Source: an uncultured Methanoregulaceae archaeon
GTDB taxonomy: Archaea; Halobacteriota; Methanomicrobia; Methanomicrobiales; Methanospirillaceae
Assembly (NCBI GenBank): GCA_963737635.1
Contig: CAVTTL010000001.1
Location: 1,984,001-2,048,000 of the forward strand
Reading direction: 5' to 3'
DNA length: 64,000 nucleotides
Shown: positions 1 to 64,000 of the stretch, in pieces
Numbering within the stretch: position 1 is the stretch's first letter
How the letters are laid out: the number at the start of each line of letters is the position of its first letter
The notes under the pieces: model-generated
The model's database searches: none
Told to the model about the DNA's origin: nothing
The model's input: the letters and a program-made list of their open reading frames with translations, nothing else
Position numbers and translations under genes: made by a program

Positions 1-590
1 GAGTATCGTATCCCGGATTGCAGGATCAATGTCCCGTGTCCATTCCTTGATTATCGCATCGGTAAGTTCGAGATGGAACTGAAGCCCGAGCGCTGTTTTG
101 TAAGCGAACGCCTGGTGCATTACCACACTCCCGGTGCAGAGCAAGTTGGCACCGGTCGGGAGATCAAACGTTTCCCCGTGAAGCTGGAACACCGAAAACT
201 GCTCCGGGAAGCGTGAGAACGTGCCGGTCGCCCCCGACTCACGGGTGAGCCTGCACCAGCCGGTCTCCTGCTGGAAAGGATAGACCCGGGCACCAAACGC
301 TGATGCAATCAGCTGGGCCCCAAGGCAAATGCCAAGGACCGGCCGGCCTTTCTGCACCATATCCCGGATCAGGGCCTTCTCCTCCGAAAGATACGGTAAT
401 TCTTTCTCGTCGTTGACACTCATTGGCCCGCCCATGAACAGAAAGTGGGTGGCATTGATTGTGGGCACTCCACCGGTCTCGTAGAGCCGGATATATTCAA
501 AGGGAATCCGGCGTCCGGCAAAAAACGCTTCGAAAAAACGGCCGGCTCCGAGGCAGTATGCTGGAATATGGCAACCTTCGTGTACTCACC
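1..590 (-). CDS. Type 1 glutamine amidotransferase (GMP synthase-like), partial at window edge, one frameshift near 540
   Basis: Manual translation of the minus strand: KVAIFQHTASEPA/FFEAFF...FMGGPMSVNDE...PVLGICLGAQLIA, and FHLEL (ttc cat ctc gaa) near 65-80; GICLG nucleophile elbow and HxE motif. Start position uncertain. Confidence 0.8.
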
Positions 591-703
591 TTCAGGAAAT
601 CTTAGTTACTGCCCTCATAGACTGCCAGCCACCGGCCGTTCATGCACTATCTGTCCTCCTGTTGTAACAAAAAAAAATCCGTGAGAGAATCGGCTCGGCA
701 GGG

Positions 704-2542
704 TTATCTCCCATGAGCACCCCCGCCACCAAAACCACCGCCGCCACCGAATCCTCCTCCGCCAAAGCCGCCTCCCCCAAAGCTGCCGCCGTACCCGCCG
801 CCGCGAGGCATGGCCGTAAACATCAGGATCGGGATAAATGCATAGCTCATCCCGACGACACCGACCGGGACCCCGGTATCGGCGATGTGGATATTGAGCG
901 ATTTCATTGCCGATTCGACTTTTTCACCGACCCCAAGAGCAGTACCGTACACCAGCCAGTCCCCCCACATCGAGAGATCGGACGGGGCATACTTCTGGAT
1001 CATCGCCATATCCGAGAGGAAATGGGTAAAAGAATCCCATTCGAGCTTGTCCTTGTAATGATCGTCTGTCCAGTGTCCGAACAAGGCGGGCGGCGTTGAG
1101 AACGCAAGAAATGCCTGGAGGCCAACGATACCCCAGAGAACGACGGCTGGATAGAGAATGGAAGCCTGCATGGGTGCCACAAGAGCGATAATGACCGTGA
1201 TGCCAAAGGCAACGATGCCGGTAAACAGCAGCGGCAGGATGTTATCTCTCCCATCTACGATATACCGGTAGGCAAGGGCTGCGTCGGCCCGGGAAGTGAT
1301 ATCGGAGAGCAGCCGCTGGACCCGCAATGCCTTTCCTTCTGCTTCAAAGCCGGTCCGGGCTTGTGCCGCCAGCTCCCCGAACTTCCCCGTGTCGAGCACA
1401 CCGTTATCTGACACCTGATCGATAAAGGCAAGAACCCGCAGTTCATAGGGGTCGGTCGTTGCAGCCGAGAGTTTCCGGATCTCGACACCTTTTTTGTCTC
1501 CCTTGTCGGTGATCATAATCATTTTTTTCCGGTGCAGGTCAAGAAGGGTGGCGTAAAAACCATCCTTATCAAACTCCATCGCATCACCCTTGAAGAGCAG
1601 GTTTACCTGCCACGGTTTCATCGACGGATCCGGAATTGTGCTGAGATACGCCGGGACGACAAAGGTCTTCTCCCGCCCGTACTTCTCGTAGATGAAAAGA
1701 AGGACAAACGGCGTGAGGATCACGGCTGCCATTCCCAGGTATTCGAGGAACCACGCGATATAGTAGGGGAAGTCGTACCAGAAGCTCCCGGAAGAGGTAC
1801 TTCCAGCAAGGCCCTCCACGTTGTTCCTGAACCCGGGGATCGCGTCGAGCCCGCCGGGAGTCGTGAGCATCTCCACCGCGATATTTTCATCGGCCGCAAC
1901 ACTGCCGGTAAACGTATACGTGTCACGGGTCTTCTCCACCGAAAACCCAGGGGGATAGGCATATACCTGCATGACACTGGTGGCAGGGACAGAAATTTGG
2001 ACTGACTGGTAGGGTATATGACTTGCGCCCGCCAGCAGGAGATTCAGGTGATCGTTTGCGGCGTCGTACTCGACCGGGGGATGGATCACGTACGTGTACC
2101 CAACCGTATAGGACCCTGCATCAAAATACGCCGGGTCGTAGATCCCGACTTCATCGGTATCCGCGAGATATCCTACCTGGCTTGAGACTGAGGAGCGGGC
2201 ACCGGGGGCCGCGATATAGACATTTCCCGTATAATCTTTCGCGTACCCAATTGTTCCCGCCGGCGCATCAATTCCAACCAGCTGGATGGACGACTGGTTG
2301 GCCGCCGCAAAGGTCAGCGGCGCTTCCCAGCTCCGGTAAAGCATCCGGTATTCGCCGGACGTGCCAACCGCATAAGTATACGTCTCATGGAGGGTGCCGT
2401 TTGCATAGAGTATTGCCGAGTACGAACTGGCGACAAGATCTCCCTGGAGCATGGGAGGAATGGCAACCACTGCAGCCAGACCGATGATACCTATTACAAG
2501 CGTGGCAATGACAAGCACGGCAATCTGTTTCGTTTCGCTCAT
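704..2542 (-). CDS. DUF2207 family membrane protein
   Basis: 612 aa with N-terminal TM, WxxF..FL..WGDWLVYGTALGVG motif, Gly-rich C-terminal tail; directly downstream of LemA. Confidence 0.85.
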   Translation of the reverse strand: MSETKQIAVLVIATLVIGIIGLAAVVAIPPMLQGDLVASSYSAILYANGTLHETYTYAVGTSGEYRMLYRSWEAPLTFAAANQSSIQLVGIDAPAGTIGYAKDYTGNVYIAAPGARSSVSSQVGYLADTDEVGIYDPAYFDAGSYTVGYTYVIHPPVEYDAANDHLNLLLAGASHIPYQSVQISVPATSVMQVYAYPPGFSVEKTRDTYTFTGSVAADENIAVEMLTTPGGLDAIPGFRNNVEGLAGSTSSGSFWYDFPYYIAWFLEYLGMAAVILTPFVLLFIYEKYGREKTFVVPAYLSTIPDPSMKPWQVNLLFKGDAMEFDKDGFYATLLDLHRKKMIMITDKGDKKGVEIRKLSAATTDPYELRVLAFIDQVSDNGVLDTGKFGELAAQARTGFEAEGKALRVQRLLSDITSRADAALAYRYIVDGRDNILPLLFTGIVAFGITVIIALVAPMQASILYPAVVLWGIVGLQAFLAFSTPPALFGHWTDDHYKDKLEWDSFTHFLSDMAMIQKYAPSDLSMWGDWLVYGTALGVGEKVESAMKSLNIHIADTGVPVGVVGMSYAFIPILMFTAMPRGGGYGGSFGGGGFGGGGFGGGGGFGGGGAHGR

Positions 2543-2552
2543 CGTACTTCCT

Positions 2553-3134
2553 TTAGAACTCGATCTTCGGGGGTGTTATTATTTCTTCTTCGAACTGGAG
2601 GTACTCCAGCTTGGGCATGCCGGTCAGGTGCCCGATGAAACTGGAAGGGATCGTATCCATCATTGTATTGAATTCCTGTGAAATAGAATTGTACGTATAA
2701 CGATGGCGGGCGATCTCATCTTCGAGACTTTTGACCGAGTCCATGAGTGAGGTGACGCTCTGGGAGGTCTTTAAATCTGGATAGTTTTCTGCGACGGCAA
2801 GCAGCCGCCCGAAGATCGAACGTGATTCTGTCTCCACTTTTGCCAAATCCCCCGGCCCGGCGGTCGCAACGGCAGCCCTCATAGCGGTGACACGGGTGAA
2901 GGTTTCCTGTTCGAATTTCGCATAACTTTTTACTGCGCCAAGCAGCTGCTCGATCATGTCCAGTCTTTTCTTCATTGCAACCCGGATCTGTCCAAGAGTT
3001 GCCTCGGACGAATTTTTCAGAGTATAGAACCGATTGTATATGCCAATGGTCCTTGCAACGATCCATATGATAAGAACGATAATGATCAGGACGATAATAG
3101 CCAGCACTATCCAACCAAGAATATCCCCAAACAT
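2553..3134 (-). CDS. lemA: LemA family protein
   Basis: N-terminal [50 protein letters not shown] motifs. Confidence 0.92.
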
Positions 3135-3387
3135 GGTTCTTCAGTATACTGATAATCGCGCCACTACATAAGACATGATGTGGCGGAAGAAGTCACGGGA
3201 AAATCCGATCCACGGATTATCTATGAGACGTGGATTGAAGTGACGGGAGTTTATCAAAACGGATTGGCGGGGGATAGTCGGCGTTGAATACCATATTGGA
3301 TCTCTTTGTGCCCCTAGTTCCTCCATGCAAATATTAATATAAAGTAAAGCGGGGAGTATACAATCACCGGTTAAAGGATGGAAGAAA

Positions 3388-4809
3388 ATGGGGGAAGTAA
3401 AAAAAATCCTCATAGTAGAAGACGATGCCCTCATCGCGATGAACCTCGTGGAAACACTCAACAGTTTCGGGTATGCAACTGATACTCCTGTTGCCACCGC
3501 AGAGGATGCCATTCTTCAGGCCCGCACGGCTCCTCCTGACCTGATCCTTATGGATATCCAGCTCGCAGGAAAAATGACCGGGATTGAAGCGGCAGGAATC
3601 ATACGAAGCACACACGACATCCCGGTGATTTATCTCACCGCATTCTCCGACGACGAGCGTTTACGCAAAGCCATAAACACGGTTCCATATGCGTACCTCA
3701 TCAAACCCGTCCAAAACCAGGAACTGCGATCATCCATTGAAGTGACTCTTTACAAGCATAGTATGGATAAAGCGCTCCGGGAAAGCGAGAAGCGATATCA
3801 TGCAGTCATTACCCAAGCTATGGAGGGAATCATCTTTTTTGACATTACGACCCTCGCCATCATCGAGACTAACCCAGCAGTAAGGAACGTGTCCGGGTAT
3901 ACCGAGAAAGAACTTGAGTCTATGAAAATCTCAGATCTGATGCCGTACTCTTTTAGGATCACCGACACTATGATTGCAAAGCCTGATAGTGAACAGCCTG
4001 TTCAGCTCGGGGAGCAGAAATTCCTCTGTAAAGATAAATCGCTTCTGGATGTGGAATGCAGTGTTAGCTTCATCCGGCATAGCGAAAAAAATATGACGGT
4101 CTGCCTCATCGCACACGATGTGACCGAACGTAAAAAAGCAGAAACAGCCCTTTGCGAAGCCAACAAAAAACTCAATCTTATGGGTGAGATCACCCGTCAT
4201 GATCTTCTCAACCAGATCATGGCACTGAAATCATATTTCCAATTCTCAAACGAATACGTTAAGGATCCCGTTCATGCCGCCCTCATAAAAAAAGAAGAAG
4301 ACATCATCAGAACCCTCGAACGTCAGATCACCTTTACGCGGGATTATCAGAATATGGGATTGAAACGGCCGGTATGGCAGAACGTGGCAGAAATGATGGA
4401 CAAAGCGATAGCAGAGCTTCCGGCCAAAAAGGTTAAGATCGACGCTGGTCCCCGGGATCTCGAAATATTTGCAGACTCGCTCTTCGAGAAAGTATTTTAC
4501 AACCTGATCGACAACTCGCTCAGATACGGCAAAGACCGCTTGACTTCCATCCGGATTTCATCCTCCGAATCTGGAGCCGGACTTATCTTGACCTGCGAAG
4601 ACGATGGTGTCGGCATTCCCGATGACGAAAAGGATAAGATCTTCCATCGCGGGTTTGGGAAAAACACCGGACTTGGATTATTTCTTGTCCGGGAGATCCT
4701 CGGGATCACCGGGATGACTATTCAGGAAAATGGCGTTCCCGGTAAAGGTGCCAGGTTCGAGATCAAGGTCCCAAAAGGGGGGTACCGGTTCACAAAAACA
4801 CAACAATAA
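3388..4809 (+). CDS. Hybrid sensor: REC-PAS-histidine kinase
   Basis: ILIVEDD..LILMDIQL..YLIKP receiver; PAS; ITRHDLLNQ H-box; NLIDNSLRYG, EDDGVGI, GLGLFL ATPase boxes. Confidence 0.93.
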   Translation: MGEVKKILIVEDDALIAMNLVETLNSFGYATDTPVATAEDAILQARTAPPDLILMDIQLAGKMTGIEAAGIIRSTHDIPVIYLTAFSDDERLRKAINTVPYAYLIKPVQNQELRSSIEVTLYKHSMDKALRESEKRYHAVITQAMEGIIFFDITTLAIIETNPAVRNVSGYTEKELESMKISDLMPYSFRITDTMIAKPDSEQPVQLGEQKFLCKDKSLLDVECSVSFIRHSEKNMTVCLIAHDVTERKKAETALCEANKKLNLMGEITRHDLLNQIMALKSYFQFSNEYVKDPVHAALIKKEEDIIRTLERQITFTRDYQNMGLKRPVWQNVAEMMDKAIAELPAKKVKIDAGPRDLEIFADSLFEKVFYNLIDNSLRYGKDRLTSIRISSSESGAGLILTCEDDGVGIPDDEKDKIFHRGFGKNTGLGLFLVREILGITGMTIQENGVPGKGARFEIKVPKGGYRFTKTQQ

Positions 4810-4934
4810 AGAGGGAATTCTGTTGCGTTGTCGGGACTTTTAAATAGGCGACCTTGATGAATCGCCACGGTATCATTTTCGGTAAGTTCCGTTAACGCAA
4901 CAGCACTGATAAGCAATAATCACATTTCTGACAT

Positions 4935-6530
4935 CTATCCGGTTGCGGGATTTTTAGACTGCGTGATCATCATATCATCGATACGGATGAGCATGATCGC
5001 AGTCTCGGATGCGCTTTGGATTGACTGGCGCTTGGACCGGAGCGGCTCAAGCACACCCTCGTGGAGCATATCGATGACCTCTCCTGTGTAAACGTTGAGG
5101 CCGGCCGTCTTCCCCCCTTCGCATGGGCGTTCTTTAGCGCGACCAGCTTGTCAATCGGGTCGTATCCGGAGTTTTCCGCAAGGGTTCGGGGGACTATCTC
5201 AAAGGCCGTCGCATATCCTTCGATTGCCATCTGTATCCGTCCCCCAATGGTCTCAGCGTAATTCCGGATCTTCATTAAGAGCTCGGTCTCTACTGCACCG
5301 CCACCGACTACATACGTGCCGTCTTCGATTGCATCCATAACCACGCGGGTGCCATCAACAACCGCCCGCTCCAGCTCGTCAAGAAGATAATCGCTCGTAC
5401 CCCGGAGCAGGATGCTGACAGTTTTGGGGTTCTTGCACCCGGATATCCGGGTGATGTCGATATCGCTGTCCTCTTCGACAACTTCGGCATGCCCCAGATC
5501 CTTTGCTGTCAGATCTTCTGGCTTGTTGACAATGTTTGCATCCAGTGCACGTGCTGCGTATTTGAGATCTTTTTCTGGAACGTCTTCAACAGCATACACA
5601 CCGTGCTTTTCAAGGAAGAACTGGACCGGATCTGCAATACCCTTCTGGCAGAGCACGACATTTGCACCTGAGCTGATCACGGAGTCGGCCAGTTTTTTTA
5701 AGGCAGAGCGCTCCTGTTCTGAAAATGCTGAGATCTGCTCAGCGGTCGTAATCTTTATCTTGGCCTTCACCTGGGTTTTTGCGATCTCCATGGGCATTGC
5801 GATGAGCGCTACCTTGGCCTCAGTGATCTTCTTTGGCATGCCTTCGGTTACCCGTTTCTTGTCAAGGATAACACCGCGAACGAGCTCGGAGTCATCTATT
5901 GACTTGCCCTTCTTCTTCTTGATCAGCACGTCGTCTTCATCGGCAACGTATTTTCCATCGGTCTTTTCTGCGATAGTCATGACCGCATCAACGATGATGC
6001 CGTCTAGTTTCTCCTTGACCGATTCGATCGATTTTCCCGTGATTGCGGTGTCGGCGATCTTGATGAGCGTCTTTCTGTCGGTAGGGTCGACCTTAAACGA
6101 AAGAGAATTTGTGATTTCGAGGGCTTTTTCCATACCTTGGCGGTATCCTTGGGAGATAACGGTTGGGTGGATTCCCTGTTCGAGCAGTTTTTCTGCCTGC
6201 TCCATCAAGGCACCGGCAATAACAACTGCAGTCGTGGTTCCGTCTCCGACCTGATCATCCTGGGTCATTGCGACTTCGACCATCATCTTTCCGCCAGGAT
6301 GCTGGACCGAGAGCTCACTCAGAATTGTCGCTCCATCGTTTGTTATGACAATATCTCCCGTTGAGCCGACAAGCATCTTGTCCATACCCCGGGGACCAAG
6401 GGTAGTCCGGACTGCACCGGCAATTGCCTTTGCAGCCATAATATTCGAGTGCTGGGCTTCCTGCCCGCGATTTCGCGTTGTTCCCTGACTGATAATGATA
6501 ATTGGCTGTCCGCCAAGTCTGTTGTGACAT
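4935..6530 (-). CDS. ths: Thermosome subunit (group II chaperonin), frameshifts near 6518 and 5112
   Basis: [33 protein letters not shown] motifs. Reconstructed start [13 protein letters not shown] at 6530 and C-terminus [33 protein letters not shown] in a shifted frame. Confidence 0.93.
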
Positions 6531-6781
6531 TTCTAACCTCACTGTTTTTATTTTTGATATTCCGGCGAAAGCCGTTCCTGTAACGGGCAAGAGTTGCTTC
6601 GTAGCCTCTTATGTCTATCTGTAGTACCCGCTTCTAGGATTGTATAAACCCGGAACGCAAGGTTGCCGTACACCCGACGTAGAGGAGGCGAGGCTTTTTA
6701 TGCAACACACGCCGTGTTTATCGTCTCGTAACATGCCTTTACCATGCACGGGTAAAGATCCGGTCCTGACGAGGATACTAC

Positions 6782-7239
6782 TTAGGCAAAATCAGTCAGT
6801 TTGGACTTGACTGAAGTTCTTTGCTTATTTCCATTATGGCCTCCCAAGGGGAAAATGCAGTTCGTGTTCCCGCGCCGGGGTTCAAGTTTTCTGGTCCCAT
6901 CGGTCTGCATGATCATGACCATTTCCGGTCATCAGCCGGAGTATCAGGATCCTCTGCACGCAGTCCACTCCTCACCAGAACCGTGTTGCTATCCTGCTGC
7001 TGTGGAGCGGTCTCATCAACAGCAACAGCATCGCGAACCGGGGAACCCTGTACAATTATCTGAGGAGATTTAGGTTCCTGGGGATTTTGATCTTTGGAAT
7101 GCTTGGACAGTCCCCTGTTAACGGCTTTGAGATCCAGAAGTTCCCGCGTGAATCCATCCACGAGCGCTTCCATCTCAATGACCTTCTTTTCAAGTGCTGC
7201 AATGCGGCCCTCGCTTGCATCACTACCAGCGTTTTCCAT
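6782..7239 (-). CDS. Hypothetical protein with N-terminal coiled coil, frameshift near 6925
   Basis: RIAALEKKVIEMEALVDGFTRELLDLK coiled coil; the reading continues in a shifted frame as EMVMIMQTDGTRKLEPRRG...* to 6782. Confidence 0.6.
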
Positions 7240-7499
7240 AAGTGTGATTATCTTCTCCTTTTCATCACGTTCACATTCGGGATACCTGATCTTTTGTATC
7301 CAACGGAACGATGACCAACAATAGTACCTATTGGTGCAGCCCACTCCTTATAGTAACAGGTAACAATTCAGTCAGTCAGATGGACACATTGCCGGGCAAA
7401 GGGATTTTTCCCGAAAACCTCAACAAGGGATACGAACTGCAATCAGGCCAACGGGTACGATCAATACTCCTATCAGTCAATCCATACATAGAGATATAC

Positions 7500-7646
7500 A
7501 TGTCAGGTTATGTGAAAGATCATATTTTCATCTGCCCACATTGTGATCTCAAGTGGCGCACAACAGAAATCACCCCGAAACTGCATTGTAAGCAATGTAA
7601 ACGCGATTTTCTAAACCCTTGGGCGGCGCCTGCGCCGAGAAAGTAG
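7500..7646 (+). CDS. Small 48-aa zinc-ribbon protein (CPHC-x14-CKQC)
   Basis: MSGYVKDHIFICPHCDLKWRTTEITPKLHCKQCKRDFLNPW; internal ATG of the 7311 ORF. Confidence 0.6.
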   Translation: MSGYVKDHIFICPHCDLKWRTTEITPKLHCKQCKRDFLNPWAAPAPRK

Positions 7647-7829
7647 TTCATTCGACGCGGCCCCAGTGAAACACCATACTATCAGGGTTCCTACCGACCA
7701 TTTTCAATTTTAACCCCGTAATTCAGCAATATACTCGTTATTTGCACAGCATTGAGGCCTACATCCATTATCTGCAGAGCACACATACCTGCGCCCGTCT
7801 TTCCAAAAAAATTAATTTTCGACAGTAAC

Positions 7830-8078
7830 CTATAATGGCACAACCACGTGTGAATAATTCGTCACAGGCACTTTCCGGTGGTGTATATGAGAAACGATCT
7901 CACCGCCGAGGATGAGGAGAGCGTCTCTGTGGACCATTTTATCTTTATGAATATGGCTTGGAGTGATTTCAAGGGAATCGTACCGCTCCGTAAGGATTTC
8001 ATCATTGAGGATGTCTTTGAAATATATCTTGACGAGGATCATCAACATGTGGAGATGCAGTATCTCTTCCTTTTTCAC
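7830..8078 (-). CDS. UPF0058 family protein
   Basis: MKKEEILHLH..YDSLEITPSHIHKDKMVHRDALLILG matches the UPF0058 pattern; GGTG ribosome-binding site upstream. Confidence 0.85.
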   Translation of the reverse strand: MKKEEILHLHMLMILVKIYFKDILNDEILTERYDSLEITPSHIHKDKMVHRDALLILGGEIVSHIHHRKVPVTNYSHVVVPL

Positions 8079-8724
8079 ACCATCACCTTCTTAATGAGAT
8101 CCTGATGGGTTGCCTGATATCTTATCGATCGAACACAAATGGCCGATTGTGCCGAGACTATACGACGCAATGAGGGTTTCGTTGTCGAGACACTTTTTTC
8201 CGATACCAATCCTGCCTAACTTGTCACGGATTAATTTTATCTTTTTTTCAATATATTGCATGGGAGGATTGCTAAATTGGCGGGTGATACGATAAAGCGA
8301 TGTATTACAGTTAGAGGATTTTCGGCTCACTCGGGAAAGTCCTCCATCCTTGAAGATATCATGGAAGCCCGGTGCAGGAATGAGACCGGGATGCTGGAGA
8401 ACTCATACGGGGGCAGGAAGTACCGGAGTGGATGCGCATCAAAAAGATCCCGCATTACAGGATTGTGAGAAGATCCTTATCCCGTATTACCGGGAACCCG
8501 ATGTATTGTCGACCATATCCGGAACGACCTGTATGAAGTTTTTGACGGTTCAGATTCAATCTCTTTGGCAAGCGGGTGATGGCCCGGTAGAGCACAACCA
8601 AAACAAAAACGGCAAAAACAAAAACAACAATTTTTTTCATCGAATGGATATGATCCGAATTGGCATCATACATGAGTAGTTAAGGTGGGAGATCATAATT
8701 AATAACACAGTTTTTTAACTGTAT

Positions 8725-8910
8725 GTGAAAACTATGTATGGATCATCCAATTTTGGCGGTCGCGGTCCCAGAGACTCCGGCCCACGTGAAATGACAAAGG
8801 TTACTTGTTCAGATTGTGGAAAAGAGTGCGAAGTACCGTTTAAGCCAACCGAAGGAAGGCCCGTGTATTGTCAGGATTGCCTGCCAAAACACAGAAAACC
8901 CAGGTTCTAA
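8725..8910 (+). CDS. CxxC-x17-CxxC domain small protein
   Basis: PREMTKVTCSDCGKECEVPFKPTEGRPVYCQDCLPKHR. Confidence 0.92.
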   Translation: MKTMYGSSNFGGRGPRDSGPREMTKVTCSDCGKECEVPFKPTEGRPVYCQDCLPKHRKPRF

Positions 8911-9078
8911 GTACATTATCTTTTAAGTATCTCTTTTTTTTGGAGAATCCAGTTCTCGACAATCATCAACCGCGCCAACAGGTCCCCCCAAACATATTAG
9001 ATTCAAGCCGCGATGACATGCACATAACTTTTCAGGGATTTTTAATGTTGAAGAAGAAATTTGACCTTTAAGAGAGAA

Positions 9079-9163
9079 TGCGAGGGAAGGGATTCGAACC
9101 CTTGAACTCCTGCGAGACCGGACCCTAAATCCGGCGCCTTTGACCTGGCTTGACTACCCTCGC
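9079..9163 (-). tRNA. tRNA-Leu (TAG), intronless, CCA not encoded
   Basis: Reverse complement GCGAGGGTAGTCAAGCCAGGTCAAAGGCGCCGGATTTAGGGTCCGG...GGTTCGAATCCCTTCCCTCGCA; anticodon arm CCGGA-TTTAGGG-TCCGG; long variable arm. Confidence 0.96.
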
Positions 9164-9223
9164 CTGTTCACATTATTGGTGTAGCAGAATTAAGAGCGTA
9201 TCGCGTAAAAGCACTACAATACG

Positions 9224-10258
9224 TTAGGGGCTGACATTCTCTCCGCGAGGTTCTGTTACGCACTTACGCTCATCGGTCCAGATTCGGTAGCTCTTCATGA
9301 GGAGGACTATGATCAACGGACCTAGCACGAAGCCGGCGAGGCCCATCGTAAGAAGACCACCGATGAGCCCGACGAACATGATGACCGGGTGGATCTTCAC
9401 CCGGCGGCCCACAAGCACCGGGCGGATATAAATCTCCGGGAGTGCGGAGACTACGAAATATCCTAGGACAAACATGATGAGGACGCCTTGGATATCCCCA
9501 AGTGCGAGCGCATATGCCCCCACTATGATAAACGCGACCGAAGAGCCAAGGATGGGGATCACCTCGCAGAATGCGGCAAGGAACGAGTAGAAGATGACGT
9601 GCCCGTAGCCGAGAAGGTAAAAAACCGGGATCGCGATAAAAAACGTCAGCGCCGCAATCGCGAACTGGACGATATAGATAACATACAGCATGTCCACCGT
9701 CACCGGTAAGAGCTGGTCGCAGTAGTTCCTGACCGGCACCGGCAGGTGACAGAATACCCGGTCCTTAATTGCCGTGCCGTGGAGAAGCAACAGGAAGAAC
9801 GTGATGAAAAAGACCAGGACCTTAAAAATAACCAGTAGGAGGTTGCTGGCAACCGTTGTCCAGAAATTGACAAAGAGGGCGTTTCCTTTGGCAAGCCACG
9901 CTGTCAGCGTGTCTTTGCTCACGGTAAAACCGAACGCCCCGGGGTGCGTGGCCGGGCTTGCGATCCACGACCCGATCGTCCCGAACATCTGGTCGATGAG
10001 ACCTGCGTTTCCCCGTAGTATCATGAGCGTACCATACGCCGCTACGGAAATAAGAACAAACAGGCAGAGCGTGATAAAAGCGGCGGAGATCACCGGGCGG
10101 GTGAAACGCGTTAACCGGCGGTGGAACGGTAGCATCACGACGGTAAGCGACGCTCCCAGGACGACTGCATCGATGACCGGCCAGAATATGATAAGGGCGA
10201 CTACCGCAATAAGCATGATGCCAATGAACGGGTAGTACTCTCTGTCAGTGCTTACCAT
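9224..10258 (-). CDS. AI-2E (PerM/UPF0118) family transporter
   Basis: Multi-TM protein with IPILGS, YIRPVLVG, IHPVIMFVGLIGGLLTMGLAGFVLGP motifs. Confidence 0.9.
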   Translation of the reverse strand: MVSTDREYYPFIGIMLIAVVALIIFWPVIDAVVLGASLTVVMLPFHRRLTRFTRPVISAAFITLCLFVLISVAAYGTLMILRGNAGLIDQMFGTIGSWIASPATHPGAFGFTVSKDTLTAWLAKGNALFVNFWTTVASNLLLVIFKVLVFFITFFLLLLHGTAIKDRVFCHLPVPVRNYCDQLLPVTVDMLYVIYIVQFAIAALTFFIAIPVFYLLGYGHVIFYSFLAAFCEVIPILGSSVAFIIVGAYALALGDIQGVLIMFVLGYFVVSALPEIYIRPVLVGRRVKIHPVIMFVGLIGGLLTMGLAGFVLGPLIIVLLMKSYRIWTDERKCVTEPRGENVSP

Positions 10259-10323
10259 ACCTGATCAGATAGGTTACCGGCAGTACGGTAAATAGTACGT
10301 GGAGACCGGGCCTTTACGGTAAT

Positions 10324-12175
10324 TCATGAAAGGGGTGGAAAGAGATCGGATCTTCCCGGAATGTACAGCGCAGCCGCATATTCTTCGGCAAACGCAGTGT
10401 CCACCATGAGATCGATATAGACCATGTGCTTCGCAAGAGCCTCGGCGGACGCCCGGTTCCGGACCGAGACCAGGGTCGCGTACGCCCCCGAAAGCGACCC
10501 GTTCCCGATGTGATGGATGGCAGACTGCCGGGAACCGTGGTAGAATCCCGAACCGGACTGCGTTCCCGATATCGGTATAGGCTCCAAACGCCCCGGCAAG
10601 GTAGAGGTGCCGGATATCACCCACTGCGCATTTGTACCGCTTCAAAAGCACCGCGATCGCTCCGCAGGCTGCAGCCTTCGAGTCCATCACATAATCAATA
10701 TCCAACTGGGTCACAACGATGTCCCCGACCGGTGCCGGTCTCCGGGGCGGTGGCAAGCACATACGCCACCCCCTCCGGACCGGTGCAGACCCGGGGGTGC
10801 CGTGGGTTCAGTTTCCCGGCAAAGTCGAGGGCCCCGGTCTCAACCATGGCCACAGCGAGATCGACAATCCCCGACCCGCAGATACCCCGGGCAGGAGCCG
10901 AACCGATCGTGCTCCAGCGGATCTCACCGGTCGCAGGATTTCCGTGCACGTGGTCGATGGCACCTTTCATCGCCCTCATCCCGGCCCGGATACCGGCCCC
11001 TTCAAAAGCGGGGCCGGATGCACACGAAACCGAGGCCGCCCAGTTCCGGTTGCCAAGGACGATCTCGCCGTTTGTCCCGAGATCGACGAGGAGACAGAGC
11101 TCGTCAGAGGCATGCATCCCGGCAGCAAGCATGTCGCCAACGGCATCCCCTCCCACAAACCTGCTGACGTTGGGAAGACAGTAGACCTCGGCTACAGGAT
11201 GCACGTCGAGGCCTGTTTCCTGTGAGGTTTTTCTGATCGGCGCCCGCGAGACTGTGGCGTCCGCGAGTTCGAGGTACCGGGGATCGAGGCTGCAGAGCAG
11301 GTGGTTCATCACCGTGTTTCCAGCAATGCAGACATCGACGATTGCGGCTCTCTGGATACCGGCGTTTAGTGCCAGCGTCCCGATAACATCGTTGATGCTG
11401 CCGGCCGCCGCTTTCTGGAGCGTCTTCAAACCTGCGGGTACGCTTGCGTACCCGATCCTGGTCAGCAGCTCCTCACCGTACGTTATCTGCCGGTTCAGGG
11501 CTGATGCCGTCGCGAGGATCTCACCGGTATCGAGCCGGGCAAGGCAGCCGACAACGGTTGTGGTACCAAGATCCACGGCAACGCCGTACAGCGGCGTGGT
11601 ATCATCGGCCGGGGAGAGTGCAACCAGCACCGGTGGCAACCGGGACAGCGAAAGTGTAGCCGCTTGGGGGATAAGGGCGCCGAGCAGCGCATGGTACTGC
11701 TCATCGGTCATGCTCGGCCGGAGACCCGTATATCCGGCAAACCGGATCGACTGCGAGGCAAAAGGGAGGCCGTCAGATGGTGAGATCTCCACCCGGTACC
11801 GGGCGACCGCGGGATCCGGGCTCCCGTTCGCTGCCGGCACGGTGATCAGGATCTGAGGGGAATCGATCCTGCTCTCGACCGGGATCGTGAACTCAGCATC
11901 TGCCGTCACCGTTACCCGGCAGGCTAGGTGGTACCCGTCGTCCCGCTCTTTCTGCGTGAGCCGGCAGCCGGTCCCGACATCGGGGGCGTCCGTGCAGCTT
12001 CCGTGAGTTAAAATGACCCGGCATTTGCCGCACGTACCCTTGCCGCCGCAGATGCTCTCGATAGCGATACCTGCCGTCGCAATCGCGGAAAAGAGAGAGG
12101 TACTGCCGGGACGGTCACCACCCGGTTCATGGGCTGGAAGATGACCGTGATCTCCGGGATTTCCTGTTGCTGCAT
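10324..12175 (-). CDS. ASKHA-domain ATP-dependent corrinoid protein reductive activator (RACo/DUF4445-like) with N-terminal 2Fe-2S domain; frameshifts near 12107, 10725 and 10530
   Basis: SICGGKGTCGKCRV..YHLAC ferredoxin; VDLGTTTV, GNTVM, VDLGTNGEI, GPAFEG, GICGSG, LAGAFG, IGNGSL motifs spread over shifted frames. Confidence 0.88.
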
Positions 12176-12238
12176 GGTCGTTCTTCCCTCCGTTATCTGT
12201 TTATGGACCGGGTGGCCGGAACGGTTATGCAGGCCCGG

Positions 12239-13686
12239 TCACCATTTCTTCGGCGGCCAGTGTGCTTTTAAAAAGGCAGGGATACCCGAAGAATCTTTCG
12301 GGCCGACGAGCACGTGCCAGCCGCTCGCCTCCTCGGTCTCACCGCTCAAGCGGGCGGCGAGGCCCGGGATGATCAGGTACCGGTAATTGACCCGTTCGGC
12401 CATTTCAGTCTCCTTGAGGGCGGCGGCGATCGATTCTGCGCTCAGGTACCGCCGGCAACCGCGCTCTCTACGCTGTTGCCCCCCGTATCTACCACGATGA
12501 GGAAGCAATCGATATTGGCCGCCTTGATATCACTCTCGACCGTGAAGTAGGTCAGCGCGTAGTTGGTGGTAATAAGCACCGGCGCATCCTTTTTGGGATT
12601 GCCAAATACCCGGACACCGGTATCAACCGAGACCGGTTTTCGTGGGTCGGTGTAGATGTTGAAACGCCAGATCAGCTGGGGGAGCAGCACCCAGCCTTCG
12701 AGGCTGTGGAGGATCAACAGATCGGCATACCGGGAGAGGAGCATCGATGCGGCGCACGCCTCCTTCCACTGGATCAGCTCGTGCGAGATCTCTGGGGAGA
12801 GCCATGCTGTAATAGGTGCCCCTAGTAGGGGATACCCCAGCAGATCGTCTCCTTGTGCAAAGACGGCCCGGCGGATCTGGGAGAACGCGTGGATCGTCCC
12901 CGAGAGACCGGGCTCAACCGCGGTGCCCGGATCGAGCACCAGATCGGTCACGCCGTACGCGACAAGGGTCTTGACCAGTGACCGCAGGAGTGCAATATCG
13001 TGAGGTGCCGAGACTACGAGCGGGCAGTCGTACCGGAGGGCAATCTCCGCCATATTCTTCCAGTTGTCTTTGGTCGCCGCATAGAGGAGAGGCCGGCGCT
13101 CACGGATGTGGGCAAGACCGGCCGCCATGATCGCCGCATCGTAGGTGCAGAGGATGAGGGGCAGATCTGTCTCTGATGAAACGGCAGTGACCGCAGCGGC
13201 AAACGCGGCCGGATCGTGCTGGGTCGACCGGATCGCGATCGCGTCGAGCCGGAGCTCCCGACCGATGTAGTTGTACGAGAAGTCAGCGATCGCCCGTACC
13301 CGTGCATTACGTTCTTCCGCGCAGAGATCGTCGGAGATATCGAGGGCGATGGGTGTGGGGTTGTGGTACGTGAACTCATGCCGGTACAGGATATACTTCC
13401 CGCCCAGTTTCATCGCACGGTCACCGGTCCCGACCACGATGGTCCGGACCGGTGGCGCCATGAGGTCTTCCAGCTTCGTGAAATTGACCCGGTACTCTTC
13501 CTTTGTCACCGGCGGGCAGTTATCGACCGCAAGCTCCCCGTTCACGACTTTGGTGGCAAACGCCATGCAGTTTGCCTCCCCGCATTCTTTGCAGTTAGTC
13601 TTGGGGAGGAGCTTGTACACGTCGATGGGGCTGATCTCCTTGATCGTTTTTTTGGGTTCGCGTTCCGACATTTTTTCCTTCCCCAC
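12239..13686 (-). CDS. cdhE: ACDS gamma subunit (corrinoid Fe-S protein, large subunit); frameshift near 12450
   Basis: LPKTNCKECGEANCMAFA..CP; IYTDPRKP, TTNYALTYFTVESD; shifted C-terminus LIIPGLAA..VGPKDSSGIP. Confidence 0.95.
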
Positions 13687-14913
13687 CTAGATCTTCATGG
13701 TCGCCCACCGGGCTATGCCGTCAGGCACCGGCGCGTCTTTCTCCGAGAATGTCCGGATCATGTCTTTACAGGTCCGGATAGCGGCAGGATGCATCATCAT
13801 GAAAATGTCGACGCCGGCGAGAAGGAGCGTAAGCGCGTTGATCGTCTCCCAGAGCGGGCCTCGGAGCCCTCGGGAGCCGTACTTCTTATCCATCTTCATC
13901 CACGCTTCACGAGCCGCCCAAGCATTCGTGGAGGCTGATATGGTGGGCTGCTGCAGTTCGGTGTCGCCCATCAGCGCTGCGTGCCGGGCCCTCTCGTGGA
14001 TGGTAAATGAGTACTCAAGGCCGTACCCGAGGGCGACGGTCGTGAGATCCATGACGATATCTTCCGGCGGGAGGTATTCATAGAGACGCCGGTTGAGCTC
14101 CTTTGCCTTGTTGAGTTCAAGGCCGGTAAAGCCAAGAACCGCGTGGTTGTGCTTCTTTGCCGCTTTTGCAACGATGTCCAGCGTCTTCGTCTCGGTCATC
14201 CCGAGGGTGACCGAGTTCAAAAGGAGCCGCTCGCTGTCGGCAACCTCGGCAACCTTGCAGAAGACCTGTGCGTCTTTCCGGGGGTCCCCGCAGCCGCCGA
14301 TGATGATCGGGACGTCCACGGCCTGGAGCACCTCCTCGACAGTCCGGGCCGCCGCCTCCGGGGACGCGTCCCGGATAAGGGGATCGGTGGACATGAGATG
14401 CACCGTGATCATGTCGGCACCGTACTTCTTCACATTCATTCGTGCCCACTCAGCCGGATCGCTCATGACGTCTTTTACATTCTCCATAAGCACTTTGGGG
14501 AGCGGCACTTCCATGTCAAAGACATCGAGCGCAAAGATGGGTGCATGAGGAGCGGGATGATCGGCGTTTACAAAGGGGGGGTAATCCGATCCGCCGATCA
14601 CGAGAACCTTGCCCCGGCTGCCTCCTGCAGCCTTTGTCTCGCCAAGCCTGACCTCGTGGATCCTGCCCACGAATTCCTCCTCGACCGGAGAGAAGGTCTC
14701 CGGCAGAAGTGCGGTCGGTTTCATATGAGCTGCGGAGGGTACACCCACAGGAGCGGTGGCACCGGTGGGGATCCAGAGTTCGAGAGCGCCGATATCCATC
14801 GAGAAGTTTTCGATCTCGAGACGTTCCTTACCGGAGAGCATCGCAAGGAGCCGGTTGAGGGCCTCCGGTCCGGCCTCCGGCAGCTTTCTCCCGGAGGAGT
14901 TCTTGTCCTGCAT
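13687..14913 (-). CDS. cdhD: ACDS delta subunit (corrinoid Fe-S protein, small subunit)
   Basis: DPAEWA, HLMSTDP, VLQAVDVPIIIGGCG, ALGYGLEYS, AWAAREAW, MMHP. Confidence 0.95.
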   Translation of the reverse strand: MQDKNSSGRKLPEAGPEALNRLLAMLSGKERLEIENFSMDIGALELWIPTGATAPVGVPSAAHMKPTALLPETFSPVEEEFVGRIHEVRLGETKAAGGSRGKVLVIGGSDYPPFVNADHPAPHAPIFALDVFDMEVPLPKVLMENVKDVMSDPAEWARMNVKKYGADMITVHLMSTDPLIRDASPEAAARTVEEVLQAVDVPIIIGGCGDPRKDAQVFCKVAEVADSERLLLNSVTLGMTETKTLDIVAKAAKKHNHAVLGFTGLELNKAKELNRRLYEYLPPEDIVMDLTTVALGYGLEYSFTIHERARHAALMGDTELQQPTISASTNAWAAREAWMKMDKKYGSRGLRGPLWETINALTLLLAGVDIFMMMHPAAIRTCKDMIRTFSEKDAPVPDGIARWATMKI

Positions 14914-16299
14914 CTACGAACCAGCCCCTGGCTTCTTTGGCTGGATGGGCTCGATGATCACGCGGTCTGCCGTGATACGGGCGTTCTTGAAAATGATCTT
15001 GAAACCCCCCGCCATGACCGGGAAGTCCCCGCCGGTAAAGACCTGAACGGCGCCGGTCGTCCCCTCAAGAGGTTCTGCCTCTTCTGCCTTCCACCGCTCC
15101 ATGACAGGGTGGGCGTGCGCGGAGAGGAAGTCTCGTAATTCGCTCAGGGTCTTGACGTCCTTTTCGGTCGCAATCCTTGGGAAGAGGTCCGCCGGAATGA
15201 ACTCTTTCATCTGCTCCCGGAGATCGGACGGCATCCAGACGACCCTGGCGTAGCTCCCATCAGCGGCGAGGAACTTGGGGGACCGCATATACTCAAGCGA
15301 GATCCCATGGAACCCGTCAACCTGGCGGCCGCCAGCGGTCGAGTCTGCCATGGTCGAGAAGGGCAGGCCGTTGACAGTCACGTCCTTGTACCCCCGCATC
15401 ACGATCCCGAACCCCTCAACCTCGGGAATATAGAACGCGATCCCCTCGAAACACCCACAGGAGGTGTGGGGGCAGGTAAATGCGCTGTAGAGGAAGATCC
15501 GGTGCACGGCACCGAGAGATCGTTTTTTCGCACTTTCATTGATCCCGGCATACTCGCCTTTCTCCAGGTCGAGGCACTCTCCTTTGCTGATAGGGAAGAT
15601 CGGACCTTTTGGATCGATCCGGGCCGCCGCCCTGCCATCGAACCAGCTGATGGCGCCGCAGTTTGCGTACCGCTGCGGCGTGATGACACAGACATGACTT
15701 GGCGCAAACGACTGACAGAGAGCGCACCCGTAGAAGACATCGACATCGTTATCGGTCAGCCCCCTGGCCCGGGCGTCCCGGGCCTCGTACGCCGCCATCG
15801 CCTCGGCATACCGGCCCTTGATTTTTTCCTTGTCGGTAAAGAAGGTTACCTGAATCTTCTCGATGATGGGCAGTTCGTTTTTCAAAAGATCGATGAGCAC
15901 TTTACCGACGTAAGTGAGTGTAGTAAAACCTTTCACGTACGCTTTTTTTGAGACCCGGACCCAGATATCGTACCGCTGGTTGAGATGCATGAACCCCTCG
16001 ATGTAATTGGTGTATTCATGGATCCGGCGCTCGATCACGCCCTCGATATCCTCTTCCAGTTGGGGTCCTGCAATTTCAACAAGAATGCCAAGGGGGTACT
16101 TCTGGCCTTCCTGCATATCAGCAAGATCCGGGCCGGTAACGGTGATAGTCCCGTCCCGGATCTCGCCGGGTTTTCGTACCCGGACCAGTTCGAATTTTTG
16201 TTCGACTGACGGCCCGCCGAGCTCGACAAACATGTCGTTTTTCCGGATCCGTTCGCCTACATGGACAAGGCCTACATCGACCGGGATATCTTCAAACAT
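14914..16299 (-). CDS. cdhC: ACDS beta subunit (acetyl-CoA synthase)
   Basis: Real start MFEDIPVDVG at 16299; FYGCALCQSFAPSHVC, CGAISW, PHTSCGCFE A-cluster ligands. Confidence 0.96.
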   Translation of the reverse strand: MFEDIPVDVGLVHVGERIRKNDMFVELGGPSVEQKFELVRVRKPGEIRDGTITVTGPDLADMQEGQKYPLGILVEIAGPQLEEDIEGVIERRIHEYTNYIEGFMHLNQRYDIWVRVSKKAYVKGFTTLTYVGKVLIDLLKNELPIIEKIQVTFFTDKEKIKGRYAEAMAAYEARDARARGLTDNDVDVFYGCALCQSFAPSHVCVITPQRYANCGAISWFDGRAAARIDPKGPIFPISKGECLDLEKGEYAGINESAKKRSLGAVHRIFLYSAFTCPHTSCGCFEGIAFYIPEVEGFGIVMRGYKDVTVNGLPFSTMADSTAGGRQVDGFHGISLEYMRSPKFLAADGSYARVVWMPSDLREQMKEFIPADLFPRIATEKDVKTLSELRDFLSAHAHPVMERWKAEEAEPLEGTTGAVQVFTGGDFPVMAGGFKIIFKNARITADRVIIEPIQPKKPGAGS

Positions 16300-16843
16300 C
16301 TGGCTCCTCCGCGGTGATAGCCTCAAGGTTTTCCTGCCAGTCTTTGAGAGAGAGGTTTGCAAACGAGAAGGTGGCGTTCGGCTGGAAGGTGTTGTCGAGC
16401 ACGATTGTTTTGGTGTGGGGGGCCATATGCTTGAGCCCGGAAAGGAGCGTCCATGCCATGGGGTACGGGAGGCCGGCGAGAATGACGAGATCGCACGGGC
16501 CTTTCCTTTCCGGCCCGGACCATTCGGGATCCGCGATCCGCTGGCCGGCTTCAACCGCCGGCATAATGACCGCTTGATTGTACCCCCGATCTCTCAGGGC
16601 CCGGTTGACGTGCCCCGTGGCAATCACCGGGATCCGGTGAACGCGGGCAAGAACCAGCAGGTAATCGACGAGCTTTTTGCCATCAATCTCGGTCGATGCG
16701 GCACGGTGCCCGACAAGCAGTACCGGATGTTTCGCATTGCCGATGACGGCTTTCACCATTGATGGTTTGGTGATGACTGTCGCCTTTTTTGGGCCGGCAA
16801 CCTCAGCAGTCTGCCAGGGATCTGCAGAACTCATAGCAATCAA
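16292..16843 (-). CDS. cdhB: ACDS epsilon subunit
   Basis: PWQTAEVAGPKKA, AKHPVLLVG, LSGLKH, FQPNATFSFANLS; lies between cdhA and cdhC. Confidence 0.93.
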   Translation of the reverse strand: MIAMSSADPWQTAEVAGPKKATVITKPSMVKAVIGNAKHPVLLVGHRAASTEIDGKKLVDYLLVLARVHRIPVIATGHVNRALRDRGYNQAVIMPAVEAGQRIADPEWSGPERKGPCDLVILAGLPYPMAWTLLSGLKHMAPHTKTIVLDNTFQPNATFSFANLSLKDWQENLEAITAEEPDV

Positions 16844-19203
16844 CGCTCCTCCGGTGATCCCGGCTTATGCCGACCAAGAAGGGTCGGATCCGGGATGGCT
16901 CGTTCCTTCCAGTCTGCCTGCGAAAGGATACGCATGATATCCCCCTTCAGGGTGACCGGAACGTCGGCTGTAGTACGGATGTACCGAGGAATATCATCCG
17001 GTATCGAACCATGGTGCCTCTGGTACAGGTCGATGTAATGCGTGAGTTTCATCGCCCGGCCCCGGGTCGTATCGTTTGGCCGCATGCAGAGCTTTGCGAC
17101 AAGGACCATTGCTTCTTCTTTAGACTCTGCCGCGACAAAGAGATGCTCCGGCACCGGGCCTGTGTAGACGTTCTCGCCGGTGCGCTGGTCGCATACATAC
17201 CAGTCGGCGTCGTGGTCGGCACGGCCTAAGAGCATTCTGCGGTACTTGCTCCCGTGTGGGCCGACCACCACGGGGATCCCCAGGCGCCAGAACCCGCTCG
17301 CTATCGCCGCCGCCTTCTGGGACATCGCACCCCATGCCACGCCGACTGCACCGACACGGTTGTGGACGTAGTCCGCGATCTCGGCGTAGTTCCCCCTGAG
17401 GTTGCGCCGTGCGAAGATGCTCGCGATCTTGATGGTCGCCCCGGCGATGTGGGCATTTGCAACACAGGAACCGACGTTCACGATCCCTCCGGCGGCAAAA
17501 CTGCCCGGGAACTGTTCGTACGGGGTCTTGCCTTCTTCATCCCGGTACATGCCGATCGACATGGCAGTGCAGCCCGATGTGCAGACAATATACCGGCGCT
17601 TGGCAAACTCGACGCTCATCTCAGCGACCTCTTTCCCCCCGTTCGCGTAATTGGAGCAGCCGACAAATGCCACCACTCCCGGGATCTCGCCGAGCACAAT
17701 GGGCCCACCAACATTGCGGATCTCGATATCCTGAATAGCGCCTCTTCCGGTCCGGATCACAAATCTCTCGTTTTTTATCTTCTCTGCCGCCGCTGCAATA
17801 ATTAATGAATGCACCGGGACATTCTTGGTGCAGGCCTGCTCACACCGGCCGCAACCTACGCAGGTCTCGTAAAGGGCAGAAAGAAGAGAGAAATTCCCAC
17901 TCCCGGCGGCTTTCATGCCCTGTGGGATTGCAAGGTCGTTTGGACACGCCCGCTGGCAGAGCCGGCACTGTGTGCAGGCCGCTGCCTGCTCAAGGATTGT
18001 CTCCGGAGGGATGGCAGCATGAGATTTTCTCCGGGCCGGCATAACAGCCCGGGCGACCCGGACCGCTACCTCCCCAACCTTTTCCGGGTCGAGAATCAAG
18101 ACGCCTTTCTGCTGGCCGCTGATGAGGTCAGCTACAATTGCATCGACAGAATCATCTGTTCTCTCAGGTAGGCCCATGCAGTTCTTTTCGGACGTTGCAA
18201 TAAATGGTGTCCCGGCGGCTGCTGCTTCGGAAAATGAATCGGCCCGGATGCATTGCTCGTCTACAACAATGACATCGGGGATCCCGCTCCGGATGTACCG
18301 GAGCTGCCATGACATGGGGCCGATGATCTTCGCCCTGGACGAATACCGGCTTGCGTCAATTGATGTGCAACAGATACCCGTTATTTCAACTTGGTCGATC
18401 AGGTTCTCCTTAGAGAGGTAATCGATGATAGCGACCGCCGGTGGTACGTTATGGCCGATCACAAGAATGACAGGTTTTGTGGTTTCAACGGTTCCCATCC
18501 CTAAAGCGGCAAGTGGGGCATCGGGGTCGGCTTTCGGGTACCCGAGGGCCGATATCTGTGCGAGATCTGCCACTTCCATACCCACCTGGTCAATCGTACC
18601 GGCATGAAGCACCTTGCTCTCGAAATCGAGAGGATCTCCTTCCTGTCCGGTATGCGTCACCGCAAGAAGAGAGGTGATCTGGCTCTCACAATAATCAAGG
18701 ACGGTCTCGAGATCAGCAAGAGTTTTTGGTCTTTCCCCACAGACGAGCCGGATCACCGGGGCCTCCACCCCGATCGCGTTGCCGCCGGGATCGATGGCAC
18801 AGTCACGGCCGGCACGTTTGATCGCATAAGTCAGGAGTTCCCGAGCATGGCTCGTGTGCGTCGCGGCACCAATGCATGTGGTCAGGAGCACCGTGCGGGC
18901 CTGCTGGGCGGGCATCGTAATCCCACATGCACCTTTTTTTGTGCCGGTCAGATCGCATTTACCATATGTGCATAGGCAGCAAAGATCGCAGAACGGCATA
19001 TAGAACGGTTGGTACCGGGTGAGGAGTCTCCGGTCCCATGCTCGTAGCGTTGCAAGGGAGGGGTACGGGGTCGGACCCTCAGGTTCCGCCCATTCCTCAG
19101 ATGAGAGTTTCCCGATGGAGACCGAAAGATCCCTGATACGGCCAAAACCGGCATCCAGTTCTTTTATCGTAAGCGCGATCTTCTTTTCGGTCAACGGAAG
19201 CAC
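16840..19203 (-). CDS. cdhA: ACDS alpha subunit (CO dehydrogenase)
   Basis: CDLCCLCTYGKC; C-cluster ligands GHN, GICC, DEQC, VGC, SGC, GSC; two extra CxxCxxCxxxC ferredoxin motifs. Confidence 0.97.
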   Translation of the reverse strand: MLPLTEKKIALTIKELDAGFGRIRDLSVSIGKLSSEEWAEPEGPTPYPSLATLRAWDRRLLTRYQPFYMPFCDLCCLCTYGKCDLTGTKKGACGITMPAQQARTVLLTTCIGAATHTSHARELLTYAIKRAGRDCAIDPGGNAIGVEAPVIRLVCGERPKTLADLETVLDYCESQITSLLAVTHTGQEGDPLDFESKVLHAGTIDQVGMEVADLAQISALGYPKADPDAPLAALGMGTVETTKPVILVIGHNVPPAVAIIDYLSKENLIDQVEITGICCTSIDASRYSSRAKIIGPMSWQLRYIRSGIPDVIVVDEQCIRADSFSEAAAAGTPFIATSEKNCMGLPERTDDSVDAIVADLISGQQKGVLILDPEKVGEVAVRVARAVMPARRKSHAAIPPETILEQAAACTQCRLCQRACPNDLAIPQGMKAAGSGNFSLLSALYETCVGCGRCEQACTKNVPVHSLIIAAAAEKIKNERFVIRTGRGAIQDIEIRNVGGPIVLGEIPGVVAFVGCSNYANGGKEVAEMSVEFAKRRYIVCTSGCTAMSIGMYRDEEGKTPYEQFPGSFAAGGIVNVGSCVANAHIAGATIKIASIFARRNLRGNYAEIADYVHNRVGAVGVAWGAMSQKAAAIASGFWRLGIPVVVGPHGSKYRRMLLGRADHDADWYVCDQRTGENVYTGPVPEHLFVAAESKEEAMVLVAKLCMRPNDTTRGRAMKLTHYIDLYQRHHGSIPDDIPRYIRTTADVPVTLKGDIMRILSQADWKERAIPDPTLLGRHKPGSPEER

Positions 19204-19239
19204 AACCAGGCGGGATTTTCAACTAAAATACAGGAATGT

Positions 19240-19258
19240 AGGTATATATTTATTTTAC
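19240..19258 (-). promoter_or_regulatory. Putative BRE/TATA promoter for cdhA
   Basis: Minus strand GTAAAATAAATATATACC roughly 40-55 nt upstream of the cdhA start, in an AT-rich gap. Confidence 0.45.
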
Positions 19259-19309
19259 AGGTTTTTAACCGAATCGACTGATAAACTAGCGCACGGGGGA
19301 TTGCAACGA

Positions 19310-20089
19310 TCATCCGGATCCAGCCTTCCCGTATCCGGCCTTTTCCATAAGTGCGCTGACGGAATGATATGCCGGAGAACTATCCGGTATTTCAAGAAGT
19401 GACCGGCCGGCGATAACCGATTCCTGCACCAAGGGATCGAAGACGATCTTTCCCAGGTACTCCCGGCCCGTCTTTTCCTGTGCTATTGTCTCAAGACCGG
19501 AGGGAAACAGGCATCCTCCAATCACAAAGAAGCGATCAAACGTGATTCCGACCTCACGGGTGATCCGGTCTGCACGCTGAACATGGGCAAAGGACTTGTG
19601 GGACGGCCCCAGCACATCGAATATATCCGAGACTCGTGCGGTTACCTTGCGGTTGAGATGTTCGAGACCCGCCGGGGAATCGATCAGCACGTACTGATAC
19701 CTTTTCGAAAGAGATTCAAGTGCTCCCTTGAGCGCGGCATCGGGCATACAATAGCAACCCTCGATCCACTTGGTTCCGACGGCAATAAGATCGAAATGGC
19801 TACCTTCGTAGAGTCCTTCCTGAAGAACCCTGTTCTCGATCCGTTCTTTCGGAGCGATCCCGGTCATCGTCCCCCCCATTCTGATAAACGTATCCGTAAC
19901 AAGCTCGGCAATCGTCTGTACGCCTTCCTTTTCGAGATCGACACCTACCATCTCGGCAAGATTCTGATCCGGGTCGAGATCGACCAGAAGAAGGGGGGAT
20001 TCACGCTTTTCGAGAAAATATTTTGTCTGTAATGCCACAAAACTCGTCTTGCCGGTTCCTCCCCTGCCCATGGTCACCAGTGTTTTCAT
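19310..20089 (-). CDS. cooC: CooC/AcsF-like nickel insertion ATPase
   Basis: GRGGTGKT P-loop, DLDPDQNL, EGCYC, DSPAGLEHLNR. Confidence 0.9.
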   Translation of the reverse strand: MKTLVTMGRGGTGKTSFVALQTKYFLEKRESPLLLVDLDPDQNLAEMVGVDLEKEGVQTIAELVTDTFIRMGGTMTGIAPKERIENRVLQEGLYEGSHFDLIAVGTKWIEGCYCMPDAALKGALESLSKRYQYVLIDSPAGLEHLNRKVTARVSDIFDVLGPSHKSFAHVQRADRITREVGITFDRFFVIGGCLFPSGLETIAQEKTGREYLGKIVFDPLVQESVIAGRSLLEIPDSSPAYHSVSALMEKAGYGKAGSG

Positions 20090-20904
20090 GAGTTTACCTC
20101 CGTGTTCTCTCCACTAGGTAACGTTTCTTTCGTACACATGCAGACCCGGTCAAGAATGCTCCTTATGGCCATAACTGCTGCCGAGTTTTGAAGGGTGTCA
20201 ATAGAGTCACCGACGATACCTGCAAGGGTCACTGCTCCATCGAGAGGAATCATTCCTGCAACCTCAATGTCATGGACCCTTGCATAATCCTGAATAACTT
20301 CTTCCTGCCCGGGATTTGCGATCCTGTTCCCGATCAGCGCGCATCGGTGGATCCCAGCACCACGTGCCATATCCAGAATTGTTCCCGCAATCGCAAGTGA
20401 CTGCCGGTTCGCATCACTTACAACCAGCATAACATCGACATTCTCCGCTGTCCCCCGGCCGAGATGTTCGAGACCTGCCTCCATATCAAGGATCACCATC
20501 TCATCCCGCTCCACCAAGAGGTGCCGGAGCAGGGCACGTATGACGCTGTTTGCCGGGCAGGTACAACCCGCTCCCATGGATGATATCGTTCCCATAACGA
20601 GCAGGTGTGCACCGGCAGGTGTCGGTACAGCATATTTCAGTATCACATCTTCTACCGAGAAGTTCAGGGAATACACCCCTGGATACCCTGTGCTCGTCTT
20701 TGCTGCGATAAGCTCCTCATTTTTAGCGACTGGAATAATCGCATCAGCCTCACGGGAAGTAAGTCCGAGCAGAAACCCAAGGTTGGGCGCTGAATCGGCG
20801 TCAATGGCAAGAGTCGTGTAACCGGCGCGGGCAAGCAGGAATGCAAGGGTTCCCGCTACCAGTGTTTTGCCCGATCCACCTTTCCCGGCTACCGCGATCT
20901 TCAT
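20086..20904 (-). CDS. cooC: CooC-like nickel insertion ATPase
   Basis: GKGGSGKT, DADSAPNL, GAGCTCP, DMEAGLEHLGRGT. Confidence 0.92.
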   Translation of the reverse strand: MKIAVAGKGGSGKTLVAGTLAFLLARAGYTTLAIDADSAPNLGFLLGLTSREADAIIPVAKNEELIAAKTSTGYPGVYSLNFSVEDVILKYAVPTPAGAHLLVMGTISSMGAGCTCPANSVIRALLRHLLVERDEMVILDMEAGLEHLGRGTAENVDVMLVVSDANRQSLAIAGTILDMARGAGIHRCALIGNRIANPGQEEVIQDYARVHDIEVAGMIPLDGAVTLAGIVGDSIDTLQNSAAVMAIRSILDRVCMCTKETLPSGENTEVNS

Positions 20905-21153
20905 GCTGCACCCGCGTTATCACGGATATATACGTGAAACCGGCTTAATAAACCGGTTACGACACTATTTCAGGAATATGGCATCTTCTTCTTTCACGAA
21001 ATGGAGTGGAGGTAAAAATCACGGGGAATCTACGTGCTGTTTCTGCAATTCGTGGCTTCCCATGGATTATTTGGGTAAATCGACAACTCTCTCCATCAGT
21101 ACCCTACCATTAAAGAGGTTAAACGACTTAGATTAGTGGAATCACGGTGCCAG

Positions 21154-22359
21154 ATGGCTGAGTTACGGATCATCGGGACAGCCCATGTCTCGCAGAAGAG
21201 CGTCGAGGAAGTCCGGGCGGCAATCGAGGAGTTCCAGCCGGATGTCGTAGCGATAGAACTCGACCCGGCCCGTTTTGCGGCACTAAAAAAACAGTCCCGG
21301 GACCCAACAGTCGAAGACGTCTTGGAAGTCAAGAACTTCAACTCCCTGCTCGTCCAATGGCTCCTTTCGTACCTGCAGAGAAAGATCGGCGTCGATGTGG
21401 GTGTCGAACCGGGCGCCGAGATGAAAGCGGCCATTGTGGAAGCTGAAGGGAGGGGGCTCCCGATCGCACTTGTGGACCGCGATATCCGGCTTACCCTTCT
21501 GCGGTTCTGGAAATCCATGGGGATCATCGAGAAGATCAAGATGGTCTTTGCCCTGATCTACTCGATAGCCGAAGTGGATAAAGGCGAGGAGATCGATATC
21601 GAATCCCTCAAGGAACAGAACATTATCGATGCCGTCATGGACGAGTTCCGGCGGTTCTCGCCAAACGGTGCCCATGCGCTGATCGATGAACGCGACGCGT
21701 TCATCGCCCATCAGCTCATCCTTCTAAAGGTCCAGCGGCCGGAGAGCCGCATCCTTGCCATCGTAGGTGCCGGGCACCGGCAGGGCATCACGAATTATGT
21801 CGAACGCCCGCAGACGCTTCCTCCCTTTGATACGCTCACTAAGGAACCGAAATCGTTTCCCTGGGCAAAACTCTTTGGTTTTGGGGTTACCGGGCTTTTT
21901 GCGTTCCTGATCGCGGCTATCGCATTCTCCGGTGTCGGCTTGATGGTGCTTCTTTATGCCCTGCTCTTCTGGGTGATCATCCATGGCGCCCTTGCCGCGG
22001 TGTTTACCCTCATCGCCGGGGGTCACCCCTATTCGGCCCTTACCTGTTTTGCCGTCGCATGGATGACCTCGCTAAATCCCCTGCTCCATGCCGGGTGGTT
22101 TGCCGCGTATGTTGAAGCGAAGGTGCGTAAACCACCAGTCTCGGACTTCCGGAAGATCTATGAGACCGAATCGATCCGGGAAATGGCTCGCATTCCGCTC
22201 TTCAAAGTTGTTTTAGTAGCAGCCTTGGCGAATCTCGGAAGCCTGATTGGGACAGCCCTTTATTTTCTCCTTGTTTTCCCGTTACTCCATCTCAACCCGG
22301 TAACAATCATCTCGTCCGGGCTGCACAATATGTATGTGATGGCAGCCAGCGTGATTTAA
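21154..22359 (+). CDS. TraB/PrgY/GumN family membrane protein
   Basis: IIGTAHVS, VAIELD..R, PGAEM, DRDI..TL, LIDERD, VGAGH, C-terminal TMs. Confidence 0.92.
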   Translation: MAELRIIGTAHVSQKSVEEVRAAIEEFQPDVVAIELDPARFAALKKQSRDPTVEDVLEVKNFNSLLVQWLLSYLQRKIGVDVGVEPGAEMKAAIVEAEGRGLPIALVDRDIRLTLLRFWKSMGIIEKIKMVFALIYSIAEVDKGEEIDIESLKEQNIIDAVMDEFRRFSPNGAHALIDERDAFIAHQLILLKVQRPESRILAIVGAGHRQGITNYVERPQTLPPFDTLTKEPKSFPWAKLFGFGVTGLFAFLIAAIAFSGVGLMVLLYALLFWVIIHGALAAVFTLIAGGHPYSALTCFAVAWMTSLNPLLHAGWFAAYVEAKVRKPPVSDFRKIYETESIREMARIPLFKVVLVAALANLGSLIGTALYFLLVFPLLHLNPVTIISSGLHNMYVMAASVI

Positions 22360-22394
22360 GGCGTAAACCGTCTATATTTTCATAAAATAAGTGT

Positions 22395-22790
22395 TCATTG
22401 GCCCTGATCCGGTGTCTGGGAGGTGCAGGCCTTGATCTCTTGATCGATCCAATCCTGCACGATAAGTTTCATTTGTTGCGGGGTGATGCCCACGGTGCAC
22501 CGGACCCGGATCTCGACTTCGAGGAGATCAAGAATAGGTTGGACAATCCGGAAATAGCCGTCGGCGCCTTTGAAACCACCTGCATGTTCGATATGAACCA
22601 TCACGAGCTCGTTTAAATGAGAGAATTCCCCGGTGATCTCGATGATCTGTTCCAAGTTCATCCCCTTCAGAGATCCATGTGATGGCGCCGGTTCTGCGGA
22701 GGCCCCAGCATGAAAGGGCGAGGAAGATTCTTCTTCCACTGTATTTTCATCAGTACAACTGGCGTGTTGAGTGCTGGAATCCTCATCCAT
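22395..22790 (-). CDS. Hypothetical protein
   Basis: 131-aa ORF with an acidic N-terminus and a globular-looking C-terminus, filling the intergenic gap. Confidence 0.55.
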   Translation of the reverse strand: MDEDSSTQHASCTDENTVEEESSSPFHAGASAEPAPSHGSLKGMNLEQIIEITGEFSHLNELVMVHIEHAGGFKGADGYFRIVQPILDLLEVEIRVRCTVGITPQQMKLIVQDWIDQEIKACTSQTPDQGQ

Positions 22791-22972
22791 AAAGAGTCCC
22801 CGAAATAATCTGCACGTTTATCAGAATGGCTCGTTCCTGCCTCAATAAATAAGTTAGCATCACTCACCTACCGTGCCTGAACAGATGTTCAGAAAAAGAG
22901 AGCATCGGTATTCACACCCGGCAACGACGCATTCCAGAACAATGTGAACGCGTCTTCATTCGCCAGTTTAAG

Positions 22973-24211
22973 TTATTCCAGATGTTTCCCGGCGCGCAAT
23001 CGAATTCCCTGCGCCGCAAGAAAACCGGTCGAGAACGCAGCCTGAAGGTTGAAACCACCGGTGTCACCGTCGATATCCAGAATCTCCCCAGCAAAATACA
23101 ATCCGGGTACCACTTTCGATTCCATTGTTTTTGGATGCACTTCTGAAAGTGCCACACCACCACGCGTAACCATCGCGACCGAGAGGTCTCCCACGGCTAA
23201 AATTTCCAGCGGACATTGGGTGAGGAGATCAATGAGACGGTTACGGTTGGCGGTAGTAAGGTGGGCGCCGGTACTTTCAGACAGGATCCCGGTCATATCA
23301 AGCAGACAGCGGGAAAGCCGCTCGGGAACCCCTATTCCTGCGATAACGGTTTTGATGGTTTTGGAAGGAGCCATCGAAATGCCGGAAAGAATCTTCTGCT
23401 CTATCGAATCTCGTGGGACCGGCCCGACAAACGAAAGCCGGATCTCGTCTCCTGCCCGGATCGCGCGGGAACAATCAAGAATTCCGGGACCGGAGAGACC
23501 GGTGTGCGTGAAGAGCACATCACCCTCCCCGCCAGCGATTTTACGGTTCTTGCGCCAGACCGAAAACGGCATCCCGGGAAAGGTCATGCCGGCCAGGCAG
23601 GTAAACGGGAAATCTGTAATCACAAGAGGAGCAAGCGCTGGACCGATCTCTGCTATCAAATGACCCAGAGACGCCGCCATCCGGTAGCCGTCCCCGGTAG
23701 ATCCGTCCCGGGATACGATGCCCCACCGGTGGCAAGAACAAGGTTTTTTGAAAAGAATTCCCGGTCAGTCGTGTGGATGGCGAAGCCTGTCTTGGTATAA
23801 CCGATTTGTTTGACCGGTTCACTGCACTGCAGGACGACGCCCCGGTCCTTGCATTCTTGAACCAAGATATCGCAGACATCACGAGCGCTCCGGCTCGCCG
23901 GAAAGATCTTGCCTTCCTTGGTTGTCTCAACAGGAAGACCGCGTTCTGCAAAAAAGCGGATGAGTGCCTGATTAGGAAAGGATAAAAGTGCCGGCTTGAG
24001 AAACAGCCCATGCGAACCGTACCGGGAAAAAAATGTCCGTATATCGCCATCATGCGTAATATTGCACTGGCCAGTGCCGGAAATGTTCAGTTTCACCCCG
24101 GGACGGGGATTTTTTTCCAAGATAAGCACGCGAAAATCCGGGCCAGCCACATGGATCGCGCAGGAAAGGCCGCGGGCCGGCACCGATAATGGCGACATCG
24201 TACTGGTCCAC
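22973..24211 (-). CDS. BaiN/HI0933-family NAD(P)/FAD-dependent oxidoreductase; frameshifts near 24173 and 23704
   Basis: YDVAIIGAG, KLNISGTGQCNITH, GKIFP, LATGGASYPG, LFTHTGLSGP, VTRGGV, GEILDIDGDTGGFNLQAAFSTG. Confidence 0.9.
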
Positions 24212-24329
24212 AGGTCACCTGCACGGATTATCTCTTTTCGCAGGCACTTGAACTTTGCATTGTCCTTGTCAACATGCTCCTGATCAGGATATCACTTTCC
24301 GGTTTATCTGAAAAGAGCTAAAACAGGTT

Positions 24330-24605
24330 TTATTGACATTTCTTTCTGAACCATTCTGCATAATGCCGGCGCAATTCTTCGGACTCCTCCGGAGTAAAAT
24401 CCTTTTTTTTATAGGCATGCAGGTGTTTTTCCATCTGCCGTATGATATGTTCCGCGTCGTGGTAATCCTCAACTTCGAGATATGCAGGAACTTTAGAGAC
24501 CTCATATGCATGACCACAGACCGGGCACAGTTTCCATTTCTGGAACCGGTCCACGTAGGTGAATGCCCGGCACCCCGGACACCGGAGAATGTGGTACATA
24601 ATCAT
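24330..24605 (-). CDS. DUF1922-like zinc-ribbon protein
   Basis: YHILRCPGC..FTY....KWKLCPVCG. Confidence 0.75.
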   Translation of the reverse strand: MIMYHILRCPGCRAFTYVDRFQKWKLCPVCGHAYEVSKVPAYLEVEDYHDAEHIIRQMEKHLHAYKKKDFTPEESEELRRHYAEWFRKKCQ

Positions 24606-24789
24606 GAGGTCTTCAGTGTGTCCCCTATAAAAATTTATTGATATCCGATGCTGATCCCGGGAAAGAGTTGTATATTACGCTGTTCCGCTCGCAGATGGAT
24701 CCGGCAGATCAGCGGGTTCATGTTTTTACCGGGAATTAAAAACCAAACGAAACCCCTATATCGTGCGATTACCTCATAGAACCAGTACT

Positions 24790-25542
24790 ATGGAGAATAT
24801 TGTCGTCACAGGTATCCGGGGACTTCCCCTCATAAAGGCCGGTGATAATATTGCGGCGATGATCTGTGAGAGAGTGATCATAGAAGATGGAGATATTATC
24901 TCTATTGCCTCCACCGTATACTCGAAGGCAAAAGGGTATACAAAATCTCTCTCGGAAATCTCGCCTTCACCCCGGGCGATACGACTGGGGAAACTCAATG
25001 GAGAAGACCCGCGTTTTGTCCAGGCTGTACTCGATGCTTCGCAGGACATCATCATGGAGTATCCCTTCATTCTTTCTGAACTCTCCTTTGGCCATATCGG
25101 AGTTCGGGCCGGAGTCGATCAGAGCAATATTGATGATGGCAGGGTAATCTTCCTTCCATCCGACCCCATGGAAGCGGCAGGAAAGGTCAGAGAAGAGATC
25201 CGGCAGATTACCGGAAAAACGATAGGTGTGATTATCACAGATACCTGCGGCCGTTCATTCAGGAGAGGACAGACCGGGCACGCAATCGGGTGGAGCGGGT
25301 TTACCGCTATCCGGGATTTCCGGGGCGATATAGACCTCTTCGGTCACGAGCTCAAGATTACGGAAGAGGCTGTGGTGGACGAAATTGCCGGATTTGCCAA
25401 CTTTGTTATGGGCGAGAGCAATAATGGCGTCCCGGCGGTACTGTTCCGTAACTGCCCTTCATGGACCGGCCATGACAACCTGTATTTCTCAAAAACCGAA
25501 GATATTACCCGCAGGTTGCTTAAGGAAAACTGCCCTTCGTAA
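24790..25542 (+). CDS. cofE: Coenzyme F420-0:L-glutamate ligase
   Basis: GLPLIKAGD, SKAKG, AGVDQSN, GVIITDTCGRSFRRGQTG.AIG, DLFGHEL, DEIA..VMGE. Confidence 0.93.
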   Translation: MENIVVTGIRGLPLIKAGDNIAAMICERVIIEDGDIISIASTVYSKAKGYTKSLSEISPSPRAIRLGKLNGEDPRFVQAVLDASQDIIMEYPFILSELSFGHIGVRAGVDQSNIDDGRVIFLPSDPMEAAGKVREEIRQITGKTIGVIITDTCGRSFRRGQTGHAIGWSGFTAIRDFRGDIDLFGHELKITEEAVVDEIAGFANFVMGESNNGVPAVLFRNCPSWTGHDNLYFSKTEDITRRLLKENCPS

Positions 25543-25576
25543 GGGAAAAAGCGGATCCGGTCTTTTTTGAACCGGG

Positions 25577-25747
25577 TTATGCTGCAGTGCCGTACAGGAT
25601 ATTGAAGACCATGACAATAATACCGATCACCGCGGCGATTGCCATAACGGTAATGGGACTGATATGAACTGCACGACGATCCTCGCTCTCGTAATAGTTA
25701 ACGAGACCCGCCGATGAGAGTAATCTTCCACCTTGCTTCTTTGCCAT
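25577..25747 (-). CDS. secG: Preprotein translocase subunit Sec61beta
   Basis: MAKKQGGRLLSSAGLVNYYESED..ISP plus one TM helix. Confidence 0.92.
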   Translation of the reverse strand: MAKKQGGRLLSSAGLVNYYESEDRRAVHISPITVMAIAAVIGIIVMVFNILYGTAA

Positions 25748-25795
25748 ACAAATATATTTCATTTTTCGATATATAAAAGAGAGACACGGTAAACC

Positions 25796-26840
25796 ATGAA
25801 CGACCACCAGATCCTGTCCGGTCACGCCCTGCTCGGTGAAGATCTCTTACTCCGGCCGGTCGATATTGTTATCGAGAAGGGTCATATCTCCGCAGTCGAA
25901 GAGAATCCCCGGGCCCCCTCGTTCTGGATCTGCCCAGCTTTTTCGACGCCCACACGCATCTTGCTGACACGATTGCCACGGATTGCGGCGGCACCGGGGA
26001 TCTGGTAAGCATGGTAACCCCGCCTGACGGCCTCAAGCACCGGCTTCTCTCTGCCGCGTCACCGGAAGACCTCATCGCAGGGATGCGAGCCTCCATCGAT
26101 GGTATGATCCGATCCGGGACATTTGGATGCGCGGATTTTCGAGAGGGCGGCAGAAGCGGTGTGAACGCGCTCCGGGAAGCCACCGTAGGTCTCGACTTCG
26201 AGCCCGTCATCTTCGGGAGGGAGGGGGGGAAAATGTTGCCGAGGGTCTCGGCGTGAGCAGCGCCCGTGACACAGCCGGGTTGGAACATCAGGTAAGGGCC
26301 GCCCGGAACGCCGGAAAACGGATCGCGTTCCACGCAGGAGAGCGCGACAACGCTGATATTGATGAAGCGCTTTCCTTTGAACCGGATCTCCTTGTTCACA
26401 TGACCCATGCGACTAAAAAACAGCTCCGCGCTTGTGCGGACCAGGAGATTCCGATCGCAGTCTGCCCCCGTTCCAACTGGATACTGGGCGTAACCGCATC
26501 GGCCCGGTATCCCCCTTTGCATACAATGCTCGAACTCGGCTGTACGATAATGCTTGGCACAGACAATGTGATGTTTGTCCCTCCGGATATGTTCTCAGAA
26601 ATGGCCTTTACATCGACGATATATCGTCTCGATCCAAAGACTGTGTTCCGGTCTGCAGTGGCAGGATCGCAGTTAACCGGCTCACCGTTCTTTATCCGGA
26701 AAGGGGGACGCGCAGCCCTCTTTACGTTCGATCCGGGTCGCTCAGCTCTTTCTTTCAGCCGCGATCCCTTATCCTCTCTGGTAAATCGTGCTCAATTGGG
26801 GACAATCGGGAATAACGTTTTTAATTTGAAAACTCAATAA
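25796..26840 (+). CDS. Amidohydrolase family protein; frameshifts near 25940 and 26225
   Basis: (F)DAHTHLADT, DFREGG, FHAGE, VHMTHA, VCPRSN, LGTDN metal-binding motifs. Confidence 0.88.
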
Positions 26841-26863
26841 AAATGGCATGTTTGTTTTGGGTG

Positions 26864-27298
26864 ATGCCAGTGTTTACTAACATACTCGTAGCCATCGACG
26901 GTTCAAACGCAAGTGACCAAGCGATCGAACGGGCCGTCGACGAGGCAAAAGTGTGGAACGCAAAGCTCCACGCCGTTTACGTAGTAGAAACCGGTCTCTT
27001 CTCATCCCTCCCGTCAGATAATAACGTTGAGATAATGTACCGCGTACTGGAGAACGAGGGAAAGGCCGTCCTTGAGAAAGCGAAGAAGACTGCGGCACTA
27101 AGCGGCGTTTCTCTCGTCTCTCATGTAAAACATGGCCATGCCGGCACCGAGATCATTGCACTTGCGCATAAAGAGAAAGTGGATCTCATTATTTCCGGCT
27201 CCCATGGAAAGAGCAAAACCGACACTCTCCTCTTGGGAAGTGTCAGCACCTATATAACAACACACAGTACGGTCACGACAATGGTGGTGAGATCATAA
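26864..27298 (+). CDS. Universal stress protein
   Basis: ILVAIDGS..DLIISGSHGKS...LLGSVS. Confidence 0.93.
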   Translation: MPVFTNILVAIDGSNASDQAIERAVDEAKVWNAKLHAVYVVETGLFSSLPSDNNVEIMYRVLENEGKAVLEKAKKTAALSGVSLVSHVKHGHAGTEIIALAHKEKVDLIISGSHGKSKTDTLLLGSVSTYITTHSTVTTMVVRS

Positions 27299-27303
27299 CG
27301 GAT

Positions 27304-28152
27304 ATGTTAGTTAAGGACTATATGACCTCGGATGTTGTCCATGTTGACATTCCCGGTAACCGCGACGATGTCCTCAAGATCTTAAAAAGGACGGGCATAT
27401 CAGGTGTTCCGGTTCTCAAGAACAAGAAACTGGTCGGCATTATCACCCGTAAAGATTTGTTGCGCAAACCCGAAGAGACCCAGCTTGGGCTTCTCATGGC
27501 ATCAAAACCGATTACGATCGGCCCGGATGCGGATATCCACGATGCTGCCCGACTGCTCGTCAAGCATCGCATCCGAAGATTGCCTGTGGTCGAGGATAAC
27601 AAGCTGATCGGCCTGCTCTCGGTAGCCGACCTGATTCACGCAATCGCCCAGATGAAAATAAAAGAAGAAATTAAGGATACCTACACGAGCACGACCTTTG
27701 CCCTCTGGGAGGACACACCTCTCCCGCTCGTGGGACGGGTTATGGAAATCTCCGGGGTCGACGCCATTCCTATCCTGAATTCCGATAGCGTACTTCAAGG
27801 CATAATTTCAGAACGCGACCTCATCAGGAATTCGAGCATCGAGGATTCAGTCGGGGTAAGTGACTTCTCCAACGGCACCGATGATGACGAATGGACATGG
27901 GAGAGTATCCGGGATAACCATACGATCAGTTTCGGTATCTCCCGGGTGCAGCTACCTAACCGGCCGGTAAAACTTGCGATGGTCAAAAATGTCGTAGCGG
28001 TTCCCAAGAATTCAGAGGTCAGCGAATGCGCACTCAAGATGCGCAGGTCACGGGTCGACCAGTTGCCGGTAATCAACGGTGACAAGCGTCTGGTGGCCAT
28101 GCTCTATGACCGGGATCTCATCCGGGTCCTTGCCAAAGAAGATGCAGAATAA
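27304..28152 (+). CDS. CBS domain protein (two CBS pairs)
   Basis: VKDYMT, ISGVPV..LVGIIT..DL, IRRLPVV, QLPVI repeats. Confidence 0.92.
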   Translation: MLVKDYMTSDVVHVDIPGNRDDVLKILKRTGISGVPVLKNKKLVGIITRKDLLRKPEETQLGLLMASKPITIGPDADIHDAARLLVKHRIRRLPVVEDNKLIGLLSVADLIHAIAQMKIKEEIKDTYTSTTFALWEDTPLPLVGRVMEISGVDAIPILNSDSVLQGIISERDLIRNSSIEDSVGVSDFSNGTDDDEWTWESIRDNHTISFGISRVQLPNRPVKLAMVKNVVAVPKNSEVSECALKMRRSRVDQLPVINGDKRLVAMLYDRDLIRVLAKEDAE

Positions 28153-28236
28153 CAACCTTTAAATTTTCCAGTGTCATCTAATACCATAAAACGCTTTTAA
28201 TTGATTTTTAGCGTTCATTTGTTTTTGAGGTGTAAT

Positions 28237-28879
28237 ATGCCTGAACAATATCAGGAATCTATGACGGGGACAACGACGGTGGGTCTGGTATTTGCCGGAG
28301 GGGTGATCCTTGCCACTGAGAAGCGTGCAACCATGGGATACCTGATTGCAAGCAAGCGTGCAAAGAAAGTCTACCAAATCGCTGGTAGGATCGGTATGAC
28401 TATTGCCGGCGGAGTAGGAGACGCCCAGCAGCTGGCCCGGATTATAACGGTCGAGTGTAACCTGTACCAGATACGCAGGTCGAGGGCGATTACAGTGGGG
28501 GCGGCTTCAACCCTCCTCTCTAATTACTTAAACCAGAACCGATATTTCCCGTATTATGTCCAGTTGCTTGTTGGCGGCATCGATGAACACGGGCCGAGCG
28601 TCTACTCGGTCGATGCGATGGGCGGCGCAACCAAGGAAGAGGATATTGTCTCGACTGGTTCAGGATCCCCCATGGCCTATGGCGTGCTGGAAGACCGGTA
28701 CCACCCGGGCATGAGCGAGGATGAAGCCACCGAGCTTGCAGGTACGTGCACTCAGGTCTGCTATGAAACGAGATGCCGGTTCCGGTGAAGGAATCCATGT
28801 TGTTATCATTACCAAGGATAAGTATCAGGAACTCAATGAGGATCAGCTCAAAAAATATCTCGCCAAAAATTCCGCATAA
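28237..28879 (+). CDS. psmB: Proteasome subunit beta; frameshift near 28741
   Basis: Propeptide followed by TGTTTVG, ATEKRAT, GGVGDAQ, TGSGSP; shifted C-terminus AVRALRSAMKRDAGSG. Confidence 0.95.
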
Positions 28880-28903
28880 TCTCTTTTTAGGACGTCTTTT
28901 GTT

Positions 28904-30826
28904 ATGTTGATTGAAGATCGGCTCAAAGAGCTCAAGGATAAGATTAATGAGCGGGTGCCAGCAGGCATCAAGGTAACTGAGGTTGAATTCGAAGGACCCG
29001 AACTGGTCATCTACACTGATGACCCCAAACGGTTCGCCGACGAAGCCGACCTCATCCGGATCCTTGCCCGCGACCTCCGGAAACGTATTGTCGTCCGTCC
29101 CACCATCCTTGAAGACCCGGAAAAAGCGGCAACAGAAATAAGGGCAGTAGTACCGGAATCTTCTGGCATTACGGACATTTTTTTCGACCCGGATACCGGA
29201 GAAGTCCTCATAGAGGCAGAAAAGCCCGGCGTTGTTATCGGTAAGAACGGGATCACCTTACGGGAGATCACTAAACACATTGGCTGGACACCAAAGGTTG
29301 TCCGCACCCCTCCCATCGAAAGCAGTACCGATAAAGCAGATCCGCCAGTACCTGCGCTCGGTCAACGAGGAACGCAAAATGTTCCTCCGCACCATCGGGC
29401 GAAGGATCCACCGCGACATCCCGGGCCGCGATGACGCAAACAAAGACGCTCCCCGGAAAGACCAATGGGTGCGGGTTACTACTCTTGGGTGCTGTCGCGA
29501 AGTCGGCCGGGCCGCTTTCCTGCTCACCACTCCGGACAGTCGCGTCCTCATCGATTGCGGGGAAAAACCGGACAACTCAAACGGCACTCCCTACCTGTAC
29601 GTACCCGGAAATACACCCTCTTGCCCAGCTCGATGCCGTTGTCCTTACCCACGCGCACCTCGACCACTGTGCACTCATCCCACTCCTCTACAGGTACGGG
29701 TACGAAGGGCCGGTCTATTCGACCCCTCCGACCCGGGATCTCTCCGCGATGCTCCAGCTTGACTACCTGGACGTAATTAATAAGGAAGATCGTAAGATCC
29801 CATACAGTTCCAATGAGGTCAAGACGTACATCCGGCATTCGATTACACTCAATTATGGCAGTGTCACTGACATCGCGCCGGACATCAGGCTCACGTTCCA
29901 TAATGCAGGGCATATTCTGGGATCTGCGATCGCCCATTTCCACATCGGCGATGGTTTATACAACATAGCGTTCACCGGGGACTTCAACTACAGCAAAAGC
30001 CGTCTTTTTAACCCGGCCATCAACCAGTTCCCCCGGCTGGAGGCGCTTTTCATGGAGAGCACCTACGGCGGCTCAAACGACTTTCAGCCACCCCGTTCGG
30101 ATGCTGAGCTCAAGCTGTATGAGACCATTAACAAGGTGCTCTCACGTGGCGGCAAGGTGATCATACCCGCATTTGCTGTTGGCAGGTCTCAGGAAGTCAT
30201 GCTCGCCCTTGAAGAGGGTATGCGTCTTGGCAAGATCCCGCAGGTCAAGATCTACCTCGACGGCATGATCCGCGAGGCAACAGCAATCCACACCACCTAC
30301 CCGGAGTACCTCAATAACGATCTCCGCAACCTGATCTTCCGGGAGGGGATGAATCCCTTCCTCGCTGATTGTTTCCAACAAGTGGACTCTTCCGATCTCC
30401 GGGATAAAGTGATCAACGGCGACCCGTGCGTGATCATATCCACAAGTGGCATGCTCAACGGCGGGCCCGTCATGGAGTACCTGCTTAACCTCGCAGAAGA
30501 TGAGAGAAATGCACTTGTCTTTGTCGGGTACCAGGCAGATGGCACACAGGGACGCCGCATCCAGAAAGGATGGCGCGAGGTACCCCTTGGCCGGAAAAGG
30601 AACTATTACGATAAACCTCGAGATCGACACCATTGACGGGTTCTCGGGGCATTCCGATCGCCGCCAGCTGATGAATTACATTGGCCAGATCCAGCCCCGG
30701 CCTGAGAAAATCTTCTGCATCCACGGTGACGAAAACAATACCATTGACCTTGCCAGCTCCATCTACAAACGCTACCATATCCAGACACATTCGCCGATGA
30801 ATCTTGAGACGTACCGCATGGTATAA
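28904..30826 (+). CDS. fttA: Beta-CASP ribonuclease aCPSF1 (FttA); frameshifts near 29328, 29605 and 30596
   Basis: KH domains, REVGR, THAHLDH, AGHILGS, MESTYG, AVGRSQE, FSGHSDR, HGDE; adjacent to psmB. Confidence 0.95.
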
Positions 30827-30837
30827 CCCGGATATCC

Positions 30838-31928
30838 ATGAAGGCATACCTCTTTGTTGTCTGCCTGGGCGTATTTGCGGTTATGGCCCTCTCCAACGCG
30901 ATTGTCCCGGTGCTGCCCGGCGTTTGCCACCGGCCCTGCGTGGGAAGGTGCCATCTATGCCGCGTATTTTCTGGGGGCGTTTTTATCGACGCTCCCGGGG
31001 GGTATCCTCTCCGATCGATATGGTAGGACACCAATCATCCGTGCGGGCCTCGCGCTCACTGTCGCAAGCGGGGCATTGCTTTTCTCTACCACCGGGCAGC
31101 TGCCGGTACTTGTCCTCCGTTTGGTAGAAGGTGTCGGTGCCGGTCTCTTTATCGCTGCCGGGATGTCGTATGTCAACACGCAGCCTGATCACACCCGCCT
31201 GAGCGGCTATTATCTGGCAATGCTCAATTTCGGGCTCGTTATCGGGCTTGCCGCATCCGGCTGGCTCGCCATCCGGTTTGTGCAGCCTGCTCTCGGAATT
31301 GGCGTCTTTACAGTACTCTCACTTGCAGCTCTGGTTTCAAGTGTTTTTATCGGCGAGACGCTAAGGCCGGTTCATTCACCGGAAGCTCGGTTTCCGGGAA
31401 ACGGGAGAATGTAACAGGGGACTCCAGTTACGGGAGATCGTCGCACTTTCCATCTCCCACTGCCCATTGTGGTATTCCGCAATCATTCTCGTTGGCATTA
31501 CGGGAGCGGTCACCTCGCTGTACCCTTCATTTTCCGGTGAACCTGCGGATGTTCTCGGTCTGTGGATCGCTGGCATGAGCGTGACGACCATTTTCACCGT
31601 CCTTGTCTTCTCCCGGTTTTCGGTCCCGGCACTACCCGCAATCCGGTGGTCGGCGGTGCTCATGATAGGCGGCGTCATCCTGACGTATAAATCCCCGCTC
31701 GGGTTCGTTGTGCTCGGTGCTTTAGCCGGGATCGTTATGGTTGCCCAGATGACCGTCCTTGCCAAGGAGGAGCATCAGGGATGTATCATGGGCCTCTTTT
31801 CGACTTCCAGTTATCTTGGCATGACGATACTTCCTTTTATTGCCGGAATTATTGCTACAGTGGCAGGTTTTTTTGACGCATTCCTTTTTACCGCGATCCT
31901 TGGAGCGACAGTTGCCTTATTGCTGTGA
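30838..31928 (+). CDS. MFS transporter; frameshifts near 30917 and 31393
   Basis: GILSDRYGR motif A, LRLVEGVGAG, about 12 TM helices across frames. Confidence 0.85.
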
Positions 31929-32097
31929 CCCCCCTCGCGAAAAATCGGCAAGGGTGCCCGGCTGGAGCAATCCTTCTCCCGGAACCCGATTTGCAGGTCA
32001 CCCATGGAATCAATGAAATCTGGTTCGGCCCAATATCCATTTCGAGTGTTTTATATTATCAGTCGTTCAATATCTGGATGCTGTTCAGGAATACTCC

Positions 32098-34320
32098 ATG
32101 TATACTGTCCTCTACGTCGACGATGAACCTGGTCTTCTTGAGATCGGAAAACTCTTTCTGGAACAGAACGGACAGTTCACGGTTGACGTCATTACCAATG
32201 CGCCCGCCGCCCTGTCTCTCCTGCAGTCAACAACCTACGATGCGATAATTTCCGATTACCTGATGCCGGACATGGACGGCATTGAATTTCTCAAACAGGT
32301 CAGAGGTTCCGGCAATACCATTCCGTTCATTCTCTTTACCGGCCGTGGCAGGGAGGAGATTGTCATCCAGGCCCTGAATGAAGGTGCCGATTTCTACCTT
32401 CAGAAAGGCGGGGAACCTGTCTCCCAGTTTACCGAGCTTGCGTACAAAGTTCAACGGGCAATACAACGAAAGAGAGCCGAGATAAGCATCCGTAACCATG
32501 AACGCCGGGAACAGGATATCATCAACTTCCTTCCCGATGCAACGATTGCCATTGACAAAAACGGAATCGTCATCGCGTGGAACCGGGCAATCGAAGAGAT
32601 GACCGGCATACCTGTTAGTCAGATGCTGGGGAAGGGGAATTACGAGTATGCACTCCCCTTCTACGGAGAACGCCGGCCGATCTTGATTGATCTGATCTTC
32701 GCACCTCCCGAAGAGATCAAAGAGAGATATTCACATATTGTCCGGACCGGCGCAATGCTTGCTGCTGAAACCACTCTCCCGCGCCTGGGGGGAGAGACAA
32801 AAACACTGTGGGGAAAGGCAAGCCCGCTGTACGACCAGAAGGGGGAGATTGTCGGAGCAATCGAGTCAATCCGGGACATTACCGAACGCAGGCGGGCGGA
32901 GGAGGCGTTGCGCGAAAGCGAGGAGAAATACCGGGCATTCTTTTCCACAACGCGGGATTGTGTTTTTATCACGTCAAAAGACGGCATCGTCGTCGACTTC
33001 AACGATGCAGCAGTCGGTGCCATAGGCTATGAAAGCAGGGAAGACCTTGCACGGGTCACGGTAAATGATCTCTATGCAAATCCTGAGGAACGGGAAGTGT
33101 TTGTCCGGACCGTATGCGGGCAGGGGTTCGTGAAAGATTATCCGATTGACCTGAAAAAAAAGGATGGGAGTATCCTTCGTACCGTGATTTCAGCCGTCGC
33201 GCGAAAGGATGCCGAGGGTAACCTTGTCGGGTTCCAGGGCATTATCCATGACATTACCGCACAGAAGCAGATTGAACGGGATCTCCGGTCCGCACAGGAA
33301 AAACTGACCGAAGCGCACCACCTTGCCCATATCGGCGTATGGGAGTGGTCGCTGGAGACGAATACCGGGATCTGCTCCGATGAACTCTGCAGGATCATGG
33401 GATGGGATACTGCGAAACCCGCACCCCCTCTCGCTGAACTTGCACGGTATTTTACTCCTGAAAGCTGGGATCACCTGCGGAATGCAGCCGAAAAGGTTTT
33501 AGCCACCGGAGAGCCCTACAACCTTGAACTGGAAGTGGTCCGGCCCGATGGCAGCAGGATATGGACCTCTGTCTTTGGGGGTGTTAAACGAGACAGTCAG
33601 GGAAAGATTGTCCAGATGCACGGCATCGTGCAGGATATCACCGGGCGTAAGATGATGGAAGACGCGATCAGGGAAGCGAACAGGAAACTCAACCTTCTTT
33701 CCGGCATCACCCGCCATGATATCCAGAACCAGCTTCTGACCCTCAGGAGTTATCTGGCCCTCTCCCGTAATCAGATCCAAGACCCGGTGGTTCTTGGATA
33801 CCAACAAAAAGAAGAGAAGATTCTAGAAACAATAGAGCACCAGATCGCATTCACCCGGGATTACCAGAATATGGGAATACGATCGGCGACATGGCAGAAC
33901 GTAAACGCAAGTGTCATGCGTGCAACCTCGCAGCTGCCTATGCGCGATGTCCGGGTACAGGTCGACCGGAAGGATTTCGAAATCCTTGCCGATCCGCTCT
34001 TCGAGAAGGTATTCTACAACCTCATCGATAATGCGCTCAGGTATGGAGGCGATCGGATGACCGCCATCCATGTATCAGCGCAGGAATCTGATGGCGGCAT
34101 AGTACTCATCTGCGAGGATGACGGGGCCGGTATCTCCCCGAAAGATAAAAAGCACCTTTTTACCAAAGGTTTTGGGAAAAATACCGGGTTCGGCCTGTTC
34201 CTGTGCCGCGAGATCCTGTCAATTACCGGTATTGCTATAGCTGAGAACGGCCTGACCGGAAAGGGCGCCCGGTTCGAAATGATCGTCCCAAAAGAAAAAT
34301 ATCGGTTTAGCTCCCGGTAG
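32098..34320 (+). CDS. Hybrid sensor: REC-PAS-PAS-PAS-histidine kinase
   Basis: VLYVDDEP..ISDYLMP..YLQKG receiver; three PAS/PAC domains; ITRHDIQNQ H-box; NLIDNALRYG, EDDGAGI, GFGLFL. Confidence 0.93.
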   Translation: MYTVLYVDDEPGLLEIGKLFLEQNGQFTVDVITNAPAALSLLQSTTYDAIISDYLMPDMDGIEFLKQVRGSGNTIPFILFTGRGREEIVIQALNEGADFYLQKGGEPVSQFTELAYKVQRAIQRKRAEISIRNHERREQDIINFLPDATIAIDKNGIVIAWNRAIEEMTGIPVSQMLGKGNYEYALPFYGERRPILIDLIFAPPEEIKERYSHIVRTGAMLAAETTLPRLGGETKTLWGKASPLYDQKGEIVGAIESIRDITERRRAEEALRESEEKYRAFFSTTRDCVFITSKDGIVVDFNDAAVGAIGYESREDLARVTVNDLYANPEEREVFVRTVCGQGFVKDYPIDLKKKDGSILRTVISAVARKDAEGNLVGFQGIIHDITAQKQIERDLRSAQEKLTEAHHLAHIGVWEWSLETNTGICSDELCRIMGWDTAKPAPPLAELARYFTPESWDHLRNAAEKVLATGEPYNLELEVVRPDGSRIWTSVFGGVKRDSQGKIVQMHGIVQDITGRKMMEDAIREANRKLNLLSGITRHDIQNQLLTLRSYLALSRNQIQDPVVLGYQQKEEKILETIEHQIAFTRDYQNMGIRSATWQNVNASVMRATSQLPMRDVRVQVDRKDFEILADPLFEKVFYNLIDNALRYGGDRMTAIHVSAQESDGGIVLICEDDGAGISPKDKKHLFTKGFGKNTGFGLFLCREILSITGIAIAENGLTGKGARFEMIVPKEKYRFSSR

Positions 34321-34375
34321 TACGGAGCGGCAGAACCTCACGCTCTGACACAGAATCCCTTCTGTCTTGGTACAG

Positions 34376-34894
34376 TCAGGTTTTTTTCCCTGCGTTTCGC
34401 ATCAGGACAAGCAGGCCGGTGAGGATCTGGAGTGGAGTGGGGGGGGTTCCGGGGATCTTGAGATCAACCGGTAGGATTTTGTCTGCCCCGCCAAGGACCG
34501 CGTACGTCCCGGTATAGATCCCGCCATTGCAGGCATCATCCCCGACAGCTACAACGAATTTGGGAGACGGCATCGCATCGTAAGTCTTTTTTACGGCGGT
34601 AGCCATATTGTGCGTGATCGCGCCGGTCACGATTAAGACATCGGCATGCCGGGGTGAAGCAACGAACGTGATGCCAAACCGCTCTACATCGTAGAATGCA
34701 TTGCTGAGATTATTTACTTCGATCTCGGCAGCATTGTCGCTGCCAGCATCCAGTTCACGGACGGCAAGGCTCCGCCCGAACCGCGTATCGATCTCCTGTT
34801 TTATCTCGCGGCCGAGTCTTTCCATTTCATCTTCCGGTAACGGAAGCGAACCGGTCACTTTCTTTTTTATCAGACAGGAAAATGCATTGACCAT
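34376..34894 (-). CDS. ehrS: NuoB/HyfI-like small subunit (EhrS) with the Fe-S ligands substituted
   Basis: YDVERFGITFVASPRHADVLIVTG, PKFVVAVG, PVDLKIPG identify the family; the cysteine motifs read GSDNAAE, GDDAC and IPGTPP. Confidence 0.9.
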   Translation of the reverse strand: MVNAFSCLIKKKVTGSLPLPEDEMERLGREIKQEIDTRFGRSLAVRELDAGSDNAAEIEVNNLSNAFYDVERFGITFVASPRHADVLIVTGAITHNMATAVKKTYDAMPSPKFVVAVGDDACNGGIYTGTYAVLGGADKILPVDLKIPGTPPTPLQILTGLLVLMRNAGKKT

Positions 34895-34905
34895 CGCGTT
34901 TCACC

Positions 34906-36498
34906 TCATAGGTCTGTCCCGGCGTACGACAGATTCAGGCTCTTGTTGATAACCGGGAAATCGGCAATGATATTGCCGGGTACTGCATGCTCAAGGGTGA
35001 GCCAGTTGCAGTATGAAGCTGTTCTCACCTTGTAACGGCTGATTTTTCCACCCTGTACCTCCACCCAGCAGAGGTTCTGCCCCCGCGGGGACTCTACAAG
35101 CGCGAGCGCACAGCCATCTCGGACAGGTTCGTCGCTGCACATCTGCCCGTCAGGGATAGCGGCGATAACCTGTTCGATCAAGTCGAGTGCATCTAGGATC
35201 TCCGCTGCTTTTACCGTGAACCTGGCAAGGACATCGCCATCGGCCAGGGGCATGAGCGTAGGAACGAAGCGGTCATAAATCCCGTACGGATGGTCCACCC
35301 GAACATCCATCTCGCCACCGGAAGCACGAGCAACCGGGCCGGTGATATTGAGGGGGGCAAGCAGCGGTTTTTTGATGATCCCGGTCTGCGCGAACCGGTC
35401 GATCACCGAGGTTGTCGAGAGCACGATGGAAAGCCCGGTCCTGAACTGTTTTTTGAACCGTCTAAGATAATTCTTAAAACCGGTTAGGGTTACGGCCGGG
35501 ATATCCCGCGTGACCCCGCCCGGACAGATCATTCCCCGTAGGAACCGGGAGCCGGAAAGCTTCGCGTTCTCGCGCAACATCTCCTCGCGCAACACGGCAA
35601 ACTGGCTGGCACCAAGAGCAAATGCGACGTCGGTCAGCATGCCTGCCAGATCGCCGAGGTGGGAACAGATCCTTTCGGACTCGCAGAGGACCGTCCGGAT
35701 GTGCCAAGCGCGTTCAGGCACGGTGATCCCGGAGAGTCGTTCGACTGCCATGCAAAACCCCGTCGCATTTGCCGCTGATTCGTCTCCGCTGACCGCTTCT
35801 GCGATCTTCGTGCAGTCCATTGGAGCCTTCCCTTCTGCCAGTTTCTCGATCCCCCGGTGAGTATAGAACAGGCGGACCTCGAGGTTGAAGACCGTCTCCC
35901 CGATCACGCTGAACCGGAAGTGACCGGGCTCGATGATGCCGGCATGGACCGGCCCGACCGGGACCTGATAGACGCCGTCGCCGCTCACGTTCCGGAACTG
36001 GTAGAAATCAGACGCGTTGATCGTTTTTACCGGGGTAACTGGCGCATTGGCGCATCCCTTTTCCAGCGGGTGAAACATATCAGGATATTCCTCATGCAGG
36101 ACGAGTCGCCGGGTGTCAAACGCGCCGTCGAATTCGATCCCGAACATGTCCCGGCATTCCCGTTCCGGCCATGTAGCCGAAGGAAAGACCGCGGCAATGG
36201 AGGTCGCCTGTTTTCCGGTAATATTCCGGACAAGGACGAGGATGCTGTCGTGGTGTTCGAAAACATACCGGAGCACATGCTCTTCGCCGCCAGTACCTTC
36301 AGAACAAAACAATCCGATCAGGACCCATTTCTGTGCAGTAAGAATGGGGATGGCTTGGCCAAATTCCTGTTTATTGACGTTGACGGAATACTCCCCGCTG
36401 CATCCATACGTAATCCGGGCTGGCGTAGCGGCACTACCAAAAATTTCCCGGACTGCTGCAGTGGCGGCATCTTCCCCGGTGATTTCAGTCTGGGTCAT
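34906..36498 (-). CDS. ehrL: NuoCD/HyfG-like large subunit lacking NiFe motifs (EhrL)
   Basis: ERECRDMFG, GPVHAGIIEPGHFRF, YTHRGIEK, VESPRG, IIADFPVINKSLNLSYAGTDL; no RxCxxC or DPCxxC. Confidence 0.92.
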   Translation of the reverse strand: MTQTEITGEDAATAAVREIFGSAATPARITYGCSGEYSVNVNKQEFGQAIPILTAQKWVLIGLFCSEGTGGEEHVLRYVFEHHDSILVLVRNITGKQATSIAAVFPSATWPERECRDMFGIEFDGAFDTRRLVLHEEYPDMFHPLEKGCANAPVTPVKTINASDFYQFRNVSGDGVYQVPVGPVHAGIIEPGHFRFSVIGETVFNLEVRLFYTHRGIEKLAEGKAPMDCTKIAEAVSGDESAANATGFCMAVERLSGITVPERAWHIRTVLCESERICSHLGDLAGMLTDVAFALGASQFAVLREEMLRENAKLSGSRFLRGMICPGGVTRDIPAVTLTGFKNYLRRFKKQFRTGLSIVLSTTSVIDRFAQTGIIKKPLLAPLNITGPVARASGGEMDVRVDHPYGIYDRFVPTLMPLADGDVLARFTVKAAEILDALDLIEQVIAAIPDGQMCSDEPVRDGCALALVESPRGQNLCWVEVQGGKISRYKVRTASYCNWLTLEHAVPGNIIADFPVINKSLNLSYAGTDL

Positions 36499-37979
36499 CA
36501 GAACCTCAACTCCGTAACTATCTGGGAGAGAAAAGCAGATCCTCCGGCAGGGAACATAAGCCCGAGTACAAGAACGAGGGCAAGCAGGATCACAATCGGG
36601 ATCTGCATGGAGAGCGGTGTCCGGTAAGGAACTAGTTCAGGGTTTTCGTCCGGTGGTGTGGTGCGGGTAAACATGCTGATAACGAAGTTCCCGAGGGCGG
36701 CAGCGGCTATCAAGATGAGGATGAGGACAACCGTAAGCACCCAGAGTGAAAGCGATCCGAGAGAGAGCAGGATGAGGAATTTTGAGAAAAAGGCCATAAA
36801 GGGTGGCATACCGATGATCGCGAGCCCTCCGAGGATGATCCCCCATGCCGCGAACGGCTGGAACCGGAACACGTCGTGGATGTCATCAGGGGCATCGGCA
36901 GAAATATGACTCCGGTATTGCCGGTGCAGGATACCGGCTGAGAAGAAGAGCGAGGCTTTCGTGAGGGCGTGCGCGATAACCTGGAAAAGTACCCAGAAGA
37001 TCGCAACCGGTGTAGCGACAGCAATGCCAACCAGGATGATACCCATGTTCTCGATACTTGAAAATGCGATTAGTTTCTTGAGATTCTTTTCAGGCAGCAT
37101 GGAGAACGCGGCAATGGCAATCGAGAAGATGCCAAAGAGCAGGATTGCCGGGGCAACTACGGCCGAAGCATCAGTCTGGTGGACAATGGCAAATACCCGG
37201 ATTATACCGTAGATCCCTATGTTCAGGAGCACTCCTGAGAGGACTGCACTCACCGCAGAGGGCGCCTTGGCATGGGCCTCGGGAAGCCATGTATGGAACG
37301 GGAAGATGCCGGACTTTGCGGCAAACCCGATAAAGATGAACATAAAGGCGGCGATCATCATTACAGGGGGGAATGCAGAGGCATGCTGCATCAGGGCTGT
37401 CCAGTTGAGGGTACCGTCGCCAAGCGTGGAACGAGAGATTTCAAAGAGGAAGATAAGCCCGACAAAGGCGAAGATCATAGCCACCGATGCAACGAAGATG
37501 TACTTGAGCGCCGCGTCGATATTCTCCTTCGCCGAGAGTATCGCGATAAGCATCGCCGATATGATCGTTGTCATCTCAGCAAAGATCCAGAAGAGCGCCA
37601 GATTGTCCGAGAAAAAAGCAAGAACAATGACCAGTTCGAGCAGGCACCACGCGGCATAGAAGAGCTTCAGGCTCCCCTGTTCCAGCTCCCTGTTTGCAAG
37701 CAGATTGCTGATATAGCCCCGGGCATACACGGCAGCGAGTAAGAAAATGAAGGTTGCAACCAGCACTTCCAAGAGGCCGAGGTGGTCGATGAAAAAGTAC
37801 CCGCTGCCTACAATGAAAGTGTTGACAGGGATTTGCACGAACAGGAGAATGTACAGGGTGATCGCTAAGTAAATGATCCCCTGCCCGGCGGCGGCCGCAT
37901 TCATCTGCTGGTTTGTGTGGCTGAGGGCGACAAGAATGATCGCAACGAGGGCGCAGGCCACAAAGGCGATGAGAATCAT
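36498..37979 (-). CDS. hyfF: Antiporter-like membrane subunit (HyfF/EhrD, MrpD/NuoN-like)
   Basis: FWIFAEMTT, AALKY, KSGIFPFHTWLPEAHAKAP, AFSSIEN, FFSKF. Confidence 0.9.
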   Translation of the reverse strand: MILIAFVACALVAIILVALSHTNQQMNAAAAGQGIIYLAITLYILLFVQIPVNTFIVGSGYFFIDHLGLLEVLVATFIFLLAAVYARGYISNLLANRELEQGSLKLFYAAWCLLELVIVLAFFSDNLALFWIFAEMTTIISAMLIAILSAKENIDAALKYIFVASVAMIFAFVGLIFLFEISRSTLGDGTLNWTALMQHASAFPPVMMIAAFMFIFIGFAAKSGIFPFHTWLPEAHAKAPSAVSAVLSGVLLNIGIYGIIRVFAIVHQTDASAVVAPAILLFGIFSIAIAAFSMLPEKNLKKLIAFSSIENMGIILVGIAVATPVAIFWVLFQVIAHALTKASLFFSAGILHRQYRSHISADAPDDIHDVFRFQPFAAWGIILGGLAIIGMPPFMAFFSKFLILLSLGSLSLWVLTVVLILILIAAAALGNFVISMFTRTTPPDENPELVPYRTPLSMQIPIVILLALVLVLGLMFPAGGSAFLSQIVTELRF

Positions 37980-38668
37980 GGGGACACCTCCTGCTCTTCC
38001 CAGAGGTAGAACCGGTGGAGCCGGTTATGGTACTCCTCGAGCGTCGAATCAATCCCGACGGTAAGGATGGTCGTCAGGATGATAAGGATGACCAGATCGA
38101 TGACGATCAGGAACTCGATGATGAACGGGAGCTCGGTTACAAAGATGCCAAAGAGGAGGACGCCGTTTTCCATCGAGAGGTATCCCAGCACTTTCGTGAT
38201 CGCCCTTTTCCGTGAGAAGGTCACCATCATGCCCATCAGGACAAGAGAGACCCCAATCACCGCCCCAAAGAAAAAGAGGCTTCCGTTTATCGTTGTATCC
38301 GGGATGATACGGGAGAGGGTGATGTAGACGACGATCATTAGCGCAAGCGAGATCAGAAGCGAACTCGTCGGGCTGAGGAAATGGAAGTCGATATCGCGTT
38401 TTATCCGGATCTTCTCCTGGATGGTCGCAATGAAGTACGGTATCAGGCACACTTTGAAGACCAGCGTGAGGATCGCAATGGCAAGGAGGATCGGCTCATT
38501 CTCGTACCACGCGACGCCAAGAGCGATAATAACGAGAGTAAGCGACTGGAGCGCGTAGACCCTGACCAGACTGATGAGGTTCTTTGTTGTGATGATATAC
38601 GCCGACGTAACGATCACGCAGACGAACAGGATCTTGACGATCCCATCAAAAAATGCAGGGTCGATCAT
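37976..38668 (-). CDS. hyfE: HyfE/EhrC membrane subunit
   Basis: YALQSL, FKVCLIP, VLGYLSMENGV, PFIIE; position in the operon. Confidence 0.88.
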   Translation of the reverse strand: MIDPAFFDGIVKILFVCVIVTSAYIITTKNLISLVRVYALQSLTLVIIALGVAWYENEPILLAIAILTLVFKVCLIPYFIATIQEKIRIKRDIDFHFLSPTSSLLISLALMIVVYITLSRIIPDTTINGSLFFFGAVIGVSLVLMGMMVTFSRKRAITKVLGYLSMENGVLLFGIFVTELPFIIEFLIVIDLVILIILTTILTVGIDSTLEEYHNRLHRFYLWEEQEVSP

Positions 38669-39606
38669 GCGAACACCTCGATGATGATGATAAGGGTAGA
38701 GAAGAAGAACGCCATCATAAAGAGGCTTGGCAGCCGGAAGAACCGCATCTTTGCCATGGATGACTCAAAGAGCCCCATCACAAGGGCAAGAAGGGCAGCT
38801 TTTCCGATAAAGAGAACAAAGGCGGCGGCAATAGTGGCAGGAGTGAGTGTGGTGGCGATCCCCCATGGGATGATAAGGTTGATGAGCAGTCCCATCAGGA
38901 TTACCTGTTTTATGGCAGACGAGAGTTCGAGGAGTGCAAGATTCCGGCCCGATTGTTCGAGGATCATGCCTTCGTGGATCATGGTCAGCTCGAGATGGGT
39001 CTCCGGGTTATCGACCGGGATGCGTGCGGTCTCAACGATCAGGATAATAAAAAGAGAGATTCCAAGCAATATCAGTACCGGGGTCACCGGGGTACCGGTT
39101 GTAGCCGCCACCGTGGCCATATCGATGATATTGAGGGATTTAAAGACAAATGCGAGTGCGGCAAAGACAATAATCGTAGTTGGTTCGATGACCGCCGCGA
39201 TGCTCATCTCCCGGGAGCTGCCCATACCGCCGAATGTGCTCCCTGCATCGAGGCCGCCCAGCGCCATGAAGAACCGGGCGAGCACCAGCAGGTACAAGAA
39301 GAGGATAATATTTCCGATGCCTCCAGCCGGCTCCGTGACATAGACGAGCGGGACAAAGAGCGAGGCAGTAAGGATGGCAGCGATGCAGACCCACGGTGTA
39401 ATCCTTGTGATCCGGGATGCATTGGGGGAATAGATCACTTCCTTTTTGAGGAGCTTCGCGAGCGTGTAATAGGTCTGGAAAATCGATGGCCCCTGCCGCC
39501 CCTGTGTCCACGCTTTGACCTTCTTTACCAGGCTCACGAAGAGCGGCGCAATAAGAACGACACTGACGGTGTTGATGATACCGTACAGCAGGAACTCCGG
39601 GATCAT
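38665..39606 (-). CDS. hyfC: NuoH-like membrane subunit (HyfC/EhrB)
   Basis: QGRQGPSIFQTY..LAKLLKKE, GGMGSSRE, ETARIPVDNPETHLELTMIHE. Confidence 0.92.
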   Translation of the reverse strand: MIPEFLLYGIINTVSVVLIAPLFVSLVKKVKAWTQGRQGPSIFQTYYTLAKLLKKEVIYSPNASRITRITPWVCIAAILTASLFVPLVYVTEPAGGIGNIILFLYLLVLARFFMALGGLDAGSTFGGMGSSREMSIAAVIEPTTIIVFAALAFVFKSLNIIDMATVAATTGTPVTPVLILLGISLFIILIVETARIPVDNPETHLELTMIHEGMILEQSGRNLALLELSSAIKQVILMGLLINLIIPWGIATTLTPATIAAAFVLFIGKAALLALVMGLFESSMAKMRFFRLPSLFMMAFFFSTLIIIIEVFA

Positions 39607-41552
39607 GCGAGTACCCCCAGGAAGAGGATGACGGCGACCACGGCAAGGAAGACATACAGAAGGTAGGTGTCAAGGCACCCGTTCTGCATGCGGGCAACCA
39701 AACCGGCAGCACGGCACGTTCCCCGTGCAACCGGGAGGTAGAGGTACTCCTCGAAGAACTTTACCAGCCGGATCTCTGCTGTTCCCTCAGCAAAGATGCA
39801 TTCGTGCTGGTCGTAGTATGTTTTGGTGCTCGTCTTTTTGGTCCGGTAGATGGAAGAAAAGATTGTAACAATCGGCTCCGAGAACCCGTGTCCGGTATAC
39901 TCGGTCGAGGAGGGCAGCGACCGCGCACCGCATCCCCAGGTTTCGCTGATCCTGACCTCGTGGGATGCGGTAAAATACAGGACAACGTACGTGAGCGCTG
40001 CCATGAAAAGGAGCAGCATGCTCACGAGAAGAAGGTCGGGGATGGGAAGCACATAGCCGAACGCGGTGAGGATCTGGTACGAGAAGACCCCCAGAATGAC
40101 ACACGCGGCGGCAAGGATGGCCGGGCCGGCAAGCATCGAAAGGCCGACCTCGTGGGCTTCCTCACACTCCGGTGACCGCGACCGGGCGAGGAAGATGGAG
40201 CCAAAGGCCTTCACAAAGCAGGCAGCAGAAAGGGCACTGGTGAGCGCAAAGAGGGCAAGACAGATGAACAGGAGTATTTTTATGAGTGGGTCGACCATGG
40301 AGACGGACTCAAAGAACGCCGTGTAGACCAGCAGTTCGCTGGCAAAACCGTTGAGCGGCGGGAGCGCGGCAATGGCAGCAGCTCCGGTAAAAAAGAGGGC
40401 GGAGGTAACGGGCATCTTGCCGGAAAGGCCGCCCATCTTCTCGATGTCGCGGGTGTGTGTGGCGTGCACTACTGAGCCGGCCGTGAGGAAGAGGAGGCTT
40501 TTGAAGAGCGCATGGTTGAGAGAGTGGAAGAGCGCGGCAAGCAGGCTGATGGTTGCAAGCAGGGGAAGTCCCGCGCAGGAGAAGATTACATACAGACCAA
40601 TGCCCACAAAGATGATGCCGATATTCTCGATGCTTGAGTACGCAAGGAGCCCCTTGATGTCGTCTTCCTTGATTGCGTAGATCACGCCGAGCACAGCCGA
40701 CGCAATACCGGCGATAAGGATCAGGACACCCCACCAGAGATCCGGCGAGAACACCGTGATAATAAACCGGAGGAGACCATAGACGGCGACCTTGAGCATC
40801 ACGCCGGACATGAGCGCCGAGACGGGCGTGGGACTTGCCGGATGGGCGTACGGGAGCCACTTGTGAAACGGAATGATCCCGGCCTTGATGGCAAAGCCGA
40901 TAAAAAGCGAGAGAAACGCGACCGTGACCAGAGGCATCGACACAGCGGGAAGATGCACCGGGGCGATCGCAAACGAACCGGAAGCGACAAAAAGGGCAAT
41001 GATCCCGAGCATTACAAAGAGGGTCGAGAGCTGGGTCATCACGAAATAGAAGATCCCGGCTTTCCGTGTCTCGGCGTGTGTATACTCGTACATCACGAGG
41101 AAAAAGGAGACCACTGCCATAAGCTCCCAGAACACGAGAAACGAGATCGTGTTTTCCGAGGCAACCACAAGCACCATGGCGAGCACGAAGAGACCGATGC
41201 AGCCGCAGAGAAGGTTGCGACGGCTCCCGCCCTCCATATGCTCAACGTACCCGGTGCTGTAGACCGCGACACAGGCTGCAACGATCCCTATGAGGAACAG
41301 GAAGAACGCGGCGAGCCGGTCGATAAAAAATGCTACCGCGATCCCCGGGAAGGGCTGCCAGGCGGTAAAAGCAAGAGACGTGCCGGTGACCAGGATAATG
41401 AGCGAGAGCACCGTAAGAAGCGCCGAGGCAGCCGCAATACAGGCAAGCGAGAGAGTGCGTGAGGTCCGGCTGTCCCGCGTCGCTCCCAAAAGGGCGATGA
41501 CCGCGCCGGCAAGGAAAAAGATGACGACAATCCCAAAGATCAGGCCGAGCAT
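39603..41552 (-). CDS. hyfB: Antiporter-like membrane subunit (HyfB/EhrA, MrpA/NuoL-like)
   Basis: FWELM, KAGIIPFHKWLPYAHP, GVMLK, LAYSSIEN, NHALFK, LPPLNGFASE, WGCG. Confidence 0.92.
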   Translation of the reverse strand: MLGLIFGIVVIFFLAGAVIALLGATRDSRTSRTLSLACIAAASALLTVLSLIILVTGTSLAFTAWQPFPGIAVAFFIDRLAAFFLFLIGIVAACVAVYSTGYVEHMEGGSRRNLLCGCIGLFVLAMVLVVASENTISFLVFWELMAVVSFFLVMYEYTHAETRKAGIFYFVMTQLSTLFVMLGIIALFVASGSFAIAPVHLPAVSMPLVTVAFLSLFIGFAIKAGIIPFHKWLPYAHPASPTPVSALMSGVMLKVAVYGLLRFIITVFSPDLWWGVLILIAGIASAVLGVIYAIKEDDIKGLLAYSSIENIGIIFVGIGLYVIFSCAGLPLLATISLLAALFHSLNHALFKSLLFLTAGSVVHATHTRDIEKMGGLSGKMPVTSALFFTGAAAIAALPPLNGFASELLVYTAFFESVSMVDPLIKILLFICLALFALTSALSAACFVKAFGSIFLARSRSPECEEAHEVGLSMLAGPAILAAACVILGVFSYQILTAFGYVLPIPDLLLVSMLLLFMAALTYVVLYFTASHEVRISETWGCGARSLPSSTEYTGHGFSEPIVTIFSSIYRTKKTSTKTYYDQHECIFAEGTAEIRLVKFFEEYLYLPVARGTCRAAGLVARMQNGCLDTYLLYVFLAVVAVILFLGVLA

Positions 41553-41567
41553 GAAGGCACATCCCCG

Positions 41568-42185
41568 TTATGCATCCCGGTCTCCCGGGAGAGGAGTGGG
41601 GTCGCGCTTCATGGGACAGCTCCCCGAATAATTGGCTGTGCCCTGCCCGGGCCGGATCGTCACCGGAATCTCGGGGGCCGGGACAAAACCCATCTCCCGG
41701 TAGAAGTCAACCAGTTCCGGCTTCGCATGCAGGTACAGCATCTCGTGCCGGCCGCACTCCTCGATCAGCCGTCTCATGACCAGGCGGGCAAATCCCCGGT
41801 GCCGGTACTCTTCGAGGACATAAACGCCGTCTACTTCAAAGCTATCTAGATGCCGGGAACACCGGGCAACACCGACTAACTGGGTACCAGCAAATGCCGC
41901 AAACAGCCGGTCTGTCGCAGTATCTGCTTTCTGCTGGTTATCGTGGATCCAGAGTTCTTCTTCGGCACGACGCATCTCGTGCGCCGGGAGTTCCCTGACC
42001 TCGACGCTGAGCACGGCCGGGTGGTCTATAAACGCGTGCCCAAACGTAAGAAGCTGCTTCCGGATCCGGCGGAAGATGCGTGGTTGCAAGGTGACAAACT
42101 CCCCGCATTCCTCACCTGCAAGCGCATAGAGTGTAAGCAGGGTCGCATCTTCCCCAGTGGGTTCTTGGTGTATTGCTGATGACAA
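41568..42185 (-). CDS. GNAT family N-acetyltransferase
   Basis: VYVLEEYRHRGFA acetyl-CoA motif A; FYREMGF. Confidence 0.85.
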   Translation of the reverse strand: MSSAIHQEPTGEDATLLTLYALAGEECGEFVTLQPRIFRRIRKQLLTFGHAFIDHPAVLSVEVRELPAHEMRRAEEELWIHDNQQKADTATDRLFAAFAGTQLVGVARCSRHLDSFEVDGVYVLEEYRHRGFARLVMRRLIEECGRHEMLYLHAKPELVDFYREMGFVPAPEIPVTIRPGQGTANYSGSCPMKRDPTPLPGDRDA

Positions 42186-42407
42186 TGCAGACGTATATGC
42201 ATTCTCCTTGTGTAGTATTGCGTGGTCCTGAAAGGGTTTTTTAGTGTCTCCTGTCCCCAGCCAGCACGGAGATAAGAGTTTTCATACGTTTTCCCCTGAT
42301 CCTGCTTATAGGTTACGTCCGGCGGGCTGATATCCGCGGTCTCGTGATCACCCGGTTACACCAAGGAAACTTTATGGTTTATTACCTGCCGGCGTCAATC
42401 TTCGGGT

Positions 42408-42968
42408 ATGACCATTGAATCTGATGCAGTAAAAGACGTTGCCGGCCTCATGGCGCTTGCCGCCCGGACGGCACCGAAAGCCTGCGGCCTTGACTCGATC
42501 AAGATCGAGATCGTAACCGGGAAAGAACAGAAAGAGCTCGGTGATCTTATGATCGCCGAGGCAAAAACGACCGGCATGGATTTCCTCAGGATCAACGGGG
42601 AACAGGTAAAGGCAAGTGACGCCTCGGTCCTTATCGGGGTCGAAGGTCGAAAGACACTCGGCATCAACTGCGGCGGGTGTGGGTATGCGACCTGCGCAGA
42701 GATGGCAGCAGCGCAGAAAACCAAGAAGAACAAGGGCTCTGCCTATGCGGGCCCGAATTGCGTGCTCAAGATCTCGGATCTGGGTATCGCTGTCGGCTCA
42801 GCCGTCAAGACCGCTGCTATCCACAATGTCGACAACCGGATCATGTTCACCGAAGGTTATGTCGCCCTCAAAGCCGGGTACCTGAAAGGATGCAGCGTTG
42901 CCTACGGGATTCCTCTCCGGGCATCGGGCAAGAGCATCTACTTTGATATCCAGTTCCCCAAGCACTGA
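42408..42968 (+). CDS. DUF2148 ferredoxin-domain protein
   Basis: AARTAPKA.G, NCGGCGYATC, GPNC, DLGIAVGSA, VDNRIM. Confidence 0.85.
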   Translation: MTIESDAVKDVAGLMALAARTAPKACGLDSIKIEIVTGKEQKELGDLMIAEAKTTGMDFLRINGEQVKASDASVLIGVEGRKTLGINCGGCGYATCAEMAAAQKTKKNKGSAYAGPNCVLKISDLGIAVGSAVKTAAIHNVDNRIMFTEGYVALKAGYLKGCSVAYGIPLRASGKSIYFDIQFPKH

Positions 42969-43011
42969 TACCATCCTCTTTTATTTTCTTCACGACATGT
43001 ATGCTGATTTT

Positions 43012-43797
43012 TTAGGTAACCATTTCTTTCCATTTCGGGTTCTCCCACATAATATTGAAGGCATTATTGATCGCCTTAGTTACCATATCATTTGCAATCC
43101 AAAGTGCGATCAGGTTTTCGCGGTGTGCTGCTTCCGCTTCAGGAAGAGGGAGCATCATGAGCATTTCCCTGCTATCGATGGTCAGGGTCCGGATGAACGG
43201 TTCCGGAGCGATCTGGATATCGCTTGTCACCTTCGAAAAGGATGCGTACACATCCACGATCTCCTCTTTTATCCGCGCCGGGTTGTTCGACGATATCCGG
43301 ATGATGACCCCCCGCCGCCTGGCGGCACCGATCAGCTGTTTCATCCTTTCAAGCTCCTCCGGGTAATAAAGCGTGCCGAACAAGTAGAGGCTTGTCCGGG
43401 CCCTCTTCATCATATCTGCCGTCTTGACACCGATGTTGTCGATGCCGCGGATGATATGGGCCTCGGGTGGGTCCGCCTCCATGCGTTTCTCATAATGCAT
43501 GGTAAACTCGTCTGCCATCCTGTCGATCTCGGCATCGAATGCGGATTTCCGGTCACCGATTGCCTGGCTGGGACAGACCGGCGATATTTTTGCCGGCCTC
43601 CCTTTCTCGACCCTGATCCAGTCCTGCTTTTCGAGCCTTTTCAGGGTCTCGTAGATCTTTGTCCGGGGAATGCCCGCCTCTTCTGCAAGGGTAAAGGGGG
43701 TGGTGGTACCGATCCGCACCAGCGCTTCGTACGCCTTTGCATCGTAAGTCGTCAGCCCGAGCGTCTGCAGGAGGGCAATAGACTTGGAATCGTTCAT
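43012..43797 (-). CDS. TrmB family transcriptional regulator
   Basis: LGLTTYDAKAY..AGIPRTKIYETLKRL HTH plus C-terminal effector domain. Confidence 0.9.
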   Translation of the reverse strand: MNDSKSIALLQTLGLTTYDAKAYEALVRIGTTTPFTLAEEAGIPRTKIYETLKRLEKQDWIRVEKGRPAKISPVCPSQAIGDRKSAFDAEIDRMADEFTMHYEKRMEADPPEAHIIRGIDNIGVKTADMMKRARTSLYLFGTLYYPEELERMKQLIGAARRRGVIIRISSNNPARIKEEIVDVYASFSKVTSDIQIAPEPFIRTLTIDSREMLMMLPLPEAEAAHRENLIALWIANDMVTKAINNAFNIMWENPKWKEMVT

Positions 43798-43889
43798 AAT
43801 AGGTTCTATGACATTTCCCCGTATATAAGTTACAAAAACATTATCCCTCCTGCACGCAATTCACGCGTGTTAACAAAGGAGACCTGCAT

Positions 43890-44327
43890 ATGTCAACTGT
43901 TGAAGAGAACATGCGTCTCATGCAGACGCTGGACGACGCCTGGAATGCACAGGACTGGGCCACCTTCGAAAAACGCCACGCAGCACAGGTCGATGTCTTC
44001 TGGCCGGGGCAGGAAAAACCGACCCATGGCCGGCCGCCCCACAAGGAAGAAGCGATCGCCTTTTTCAAAGCCTTCCCGGACAACAAGGTCGGGAATCGTC
44101 CCTACAAGACCCTGTTCGGGCAGGGAGACTGGACCTGTTCGGTTGCCGACTTTACCGGTACTTTCAAAGGCCCGATGACCGGACCGGATGGAAATGTGAT
44201 CCAGCCGACCGGAAAGAAGTTCAAAGTCGAGTTCTGCACGGTCGCCCACTGGAAGAACGGGGAGATTACCGAAGAGAAACTCTTCTATGACAAGATCCTG
44301 CTGATGCAGCAGATAGGCCTGATGTAA
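43890..44327 (+). CDS. SnoaL-like ester cyclase / NTF2-fold protein
   Basis: FFKAFPD, FTGTFKGPM..PTGKKF..WKNGEITEE..YD..LMQQIG. Confidence 0.88.
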   Translation: MSTVEENMRLMQTLDDAWNAQDWATFEKRHAAQVDVFWPGQEKPTHGRPPHKEEAIAFFKAFPDNKVGNRPYKTLFGQGDWTCSVADFTGTFKGPMTGPDGNVIQPTGKKFKVEFCTVAHWKNGEITEEKLFYDKILLMQQIGLM

Positions 44328-44431
44328 AAACAGCAGTCGCGTCAGCCCGGACCCGGGCGAAAGATGAGATACCTATCCGGGGGTATATCTTCGTATGATA
44401 GTTAACCGGTAATCAAGGACATACGCTAACT

Positions 44432-45133
44432 ATGAAAGAACAGACCAGGAAAATACCGGAATCAGCCAGTGATTCCATGAAGATCACAGTGAGCACAAAC
44501 GGCCCGTATATTGTCACGGGCGGCGTCCCGCTCATCCGGATGGAGATCTGCAACGATGACGAGGGTTACTGCCGTACTTGGCGGGAAGTAAAGAGGTATC
44601 CAGTGCAGGAGACCTATGCCCTCTGCCGGTGCGGCCACTCGCAACACAAGCCGTTCTGTGACGGGTCGCACGCAAGGATCGCCTTTAATGGCACCGAAAC
44701 TGCCGGGAATGAACCGTACCTCAAGTACCCGGAGATCATCTCCGGCCCGGAACTGGATCTGCATGATTATGAGGGCCTCTGCGTTCATGCCCGGTTCTGC
44801 ATGAGGGCCGGCGGGATCTGGAACCTTACCAAAGTCTCGGATATCCCAGAGGCGAGGGCTACCGCTATAGAAGAGGCATGCAACTGCCCGTCAGGACGAC
44901 TGGTGATCAGGGACCGGAAGACCGGCACGATCATCGAGCCGGAACTGGAAAAGTCGATTGCCGTTATTGAGTACCCTCCCAAGGGAGAGCATGGCCCGCT
45001 CTGGGTCCGGGGCGGTATACCCGTTGTGTCTGCTGATGGTAAACAGTACATTGTCAGGAACCGGCTCACGCTCTGCCGGTGCGGGAAGTCGGAGAACAAG
45101 CCGTTCTGCGACGGGAGCCATATCGAGCAGTGA
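44432..45133 (+). CDS. CDGSH iron-sulfur protein (CDGSH, divergent 4Fe-4S domain, CDGSH)
   Basis: LCRCGHSQHKPFCDGSH, CVHARFC..CPSGRL, LCRCGKSENKPFCDGSH. Confidence 0.93.
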   Translation: MKEQTRKIPESASDSMKITVSTNGPYIVTGGVPLIRMEICNDDEGYCRTWREVKRYPVQETYALCRCGHSQHKPFCDGSHARIAFNGTETAGNEPYLKYPEIISGPELDLHDYEGLCVHARFCMRAGGIWNLTKVSDIPEARATAIEEACNCPSGRLVIRDRKTGTIIEPELEKSIAVIEYPPKGEHGPLWVRGGIPVVSADGKQYIVRNRLTLCRCGKSENKPFCDGSHIEQ

Positions 45134-45176
45134 GAGCGGGCGGACAGAGAACGAGATTAGAGAGGGAATGAAACGT

Positions 45177-45590
45177 ATGAGTTTTGTCGAAGTTGCAAAG
45201 ACAAGCGAGATTCCTGCCGGGACCATGAAACACATTGAAGCCGACGGGAAAGAGATATGTATCGCGAATGTCAGCGGGAAATTCTATGCTATCGGTGACC
45301 GTTGTGGTCACGAGAATGCCAGACTCTCCCGGGGCACCCTCATGGACACTATTGTGACCTGCCCCATGCATTCTTCACAGTTTGACGTAACCACCGGGAA
45401 ACTGATGTCCGGGCCGGTCTTGGAACTTAGTGGGCTCAAGGAAATGTTTACCGGCTGCCCTGAAAAAGTGAAAAAAACGGTGGCGCAAATGTTTGAAGGT
45501 ATTGCCGAAGAGCAGCGCCTGATCAAGACGTACGATCAACCAGTTTATGAAGTGAAGGTCGATGGCAACGACGTGCTTGTCCAACTTTAA
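45177..45590 (+). CDS. Rieske [2Fe-2S] ferredoxin, copy 1
   Basis: CGH..CPMHSSQFDVTTG..GP; start MSFVEVAK. Confidence 0.9.
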   Translation: MSFVEVAKTSEIPAGTMKHIEADGKEICIANVSGKFYAIGDRCGHENARLSRGTLMDTIVTCPMHSSQFDVTTGKLMSGPVLELSGLKEMFTGCPEKVKKTVAQMFEGIAEEQRLIKTYDQPVYEVKVDGNDVLVQL

Positions 45591-45678
45591 ATTTTTGGAT
45601 GTGAAAAAACATGAAAGAAATTATTGGCAAATTAAATGATGTAGCGGAAATCATGAAAAAATCAGCTGGGGTTCAGGT

Positions 45679-46323
45679 ATGACAGGAGAGGAGTGCGTTG
45701 GTTTTCCGGTTCTGGGAGAACCTGCCCCGGATTTTGAAGCAGAAACGACTCAGGGTCCGATCAAACTATCAGACCAGAAGGGGAAATGGGTGGTGCTATT
45801 TTCTCATCCCGCCGATTTCACCCCGGTCTGTACAACCGAATTCATGGCGTTCGCCGCGATTCATGATGAACTTGCAGCGCTCAACGTGAAATTGATCGGG
45901 CTATCTGTCGACAGCGTATCGGCACACCTAGCATGGGTACACAATATCAAGGAAAAGATGGGTGTTGTCATCCCGTTCCCGGTCATTGCTGACCTGAACA
46001 TGAAAGTGGCAAAGAAATACGGTATGATCCACCCGGGCCAGAGCTCGACTACAGCAGTCAGGTGCGTGTTCTTCATCGATGACAAGGGGATCATGCGGGC
46101 GATGATCTACTATCCCCTGCAGAACGGGCGGTTCATGCCAGAAATCGTCAGGCTCGTAAAAGCGCTCCAAACGACCGACAAATACAAGGTGTCGACGCCC
46201 GCCAACTGGCAGCAGGGCGACAAGGTTGTCGTGGCCCCCCCAAAGACCTCGGCCGAGATGGACAAGCGCTTAAGCGAGGGATACGAGTGCAAAGACTGGT
46301 ATCTCTGTTTCAAAAGCATATGA
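45679..46323 (+). CDS. Peroxiredoxin (archaeal Prx6-type)
   Basis: SHPADFTPVCTTEF, YYP..GR, TPANW, C-terminal CKDWYLC. Confidence 0.95.
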   Translation: MTGEECVGFPVLGEPAPDFEAETTQGPIKLSDQKGKWVVLFSHPADFTPVCTTEFMAFAAIHDELAALNVKLIGLSVDSVSAHLAWVHNIKEKMGVVIPFPVIADLNMKVAKKYGMIHPGQSSTTAVRCVFFIDDKGIMRAMIYYPLQNGRFMPEIVRLVKALQTTDKYKVSTPANWQQGDKVVVAPPKTSAEMDKRLSEGYECKDWYLCFKSI

Positions 46324-46483
46324 GCGGGACCGGGATCCCTGCTCCATTTTTTCGCTTGTTAGGTTCTGGTGAGTTAGCAAGCTCAAAGAAAATGATCCTG
46401 GCGGCAGTTGAGAATGCCTTGTAGAATAATAGTTTATCATCGTTATGTGTCAAAGGAAAATTATACCCAAAAGGTGAACTGTC

Positions 46484-46876
46484 ATGAGTTTTGTCGAAGT
46501 TGCAAAGACAAGTGAGATAACGCCCGGAACCATGAAACATGTGGAGGTCGACGGGAGAGAACTGTGTATCGCGAATGTTAACGGTAAGTTCTATGCAATA
46601 GGCGATCGGTGCCCCCATATGAGCGCCCCCCTCTCCATGGGGACGCTTAATGGGACGATCATCACCTGCCCACTCCATTTCTCACGGTTCGATGTCACTA
46701 CCGGGAAGAAGATCTCCGGGCCCGTTGAGGCAAAGATTGAGGGAGCGGAGAAACTTCCTCCAGAGTTCCAGAAGATGATGGTTCATATGGCGGAGATCAT
46801 GGCCCCGGTGAAGACAGGCGATGCACAGATATTCCCGATCAGGATTGATGGCCCAAGGATCTTCGTCAACGTCTAA
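46484..46876 (+). CDS. Rieske [2Fe-2S] ferredoxin, copy 2
   Basis: CPH..CPLHFSRFDVTTG..GP. Confidence 0.9.
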   Translation: MSFVEVAKTSEITPGTMKHVEVDGRELCIANVNGKFYAIGDRCPHMSAPLSMGTLNGTIITCPLHFSRFDVTTGKKISGPVEAKIEGAEKLPPEFQKMMVHMAEIMAPVKTGDAQIFPIRIDGPRIFVNV

Positions 46877-46977
46877 TAAACCGGATTTCTTTGTTTCTCG
46901 TGCAGCATCACAGGTGCCCAGCTCGCGCTTCCTCAAAAAATCTCCCTGATTTCACGGTCTCCAGCCGGAGATACTGC

Positions 46978-47917
46978 CTACCTAGCCCGGGACAGTGGGT
47001 ACTCTTTGGAGAGGTTGTCGATATCGTTGAGGATATAAGCAAACGCAAGCCAGCTCCATTTTCCCCACCGGGCCGCAAGCTCATTCTGGACTCTCTCGAT
47101 CTCCTGCCGGGAGTTTGCCGGTGTCTTGTGATCGTAGAGCTCGCTCATGATCACCACGCTCCACGCATCGATGGGCGGGGTAGACTGGCCAAAGATGATC
47201 GCCGCCGAGTATTTCCCGATACCGGGGATCGCGGTGAGTACCTTCATGGCCTCCTCTTCCGGGGTTTTCGCAGGCTCCCGGAGAGAAATTGGGTGGGTGG
47301 TGAGATACTGAGCCGCCTTGACAAGGCGCTCGGCCCGGTACCCGAGCTTCGCTTTACTGCGGAGGAGCAGCGGATCGAGGGATGCGATGTCTTCTGCCCG
47401 GGGCCAGAGGGTAACCGTGTGATTGTTAAAAGAGATCTCCGCACCTGCGAGCGCGAGGACGGCGTCCATCATCTGTTCGCTCCTTTCGATCGGAGCCATC
47501 TGGAGGAGAATGGCAAGAACAACGCCCCCGAAGATGTCTTCTAGGTTCCCTATCCGCATGCCGGGGTGGTCGGCGACCGCTTTTCTCAATACCGGGTCGT
47601 CCTGTGCAAATGCGTAGAACGCGGCAAGGTCTTCGTCCGCGCCGAGGCCGGTCCGGATGATATCCTTGAGATCGCGCTCTGCTTCATTTTCAAGGGGCGA
47701 TGCGGTGAAAGCCCGGACCCTGACCCGGTTCTTATGGGCAGCCATCACTAACCCGGCCGGGATGGCGCCTACCCGTACACCGGCCCAGAGCGTCCCGTCG
47801 TCGAAAATTTCCTTCCGGGTGGACCACGACCATCCCGCAGGCTTGGCAACAGTGAGCGAGAAATCGAATGGTTCCGGGATTGTAATGGTAAACGTGTGTT
47901 CGTGCCGGGAGCTGCAT
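46978..47917 (-). CDS. AlkA-like HhH-GPD DNA glycosylase; frameshift near 47906
   Basis: LGYRAERL, LTAIPGIGKYSA helix-hairpin-helix, PID. The frame stays open upstream of 47748 (PEPFDFSLTV) back to an out-of-frame ATG at 47917. Confidence 0.85.
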
Positions 47918-48054
47918 CACGCGTAGTTATAGCGCGACTGGTAATAAAACCGGAGATGTTGCCTAGCGCGTGTGGTTTCCGGTGCCATCGTTTTTGATTT
48001 TGTAAAAAAAAAAGATCCACGCAAAAAGAATAATTCAGAGTATAATCATGGTCG

Positions 48055-49119
48055 CTATCTTGTTTTTATAATATCCGGCTCGTATAACCGTCTCCGTTCC
48101 GGCTCCATTGCATCAAGCCTTCTTGTGGCTTCTTCTGGAGAGACAGCACTATATGACCCGTCATCATTCTGTACGACAACCCTTCCCTGAGTCACCATCT
48201 TAAATCGTTCTTTTCTCACGTTAGGATCGGGATGACACACTAACTGACAATGGGAACAAGAATAATCCAGCGAATAGCCCGGTCTGAATGATATGTAAAA
48301 AACATGATCATTCAGCGTGCGTTTAAGGTAAGCGGGCATCGCCCGATCCATTTCCCGGAGTAAATCCTGGTCATCTTCAGGAATCGGATACCGGGATGCA
48401 GACCAGTTTGACCATTGTCCTGATCTGTCAAGACCTGCTATCCCGCCACAGACGTATGCACATCGGGTATACATCCCTCGTTTTGCGTAGGAAAATTCCC
48501 GGTTTCCAAGCTGAACGGTCGTCGTTTCGTTAGGAGAGATGAACCCTGACGGGCAAACTGCCCGGCATAACCGACACCCATTGCAATAATTCTCACGTTC
48601 CGAGAGTGGTTCCGTGGGCGAGAGCTCGGCTTCAGTGACGACAGATCCGAAAATAACTGCAGAGCCATACTCCTTCGTAATAATGTGCCCTGAATAGCCA
48701 AACCACCCGATTCCGGATCTGGCTGCAAGATACCGGTGTGAAATCAGGGGTTTCCGGTCTGAATATCTGGTATCCTCCGAATGGCGGTATTGGAAATTTG
48801 AGCAGATGGGGACCGATTTAAACCCGAGCTGATTGAGGAAATTCGACATCTCAAGCGCGATTCCGTTCGCAAGAGTAGTTGCCCGAATTTTATTGAGATT
48901 ATGCTCTTCATGATTCTCTTTTTTCAGATATCGCTCTATCTTGGTCTGATCCAACGCTAAAGCAAAGCAAATTGCGGATTTGGCTGTCGGAAGGACATAG
49001 GTAAGATCAGCGGATGGAGGTCCACCGGCCAATGTTTCAACGGTAGCGATACCGGCGAGATCAGCGCCAAGACTTTTGGCCATCTCCAGCAATAATTCGC
49101 TCATATTGGTTGATGCCAT
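48055..49119 (-). CDS. QueG-like (epoxyqueuosine reductase / reductive dehalogenase superfamily) Fe-S protein
   Basis: LGADLAGIA, SHRYLAARSGIGWFG, YGS, CNGCRLCRAVCP, CSHCQLVC. Confidence 0.82.
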   Translation of the reverse strand: MASTNMSELLLEMAKSLGADLAGIATVETLAGGPPSADLTYVLPTAKSAICFALALDQTKIERYLKKENHEEHNLNKIRATTLANGIALEMSNFLNQLGFKSVPICSNFQYRHSEDTRYSDRKPLISHRYLAARSGIGWFGYSGHIITKEYGSAVIFGSVVTEAELSPTEPLSERENYCNGCRLCRAVCPSGFISPNETTTVQLGNREFSYAKRGMYTRCAYVCGGIAGLDRSGQWSNWSASRYPIPEDDQDLLREMDRAMPAYLKRTLNDHVFYISFRPGYSLDYSCSHCQLVCHPDPNVRKERFKMVTQGRVVVQNDDGSYSAVSPEEATRRLDAMEPERRRLYEPDIIKTR

Positions 49120-49255
49120 ACATTCTCCATTTTTGTAATAGTGTATATAGGAAAAATTCCCTCAATTACTCTTGCGTCCCTATGAAGACCTTCGATTACG
49201 TGAATCTTATCTACTATGCACCGCATGGTCGCAGGGTTATGACAGTTGAGAAAAA

Positions 49256-49660
49256 TTAGAGGATTTTACTGCCGGCATTCGGGCCCGGCTGGCACTCGAA
49301 GACATCGATGATCTTAACGATTATAAGAGAACGTGCAGGAAGGGCCGGGTTCTTCTTGTTGATCTTTGCCTTCATCTCATCGAAATCCTTACCGCTGGTC
49401 TTGACCGTCGCATGACCCTTGATCTGGAAGCAGCCCTTGATCTCCGGGCCCCAGATATAGAGGGCAATCTTCGGGTTTGCCTTAAGATTTTCAAGCGACT
49501 TGTTCATGAAATTGTCCGTGATCCAGATCGTATCATCGCTGACGAGTTCGACAACGCCGATAGGAACCACATTTGGCATACCATCTTTTGATGCGGTAGC
49601 AACCGGGAAGATCTTCATCTTGCCAAACGCTTCTTTCATCTCTGCAGTTAGTTTCGCCAT
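49256..49660 (-). CDS. Pyridoxamine 5'-phosphate oxidase-like FMN-binding protein
   Basis: VATASKDGMPNVVP, DNFMNKSLENLKANPKI, FQIKG. Confidence 0.88.
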   Translation of the reverse strand: MAKLTAEMKEAFGKMKIFPVATASKDGMPNVVPIGVVELVSDDTIWITDNFMNKSLENLKANPKIALYIWGPEIKGCFQIKGHATVKTSGKDFDEMKAKINKKNPALPARSLIIVKIIDVFECQPGPNAGSKIL

Positions 49661-49693
49661 GATATATCACCAGCAATAAACCCTGTCCGGGGA

Positions 49694-49939
49694 TTACAGC
49701 CCTGCCCGCTCGACGATAACATCAGCGACAGCCTTTGCACTCTTGAACGGAAAGTCCGATGCCTTGAGGAGTTTTCCTGCCTCACCGGCGGTCATCTTCA
49801 GGTCTCCCACTTGACAGGTTGTGTCCGCACCGTTCGGGAATGCAGCGATGAGGTCTTTTGGCGTTGCTATCGGAAACTTTGCTCCTTTGAGGGCTCCGCT
49901 GATCTGTGCGTGGATTTGTTCCTTAACTGATTTGGTCAT
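49694..49939 (-). CDS. MTH865 family protein
   Basis: GAKFPIATPKDLIAAFPNGADTTC..AGKLLKASDFPF. Confidence 0.88.
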   Translation of the reverse strand: MTKSVKEQIHAQISGALKGAKFPIATPKDLIAAFPNGADTTCQVGDLKMTAGEAGKLLKASDFPFKSAKAVADVIVERAGL

Positions 49940-50072
49940 AGTATTTTCACCGGTTGACCATTGCATGATTATGAATATATAGATGAGGGTCATAAAAATA
50001 CACAAACGATTTTAGAGATAGAAAAATGACCCGCATAGTCATAATAGTTCAAATTAAACACCGGAAGAGAAT

Positions 50073-50822
50073 ATGGGAGCAGCACTGGGAACAATGACCG
50101 AGATCCGCGAGCTGAAAACAGAGATCTCCGGGCTGCGGACCGATCTGAAAAGGTTCATTGAACGGGCGAACCAACAGCATGTTGATACTGTCCTTACCGA
50201 TCTGAAGAAAAATTATTCAGACCTTTTCACGAACCACCAGGTCGAGAATGCGAAAGAGGATCTCTCCGCACATATGGTCGGGGACTGCAAGATGCGGGAC
50301 AAATGTTACGGGGTATTCATGGATTTCTTGCAGAATACCGCACAGCATATTAAAGACGGGCAGGTCTCGGATGAAATTATCCAATCTTACCGTGAGCAGA
50401 TGATGATGATGCGGAGCAAGGGTCCATATGATCGTTGCGATACCTGTTTTATCCAGGTCCACCGTCTTTTTGAAAAGCAGATCGACCTGATGCAGTCACT
50501 GGGGATCTATGCTAAAGCACGGGAAGACGGAAATACTGCCCTTGAAATCCTTGATGAGGTCGTGGTAAAGGACATATTGGAGCCTGTTGCGAATCTCCAA
50601 CGTTTTCAGATCCTCAAGTCACTTACCACTCAGACACGGACATTTTCTGATCTTTCGCAGCTGACCGGTCTGCGAGGGGGCAATCTGCTCTTTCACATCC
50701 GGAAGCTTACGGACTCAGGAATGATTCTCCAGCGTCACGAGCGGGGGGATTATATTATCACGGACAAGGGCTACAAGACGATGGCTGCGATTGGAGATCT
50801 CTACAGGGTGCTGTCGATCTGA
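50073..50822 (+). CDS. Transcription regulator with C-terminal ArsR-like winged helix and Cys-containing N-terminal domain
   Basis: VANLQRFQILKSL..TFSDLSQLTGLRGGNLLFHIRKL..GDYIITDKG; N-terminal CKMRDKC and CDTC. Confidence 0.85.
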   Translation: MGAALGTMTEIRELKTEISGLRTDLKRFIERANQQHVDTVLTDLKKNYSDLFTNHQVENAKEDLSAHMVGDCKMRDKCYGVFMDFLQNTAQHIKDGQVSDEIIQSYREQMMMMRSKGPYDRCDTCFIQVHRLFEKQIDLMQSLGIYAKAREDGNTALEILDEVVVKDILEPVANLQRFQILKSLTTQTRTFSDLSQLTGLRGGNLLFHIRKLTDSGMILQRHERGDYIITDKGYKTMAAIGDLYRVLSI

Positions 50823-50878
50823 AAAGCAATTTTCACTTTCAATAATTCAGAACAGAGAATTTGGCCATCGGTTCGGAG

Positions 50879-50953
50879 TGCTGCTATGGGGATTTGAACC
50901 CCAGTCGCGGGCGTGAAAGGCCCGCATGATTGGCCGGTCTACACTATAGCAGC
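50879..50953 (-). tRNA. tRNA-Glu (TTC), intronless
   Basis: Reverse complement GCTGCTATAGTGTAGACCGGCCAATCATGCGGGCCTTTCACGCCCGCGACTGGGGTTCAAATCCCCATAGCAGCA; anticodon arm CGGGC-CTTTCAC-GCCCG. Confidence 0.96.
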
Positions 50954-51103
50954 GCGTTGCTCTAACTAGTTTTACGCGGCTTAATAAATAGGTTATGGAA
51001 AGGGACGGCTTTGCACAGAATATCGGTTGTAAATCTCAAATAGCACGGATAGAGCACGATGCAAATCCATATAAATAGAAAATTTTGATACAAGACAATT
51101 GAA

Positions 51104-51559
51104 ATGCTAAACGGTGCCACGGTTTTCCTGCTGTTGAACCTGGTCTTAGCCTTCTATAATGTTGGGACGATCTGGGCAATGGAGATAGATATATTCAGGA
51201 CATGGAAACTCGTTGGTAAGAAAGAATTTCTTACCATACAGACCACCCACTGGCACAAACTTCCCTATTGGATTTTTACACCGGTAGCTCTCGCTCTTAT
51301 CGGGGGATTATTACTCACTTTCTTTCATCCTCCCGGTTCACCCGCGTGGGCAATATTCGGCAATATCGGTGCCCAACTGTTGTCTCTTCTCCTTACCGTA
51401 GTATTCTGGGGCAGGTGGCAGGTGGCATTAAGCAGGGACGAAGCCGGCCCGGAGAGCGTCTATCTCGACAAAATATTAAAAACGCACTGGATCAGGACGT
51501 TGTTAATCACGCTCTACGCTGTTATTCTGCTTGCGTGGGTACTCATCGTAGTATCATAA
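51104..51559 (+). CDS. Hypothetical 4-TM membrane protein (possibly DUF1772-like)
   Basis: Four hydrophobic segments, HWIRTLL near the C-terminus; family assignment is tentative. Confidence 0.65.
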   Translation: MLNGATVFLLLNLVLAFYNVGTIWAMEIDIFRTWKLVGKKEFLTIQTTHWHKLPYWIFTPVALALIGGLLLTFFHPPGSPAWAIFGNIGAQLLSLLLTVVFWGRWQVALSRDEAGPESVYLDKILKTHWIRTLLITLYAVILLAWVLIVVS

Positions 51560-51596
51560 GAATCCGGGAAAAGAGCATTCTGCCGGTAAAAAAAGG

Positions 51597-52502
51597 TTAT
51601 TTCTTCCGTGTACCGGTCTTCTTTGCATCAGCTTTTCCCGAGACGGGATACCCTTCCATATCAGTCACGGTCTTAAAAGCCGCCATGAGCTGCCGGGTAA
51701 TGGGGCCGGGCTTTCCTGTGCCAATGACCCTGCCGTCGACCCAGGTGATCGGTGCCACTTCTGCCGCTGTCCCAGTGCAGATAAGTTCGTCCGCGGTATA
51801 GAGATCGAAATACCCGAGGTTCTGCTCACGGAAGGTGATGCCGAGCGATTCGGCGATCTCGCGGACAACCATCCGGGTGATACCCCGGAGGTTGTTAAGC
51901 GTGAACGGAGTGAGGATCTCACCGTTCTTGATAATATACAGGTTGTCCCCGGAACCTTCTGCCACGTACCCGTTTGTATCAAAGAAGATCGCTTCGTCGC
52001 CACCCTTGTAGTTTGCCTCGATTTTTGCCAGGATGTTGTTGAGATAGTTGAGACTCTTTACATTGGGCGGGAGGGACTCGGCAGCATTGCGCCGGACCGA
52101 GACCGTGATGGCCTTGAGCCCCTTCTCGTACAGGTCGCCGTACATCGCACCCCACGTCACACAGATCACGATCACGGATGCTTTCTTGCACTTGCGGGGA
52201 TCGAGCCCGAGGTCGCCGATGCCCCGGGTGATGATCGGGCGTATGTAAGCGTCAGTCAGCTTGTTCCGTCGCATTGTCTCGCAGATCGCCTCGCTCATTT
52301 CCTCTTTAGTAATCGGCGGCGTGATATCGATCGTTTTTGCCGAATCGTAGAGACGGTCAAGGTGCTCTTTGAGCCGGAAGATCCTGCCGTTGTATGCGCG
52401 GATCCCTTCAAAGACACCGTCGCCGTATAACAGGCCGTGATCGAACACGGAGACCTTTGCCTGGTCCTCGGGCAGGTATTTCCCGTCAAGGTAAATGATC
52501 AT
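51597..52502 (-). CDS. ilvE: Branched-chain amino acid aminotransferase
   Basis: [41 protein letters not shown]. Confidence 0.96.
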
Positions 52503-52560
52503 ACTAGTAACACTCCGTCAAGATATACACTTTTTATCCCATTAAGGGCGCTAATTGATC

Positions 52561-52881
52561 ATGGTTTCTTCCAGTACAAAAAAGATACGAAGTGTCCCGC
52601 TTTATCTCTCGCTGATCGAAAAAGCCGGGCGCTCGCCACAAACTATCAGAACCTACCGGGATGCATTGCTCCATTTTTCCCGGTTCATGGATGTGCCGCT
52701 TGAAGAGCTGTACAAGCACCTGAGCGTTGAGAACCTCCTCGCTTATACCGATAGCGCAGCCCTGAAAGATGCCAGCCAGAACACTCGTCGCATGTGGTTA
52801 GCGATCATCCACAAGTACATGAGACTAAATGGCGTGGAATTTTCCGGATATACAATAATTCTGCAAATTGCTTATGCATAA
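52561..52881 (+). pseudogene. Truncated tyrosine recombinase (N-terminal SAM-like domain only)
   Basis: GRSPQTIRTYRDALLHFSRF..SQNTRRMWLAIIHKY; the frame runs into AT-rich DNA after GVEF with no catalytic domain. Confidence 0.7.
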
Positions 52882-52884
52882 GCA
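52869..52884. repeat. Perfect 16-bp palindrome TGCTTATGCATAAGCA
   Basis: Read directly; overlaps the stop codon of the integrase remnant. Confidence 0.85.
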
Positions 52885-53180
52885 TCAAAATTAAAAAATT
52901 TTGCATTGTCCGTAGGAGAATCGCAGATAATTCTCAAATATTTAGGATCAATTTGCAGTTTATCCATTTTTATCAATCATCGTGAATACTAAGTGAATCA
53001 GATTTGAGTATAATATAGTAGTTCCTTTTTAGAAGATTATCATTGTTCCGGATTCAGATCACCTAGAAAAATCCCTTAACCAACTCAATCTGTTTTTCAT
53101 CGTCGGCATCCGTTGTGTTCGCCCGCTCCGATACCCCATATGCACCCCTTCCTTCAGCGAGAACTTCGGATGCCACAGTA

Positions 53181-54053
53181 TTAAACCTGGACCTTGGCAG
53201 AAACAAGACGATAGAATTCGTATCCATGTATTTCAGAGCTGGGACGGCCTGCCCGCCGCCACACATCGGCAACGCTTACGTCATATATCAATTGCAGTTT
53301 CCTTTCAGCAAGGTATTGATCAATCTCATCGGTATACAAGCCAAAAGTCCATGGCTCACCGTATGAGTGAAGTCTGGACAATAGTTTTCCTCCGCCAAAG
53401 AAAAGGTCTGGTTCTTCGAGAATTTTACGATCAACGTACGTAAAAAGCAGGATACTCCCCTTAGCAACCTTTGCAATCTGCCGAAGTGTTCCATCGACTG
53501 CCTCCGGGGACAGATAATTCGTCACGCCTTCCCAGACAAAACAAGTAGGTTTCGTTTCATCAAAGCCAGCATTGATCAGAACATCAGTAACGGACTGTTT
53601 GTTACAATTAATATTGACGAATTGTACGTGGCTTGGAAGTGATCCGGTTTTCTTCAGCAAAATTTCTTGTTTGGCAGTAGATGTCTGGGGCTGGTCAAGT
53701 TCAAAAGTAATCACTCTCTGTGCGATAGGCAGGCGATACGCCCGGGTGTCGAAGCCGGCGCCGAGCAAAACAAGTTGTGTACAGGTTTCCAAAGATCGTA
53801 TGACCTCGTCATCGATCCACTTAGTACGGGCAATCCCCGCCGCTCTGGCACCTGGTGACTCTCGATCTAATAGTCGCTCCACTAATCGACGACCTGCATC
53901 ATACCGTGCAATCTTATAGATCCATTTACGCCAGCCTTGAAGGAACAATTCTGCAAATGGATCAGAGAACAATCGCGAGTTGTGAGACCGGGCTGATTCG
54001 ATGGCGCGAAATAGTGCCATGTATTCTGCTGTAAGGCTGGCCTGATTTCTCAT
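53181..54053 (-). CDS. SAM-dependent methyltransferase, LCM/YktD-like
   Basis: TAEYMALFRAIES, DPFA, ARTKWID, QLVLLGAGFDTRAYRL, FELDQP, WEGVTNYL. Confidence 0.9.
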   Translation of the reverse strand: MRNQASLTAEYMALFRAIESARSHNSRLFSDPFAELFLQGWRKWIYKIARYDAGRRLVERLLDRESPGARAAGIARTKWIDDEVIRSLETCTQLVLLGAGFDTRAYRLPIAQRVITFELDQPQTSTAKQEILLKKTGSLPSHVQFVNINCNKQSVTDVLINAGFDETKPTCFVWEGVTNYLSPEAVDGTLRQIAKVAKGSILLFTYVDRKILEEPDLFFGGGKLLSRLHSYGEPWTFGLYTDEIDQYLAERKLQLIYDVSVADVWRRAGRPSSEIHGYEFYRLVSAKVQV

Positions 54054-54201
54054 TGACTAAACTCATTTGATTATATGTTTTGAGGATTTTGATAATTTGC
54101 TGGTGCTGGTGCGTTGTCGGTGTATTAGATAATTTTAACGAAGTGAAATACCCTATGGTAATCGAAGACGCAATTGAATCAGGATCGCCATCCCGTAATT
54201 C

Positions 54202-54999
54202 CTATTCTCCCTGTTGTGCCTCAAGTTCCTTGATACTGACTGCCGGGTTCCGGTACCGCGGTCGTGTTGCAGTATCTGGGCCGCCTTGAATCGCTCTCAC
54301 CGGGCAGATATGGATGCATCCAACACAGAGCTCGCAGTGATGTTTCCAGACCGGCTTGCCATCGACGAGCTCGATATTCTCTACCGGGCAGATAGCTGCA
54401 CATGTCCCGCATGATGTACATTTCTCATTCACCGAGAATTTCCGGTCGTCATCATGGATGTGTGACATAGTCCGGTCGTATGCCAATCTGTGTAGTAATT
54501 GCATAATAGGATTATACGGCAATTTCCGGTGCTCACAACGACCAATCATCCCCGCGATATCGGTGAGTTTTTTATCGGCGTTCGTCAGAACCTGCTCCCT
54601 TTTCACACCTTCGGGTGAACGGTAAAACAGGATGTAATTACCAGGCATATTTACGATAAATCCTGCATCCAGCCCGTGGTTCTGCCGCTTCTTAAGAATG
54701 CTGTCGAGCTGCTGCATTGATGACGATCCACCAAGACGATTTTGTGTAGCAATCGAGAATGTGTACTGCGAATGCGAGATATCAAGACGTCCGGCAAACA
54801 AGGCCACAATTGAAGGTAGACCCAGAAAATAAACGGGATAAACAATGCCAACCCTGCCTGCCTGCGGAGTTATTCTCCCGGTAGTATTCCTAAGCGATGC
54901 AATTGATACCAGCTCGCAGTCCTCAAGACCGGCGGCGATCTTTTTTGCTGCTGCAAGCGAATTGCCGGTACCGGTGAAATAATAGATAATCGTCTTCAA
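54202..54999 (-). CDS. EFR1 family ferredoxin (flavodoxin-like domain plus 2x[4Fe-4S])
   Basis: YYFTGTGNSL, MPGNY, CTSCGTCAAICP, CELCVGCIHICP. Confidence 0.9.
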   Translation of the reverse strand: MKTIIYYFTGTGNSLAAAKKIAAGLEDCELVSIASLRNTTGRITPQAGRVGIVYPVYFLGLPSIVALFAGRLDISHSQYTFSIATQNRLGGSSSMQQLDSILKKRQNHGLDAGFIVNMPGNYILFYRSPEGVKREQVLTNADKKLTDIAGMIGRCEHRKLPYNPIMQLLHRLAYDRTMSHIHDDDRKFSVNEKCTSCGTCAAICPVENIELVDGKPVWKHHCELCVGCIHICPVRAIQGGPDTATRPRYRNPAVSIKELEAQQGE

Positions 55000-55066
55000 G
55001 ATTTCACACCTTTCGGTTCAATCTCTCTAAATTGCGATGGAGAACCGGAATCCCGGTTCCCGATCG

Positions 55067-55546
55067 TCACAACTCCGTTTTCCATTCATCCAATTCCGAC
55101 TTAAATTCTTGCAGCATTTTCCTTAAGTCTTTGTTGAATCGGATGAGGACCTCAAGGTCCTTGTCGCTGTATGCGTCCACCATCACGCTTCTCCGGGCGT
55201 ACGCGCCCCGCATCCGCTCGAAGGCTCTTTTCGTCTCCTCGTTCATTACCAATTCGACCTTTCTGACTCTCCGGTCATTCGGATCGTTCACCCGCCGTGC
55301 ATAACCTGCCTTTTCCAATTTGTCCACAACTGCCGTGATGGTGCCGGTCGTGAGGCCGGTCATTTCCGCAAGCCTTCCAGCGGGTAACGGCCCGAGCCGC
55401 CCGAGCAGGCCAATACACCTGAACTCGGTCAGGCTCAAGCCAAGAATATCCGCCATCGCATCGTCCACAACAATGATCTCTCCGGTCGATTCACGAATAG
55501 CATCGAATAGGGTGGCCGTCAACTGCGCCCTTTTGTCACTTTTCAT
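55067..55546 (-). CDS. MarR family transcriptional regulator
   Basis: LAEMTGLTTGTITAVVDKLEKAGYARRVNDPNDRR; likely start MKSDKR at 55546. Confidence 0.92.
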   Translation of the reverse strand: MKSDKRAQLTATLFDAIRESTGEIIVVDDAMADILGLSLTEFRCIGLLGRLGPLPAGRLAEMTGLTTGTITAVVDKLEKAGYARRVNDPNDRRVRKVELVMNEETKRAFERMRGAYARRSVMVDAYSDKDLEVLIRFNKDLRKMLQEFKSELDEWKTEL

Positions 55547-55571
55547 GGGGTAAAACAATATAATTTGGTAT

Positions 55572-55600
55572 TTAAATATCTTGCCTAGTGAGGATAATTT
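55572..55600 (-). promoter_or_regulatory. Putative MarR operator abutting the TATA box of marR
   Basis: ttaaaTATCTTGcctagtGAGGATAattt, a near copy of the 57213-57240 site. Confidence 0.6.
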
Positions 55601-55608
55601 CCGGCGGC

Positions 55609-55890
55609 TCAGGGATAGATTATTGTTATTGCTGATATTAGTCCAAGGCACATCCCAACCAGAGTGGACACGATGAGGGGCCAATTCCTCTTTTCAAGGA
55701 AGAACGCGTACGGCAACCAGACACTGCAATTGAGTACAGTGAACACAGGTATCAGCAACGATCCGGGTTGGCCTGAAAGATTGAGGCGTATCTGGTCCAC
55801 GTATGAGAAATAGGTCAGCATAGCCGTGACTGTTGCTATCCATCCAATCATGCCGACCGTTTTCTGGTTTATTCCATTGAAGAGGCGCAT
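55609..55890 (-). CDS. SemiSWEET family transporter
   Basis: 93 aa, 3 TM; IGWIAT..YFSYVDQI..G..NCSVWLPYA..RNWPLI. Confidence 0.8.
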   Translation of the reverse strand: MRLFNGINQKTVGMIGWIATVTAMLTYFSYVDQIRLNLSGQPGSLLIPVFTVLNCSVWLPYAFFLEKRNWPLIVSTLVGMCLGLISAITIIYP

Positions 55891-55911
55891 AAAAATTTCG
55901 GGAGCTGAAAG

Positions 55912-57189
55912 TTAAGACTTCCAGCCGAGTACATCATCGAGCCAATCAAACTCTATCTGGTTTTTCAACAGCAGGTTGTTAATCATGCTGTGTCCTTCTC
56001 CTCCCTCAGAGGTTGTTCCAAACTTCACTTGGCTCTTCGGGTGGTTCATGAACTTCTTCCACTGGATTTTCTCCTTTTCCATTTTCGCGGGATTGAACTC
56101 ACTTTCTCCGGCAATAATAAGCAATGGGCAAGTTACGTCCTTTTCGAGTCCTGTTAGCTTAAACTTACTCATGCCGTCCAAAAACTCCGCTATAGTAGCG
56201 TTGGCATATCCACACCTCATGCGGACATCGCTTTCAGCGAGCGTCCTCACAGCAGTGTTTGACATGTCGAGATGTGATTCCAGATCGCGCGGATATGGCT
56301 TTGTCGGATCCAAACCTATCACTTCCATGAAACCCGCCTGAATATCGTAGAAGAGCGGGAGTGCTACTACCGCTGCCAAACGCTTCTCGAAAGCAGCAGC
56401 CCGGGGCGCAAAATATCCGCCGAAACTGGCGCCGATCAACACGATTTTCTTTGGATCCACCTCAGGACGGCTCAAAGCATAATCCACGACATGGCTAATC
56501 GGGACTTCAGCATCATGGCGGAAGAACAGATCGGGATAGTCATAGAACATCGCCTTTTGTCCGGGAATTTCGAACATGAGCACATTGTAACCCCGCCTCT
56601 GCGCGCCCACCGGAACCACACCATAGAGTTCCTCGAGCGCGCTATCGCCGCCTCCGAGCACAAGAACCGTTGGTCTCTTCTCGCCTTTAGGGCCGCCGGG
56701 AATGAAATACCCTGGCATCGTCCTGCCATTTTCGTAGGGGATGTTTACAATTTCAATTTGAGGATCGAAAAGCTTAGCAGCCTCACGGAAACATGCCCGC
56801 TCTTTCTCGTAATTTGAGCGAAGGCGCGGATCAGTGAATCTGGCGTAATTCGTCGTGGCACCCCAGTAGGTTGTGGCGCGCAAAAACGCATCGCGGGCGC
56901 TCACCTTATGTCCTTTCCTGAGGCAATCCCTCCCAATCGTCTCAACCCGCTTCGCAGTCACCTCCCACGCATCTGAAAAGCTTTGGAAATCTCCATCGAC
57001 AATCCGGCTCGCCGTTTCGTAGCATTCTCCCACTGCCGATCCGCCATAATTGCCCCTCCCCATTACTCGAGTGAAGTAGGCGTCGAAATAGGTCTTGAAC
57101 CTATTCGCCTGGCCTGCCGTGTGGCGAAACATTACTTCCTGTTTTTCTTCCTTGACGGTTATTTTCGCATTCATTTTTCCGTTTTTCAT
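55912..57189 (-). CDS. Alpha/beta hydrolase (FrsA / 2,6-dihydropseudooxynicotine hydrolase-like)
   Basis: IPYE..MPGYF, GGDS..EE, PGQ, GASFGGY nucleophile elbow, GEGH, FDWLD. Confidence 0.88.
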   Translation of the reverse strand: MKNGKMNAKITVKEEKQEVMFRHTAGQANRFKTYFDAYFTRVMGRGNYGGSAVGECYETASRIVDGDFQSFSDAWEVTAKRVETIGRDCLRKGHKVSARDAFLRATTYWGATTNYARFTDPRLRSNYEKERACFREAAKLFDPQIEIVNIPYENGRTMPGYFIPGGPKGEKRPTVLVLGGGDSALEELYGVVPVGAQRRGYNVLMFEIPGQKAMFYDYPDLFFRHDAEVPISHVVDYALSRPEVDPKKIVLIGASFGGYFAPRAAAFEKRLAAVVALPLFYDIQAGFMEVIGLDPTKPYPRDLESHLDMSNTAVRTLAESDVRMRCGYANATIAEFLDGMSKFKLTGLEKDVTCPLLIIAGESEFNPAKMEKEKIQWKKFMNHPKSQVKFGTTSEGGEGHSMINNLLLKNQIEFDWLDDVLGWKS

Positions 57190-57212
57190 GAATATGCCAT
57201 ATGATTTGGAGA

Positions 57213-57240
57213 TTAAATATCTTGTCTATCAAGATAATTT
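57213..57240 (-). promoter_or_regulatory. Putative MarR operator TATCTTG-N5-CAAGATA abutting the TATA box of the hydrolase gene
   Basis: Perfect 7-bp inverted repeat at 57218-57236. Confidence 0.65.
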
Positions 57241-57525
57241 GAGATTACATAACATACACCCGGAATCAGTTTGAGAGCCTGAAGCGGGATTCACGTACTG
57301 CATTTTTAGATTTCAGTACTGAATGAATTGTAGACCATTCATTCTCACTAATATCCTTGATTTTAATTATTATATAGTATTTTTTTAGCTGAATAAAATA
57401 GGAATAACTTGACTGTACGTTATTGTTAAATGATCATAGCATGTGATGGGTTTTGGTGGTTTTGTAGTTTTTTCTTTGGTACGATTCTTGTTTTGATCCT
57501 TTTTGGGCGGGCCGCTCAAGCGAGC

Positions 57526-57551
57526 AAAACATTCGATGCATCGAATGTTTT
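57526..57551. repeat. Perfect 26-bp palindrome AAAACATTCGATGCATCGAATGTTTT
   Basis: Read directly; 5 nt upstream of the TATA-like TTTATAGA of the methyltransferase gene. Confidence 0.9.
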
Positions 57552-57585
57552 CGGTATTTATAGACAGGCATCATATCGCACCTAT

Positions 57586-58371
57586 ATGAGGAAACCGGCC
57601 CGGAATGCATCACTGACAGACTCAGTTGACGATATGACCGAACGGCTGTTGATTGATGCCGGCATAGGTCCTGGAATGCGTGTCCTTGACGTTGGCTGTG
57701 GCAGCGGCGACGTCTCGCTTCTGCTCGCAAAACTGGTTGGCGACACCGGCCACGTCGTTGGCATCGATCGGGATGAACCGTCGCTTGAAAGAGTACGGGA
57801 ACGGGTGCGCGAGCTCAATCTCCCGAACCTCACCTTCGTACAAAGCGATATTTGTGCACTATCACCTGAACTGGGCCCATTCGATGCTGCCGTTGGCAGG
57901 CGCGTTATCATGTATCTGCCCGAGCCGGTTGATGCCATCCGGAAAATAGCCGCAACACTGCACCCTGGAGGTGTCGTCGCCTTTCTGGAACACGATGCAA
58001 CAATGGTGCCAGGCCGGTTGAAGCCTCTGCCACTTCAGGAAAGAGTAAACCGCTGGATCCAGCAGACAGTCGAGCGTGAGGGTGCCAACATTCACATAGG
58101 CTTTGACCTTCCATTCATCCTCAAGCAGGCGGGGCTCACGGTAGAACATATTCGTGCCGAAGCGATCATTCAGACGCCACAAACCCATTACCCAACCGTG
58201 TATATCATCCGCGCCATGCTTTCCCGGATCGTCCAGAAGGGTGTTGCTACGGAAGAGGAAATCGACTTGGACACGCTCGAACAGCGCCTTTTTGACGAGC
58301 GGGCACAAGCCAGTTCAATCTACGTGAGTGATATGGTCTTTACTGTATGGGCACGCAAGCCCGGGCAATAG
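57586..58371 (+). CDS. Class I SAM-dependent methyltransferase
   Basis: GMRVLDVGCGSGDV, VVGIDRD, FDAAVGR, LHPGG; likely start MRKPAR at 57586 rather than 57430. Confidence 0.9.
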   Translation: MRKPARNASLTDSVDDMTERLLIDAGIGPGMRVLDVGCGSGDVSLLLAKLVGDTGHVVGIDRDEPSLERVRERVRELNLPNLTFVQSDICALSPELGPFDAAVGRRVIMYLPEPVDAIRKIAATLHPGGVVAFLEHDATMVPGRLKPLPLQERVNRWIQQTVEREGANIHIGFDLPFILKQAGLTVEHIRAEAIIQTPQTHYPTVYIIRAMLSRIVQKGVATEEEIDLDTLEQRLFDERAQASSIYVSDMVFTVWARKPGQ

Positions 58372-58390
58372 ACCGAGATAAAAAGGAATG

Positions 58391-59764
58391 TCACGGCTGC
58401 TTCCTGCACCGGTCTGCGAAGGTCCGGAACATATCCCGGCTCCCCACCGGGTGAAGGTGCGTATAGCTCCCGAGGGTATTGTTGACCACTGCCCCATCAA
58501 GCGTATCCTGAATCCCGAACCCCCGCGAGAGCCGGTACGCATACGTGGTCGACGGAATCGAGCTCAACGCCGGAGTAATGGAACTCGTGGCCCCGGAACC
58601 GTGAAGCACCCATCGGACAGTCCTTTGCGCTTGTCCCCTCTACGTAGCTCACCACACGCCGGGCCGGCATCACGGTCTCCCCCTTGAAAACGCCGCACAT
58701 CGCGCCGGAAAGTTCGGTCTCCCGGCCCTGCCACCCTTTCCTCAGCACCATCCGGTCGGTCAGGTACATCAGGCCGCCGCACTCCGCATAGAACGGCGTA
58801 CCATTTCGTGAAACCTCACGGACCGCTTCCCGCATCCGGTCGTTTGCTTCCAGTTCCGGCACGAAGAGTTCCGGGTAACCGCCACCGATAATATAGCCAT
58901 CGGCCTCTGGCAGCCGGTCGTGAATGGGACTGAACTGCACAACAGATGCCCCAAGCGAGGGAAGAACCTCGAAGAGATCTGCATAGTAGAAATTGAATGC
59001 TTCATCATATGCGACGCCGACGCGTACGTCCTGCTCCGGGGCGGGACTAAACATGTCCTTGCAGGAGGACGGGATCTCCTTTGCCAGCGCAAGGAGGCGG
59101 TCGAGATCCACATAGTTGCCGATGATCTCGGTGATCGTCCGGATCCGGTCGTCAAAATCGCCGCTGCCTGTACCTTCGCGGTATGGTACAAGGCCGAGGT
59201 GGCGCATGGCAGAGCTGCATCTCCTCCATCCGGGGAATTGCGCCTATAACCGGGACGCCGCAGTAATACTCGATCGCCCTTGCCGCCTTGTCCCGGTGCG
59301 ACCCTCCCTTGACCTGGTTGAGGATGACACCGGCAATCCTGATCTTCCGGATCGAAGGCCTGGAACCCTTTCACGATCGCGGCTGCGCTCCGGGTGATAC
59401 TCTGCGCAGAGACCACTAAAACCACCGGCAGGTCGAGGATCTTTGCGATTGCTGCGGTACTACCGGTATCATCTAATGCCTCAGCGCCTTCGTACAGCCC
59501 CCGCACTCCTTCGACGAGTGCAATATCGGCTCCCTTTGAACCATGCGAGAAGATGCTGCGGATCTGTCCTTCACTCAGGACGAAGTTGTCGAGGTTCCGG
59601 CACGGCCTTCCCGAGACTGCGGCAAGGTACGAGGGATCGATGTAGTCCATCCCCACCTTGAAGGTCTGGACGGTCCCCCGTTTTTTTAAGAGGGCGGCAA
59701 GGGCAAGGGTGATGCTCGTCTTCCCGCTGCCGGAACGATCGCCGGTGATCAAGATCGACTTCAT
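58391..59764 (-). CDS. cfbB: Ni-sirohydrochlorin a,c-diamide synthase; frameshifts near 59346, 59212 and 58555
   Basis: GDRSGSGKT, KVGMDYIDP, VEGVRGLYEG, AFNFYY, GGGYPE, AECGGLMYL, GHEFHYS, GSYTHLH; within the cfb cluster. Confidence 0.92.
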
Positions 59765-60834
59765 TGCACAATGCTCCTGAGCACCGCACCGAACTCGCTC
59801 TCCACTATCTCGCGCACCCCAAGTGTCCGGGGATGAAGGTCGATCTCGACCAGTACATGCTCATGGCCGATCGCGTGGAGCGGCGCAACCTGCCGGGGGC
59901 CGTTCGTCACCGAGAAGCACTCGATGCCGTTTGTATATTCCGGCGGGATAGCGTGCGGGACACCGACGATAAAGGCAAACGATGGCCCGATCTCCCGGAT
60001 CCGGGCGCCAAGAGCATCCCCGTTTGCCCCGTACTCGTCCAGTGCCCCGATCACTTCCAGCGGCACACCGCGTTTTGTCATCTCGTCCCGTATCCTCTGC
60101 GCATCGGCCCGGACTTTGGGAAGCCCCCGGTTGTCGAGGTTAGCGATATACGTGATATCTGCTCCGGGGCAGGCATCATGGATGGCGATCAGTTCGTCAG
60201 CGAACATATAGGCCGTCTCTTTTTTGGCGTTGAGGACCGCGACCCCCTTTGCCCCGCTCTGTGCACATGCCATAAGACGCTGTGCAGCGAGATGCTTTAA
60301 GTCACCGCGTGAGGGTTCGATGTACTCCTGCGAGGCGGCCCCCCGGAGTTTCTCGACCTCGTTTGCCTTTTCCATGAGCCGGTGCTGGCGGGCAAGTTCC
60401 TCCTCGCTGATCCAGCCGGCCTGAGTCGCTGCATCCAGCGTCGCAAGCACCCCGGCAATGTTCTCCGTAAAACCGGCATGGATGTCAACCGCAATGGTCG
60501 GGGCCGTGATCCCGGCGCTGTCGACGGCAGCCGCCAGGTCCTCACCAATGATCATCGAGACACAGGTCCCGATTACCGCCATCCGTTTGGGGGCAAACTG
60601 GTCCTCTGCATACCGCAGCACACTCTCGAGCGGTTTCTGGCCGCCGAAGACGAACTCGTTGTCTGCAAGCGCTGTGGTGAGCACCCGCATACCATCCTCC
60701 TCGAGAAGCCGGGCATGCTTGAACGAGCACCCTGACGGGCCGTGCAGGATCGCGACATCCACTTCGAGATCCCGTGCCGTATAGAGTGCTGCCACAATCG
60801 AGCTCGGGCGGGGATGCATGAATCGTGTCGGCAT
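59761..60834 (-). CDS. cfbD: Ni-sirohydrochlorin a,c-diamide reductive cyclase, catalytic subunit
   Basis: MHPRPSSIVAALYT, HGPSGC, GTCVSMIIGED, NAKKET, TNGPRQ, EIDLHP. Confidence 0.95.
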   Translation of the reverse strand: MPTRFMHPRPSSIVAALYTARDLEVDVAILHGPSGCSFKHARLLEEDGMRVLTTALADNEFVFGGQKPLESVLRYAEDQFAPKRMAVIGTCVSMIIGEDLAAAVDSAGITAPTIAVDIHAGFTENIAGVLATLDAATQAGWISEEELARQHRLMEKANEVEKLRGAASQEYIEPSRGDLKHLAAQRLMACAQSGAKGVAVLNAKKETAYMFADELIAIHDACPGADITYIANLDNRGLPKVRADAQRIRDEMTKRGVPLEVIGALDEYGANGDALGARIREIGPSFAFIVGVPHAIPPEYTNGIECFSVTNGPRQVAPLHAIGHEHVLVEIDLHPRTLGVREIVESEFGAVLRSIVQ

Positions 60835-60836
60835 AA

Positions 60837-62060
60837 TTACCTCCATGTCTTGACCGCAAGCACGATAGCGCCGGTCGTTGTCCGGTCAAGGGCGCAACGC
60901 TCTGCTTCTTCGAGCGTCTGGCAAACTGCATCGATTGCCACCGGAGACGACCCGTGGGTTTCATCAAACGAAGGCGGATCTCCTACCCAGATAAGTGTCC
61001 GGGGCCGGATGGTCCGGATTGCGTTTAGGATCTGGTCGTCTTTGAACCCTTCGCACACAGCACCGTCACCTTTGGCGGTACCGATCACAAGCGTGATCCC
61101 GGGAGAGCCTGCACAGGTACGGGCATACCGGGCGGCCTCGATGGTAGTCTCAGCCGTGGTCCCGCTGTTGGCATTGTCGATGACGAGAATGTTGTTGTGT
61201 TTCCTGACCGACATGCGCCCCGGAATACCGGCAAACGTACCCAGTGGGGCAGGATCAACCCCGAGCATGACAGCGGCTGTCCCGGCAAGGGCAAGAGGCA
61301 CCCGATACCCTGGTGTTGCAAGGAGCGGATTGGTAAATGTCCCGGACCGTCCGTCGACCGCGATGGTGCAGGTTGGCCCGGCGATAGACACAACGTCGTC
61401 CAGCTGCACCGTGTCCCTGTGCACACCGGATGGGATACCAGGAGCCACGAGAAGCCGCCGGCTTTTCTGTGCCGATACCAGTTTTTCGGTGATCGCACTT
61501 TTCTCCCCGGCAGCACACCGGTAATCGGATGGCGAGGTAATAATGGCAAGATCGCCAGCGCCGGTCACACCAAGGGACTCTTCAGCAACAAGCCAGCCCC
61601 GGATGGCACCTGCCTTTTCTGCCGCATCAAGCACCGAGGCCGGTGTAATGCTTTTTTTAAAAAGGAGCCGCTGCCCGGGCATCTCGTAGGTCCCGGTCGA
61701 GGTATGCAGGATACCAGGGCCGGGAAGGAGGTAAGCAAGTGCGTGTGCCGTAGTGGTCTTTCCTTGTGCGCCCGTGATTTCGATCATCGGGGAGGGTACG
61801 TGCCCGGCAAGCAGCCGTCTCACTGCTTCATGGTGAGAAATCACCGGTTTCGATTTAGTGCGTCCGGCAAGCAAAGGATGAGACGGGTCAAGATGGACCG
61901 GGGCCACAATAAGATCATAGGATGTTTTTGCAGCCCGGTCAGCCGCGTCGGGCGTCGTGCCCCGGTACACGTCCACAATATCAACGGTGTTGCCGGCCGT
62001 GGCAAACGCTTCACCAATCCTGCTGCCGCCATGGATCGTATCGAGTACCAGGATCCGCAT
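60837..62060 (-). CDS. cfbE: Coenzyme F430 synthase (Mur ligase-like)
   Basis: VLDTIHGG, APVHLDP, EITGAQGKTTT, SITPAS, EESLGVTG, DNANSG, VCEG. Confidence 0.93.
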   Translation of the reverse strand: MRILVLDTIHGGSRIGEAFATAGNTVDIVDVYRGTTPDAADRAAKTSYDLIVAPVHLDPSHPLLAGRTKSKPVISHHEAVRRLLAGHVPSPMIEITGAQGKTTTAHALAYLLPGPGILHTSTGTYEMPGQRLLFKKSITPASVLDAAEKAGAIRGWLVAEESLGVTGAGDLAIITSPSDYRCAAGEKSAITEKLVSAQKSRRLLVAPGIPSGVHRDTVQLDDVVSIAGPTCTIAVDGRSGTFTNPLLATPGYRVPLALAGTAAVMLGVDPAPLGTFAGIPGRMSVRKHNNILVIDNANSGTTAETTIEAARYARTCAGSPGITLVIGTAKGDGAVCEGFKDDQILNAIRTIRPRTLIWVGDPPSFDETHGSSPVAIDAVCQTLEEAERCALDRTTTGAIVLAVKTWR

Positions 62061-62067
62061 ATGCCGG

Positions 62068-62469
62068 TCAGATAAGCGCAAGTGCACGGTGGGCGTTTTT
62101 CACCATCAGCTCTGCAAGCAGCGGGTCGATCCCGATGGGGTCTGCGTACACGAGCGGAATGGTCTTCCCGTTAAGAGCAAACGTGCCTTTTTTCATGCCT
62201 TCGGAAAGGCCTATCTCTGAGGGAATGTCTTTTTCGATGTGGACGCCTTTTGCAAGAAAGAGCGGGACGACCACGAGCACATCGATATTTTCTTTCGAAA
62301 ACTCGGCAAGCGCATCCCTGATGGAGGGTTTATTGATGTTCATAAAACCGCATTTGACGACAAATTCTGAAGTCTGCGCTGCGATCAGTTTTCCTGTTGA
62401 TTCAATGAGCTCCTTGTTATAGGGCATGGTGCTGCCGTGGCCTACGAGTAACATTCCCTTGGTAACCAT
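62068..62469 (-). CDS. cfbA: Sirohydrochlorin nickelochelatase
   Basis: LVGHGS, VPLFLAKGVH..DIP, YADPIG; CbiXS-sized, first gene of the cfb cluster. Confidence 0.92.
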   Translation of the reverse strand: MVTKGMLLVGHGSTMPYNKELIESTGKLIAAQTSEFVVKCGFMNINKPSIRDALAEFSKENIDVLVVVPLFLAKGVHIEKDIPSEIGLSEGMKKGTFALNGKTIPLVYADPIGIDPLLAELMVKNAHRALALI

Positions 62470-62736
62470 GTATGCAACCTCAATGTGACTTTTTTATAGT
62501 TTTTTAGAAGGTTCGATGTTTTCTAAGACAGCGAACACGTGATGTATGACAAATTGGGCACTATCGTAATAATTTTTATCGTTTCGATCGCCATATTCGT
62601 GTTACTCGCGAGGAAAGACGCCTAAACTCGTGTCTACTTCTTTTCACGATAGTGCTGAAGAAATCCCATTCACGTACACTCATTTTCTCCCATAATCGAG
62701 CGTCACTGAAGGGGTAAAAAAAGAAAAAGGGAAACA

Positions 62737-63366
62737 TTAATACAGCGTCTGAACTGCAGTAAGTCCACCGGGGATCGTCCGTGTGATGGGGAGGTATGCT
62801 CCGACAGACGGTTGAAAATTAATCGAGATCTGTGTATTGGGAGTTGCGGTTGAAGGCAATCCCACCATAAGAATCATCTGAGCGTTGTTATCGAGCAGGG
62901 CGCCCGTTGTTATGTTATTAATTTTCTGTCCTATGCACCACGTCGTAGGAAGCGTTGTGGTGCTCGTATCGCCAGGACACTTTCCACCCGAATCTGTCCC
63001 TATGCCTCCATAGGTCAAATTAGACACGTGACCTCCGTTATTGTCGTTATAGGATACTACCAGTGAAGACAAGTCGATGGGGGTGCCACCTGCAGTGAGT
63101 GCCACGGTCACATTAACATAGTCAAGATGGTTACCAACGGTACCGCCAGTCATATCTGCAACACCGTAGGTGTTCCCATTTACTTCCATACTGGAACTTG
63201 CCTGGCTGACTCCGGTATGAACCGTTGACTGTGCAGTTTGGGAGGTAAAAAAACCGGCGCCAAGCACCACATACGAAAAAACGGCCGCGACAACAACAAA
63301 TGCAATCAACACAATCGCTGCTTCGAGACCGGTAAAACCTTCTTCGCATTTGTTATCATTGTACAT
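62737..63366 (-). CDS. arlB: Archaellin (archaeal flagellin)
   Basis: G/FTGLEAAIVLIAFVVVAAVFSYVVLGAGF class III signal and hydrophobic N-domain; C-terminal P..GA.L.ITRTIP. Confidence 0.93.
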   Translation of the reverse strand: MYNDNKCEEGFTGLEAAIVLIAFVVVAAVFSYVVLGAGFFTSQTAQSTVHTGVSQASSSMEVNGNTYGVADMTGGTVGNHLDYVNVTVALTAGGTPIDLSSLVVSYNDNNGGHVSNLTYGGIGTDSGGKCPGDTSTTTLPTTWCIGQKINNITTGALLDNNAQMILMVGLPSTATPNTQISINFQPSVGAYLPITRTIPGGLTAVQTLY

Positions 63367-63604
63367 AGTCTTTAATATCGAATTCAGACACCCTAATTCT
63401 TTGCATTATCAAAAACGAGATTGTAAAATCCTTTTTTCTTTCTGGAGCGCGATAGCACCAATTTTGCAATTGCTTTATAATCTTTAGGTTTGAGTGCGCT
63501 CAATTTCGCTTTGCGGGATCACGTTTATGCGGACCCCGGACTCCTGTGTCGTGTCAGATCCAAAGAATATTTCTGATGCAACTCTCAACTGATATGGACT
63601 CATA

Positions 63605-64000
63605 ATGGATGCATTCGAACGATTCGGCCTTGTCATCAACGACCGCGTAGTAAAGACTCCTCTTGCTATAGCATCCATGGCAGGGATTGTTGACGCCAGG
63701 TATATCCTTGAACGAAAGGATCATGTCGGGGTTGCTTTCATCGGCGGCTACGCTATTGACCGGCCCACAATAGACGCGGCGCAGGAGATGACCGCCGGCG
63801 GGGAACGCAAAGAATTCCTGTACGATGACCCGGTTGAAGCATTGCGTGCCGAGATCGCCCTACTCAAAAACTCATACGTAGTCGTCGGCATCAATCTCCG
63901 TGGCAGTTCACCTGCGGCATTTGAGGCCATCGCTGATGCTTTTGGCACCGAAGTCGTCTACGAGATCGACGCCCACTGCCGGGCAGGCCCCTATGGTTGC
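63605..64000 (+). CDS. MJ0144-like TIM-barrel protein (methanogenesis marker 9 / Dus-like), partial at window edge
   Basis: Manual translation MDAFERF..TPLAIASMAGIVD..FIGGYAID..GERKEF..GINLR..YEIDAHCR. Confidence 0.75.
   Translation, partial: MDAFERFGLVINDRVVKTPLAIASMAGIVDARYILERKDHVGVAFIGGYAIDRPTIDAAQEMTAGGERKEFLYDDPVEALRAEIALLKNSYVVVGINLRGSSPAAFEAIADAFGTEVVYEIDAHCRAGPYGC

Follow-up and report, generated by a model that had tools for sequence, protein, structure and literature searches.

The window, by which we mean the whole stretch of 64,000 nucleotides that was analysed, carries on its minus strand the six-gene operon ehrABCDLS of a Methanoregula, whose genes are translationally coupled, with overlaps of 1–4 nt and a single gap of 11 nt, and whose last gene, ehrS, encodes a small subunit of the NuoB/HycG type (Table 1). 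Ehr (Ech- or energy-converting-hydrogenase-related) complexes are widespread and have an architecture common to complex I and the membrane hydrogenases; to our knowledge, they have no known function. The neighbours of the operon in the window are the gene of a GNAT acetyltransferase, those of a DUF2148 protein and of CDGSH, Rieske and peroxiredoxin proteins, and that of a hybrid PAS histidine kinase. An Rfam scan of the whole window at the gathering thresholds returned two tRNAs only, and no riboswitch or other RNA.

Table 1. Genes of the ehr locus and residues at the former cofactor sites, in window coordinates.
Feature	Position	Strand	Remarks
ehrS, NuoB/HycG-like small subunit	34376..34894	minus	172 aa, intact ORF, without [4Fe-4S] ligands
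EhrS D53	34736-34738	minus	codon GAC, in GSDNAAE
EhrS A56	34727-34729	minus	codon GCC, in GSDNAAE
EhrS D119	34538-34540	minus	first Asp of GDDAC
EhrS D120	34535-34537	minus	codon GAT, second Asp of GDDAC
EhrS C122	34529-34531	minus	Cys of GDDAC
EhrS T150	34445-34447	minus	codon ACC, in PGTPP
ehrL, fused NuoC-NuoD/HycE-like large subunit	34906..36498	minus	530 aa, PF00346 and PF00329, without NiFe ligands
EhrL S237	35788-35790	minus	in place of N-terminal CxxC
EhrL E240	35779-35781	minus	in place of N-terminal CxxC
EhrL S524	34927-34929	minus	in place of C-terminal CxxC
EhrL G527	34918-34920	minus	in place of C-terminal CxxC
ehrD, HyfF/NuoM-like antiporter-like subunit	36498..37979	minus	493 aa; PF00361, E 3e-50
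ehrC, HyfE-like small membrane subunit	37976..38668	minus	230 aa; NF008556, E 8e-17, below cut-off
ehrB, HyfC/HycD/NuoH-like subunit	38665..39606	minus	313 aa; PF00146, E 2.5e-35
ehrA, HyfB/HycC/NuoL-like antiporter-like subunit	39603..41552	minus	649 aa; PF00361 and PF00662
GNAT acetyltransferase gene	41568..42185	minus	PF00583; 15 nt upstream of ehrA

The product of ehrS matches the Pfam family PF01058 (Oxidored_q6, E 2e-26) and, in NCBIfam, the NuoB subfamily NF005012, with 131 bits at a cut-off of 116. Its AlphaFold2 model, built with a 68-sequence alignment as input, reaches a pLDDT of 89.0 and a pTM of 0.82, being poor only at residues 1–20 and the last few, and finds its best fit by Foldseek in MbhJ of P. 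furiosus (6cfw_J; TM 0.89, rmsd 1.9 Å, 136 columns). HMMER alignments to solved structures place D53 and A56 at the CxxC positions of E. coli HycG (7z0s_G) and of MbhJ, and D120 and T150 at the Cys positions of GSCA and PGCPP in NDUFS7. EhrS has kept the NuoB fold, and the ligands of the proximal [4Fe-4S] cluster, N2 in complex I, are gone. The earlier note on this DNA had claimed that all four cluster cysteines are replaced, with the motifs reading GSDNAAE, GDDA and PGTPP, that each site lies at least two substitutions from a Cys codon and that the reading frame is intact. The alignments bear out the first claim, the translation of the ORF gives the same motif readings, the codons of D53, A56, D120 and T150 are two substitutions each away from TGY, and the 172-codon ORF is uninterrupted. 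One detail needed mending: at the third site the Cys is indeed replaced, but the ligand position is held by the second Asp of GDDA (D120) and not by the first (D119).

Several split ORFs in the window resemble indel errors, and it could be supposed that the substitutions in ehrS are errors of sequencing or assembly as well, or the marks of a decaying pseudogene. The region 34300–36600 was compared with contigs from the assemblies of four further public runs, which belong to four studies. A contig of 14,286 nt shows 0 differences over 34300–35647, which includes the whole of ehrS; that of a second study shows 0 differences over 34506–34861, where the first three ligand sites lie, and that of a third 0 differences over 34623–34782, with the first two. 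With identical contigs from three other studies, the view that these substitutions are unlike the indel errors, and no read error, stands, and the data of other studies do not restore the cysteines: they carry the same codons. The intact frame of ehrS, these contigs, the same lack of cysteines in 120 of 120 relatives and 27 of 27 orthologues, and a dN/dS far below 1 rule out an artefact or a pseudogene, for which we see practically no chance.

The relatives just mentioned are the 120 closest database proteins (74–100% identity, Methanoregula wherever named), and all four ligand cysteines are absent from every one of them. Position 53 is Asp in all 120 and C122 is kept in all 120, while position 120 is Asp in 118, Glu in one and Val in one, and position 56 is Ala in 75, Thr in 44 and Val in one. 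At position 150, Asn is found in 117 and Thr in three, the T150 of the window being the minority state.

In a survey of 201 Methanomicrobiales genomes, EhrS orthologues (E ≤1e-47, identity ≥56%) are separated by a clean gap from canonical paralogues (E ≥8e-34, about 40%). Of the 201 genomes, 28 have an orthologue, the window's own genome counted: the genus contributes 12 of its 15 other genomes and the family, these 12 included, 17 of its 43 others, and orthologues are found in 1/12, 5/39 and 4/43 genomes of three other families, and in 0/20 and 0/43 of two more. None of the 27 orthologues from the 27 other genomes has any of the four cysteines. Relative to the window copy, the dN/dS of ehrS is 0.056–0.206 in the 17 pairs with estimable dS (0.95–2.96), and 90 of 378 pairs fall within dS 0.05–1.5, for which the median dN/dS is 0.156; these values are rough, since most pairs approach saturation in dS. 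The gene is under purifying selection. It had been proposed that the cluster loss is selected and maintained, and this view is supported by the 120 relatives, the 27 orthologues, the dN/dS of 0.06–0.2 and the near-invariant D53, D120, C122 and N150; neither of the two findings that could have weakened it, relaxed selection and restriction to one genome, is borne out, dN/dS being far below 1 and the gene being present in 27 other genomes of the order. The loss of the cluster ligands is a clade-wide trait within a known family and no peculiarity of the gene in the window.

The partner of EhrS, the large subunit EhrL, aligns by HMMER with HycE (7z0s_E) over 433 residues (E 3e-71), with AVSGDES opposite RVCGICG and LNLSYAG opposite LDPCYSC, so that Ser, Glu, Ser and Gly stand where the NiFe cysteines would be; the pattern SGDE...S..G recurs in 20 of 21 other loci of the clade, and the remaining one has AGDE...S..G. 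In the membrane arm, EhrA matches NF006418 with 970 bits and retains the Glu of TM5, the Lys of both TM7 and TM8, and the Lys and Glu that follow in HycC and MbhH. EhrD matches NF006427, “hydrogenase membrane subunit,” with 707 bits; of the charged residues of MbhH it has lost the Lys of TM8, now Asn, and has retained the Glu of TM5 and the Lys of TM7 as well as two Lys further on. EhrB retains the glutamate run VE..D..E..LE...HE...E in the loop region of HycD (7z0s_D). EhrC has no Pfam match, and its NCBIfam match is to the “hydrogenase 4 membrane subunit” family (Table 1); its gene is present in 14 of 14 syntenic relatives. Judged from these alignments, the charged channel residues of the membrane arm look intact. 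Among the six genes, no ORF or domain of the ferredoxin type (HycF/MbhN/NuoI) was found by ORF, Pfam and NCBIfam searches. The operon thus lacks three things at once, a NiFe site, ligands for the proximal cluster and a subunit for electron input, and since this leaves no path for electrons, a hydrogenase or oxidoreductase working by the canonical route is excluded.

The arrangement of the locus is stable. In the 14 relatives sampled for synteny, over 18 kb each, the order ehrABCDLS is the same in all 14, and it is found also at five related loci (L049–L051, L053, L054), two others (L048, L052) being partly matched or cut. In the nearest relative, EhrS is 80% identical and the membrane subunits are 81–87% identical; in a relative from another family the corresponding values are 62% and 53–59%. 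In 7 of the 14 Methanomicrobiales relatives, three of them from another family, the gene next upstream of ehrA is the GNAT gene, which also stands upstream of ehr at the loci L048 and L049 and is absent at the Methanosarcina loci; it is possibly a seventh member of the operon. No other neighbour recurs in the 14 relatives and the related loci.

The host genome carries a separate, canonical locus of the energy-converting hydrogenase (Ech/Eha) type, the small subunit of which has all four cysteines, from which it follows that hydrogenase function is supplied elsewhere than by ehr; a Frh locus is present as well. Outside ehr, the sole antiporter-like gene with PF00361 is that of the Ech-type locus, and a search with PF00361 found no Mrp operon in this genome, which is 90% complete; Na+/H+ exchanger genes are present. 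Since Mbh hydrogenases have subunits resembling MrpE/F/G, a count of Mrp over the whole order would be confounded by them.

A wider scan, with one genome per species, gave 80 named loci, which together with the 14 synteny relatives make 94. Nearest to the window are Methanomicrobiales/Methanoregulaceae MAGs (77–79%), two Methanosarcina (65–68%) and a Methanosarcinales MAG (62%), and contigs binned as Dehalococcoidales (65%) and Moduliflexus (59%) also fall within the methanogen ehr clade. All seven of these nearest scan loci combine a small subunit of the pattern D-[A/T/P]-D-N with a large subunit that reads SGDE...S..G. Over the 94 loci, the small subunit has four ligand cysteines in 61, none in 27 and one in six, whereas a NiFe cysteine of the large subunit is found nowhere among the 92 loci that align over the C-terminal positions, 91 of which are aligned N-terminally too. 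The earlier note took it as a premise that all four cysteines are present in typical Ehr small subunits, and this is borne out by the 61 of 94 loci that combine a four-Cys small subunit with a NiFe-less large subunit. In a small-subunit tree, from which the five trait columns had been removed before inference, the methanogen clade comprises 16 rows (SH-aLRT 97) and adjoins a cluster-poor group of CPR, Bdellovibrionales and Syntrophus. Three switches between the four-Cys and the non-four-Cys state are required on this tree, of which the outgroup accounts for one; the AU test does not reject a topology that unites all 28 cluster-poor rows (p-AU 0.455), and one ancient loss of the cluster followed by transfer fits as well as two losses.

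What fills the place of the cluster can be read from an alignment of the 22 EhrS members of the clade, which diverge to about 56–60% identity and in which 72 of the 172 positions are at least 90% conserved. D53, D119 and C122 are present in 22 of 22, position 120 is Asp in 20 and Glu in two, N150 is present in 21, the sole exception being the Thr of the window, and position 56 varies (Thr in 11, Ala in eight, Pro in two, Glu in one). Part of this pattern is older than the loss, in that 94 four-Cys representatives have Asp at position 119 in 28 cases and Cys at position 122 in 32, so that C122 is to be taken as an inherited family feature. The suggestion that a non-canonical, shifted Cys by the third site serves as a new ligand does not hold up for the same reason. 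The Cys near the N-terminus, also pointed out in the earlier note, is real and is present as Cys7 in all 120 closest relatives, but only in 10 of 22 members of the wider clade, and it is a genus-level feature lying in the low-confidence N-terminus of the model (pLDDT below 50).

These counts bear on the idea that an Fe-S cluster is still bound, through D53, D120 and C122, with Cys7 in the genus, and that the complex has remained a redox enzyme. A lone Asp among the ligands of a [4Fe-4S] cluster has precedents in other proteins, and C122 is universal in the 22 clade members. Nonetheless, there is only one conserved Cys near the pocket, Cys7 is missing in 12 of the 22, C122 is replaced by Val in one orthologue (L030) and by Tyr or Arg in the nearest outgroups, and the complex has neither a donor subunit upstream nor a NiFe site to feed; furthermore, we know of no precedent for a cluster that has carboxylates and a single Cys as its ligands. 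We regard a residual cluster as very improbable. At the level of at least 90% conservation in the clade, Cys and His are limited to C497 and six His in EhrL and to C122 in EhrS, too few to leave room for any cluster, and the sequence of the methanogen Ehr suggests that it would hold no cofactor at all.

The replacements themselves are often acidic. In 23 cluster-poor representatives (50% identity set), Asp or Glu occupies 46 of the 92 former ligand positions, with two or three acidic replacements per protein in 18 of the 23, and in this light the suggestion of the earlier note that the Asp replacements could form a carboxylate metal or proton site is plausible. On the side of EhrL, the SGD is family-wide and E240 is specific to the clade (21 of 21, versus Ser or Thr in most four-Cys relatives). 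An oxidised [4Fe-4S]2+ cluster plus four thiolates has a net charge of –2, equal to that of two carboxylates.

On these grounds we favour, with moderate confidence, a reading in which the task of EhrS within a redox-inert ion translocator is structural or one of gating, two carboxylates having replaced the cluster. Ehr would then be a redox-independent ion translocator, for example a secondary cation/proton exchanger similar to Mrp, in which EhrL-EhrS might be kept as a cap closing and gating the NuoH-type channel; ion translocation by the methanogen Ehr is predicted here from the make-up of its membrane arm, as is the role of the carboxylates from the pocket residues. D53 and D120, with their net charge of –2, could substitute for the charge and the volume of the cluster, or else, together with D119, N150 and D239/E240 of EhrL, could constitute a protonatable or cation-binding switch. 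Mrp antiporters function without a peripheral arm, and since they need none, ion exchange alone leaves the constraint on EhrL and EhrS unexplained; this constraint may hide an activity that is invisible to sequence. The near-invariance of D53, D119, D120, C122 and N150 and of the SGDE of EhrL fits an active site as well as a charge mimic.

The former cluster pocket might now house a mononuclear site for a metal or another cation, new to the family and gating or driving the membrane arm, built from D53, D119, D120, C122 and N150, possibly with D239/E240 of EhrL, for which Fe2+, Mn2+, Zn2+, Ni2+, Ca2+, Mg2+ and Na+ would be candidate ions, with a part in catalysis or ion sensing. Consistent with such a site, the pocket residues are invariant or nearly so in the 22 clade members while A56 varies, acidic replacements recur across cluster-poor lineages that look independent, E240 of EhrL is clade-specific (21/21) and, since the fold is retained, the four ligand positions should by homology meet in one pocket. 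However, carboxylates and an amide are equally expected if an emptied cluster cavity has to be filled and balanced in charge, the fourth site accepts Asn and Thr, and the second accepts Ala, Thr, Pro and Glu. All in all, we think such a metal site unlikely.

It may also be asked whether EhrL-EhrS is a pure assembly relic for the membrane arm, the replaced residues merely filling space, or a docking platform for an enzyme encoded separately. Every cofactor site is gone, as would be expected of a relic, and the GNAT gene is the only conserved neighbour of the operon; against this, five of the six pocket positions are at least 90% conserved, compared with 72 of 172 over the whole protein, and the constraint on EhrS is at least equal to that on the membrane subunits, so that we find this alternative distinctly improbable.

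The preferred reading of Ehr as a redox-inert translocator with two carboxylates in place of the cluster has to face two published observations. The M. hungatei genome paper, in the passage concerned, counts ehrABCDLS with the enzymes that “likely reduce Fd” (PMC4704411), and Hyq, a relative lacking NiFe ligands, is nevertheless linked to H2, although Hyq keeps the four cysteines (PMC3357923, in the part of the paper that deals with it); the absence of ligands has thus been a misleading guide once already. A bolder form of the preferred reading, which we put forward as a speculation with little more than an outside chance, is that the Ehr of these methanogens represents a naturally occurring “electron-free complex I,” in which a pH or cation signal at the carboxylate switch drives or gates translocation. 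The switch would replace the redox events at N2 and at the NiFe site as trigger of a conformational and electrostatic wave, and the wave would pass along the NuoH-like channel and both antiporter-like subunits.

An Ehr clade that is free of redox-cofactor sites and under strong purifying selection indicates that the scaffold of complex I is useful without electron transfer, and the cluster-less Ehr is relevant to the way in which ion pumping is linked to redox chemistry; if the carboxylate-switch reading were true, the coupling of complex I would be separable from redox chemistry in a tractable system. Methanosarcina is genetically tractable and has the same cluster-less operon, so the function of Ehr is testable there. 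Genome models of methanogens list ehr as a ferredoxin-reducing hydrogenase; for the clade of the window, the evidence from sequence argues against this assignment.

Among known systems, the closest is Ehr itself. Geobacter sulfurreducens GSU0739-45 and Methanospirillum hungatei Mhun_1817-1822 agree with the window in the six subunit types and in their order (NuoL-like, NuoH-like, HyfE-like, NuoM-like, large and small), and Ehr complexes have a large subunit without NiFe cysteines, as is the case for EhrL, which lacks both CxxC motifs; Ehr-like relatives in the sample of 94 loci mostly have a four-Cys small subunit, while the clade of the window has none. Operons orthologous to ehr are present in further families of the Methanomicrobiales and in records that bear the name Methanosarcina. 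In the portions of the literature concerned, EhrA-1, EhrC, EhrL and EhrS are listed (PMC7894505), Mhun_1817-1822 are named ehrABCDLS in the M. hungatei genome paper (PMC4704411), and Mhun_1817-1822 and the homologues of M. acetivorans and M. mazei are described as lacking the NiFe cysteines (Anderson et al., 2009, PMC2686161). The family is known and named, and these published passages treat the NiFe ligands only. The window adds to this the delimitation of a methanogen clade (Methanomicrobiales and Methanosarcina) with the signature D-x-D-N plus SGDE, the confirmation of a cluster-less ehrS by contigs of other studies, and the GNAT gene conserved 15 nt upstream in Methanomicrobiales. No printed account of an Ehr small subunit that has lost its cluster ligands was found in the literature searched; since the supplements and the works that are said to be the founding papers on Ehr, Coppi 2005 and Marreiros 2013, lie outside that search, we claim no priority for the cluster-less EhrS.

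Hyq (hyqBCEFGI) of Azorhizobium caulinodans and other diazotrophs has six subunits of the same composition as ehr and is described, in the sections of the source that concern it, as an “endo-hydrogenase” whose HyqG lacks both CxxC motifs and whose HyqI orthologues all retain Cys-55, -58, -112 and -152; it is proposed to reduce quinone, and genetics ties the Azorhizobium Hyq to H2 metabolism (PMC3357923). The four-Cys operons of Rhizobiales, with small subunits 51–56% identical to EhrS, correspond to Hyq, the only relative studied experimentally. These loci have SGDS...S..G in the large subunit and CCCC in the small one, whereas in the window all four cysteines are replaced, which sets EhrS apart from Hyq.

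The best matches of the large and membrane subunits and of the N-terminal half of EhrS, by sequence and by fold, are to group 4 [NiFe] hydrogenases, namely E. coli formate hydrogenlyase (HycG/HycE, 7Z0S) and P. furiosus Mbh (MbhJ/MbhL, 6CFW). Unlike these, ehr has no NiFe cysteines, no proximal-cluster cysteines and no 2x[4Fe-4S] ferredoxin-like subunit (HycF/MbhN). With NuoB/PSST/NDUFS7 of complex I, EhrS has the fold and the Pfam family in common (E about 6e-31 to NDUFS7), but not the ligands of cluster N2, and the operon is without genes for NuoA/J/K/I/E/F/G. Mrp antiporters (6Z16, 7QRU) have MrpA chains that EhrA matches with E of 1e-50 to 1e-52, and MrpA/MrpD-type subunits with transmembrane Glu and Lys are represented by EhrA and EhrD, the TM8 Lys of EhrD being Asn; however, Mrp has no subunits of the NuoB, NuoD or NuoH type and is encoded by seven genes, mrpABCDEFG, compared with an ehr operon of no genes beyond six, so that the likeness concerns a probable function and not membership. 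Finally, the Ehr of CPR/Patescibacteria, treated in part of Jaffe et al. (2020, PMC7304191), shares with the window a NiFe-less large subunit and a cluster-poor small subunit, with the patterns TCDD, TEGD and SEGD as read from the related loci of the present scan. The replacement residues of this group differ from those of the window, at identities of 50–58% to EhrS, and in three of three loci, labelled Syntrophus, Bdellovibrionales and Magasanikbacteria, the gene of the small subunit comes first and that of the large subunit last, unlike the order of ehr in the window.

The GNAT acetyltransferase gene directly upstream of ehrA (table below) has a counterpart in the same position in half of the Methanomicrobiales relatives (7 of 14), three of which belong to a different family and show a GNAT identity of 37-41%. 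This arrangement is also found in two loci outside these relatives (L048 and L049), and is absent directly upstream of ehrA in the Methanosarcina ehr loci. The GNAT gene may be co-transcribed with ehr; searches of its product against NCBIfam gave weak GNAT/RimI-like matches and nothing better.

Features flanking the ehr operon in the window
Feature	Coordinates	Strand	Remark
ORFs apparently from split gene(s)	28904-29434, 29232-29762, 29431-30636		different frames
MFS transporter	30854-31414, 31467-31928		in two ORFs
Hybrid response-regulator/PAS x3-4/histidine-kinase gene	32098-34320	+	740 aa; convergent with ehrS, 55-nt gap
GNAT acetyltransferase gene	41568-42185	-	same strand as ehrA, 15 nt upstream of ehrA
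Run of small genes of redox or stress type	42408-46323	+	divergent from GNAT-ehr

The divergent run encodes a DUF2148 ferredoxin-domain protein, a 426-aa ORF without family, a CDGSH plus Fer4_19 protein, a Rieske protein and a 1-Cys peroxiredoxin, and only DUF2148 is shared with another locus, that of the nearest relative, L034. On the other side, kinase-domain matches occur near ehr in L034 and in a second related locus, L041, but these are only 44-46% identical over the C-terminal part, and therefore do not show a conserved kinase-ehr link.

Several genes seem broken across frames at 28201-31928, in agreement with the indel errors that the earlier note had placed elsewhere in the window. In the rest of the genome (G000:C1:897847-898703 and 1073349-1074366), the genes for a Na+/H+ exchanger and for the antiporter-like subunit of Ech type are both in two pieces as well. 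These split genes fit indel errors of the assembly; no frame splits of this kind were found in the ehr genes.

The methanogen-type operon lacking the cluster ligands is also present on two contigs binned to bacteria, L052 (Dehalococcoidales MAG) and L053 (Ca. Moduliflexus MAG), whose small subunits (65 and 59% identity, respectively) carry the D-T/P-D-N pattern, accompanied by SGDE in the large subunit. The contigs were either mis-binned or reflect a transfer of the operon to bacteria from methanogens.

Many four-Cys relatives and some cluster-less ones have lengths of 230-340 aa and carry their NuoB-like part C-terminally (P0125, P0126, P0130, P0131, P0139 and P0176, among others), and some of their N-terminal extensions hold CxxCxxC ferredoxin-like remnants; unlike these, the small subunits of the methanogen clade have no such extension. 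Gene order differs between Ehr types: in the cluster-poor Ehr operons of Bdellovibrionales, Syntrophus and Magasanikbacteria records (L114, L117, L119) the small subunit comes first, followed by A, B, D and, last, the large subunit, whereas methanogen, Hyq and Methylobacter types follow the order A-B-C-D-L-S.

Follow-up and report, generated by a model that had tools for sequence, protein, structure and literature searches.

The window, which is the whole stretch of 64,000 nucleotides analyzed, belongs to a Methanoregula and carries on its minus strand, at 34376-41552, the intact and translationally coupled genes ehrABCDLS. The ehrA gene (39603-41552) encodes a HyfB/HycC/NuoL-like antiporter-type subunit of 649 aa and is followed by ehrB (38665-39606; 313 aa, HycD/NuoH-like), ehrC (37976-38668; 230 aa, a HyfE-like small membrane subunit), ehrD (36498-37979; 493 aa, a HyfF/NuoM-N-like antiporter-type subunit), ehrL (34906-36498; 530 aa, a NuoC+NuoD-type fusion like HycE, devoid of NiFe ligands) and ehrS (34376-34894; 172 aa, NuoB/HycG-like, devoid of [4Fe-4S] ligands). 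ATGA overlaps were found at the A/B, B/C and C/D junctions and a TGATG overlap at D/L, and ehrL and ehrS are separated by an 11-nt gap containing GGTGA. A preliminary description of this DNA had reported six coupled reading frames free of frameshifts, and we recovered all six to the exact coordinate, with intact frames and overlapping junctions. It had overlooked a seventh gene on the same strand, encoding a GNAT acetyltransferase (41568-42185; Pfam Acetyltransf_1/10/7), which ends 16 bp from ehrA and is probably the first gene of the cluster. Altogether, these results show a cluster of seven genes, GNAT plus ehrABCDLS, which is of the fully stripped Ehr kind. The order A-B-C-D-L-S is common to all 20 related loci, with EhrC syntenic in each of them, and this synteny extends across several families. 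On the plus strand, a gene for a DUF2148 Fe-S protein (42408-42968) diverges from the cluster, 223 bp from the GNAT gene, and a CDGSH protein gene is also located divergently upstream. As conserved partners, the DUF2148, CDGSH and peroxiredoxin genes and a 426-aa ORF were rejected, since only in L034 and L035, the two nearest relatives looked at, do they border the operon.

Family matches of the Ehr proteins are far beyond chance, that of EhrC lying below its cut-off. Both antiporter-type subunits contain the Proton_antipo_M domain (Pfam PF00361), EhrA at 8e-59 and EhrD at 3e-50, and both exceed their NCBIfam cut-offs (EhrA, NF006418, 970 bits for a cut-off of 794; EhrD, NF006427, 707 bits for 511). 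The only PF00361 gene of the genome outside Ehr is echA. EhrB matched NADHdh (PF00146, 2.5e-35), EhrL matched Complex1_49kDa (6e-39) and Complex1_30kDa (1e-15), and EhrS matched Oxidored_q6 (2e-26). For EhrC, no Pfam match was obtained, and its sole match was HyfE in NCBIfam (NF008556, 8e-17), with 62 bits under a cut-off of 136. According to what Coppi in 2005 and Marreiros and colleagues in 2013 are said to have laid down, Ehr complexes consist of ehrA-D, L and S, their subunits are homologous to the membrane and hydrophilic subunits of group 4 hydrogenases, and the large subunit reportedly lacks both NiFe-binding CxxC motifs. Here, all six proteins show that homology in Pfam or NCBIfam, EhrC below cut-off, and both CxxC motifs are missing from EhrL when it is compared with E. 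coli HycE (7z0s_E) and with the true archaeal hydrogenase L053. The assignment to an Ehr-type complex made earlier is thus borne out by the subunit matches and the missing NiFe cysteines.

We looked at the former metal-binding positions one by one. Aligned with HycE (7z0s_E), EhrL has EAVSGDESAA in place of RVCGICGFAH and NLSYAGTD in place of DPCYSCTD, and none of the four NiFe-binding cysteines is left, the positions being occupied by S237, E240, S524 and G527. The alignment therefore confirms that AEAVSGDES (35776-35802, minus strand) and NKSLNLSYAGTDL (34909-34947, minus strand) replace the NiFe CxxC motifs, as had been noticed. In EhrS, comparison with NDUFS7 and with Cys-intact archaeal relatives indicates that the four [4Fe-4S] ligands have become D53, A56, D120 and T150, and the ex-ligand regions read GSDNAAE (34724-34744), GDDAC (34529-34543) and PGTPP (34439-34453), all on the minus strand. 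The reported loss of the EhrS cluster ligands is thus complete, although the protein is not Cys-less as had been stated: C122 remains, two residues past the third ligand position, and its counterpart is present in Cys-intact relatives too (GSCAC). The absence of a NuoI-like ferredoxin also held, as neither a NuoI/HycF-type ORF nor a Pfam Fer4 match was found in the six genes or the GNAT gene. Among the features of group 4 [NiFe]-hydrogenases, the L1 (RxCGxCxxxH) and L2 (DPCxxCxxH/R) motifs, the proximal [4Fe-4S] cluster on four Cys and the 2x[4Fe-4S] subunit of the NuoI/HycF/EchF type are all missing from these genes. By its sequence, the Ehr complex is predicted to be unable to make or use H2.

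The FeS-less form corresponds to one clade, hereafter clade I (15/15 loci, 100/100 support), in which all four NiFe and all four [4Fe-4S] ligands are lost at every locus. In the EhrL tree, the stem of clade I (100/100) is long, at 1.32 changes per site, which is compatible with a functional shift, and the same clade occurs in genomes of family f7. Its sister, clade II (L048-L052), retains all four FeS cysteines while its EhrL has no NiFe ligands; relative to it, clade I EhrS gained D53, D119 and D120, and N240 of EhrL became E. Within clade I, D53 and D119 of EhrS are present in 15/15 loci and D120 in 14/15, with one Glu (mean majority fraction of the protein, 0.77), while position 150 is Asn in 13, Asp in one and Thr in the window alone. 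In EhrL, D239 and E240 are found in 15/15 (mean majority fraction, 0.67), and S237, D239, E240, S524 and G527 are kept in 13-15 of the 15 rows. The ex-ligand positions D53, D119 and D120 of EhrS and D239 and E240 of EhrL are therefore more conserved than average. The preliminary description had proposed a survey of EhrS proteins without cluster cysteines and of their neighbors. Among the best 150 representatives, 130 full-length rows were classed, that of the window included: all four Cys are present in 92 and at most one in 23, and 18 of the latter carry at least two Asp/Glu at the four ligand positions. The Cys-less state required at least six changes on a weakly resolved tree, at least three of them forced by well-supported branches, and its representatives include Chloroflexota and Dehalococcoidia (the two named among the 10 clusters looked up). 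Given these acidic rows and repeated changes, ligand loss with acidic replacement has recurred. Conserved carboxylates have taken the place of the lost ligands in clade I, around which no redox partner is conserved in the flanks scanned, and in other FeS-less lineages.

The membrane arm, on the other hand, has kept most of its charged residues. In EhrA, the TM5 Glu, TM7 Lys and TM12 Glu are conserved in 23/23 rows and the TM8 Lys in 22/23. EhrD retains the TM5 Glu, TM7 Lys and TM12 Lys, and the acidic loop motifs of EhrB are kept in an alignment with HycD (7z0s_D, 5e-40). From the structures of complex I, MBH and Mrp, we take these residues to be the ion pathway. All the motifs quoted earlier for the antiporter-type subunits, for the acidic NuoH loop and for the GPVH..GH and YTHRG loops of EhrL were present, except that not every antiporter charge is retained: in TM8, EhrD has an Asn for the Lys here and in 19/19 Ehr loci, whereas the single true hydrogenase in the comparison has Lys. 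The missing central Lys in TM8 of EhrD may mean that one of two presumed channels is modified.

Compared with known systems, the best solved relatives are those of E. coli formate hydrogenlyase (Hyc, 7Z0S), with HycE at 3e-71, HycC at 3e-68, HycD at 5e-40 and HycG at 2e-30, EhrA having MbhH and MrpA besides HycC (7z0s_C) among its best solved relatives. The gene content corresponds to HyfB, C, E, F, G and I of hydrogenase-4. Unlike the Hyc and Hyf group 4a [NiFe]-hydrogenases, Ehr has no NiFe site, no FeS chain (HycB/F, HyfA/H), no FdhF and no HyfD. With complex I and Fpo, it shares homologs of NuoB, C, D, H and L/M/N and the beta1-beta2 loop GPxH..EPGHF, but it lacks the ligands of cluster N2, NuoI, the N-module and FpoF, and has six subunits instead of at least 11 including NuoA, I, J and K. 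The two PF00361 proteins resemble MrpA/D-type subunits and share the TM5 Glu, TM7 Lys and TM12 Lys/Glu with Mrp (6Z16, 7QRU, 7D3U) and with the MBH arm (6CFW), the TM8 Lys of EhrD being Asn; no match to the MrpB, C, E, F or G families was found among the six proteins in Pfam. Ehr differs from Mrp by its NuoH/NuoB/NuoD-type cap. DabA (PF10070), the partner in DAB pumps, had no match among the operon and neighbor proteins scanned.

Since all metal-binding cysteines are lost and yet the operon is strictly conserved, ion movement without electron transfer is probable. Our preferred reading, held tentatively, is that the Ehr complex may be a redox-independent ion translocator. It would no longer transfer electrons, and H+ or Na+ would pass through EhrA, EhrD and EhrB. 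A cation or proton, by binding to and leaving a carboxylate cluster made of D53, D119 and D120 of EhrS and D239 and E240 of EhrL, would gate or trigger this movement; the cluster would occupy the place of the former metal centers at the EhrS/EhrL/EhrB junction. The net result would be an Mrp-like secondary antiporter, exchanging ions without redox chemistry as Mrp does, or an ion-gated device with a cap, with the dedicated GNAT as a putative accessory partner in Methanomicrobiales. Antiport alone does not explain why EhrL and EhrS were kept, as Mrp works without a NuoB/D-like cap. Against the translocator, the carboxylates could also play a purely structural role, standing in for the negative charge that the cluster used to provide. 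Classical Na+/H+ exchangers (PF00999) were found in 31/31 Methanoregula genomes searched and Ehr in only 34 of 60 other genomes of the genus, which indicates that Ehr has an accessory function and is not the main antiporter.

Alternatively, the membrane arm could operate in reverse, ion flow driving or being driven by a non-redox event in what was the NiFe/FeS pocket, be it signalling, catalysis or the binding of a ligand, with GNAT as the cytoplasmic partner, which we consider unlikely; membrane energization controlling protein acetylation would be one example. This reading draws on the nearly invariant ex-active-site motifs of EhrL and on the distribution of the GNAT gene. In the genus sample, all GNAT-positive genomes carry Ehr (31/31) and none of the Ehr-negative genomes has GNAT (0/26), and an order-level profile search found EhrL in all 17 genomes with a full-length GNAT match, G000 included. 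The GNAT gene is immediately upstream of ehrA in three families, is retained even where relocated 150-290 kb away, and has a dN/dS of 0.18-0.20. About 57 residues at its N-terminus form an extension that is strongly conserved but modelled as disordered (pLDDT below 50), as docking segments often are. A complex prediction of GNAT with EhrL and EhrS, scoring 0.11 for a mark of 0.32, decided neither for nor against binding. On the other side, the fold is generic: by NCBIfam, PDB sequence search and Foldseek, the relatives are ElaA, GCN5 and RimI, giving no pointer to a substrate. Co-inheritance among kin also inflates the GNAT-Ehr linkage. Moreover, GNAT was found neither in the Ehr-carrying genomes outside Methanomicrobiales (0/5) nor in G141, which rules it out as the core function of clade I.

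Less likely again is that Ehr is still a redox enzyme, receiving electrons via a trans-encoded partner (ferredoxin, Fdh or DUF2148) or a non-Cys cofactor (flavin, F420 or a metal on Asp/Glu/His). Ehr has been expected to couple cytoplasmic redox to ion translocation and an FDH-Ehr complex was proposed, according to the accessible part of PMC6349859, and Geobacter Ehr subunits go up on formate, according to that of PMC7894505. In M. hungatei, going by the locus tags in the available portion of PMC4704411, ehr is separated by a few genes from fdh and from a formate transporter. The Ehr complex descends from formate-hydrogenlyase-type enzymes. In a scan of 73 flanking ORFs around clade I, clade II and FHL outgroup loci, clade II proved in part tied to formate dehydrogenase: at two loci (L050 and L051), a 2x[4Fe-4S] ferredoxin domain is fused to EhrS and genes for FocA and a molybdopterin oxidoreductase are located downstream, while the true hydrogenase L053 has FdhH-like, 4Fe-4S and FocA genes alongside. 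Clade II resembles the FDH-Ehr proposed for Margulisbacteria/Saganbacteria, with a NiFe-less EhrL (SGDN, NKS[LF][NS]LSYSGND) and the same membrane module as in the window, whose clade has none of the FeS cysteines, fused ferredoxin, FocA or oxidoreductase. The DUF2148 and CDGSH genes close by would also suit a redox enzyme; divergently upstream in the nearest relatives only, they count to that extent against the translocator. Yet no wire is left, with eight ligands gone in every clade I locus and the ferredoxin subunit absent, no conserved redox partner was found around clade I loci in the 73-ORF set, and FeS loss is recurrent in other lineages. A Cys-intact EhrS paralogue had been named as evidence that would speak for redox function. 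In the 90%-complete assembly, the other NuoB-type genes are within the Frh and Ech operons only and thus no orphan paralogue was found; at this completeness, a partner encoded in trans may have escaped detection.

A role in fluoride or weak-acid stress, on the pattern of bacterial 'formate hydrogen lyase'/Ehr operons under fluoride-riboswitch control, appears improbable. The fluoride link raised earlier found no support at the locus: no RF01734 riboswitch was detected in the window by a gathering scan, at E<=10 in 41300-42600, or in the 8 loci scanned of 20 related archaeal loci, and the genome has a single one, located some 69 kb past the end of the window in front of two crcB genes. Finally, a decaying, functionless hydrogenase relic, which the loss of all cofactor ligands and the patchiness in the genus might suggest, is hardly credible in view of the intact frames, coupled junctions, synteny across families, invariant replacement residues and dN/dS of 0.06-0.15 for all six ehr genes against the two nearest species (0.11-0.19 against two further species, where dS is near saturation), which indicate purifying selection on each gene and an operon that is not decaying.

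The Ehr family is not new, and methanogen operons without NiFe ligands are already in print: as far as the accessible parts of PMC2686161 and PMC4704411 go, their description dates from 2009 and their name from 2016, ehrABCDLS of Methanospirillum hungatei is Mhun_1817-1822, and Methanosarcina acetivorans and M. mazei have homologs and would harbor the clade as well. These systems and Geobacter sulfurreducens GSU0739-45 (PMC7894505), compared by their partly available descriptions, have the same six-subunit make-up and order and no NiFe cysteines; here, the FeS ligands of EhrS are also lost, with conserved carboxylates instead, and a GNAT gene travels with the operon in Methanomicrobiales. The accessible Ehr texts speak of NiFe ligands only and none was found on small-subunit cluster loss; the literature found on Mhun_1816-1822 consists of the two genome papers. 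We add the FeS-less clade, the carboxylate replacement, the purifying selection, the absence of a fluoride riboswitch before the operon and the co-occurrence with GNAT, a first candidate partner for Ehr. How complex I superfamily members couple cap chemistry to distant membrane ion movement is a long-standing question, and a conserved member with a cap and a full coupling path and no redox center is a clean test case. True formate hydrogenlyase, FeS-containing FDH-linked Ehr and FeS-free Ehr with carboxylates provide a comparison series. Clade I Ehr might even be a new class of energy converter, a cofactor-free complex-I-type machine in which a carboxylate pocket binding a cation or small ligand couples to ion flow, with a dedicated GNAT in Methanomicrobiales linking membrane energization to acetylation; this seems rather unlikely and, if true, the recurrent, independent loss of FeS would imply that non-redox chemistry can power the coupling machinery of the superfamily. 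Because M. acetivorans and M. mazei are genetically tractable, Ehr is amenable to knock-outs, metal analysis and flux assays. As the preliminary description had anticipated for automated pipelines, public labels for Ehr genes are 'Ni,Fe-hydrogenase III small subunit', 'NuoB' or 'hydrogenase membrane subunit', and methanogen metabolic reconstructions routinely take these genes for hydrogenase or NuoB.

The six genes of ehrABCDLS, coding for an energy-converting-hydrogenase-related (Ehr) complex, were all found at 34376-41552 on the minus strand, exactly as the preliminary description had placed them. Their junctions consist of three ATGA overlaps, one TGATG overlap and, for the last, an 11-nt spacer with GGTGA. 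Product identities were taken from Pfam and NCBIfam: EhrA is of the HyfB/NuoL type (NF006418, 970 bits for a cut-off of 794), EhrB of the NuoH type, EhrC HyfE-like by a weak match, EhrD (36498-37979, minus strand) of the HyfF type (NF006427, 707 bits for a cut-off of 511), EhrL a HycE-like fusion of NuoC and NuoD, and EhrS of the NuoB type. The closest solved relatives are HycE, HycC, HycD and HycG of the E. coli formate hydrogenlyase, followed by MBH and Mrp. The genome has 2.46 Mb and is 90% complete, and the closest protein relatives of the window genes carry the name Methanoregula (NCBI, JGI). According to Anderson et al. 2009 (PMC2686161), the M. hungatei operon Mhun_1817-1822 has a large subunit without NiFe cysteines, and these are also missing in its homologs from M. 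acetivorans and M. mazei; in Gunsalus et al. 2016 (PMC4704411), the M. hungatei operon is given the name ehrABCDLS. Ehr function is termed unknown in PMC10284858, PMC4378227, PMC10432482, PMC7304191 and PMC5037454.

The cofactor ligands proved to be missing from both subunits, as had been claimed. When compared with HycE, the two NiFe motifs of EhrL read EAVSGDESAA and NLSYAGTD. In EhrS, the four [4Fe-4S] ligand positions, set by alignment to NDUFS7 and to Cys-intact archaeal relatives, are occupied by D53, A56, D120 and T150; the sole cysteine left, C122, lies off these positions and is also present in the Cys-intact relatives. The operon encodes no ferredoxin-type subunit, confirming that a NuoI-like gene is absent. 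No orphan Cys-intact EhrS paralogue was seen in the 90%-complete genome, since its two other NuoB-type genes are FrhG within frhADGB and EchC within ech. The operon belongs to the already named Ehr family, in a form predicted from its sequence to be fully stripped of cofactors. No account of the small-subunit cluster loss was found in the accessible literature, the key review (Marreiros 2013) lying outside this scope.

EhrL was used as a query against 400 genomes of the phylum, clear orthologs being defined by E<1e-100 and at least 44% identity. Their distribution was patchy: 9 of the 11 further Methanoregula have one, as do many genomes of one family (f7), a few additional Methanomicrobiales and members of four more families (f17, f14, f30 and f34). 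The next matches below them were ordinary Ech, Eha or Fpo subunits of at most 240 bits. For comparison, 20 kb around each of 20 ortholog loci was retrieved, and the order ehrA-B-C-D-L-S was kept in 20/20. Together with the window, these loci fall into three sets: one true hydrogenase, clade II and clade I. In the first, locus L053, the EhrL-type subunit retains the NiFe motifs (RVCGICGFAH and DPCYSCTE), and the neighbouring genes for an FdhH-like protein, a 4Fe-4S protein and FocA identify it as a predicted formate hydrogenlyase. In clade II (five loci), the NiFe cysteines are missing from EhrL while all four cysteines are intact in EhrS. Two clade II loci, L050 (8376-9122) and L051 (10847-11590), have an EhrS with a fused N-terminal 2x[4Fe-4S] ferredoxin domain, and downstream of it lie genes for a universal stress protein, a formate/nitrite transporter (FocA) and a 700-740-aa molybdopterin oxidoreductase. 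This layout corresponds to a putative FDH-Ehr arrangement in archaea; an FDH-Ehr complex is proposed in PMC6349859, and Geobacter Ehr increases on formate according to PMC7894505. In two other clade II loci, L048 (2198-6409) and L049 (13779-18024), EhrA-like genes are doubled in tandem. Finally, clade I comprises the window and 14 loci, in which the NiFe and FeS ligand sets are both lost; a careful EhrL tree (533 columns) supports it at 100/100 and places it on a long stem (1.32 changes per site).

For the six ehr genes, dN/dS was 0.06-0.15 against the two nearest species and 0.11-0.19 against two more distant ones, for which dS is near saturation. Among the clade I rows, the residues replacing the ligands rank among the best conserved. 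In EhrS, D53 and D119 are present in 15/15 and D120 in 14/15 (Glu in the other), and position 150 is Asn in 13, Thr in one (the window) and Asp in one; in EhrL, S237 is found in 13/15 and both D239 and E240 in 15/15. In contrast, the clade II EhrS positions are C, S/A, C and C, and EhrL position 240 is Asn. This comparison indicates that, along with the predicted cluster loss, the surroundings of the former metal sites acquired four carboxylates. A full search with EhrS against 1.84 billion representatives returned 6778 matches; from the best 150 of these, 130 full-length rows, including that of the window, were classed by ligand cysteines. All four were present in 92 rows, three in 12, two in 3, and one or none in 23, of which 18 carry at least two Asp/Glu at the four positions. 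The Cys-less state required at least six changes on a quick tree, at least three of them forced by starred branches, the tree being weak (126 columns). When ten Cys-less clusters were looked up, two were named, Chloroflexota and Dehalococcoidia.

The charged residues of the antiporter-like subunits had been described as retained, which holds for EhrA and for TM5, TM7 and TM12 of EhrD but not for the TM8 Lys of the latter. In EhrA, the TM5 Glu, TM7 Lys and TM12 Glu are kept in 23/23 rows and the TM8 Lys in 22/23. EhrD keeps the TM5 Glu, TM7 Lys and TM12 Lys (Glu in clade II), whereas its central TM8 Lys is replaced by Asn in 19/19 Ehr rows (N253 in the window, region VLSGVLLNIGIYG); Lys is found there only in the true hydrogenase L053. 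The acidic NuoH loop is indeed retained, with the motifs common to EhrB and HycD. From published complex I, MBH and Mrp structures, we take these EhrA, EhrD and EhrB residues to be ion-pathway residues. The most likely working mode, which we put forward tentatively, would be a redox-independent one, in which ions cross via Ehr without redox chemistry and the carboxylate cluster gates their translocation. PF00361 genes are limited to ehrA, ehrD and echA in this genome, and therefore no Mrp or Fpo was found by this search; PF00999 exchangers are present in 31/31 Methanoregula genomes searched. The genes for FttA (KH domains plus beta-CASP) and an MFS transporter (window 28904-30636 and 30854-31928), and echA as well (897847-898703 of the contig, G000:C1), each seem to be broken into two frames that overlap or adjoin, suggesting frameshifts or assembly indel errors. 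A link to fluoride, also raised earlier, was not supported, a fluoride riboswitch being detected neither in the window nor in any of the 8 related loci scanned. About 69 kb past the window end, at G000:C1:2116526-2117439, the sole RF01734 match found in the genome (49 bits) is followed by two tandem crcB genes.

A seventh gene, coding for a GNAT acetyltransferase (41568-42185, minus strand), ends 16 bp before ehrA. Among 60 other Methanoregula genomes, in which full-length orthologs scored at least 140 bits and paralogs at most 110, EhrL was present in 34 and the GNAT ortholog in 31; all 31 were also Ehr-positive and 0/26 Ehr-negative genomes had the ortholog, counts which, like those of the profile search below, overstate the statistics because kin genomes are not independent. 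Completeness is 73, 94 and 75% for the three Ehr-positive genomes without GNAT. In at least 23 genomes the gene immediately precedes ehrA, and in some it is located 150-290 kb from ehr, still retained. When 150 Methanomicrobiales and the window's genome were searched with a profile, full-length matches came from 17 genomes of three families, with EhrL in 17/17; within the genomes searched, the ortholog was confined to Methanomicrobiales that carry Ehr. Adjacency to ehrA was seen in the window, at loci L034, L035 and L043, and in three newly seen genomes (G465:C85, G519:C1 and G537:C30). One Ehr-carrying genome, G141, has GNAT paralogs only, and five from outside Methanomicrobiales gave no match. 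Judged from gene content and order, the Ehr operon is GNAT-linked in Methanomicrobiales. The protein has a generic GNAT fold, and its N-terminal ~57 residues are strongly conserved and disordered in the model (pLDDT below 50).

The other neighbours of clade I operons differ by locus (alpha/beta-hydrolase and molybdopterin-binding oxidoreductase; methyltransferase and FilR1; RibD_C; TauE), and no redox partner common to these loci was found in the flanking genes. In three Methanoregula species (L036 12369-13907, L037 7120-8653 and L038 8300-9079), a same-strand alpha/beta-hydrolase gene comes after ehrS, followed in two of them by a gene for a sulfite-oxidase-type molybdopterin-binding protein. 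In the window, redox and oxidative-stress genes form a divergently oriented group (42408-46323, plus strand), comprising a DUF2148 Fe-S protein, a family-less 426-aa ORF, a CDGSH+Fer4_19 protein and a peroxiredoxin; among the relatives, only the two nearest have this group next to ehr. Lastly, G+C is 0.59-0.61 in window 10001-18000 and 58001-62000, against 0.47-0.55 across much of the window.
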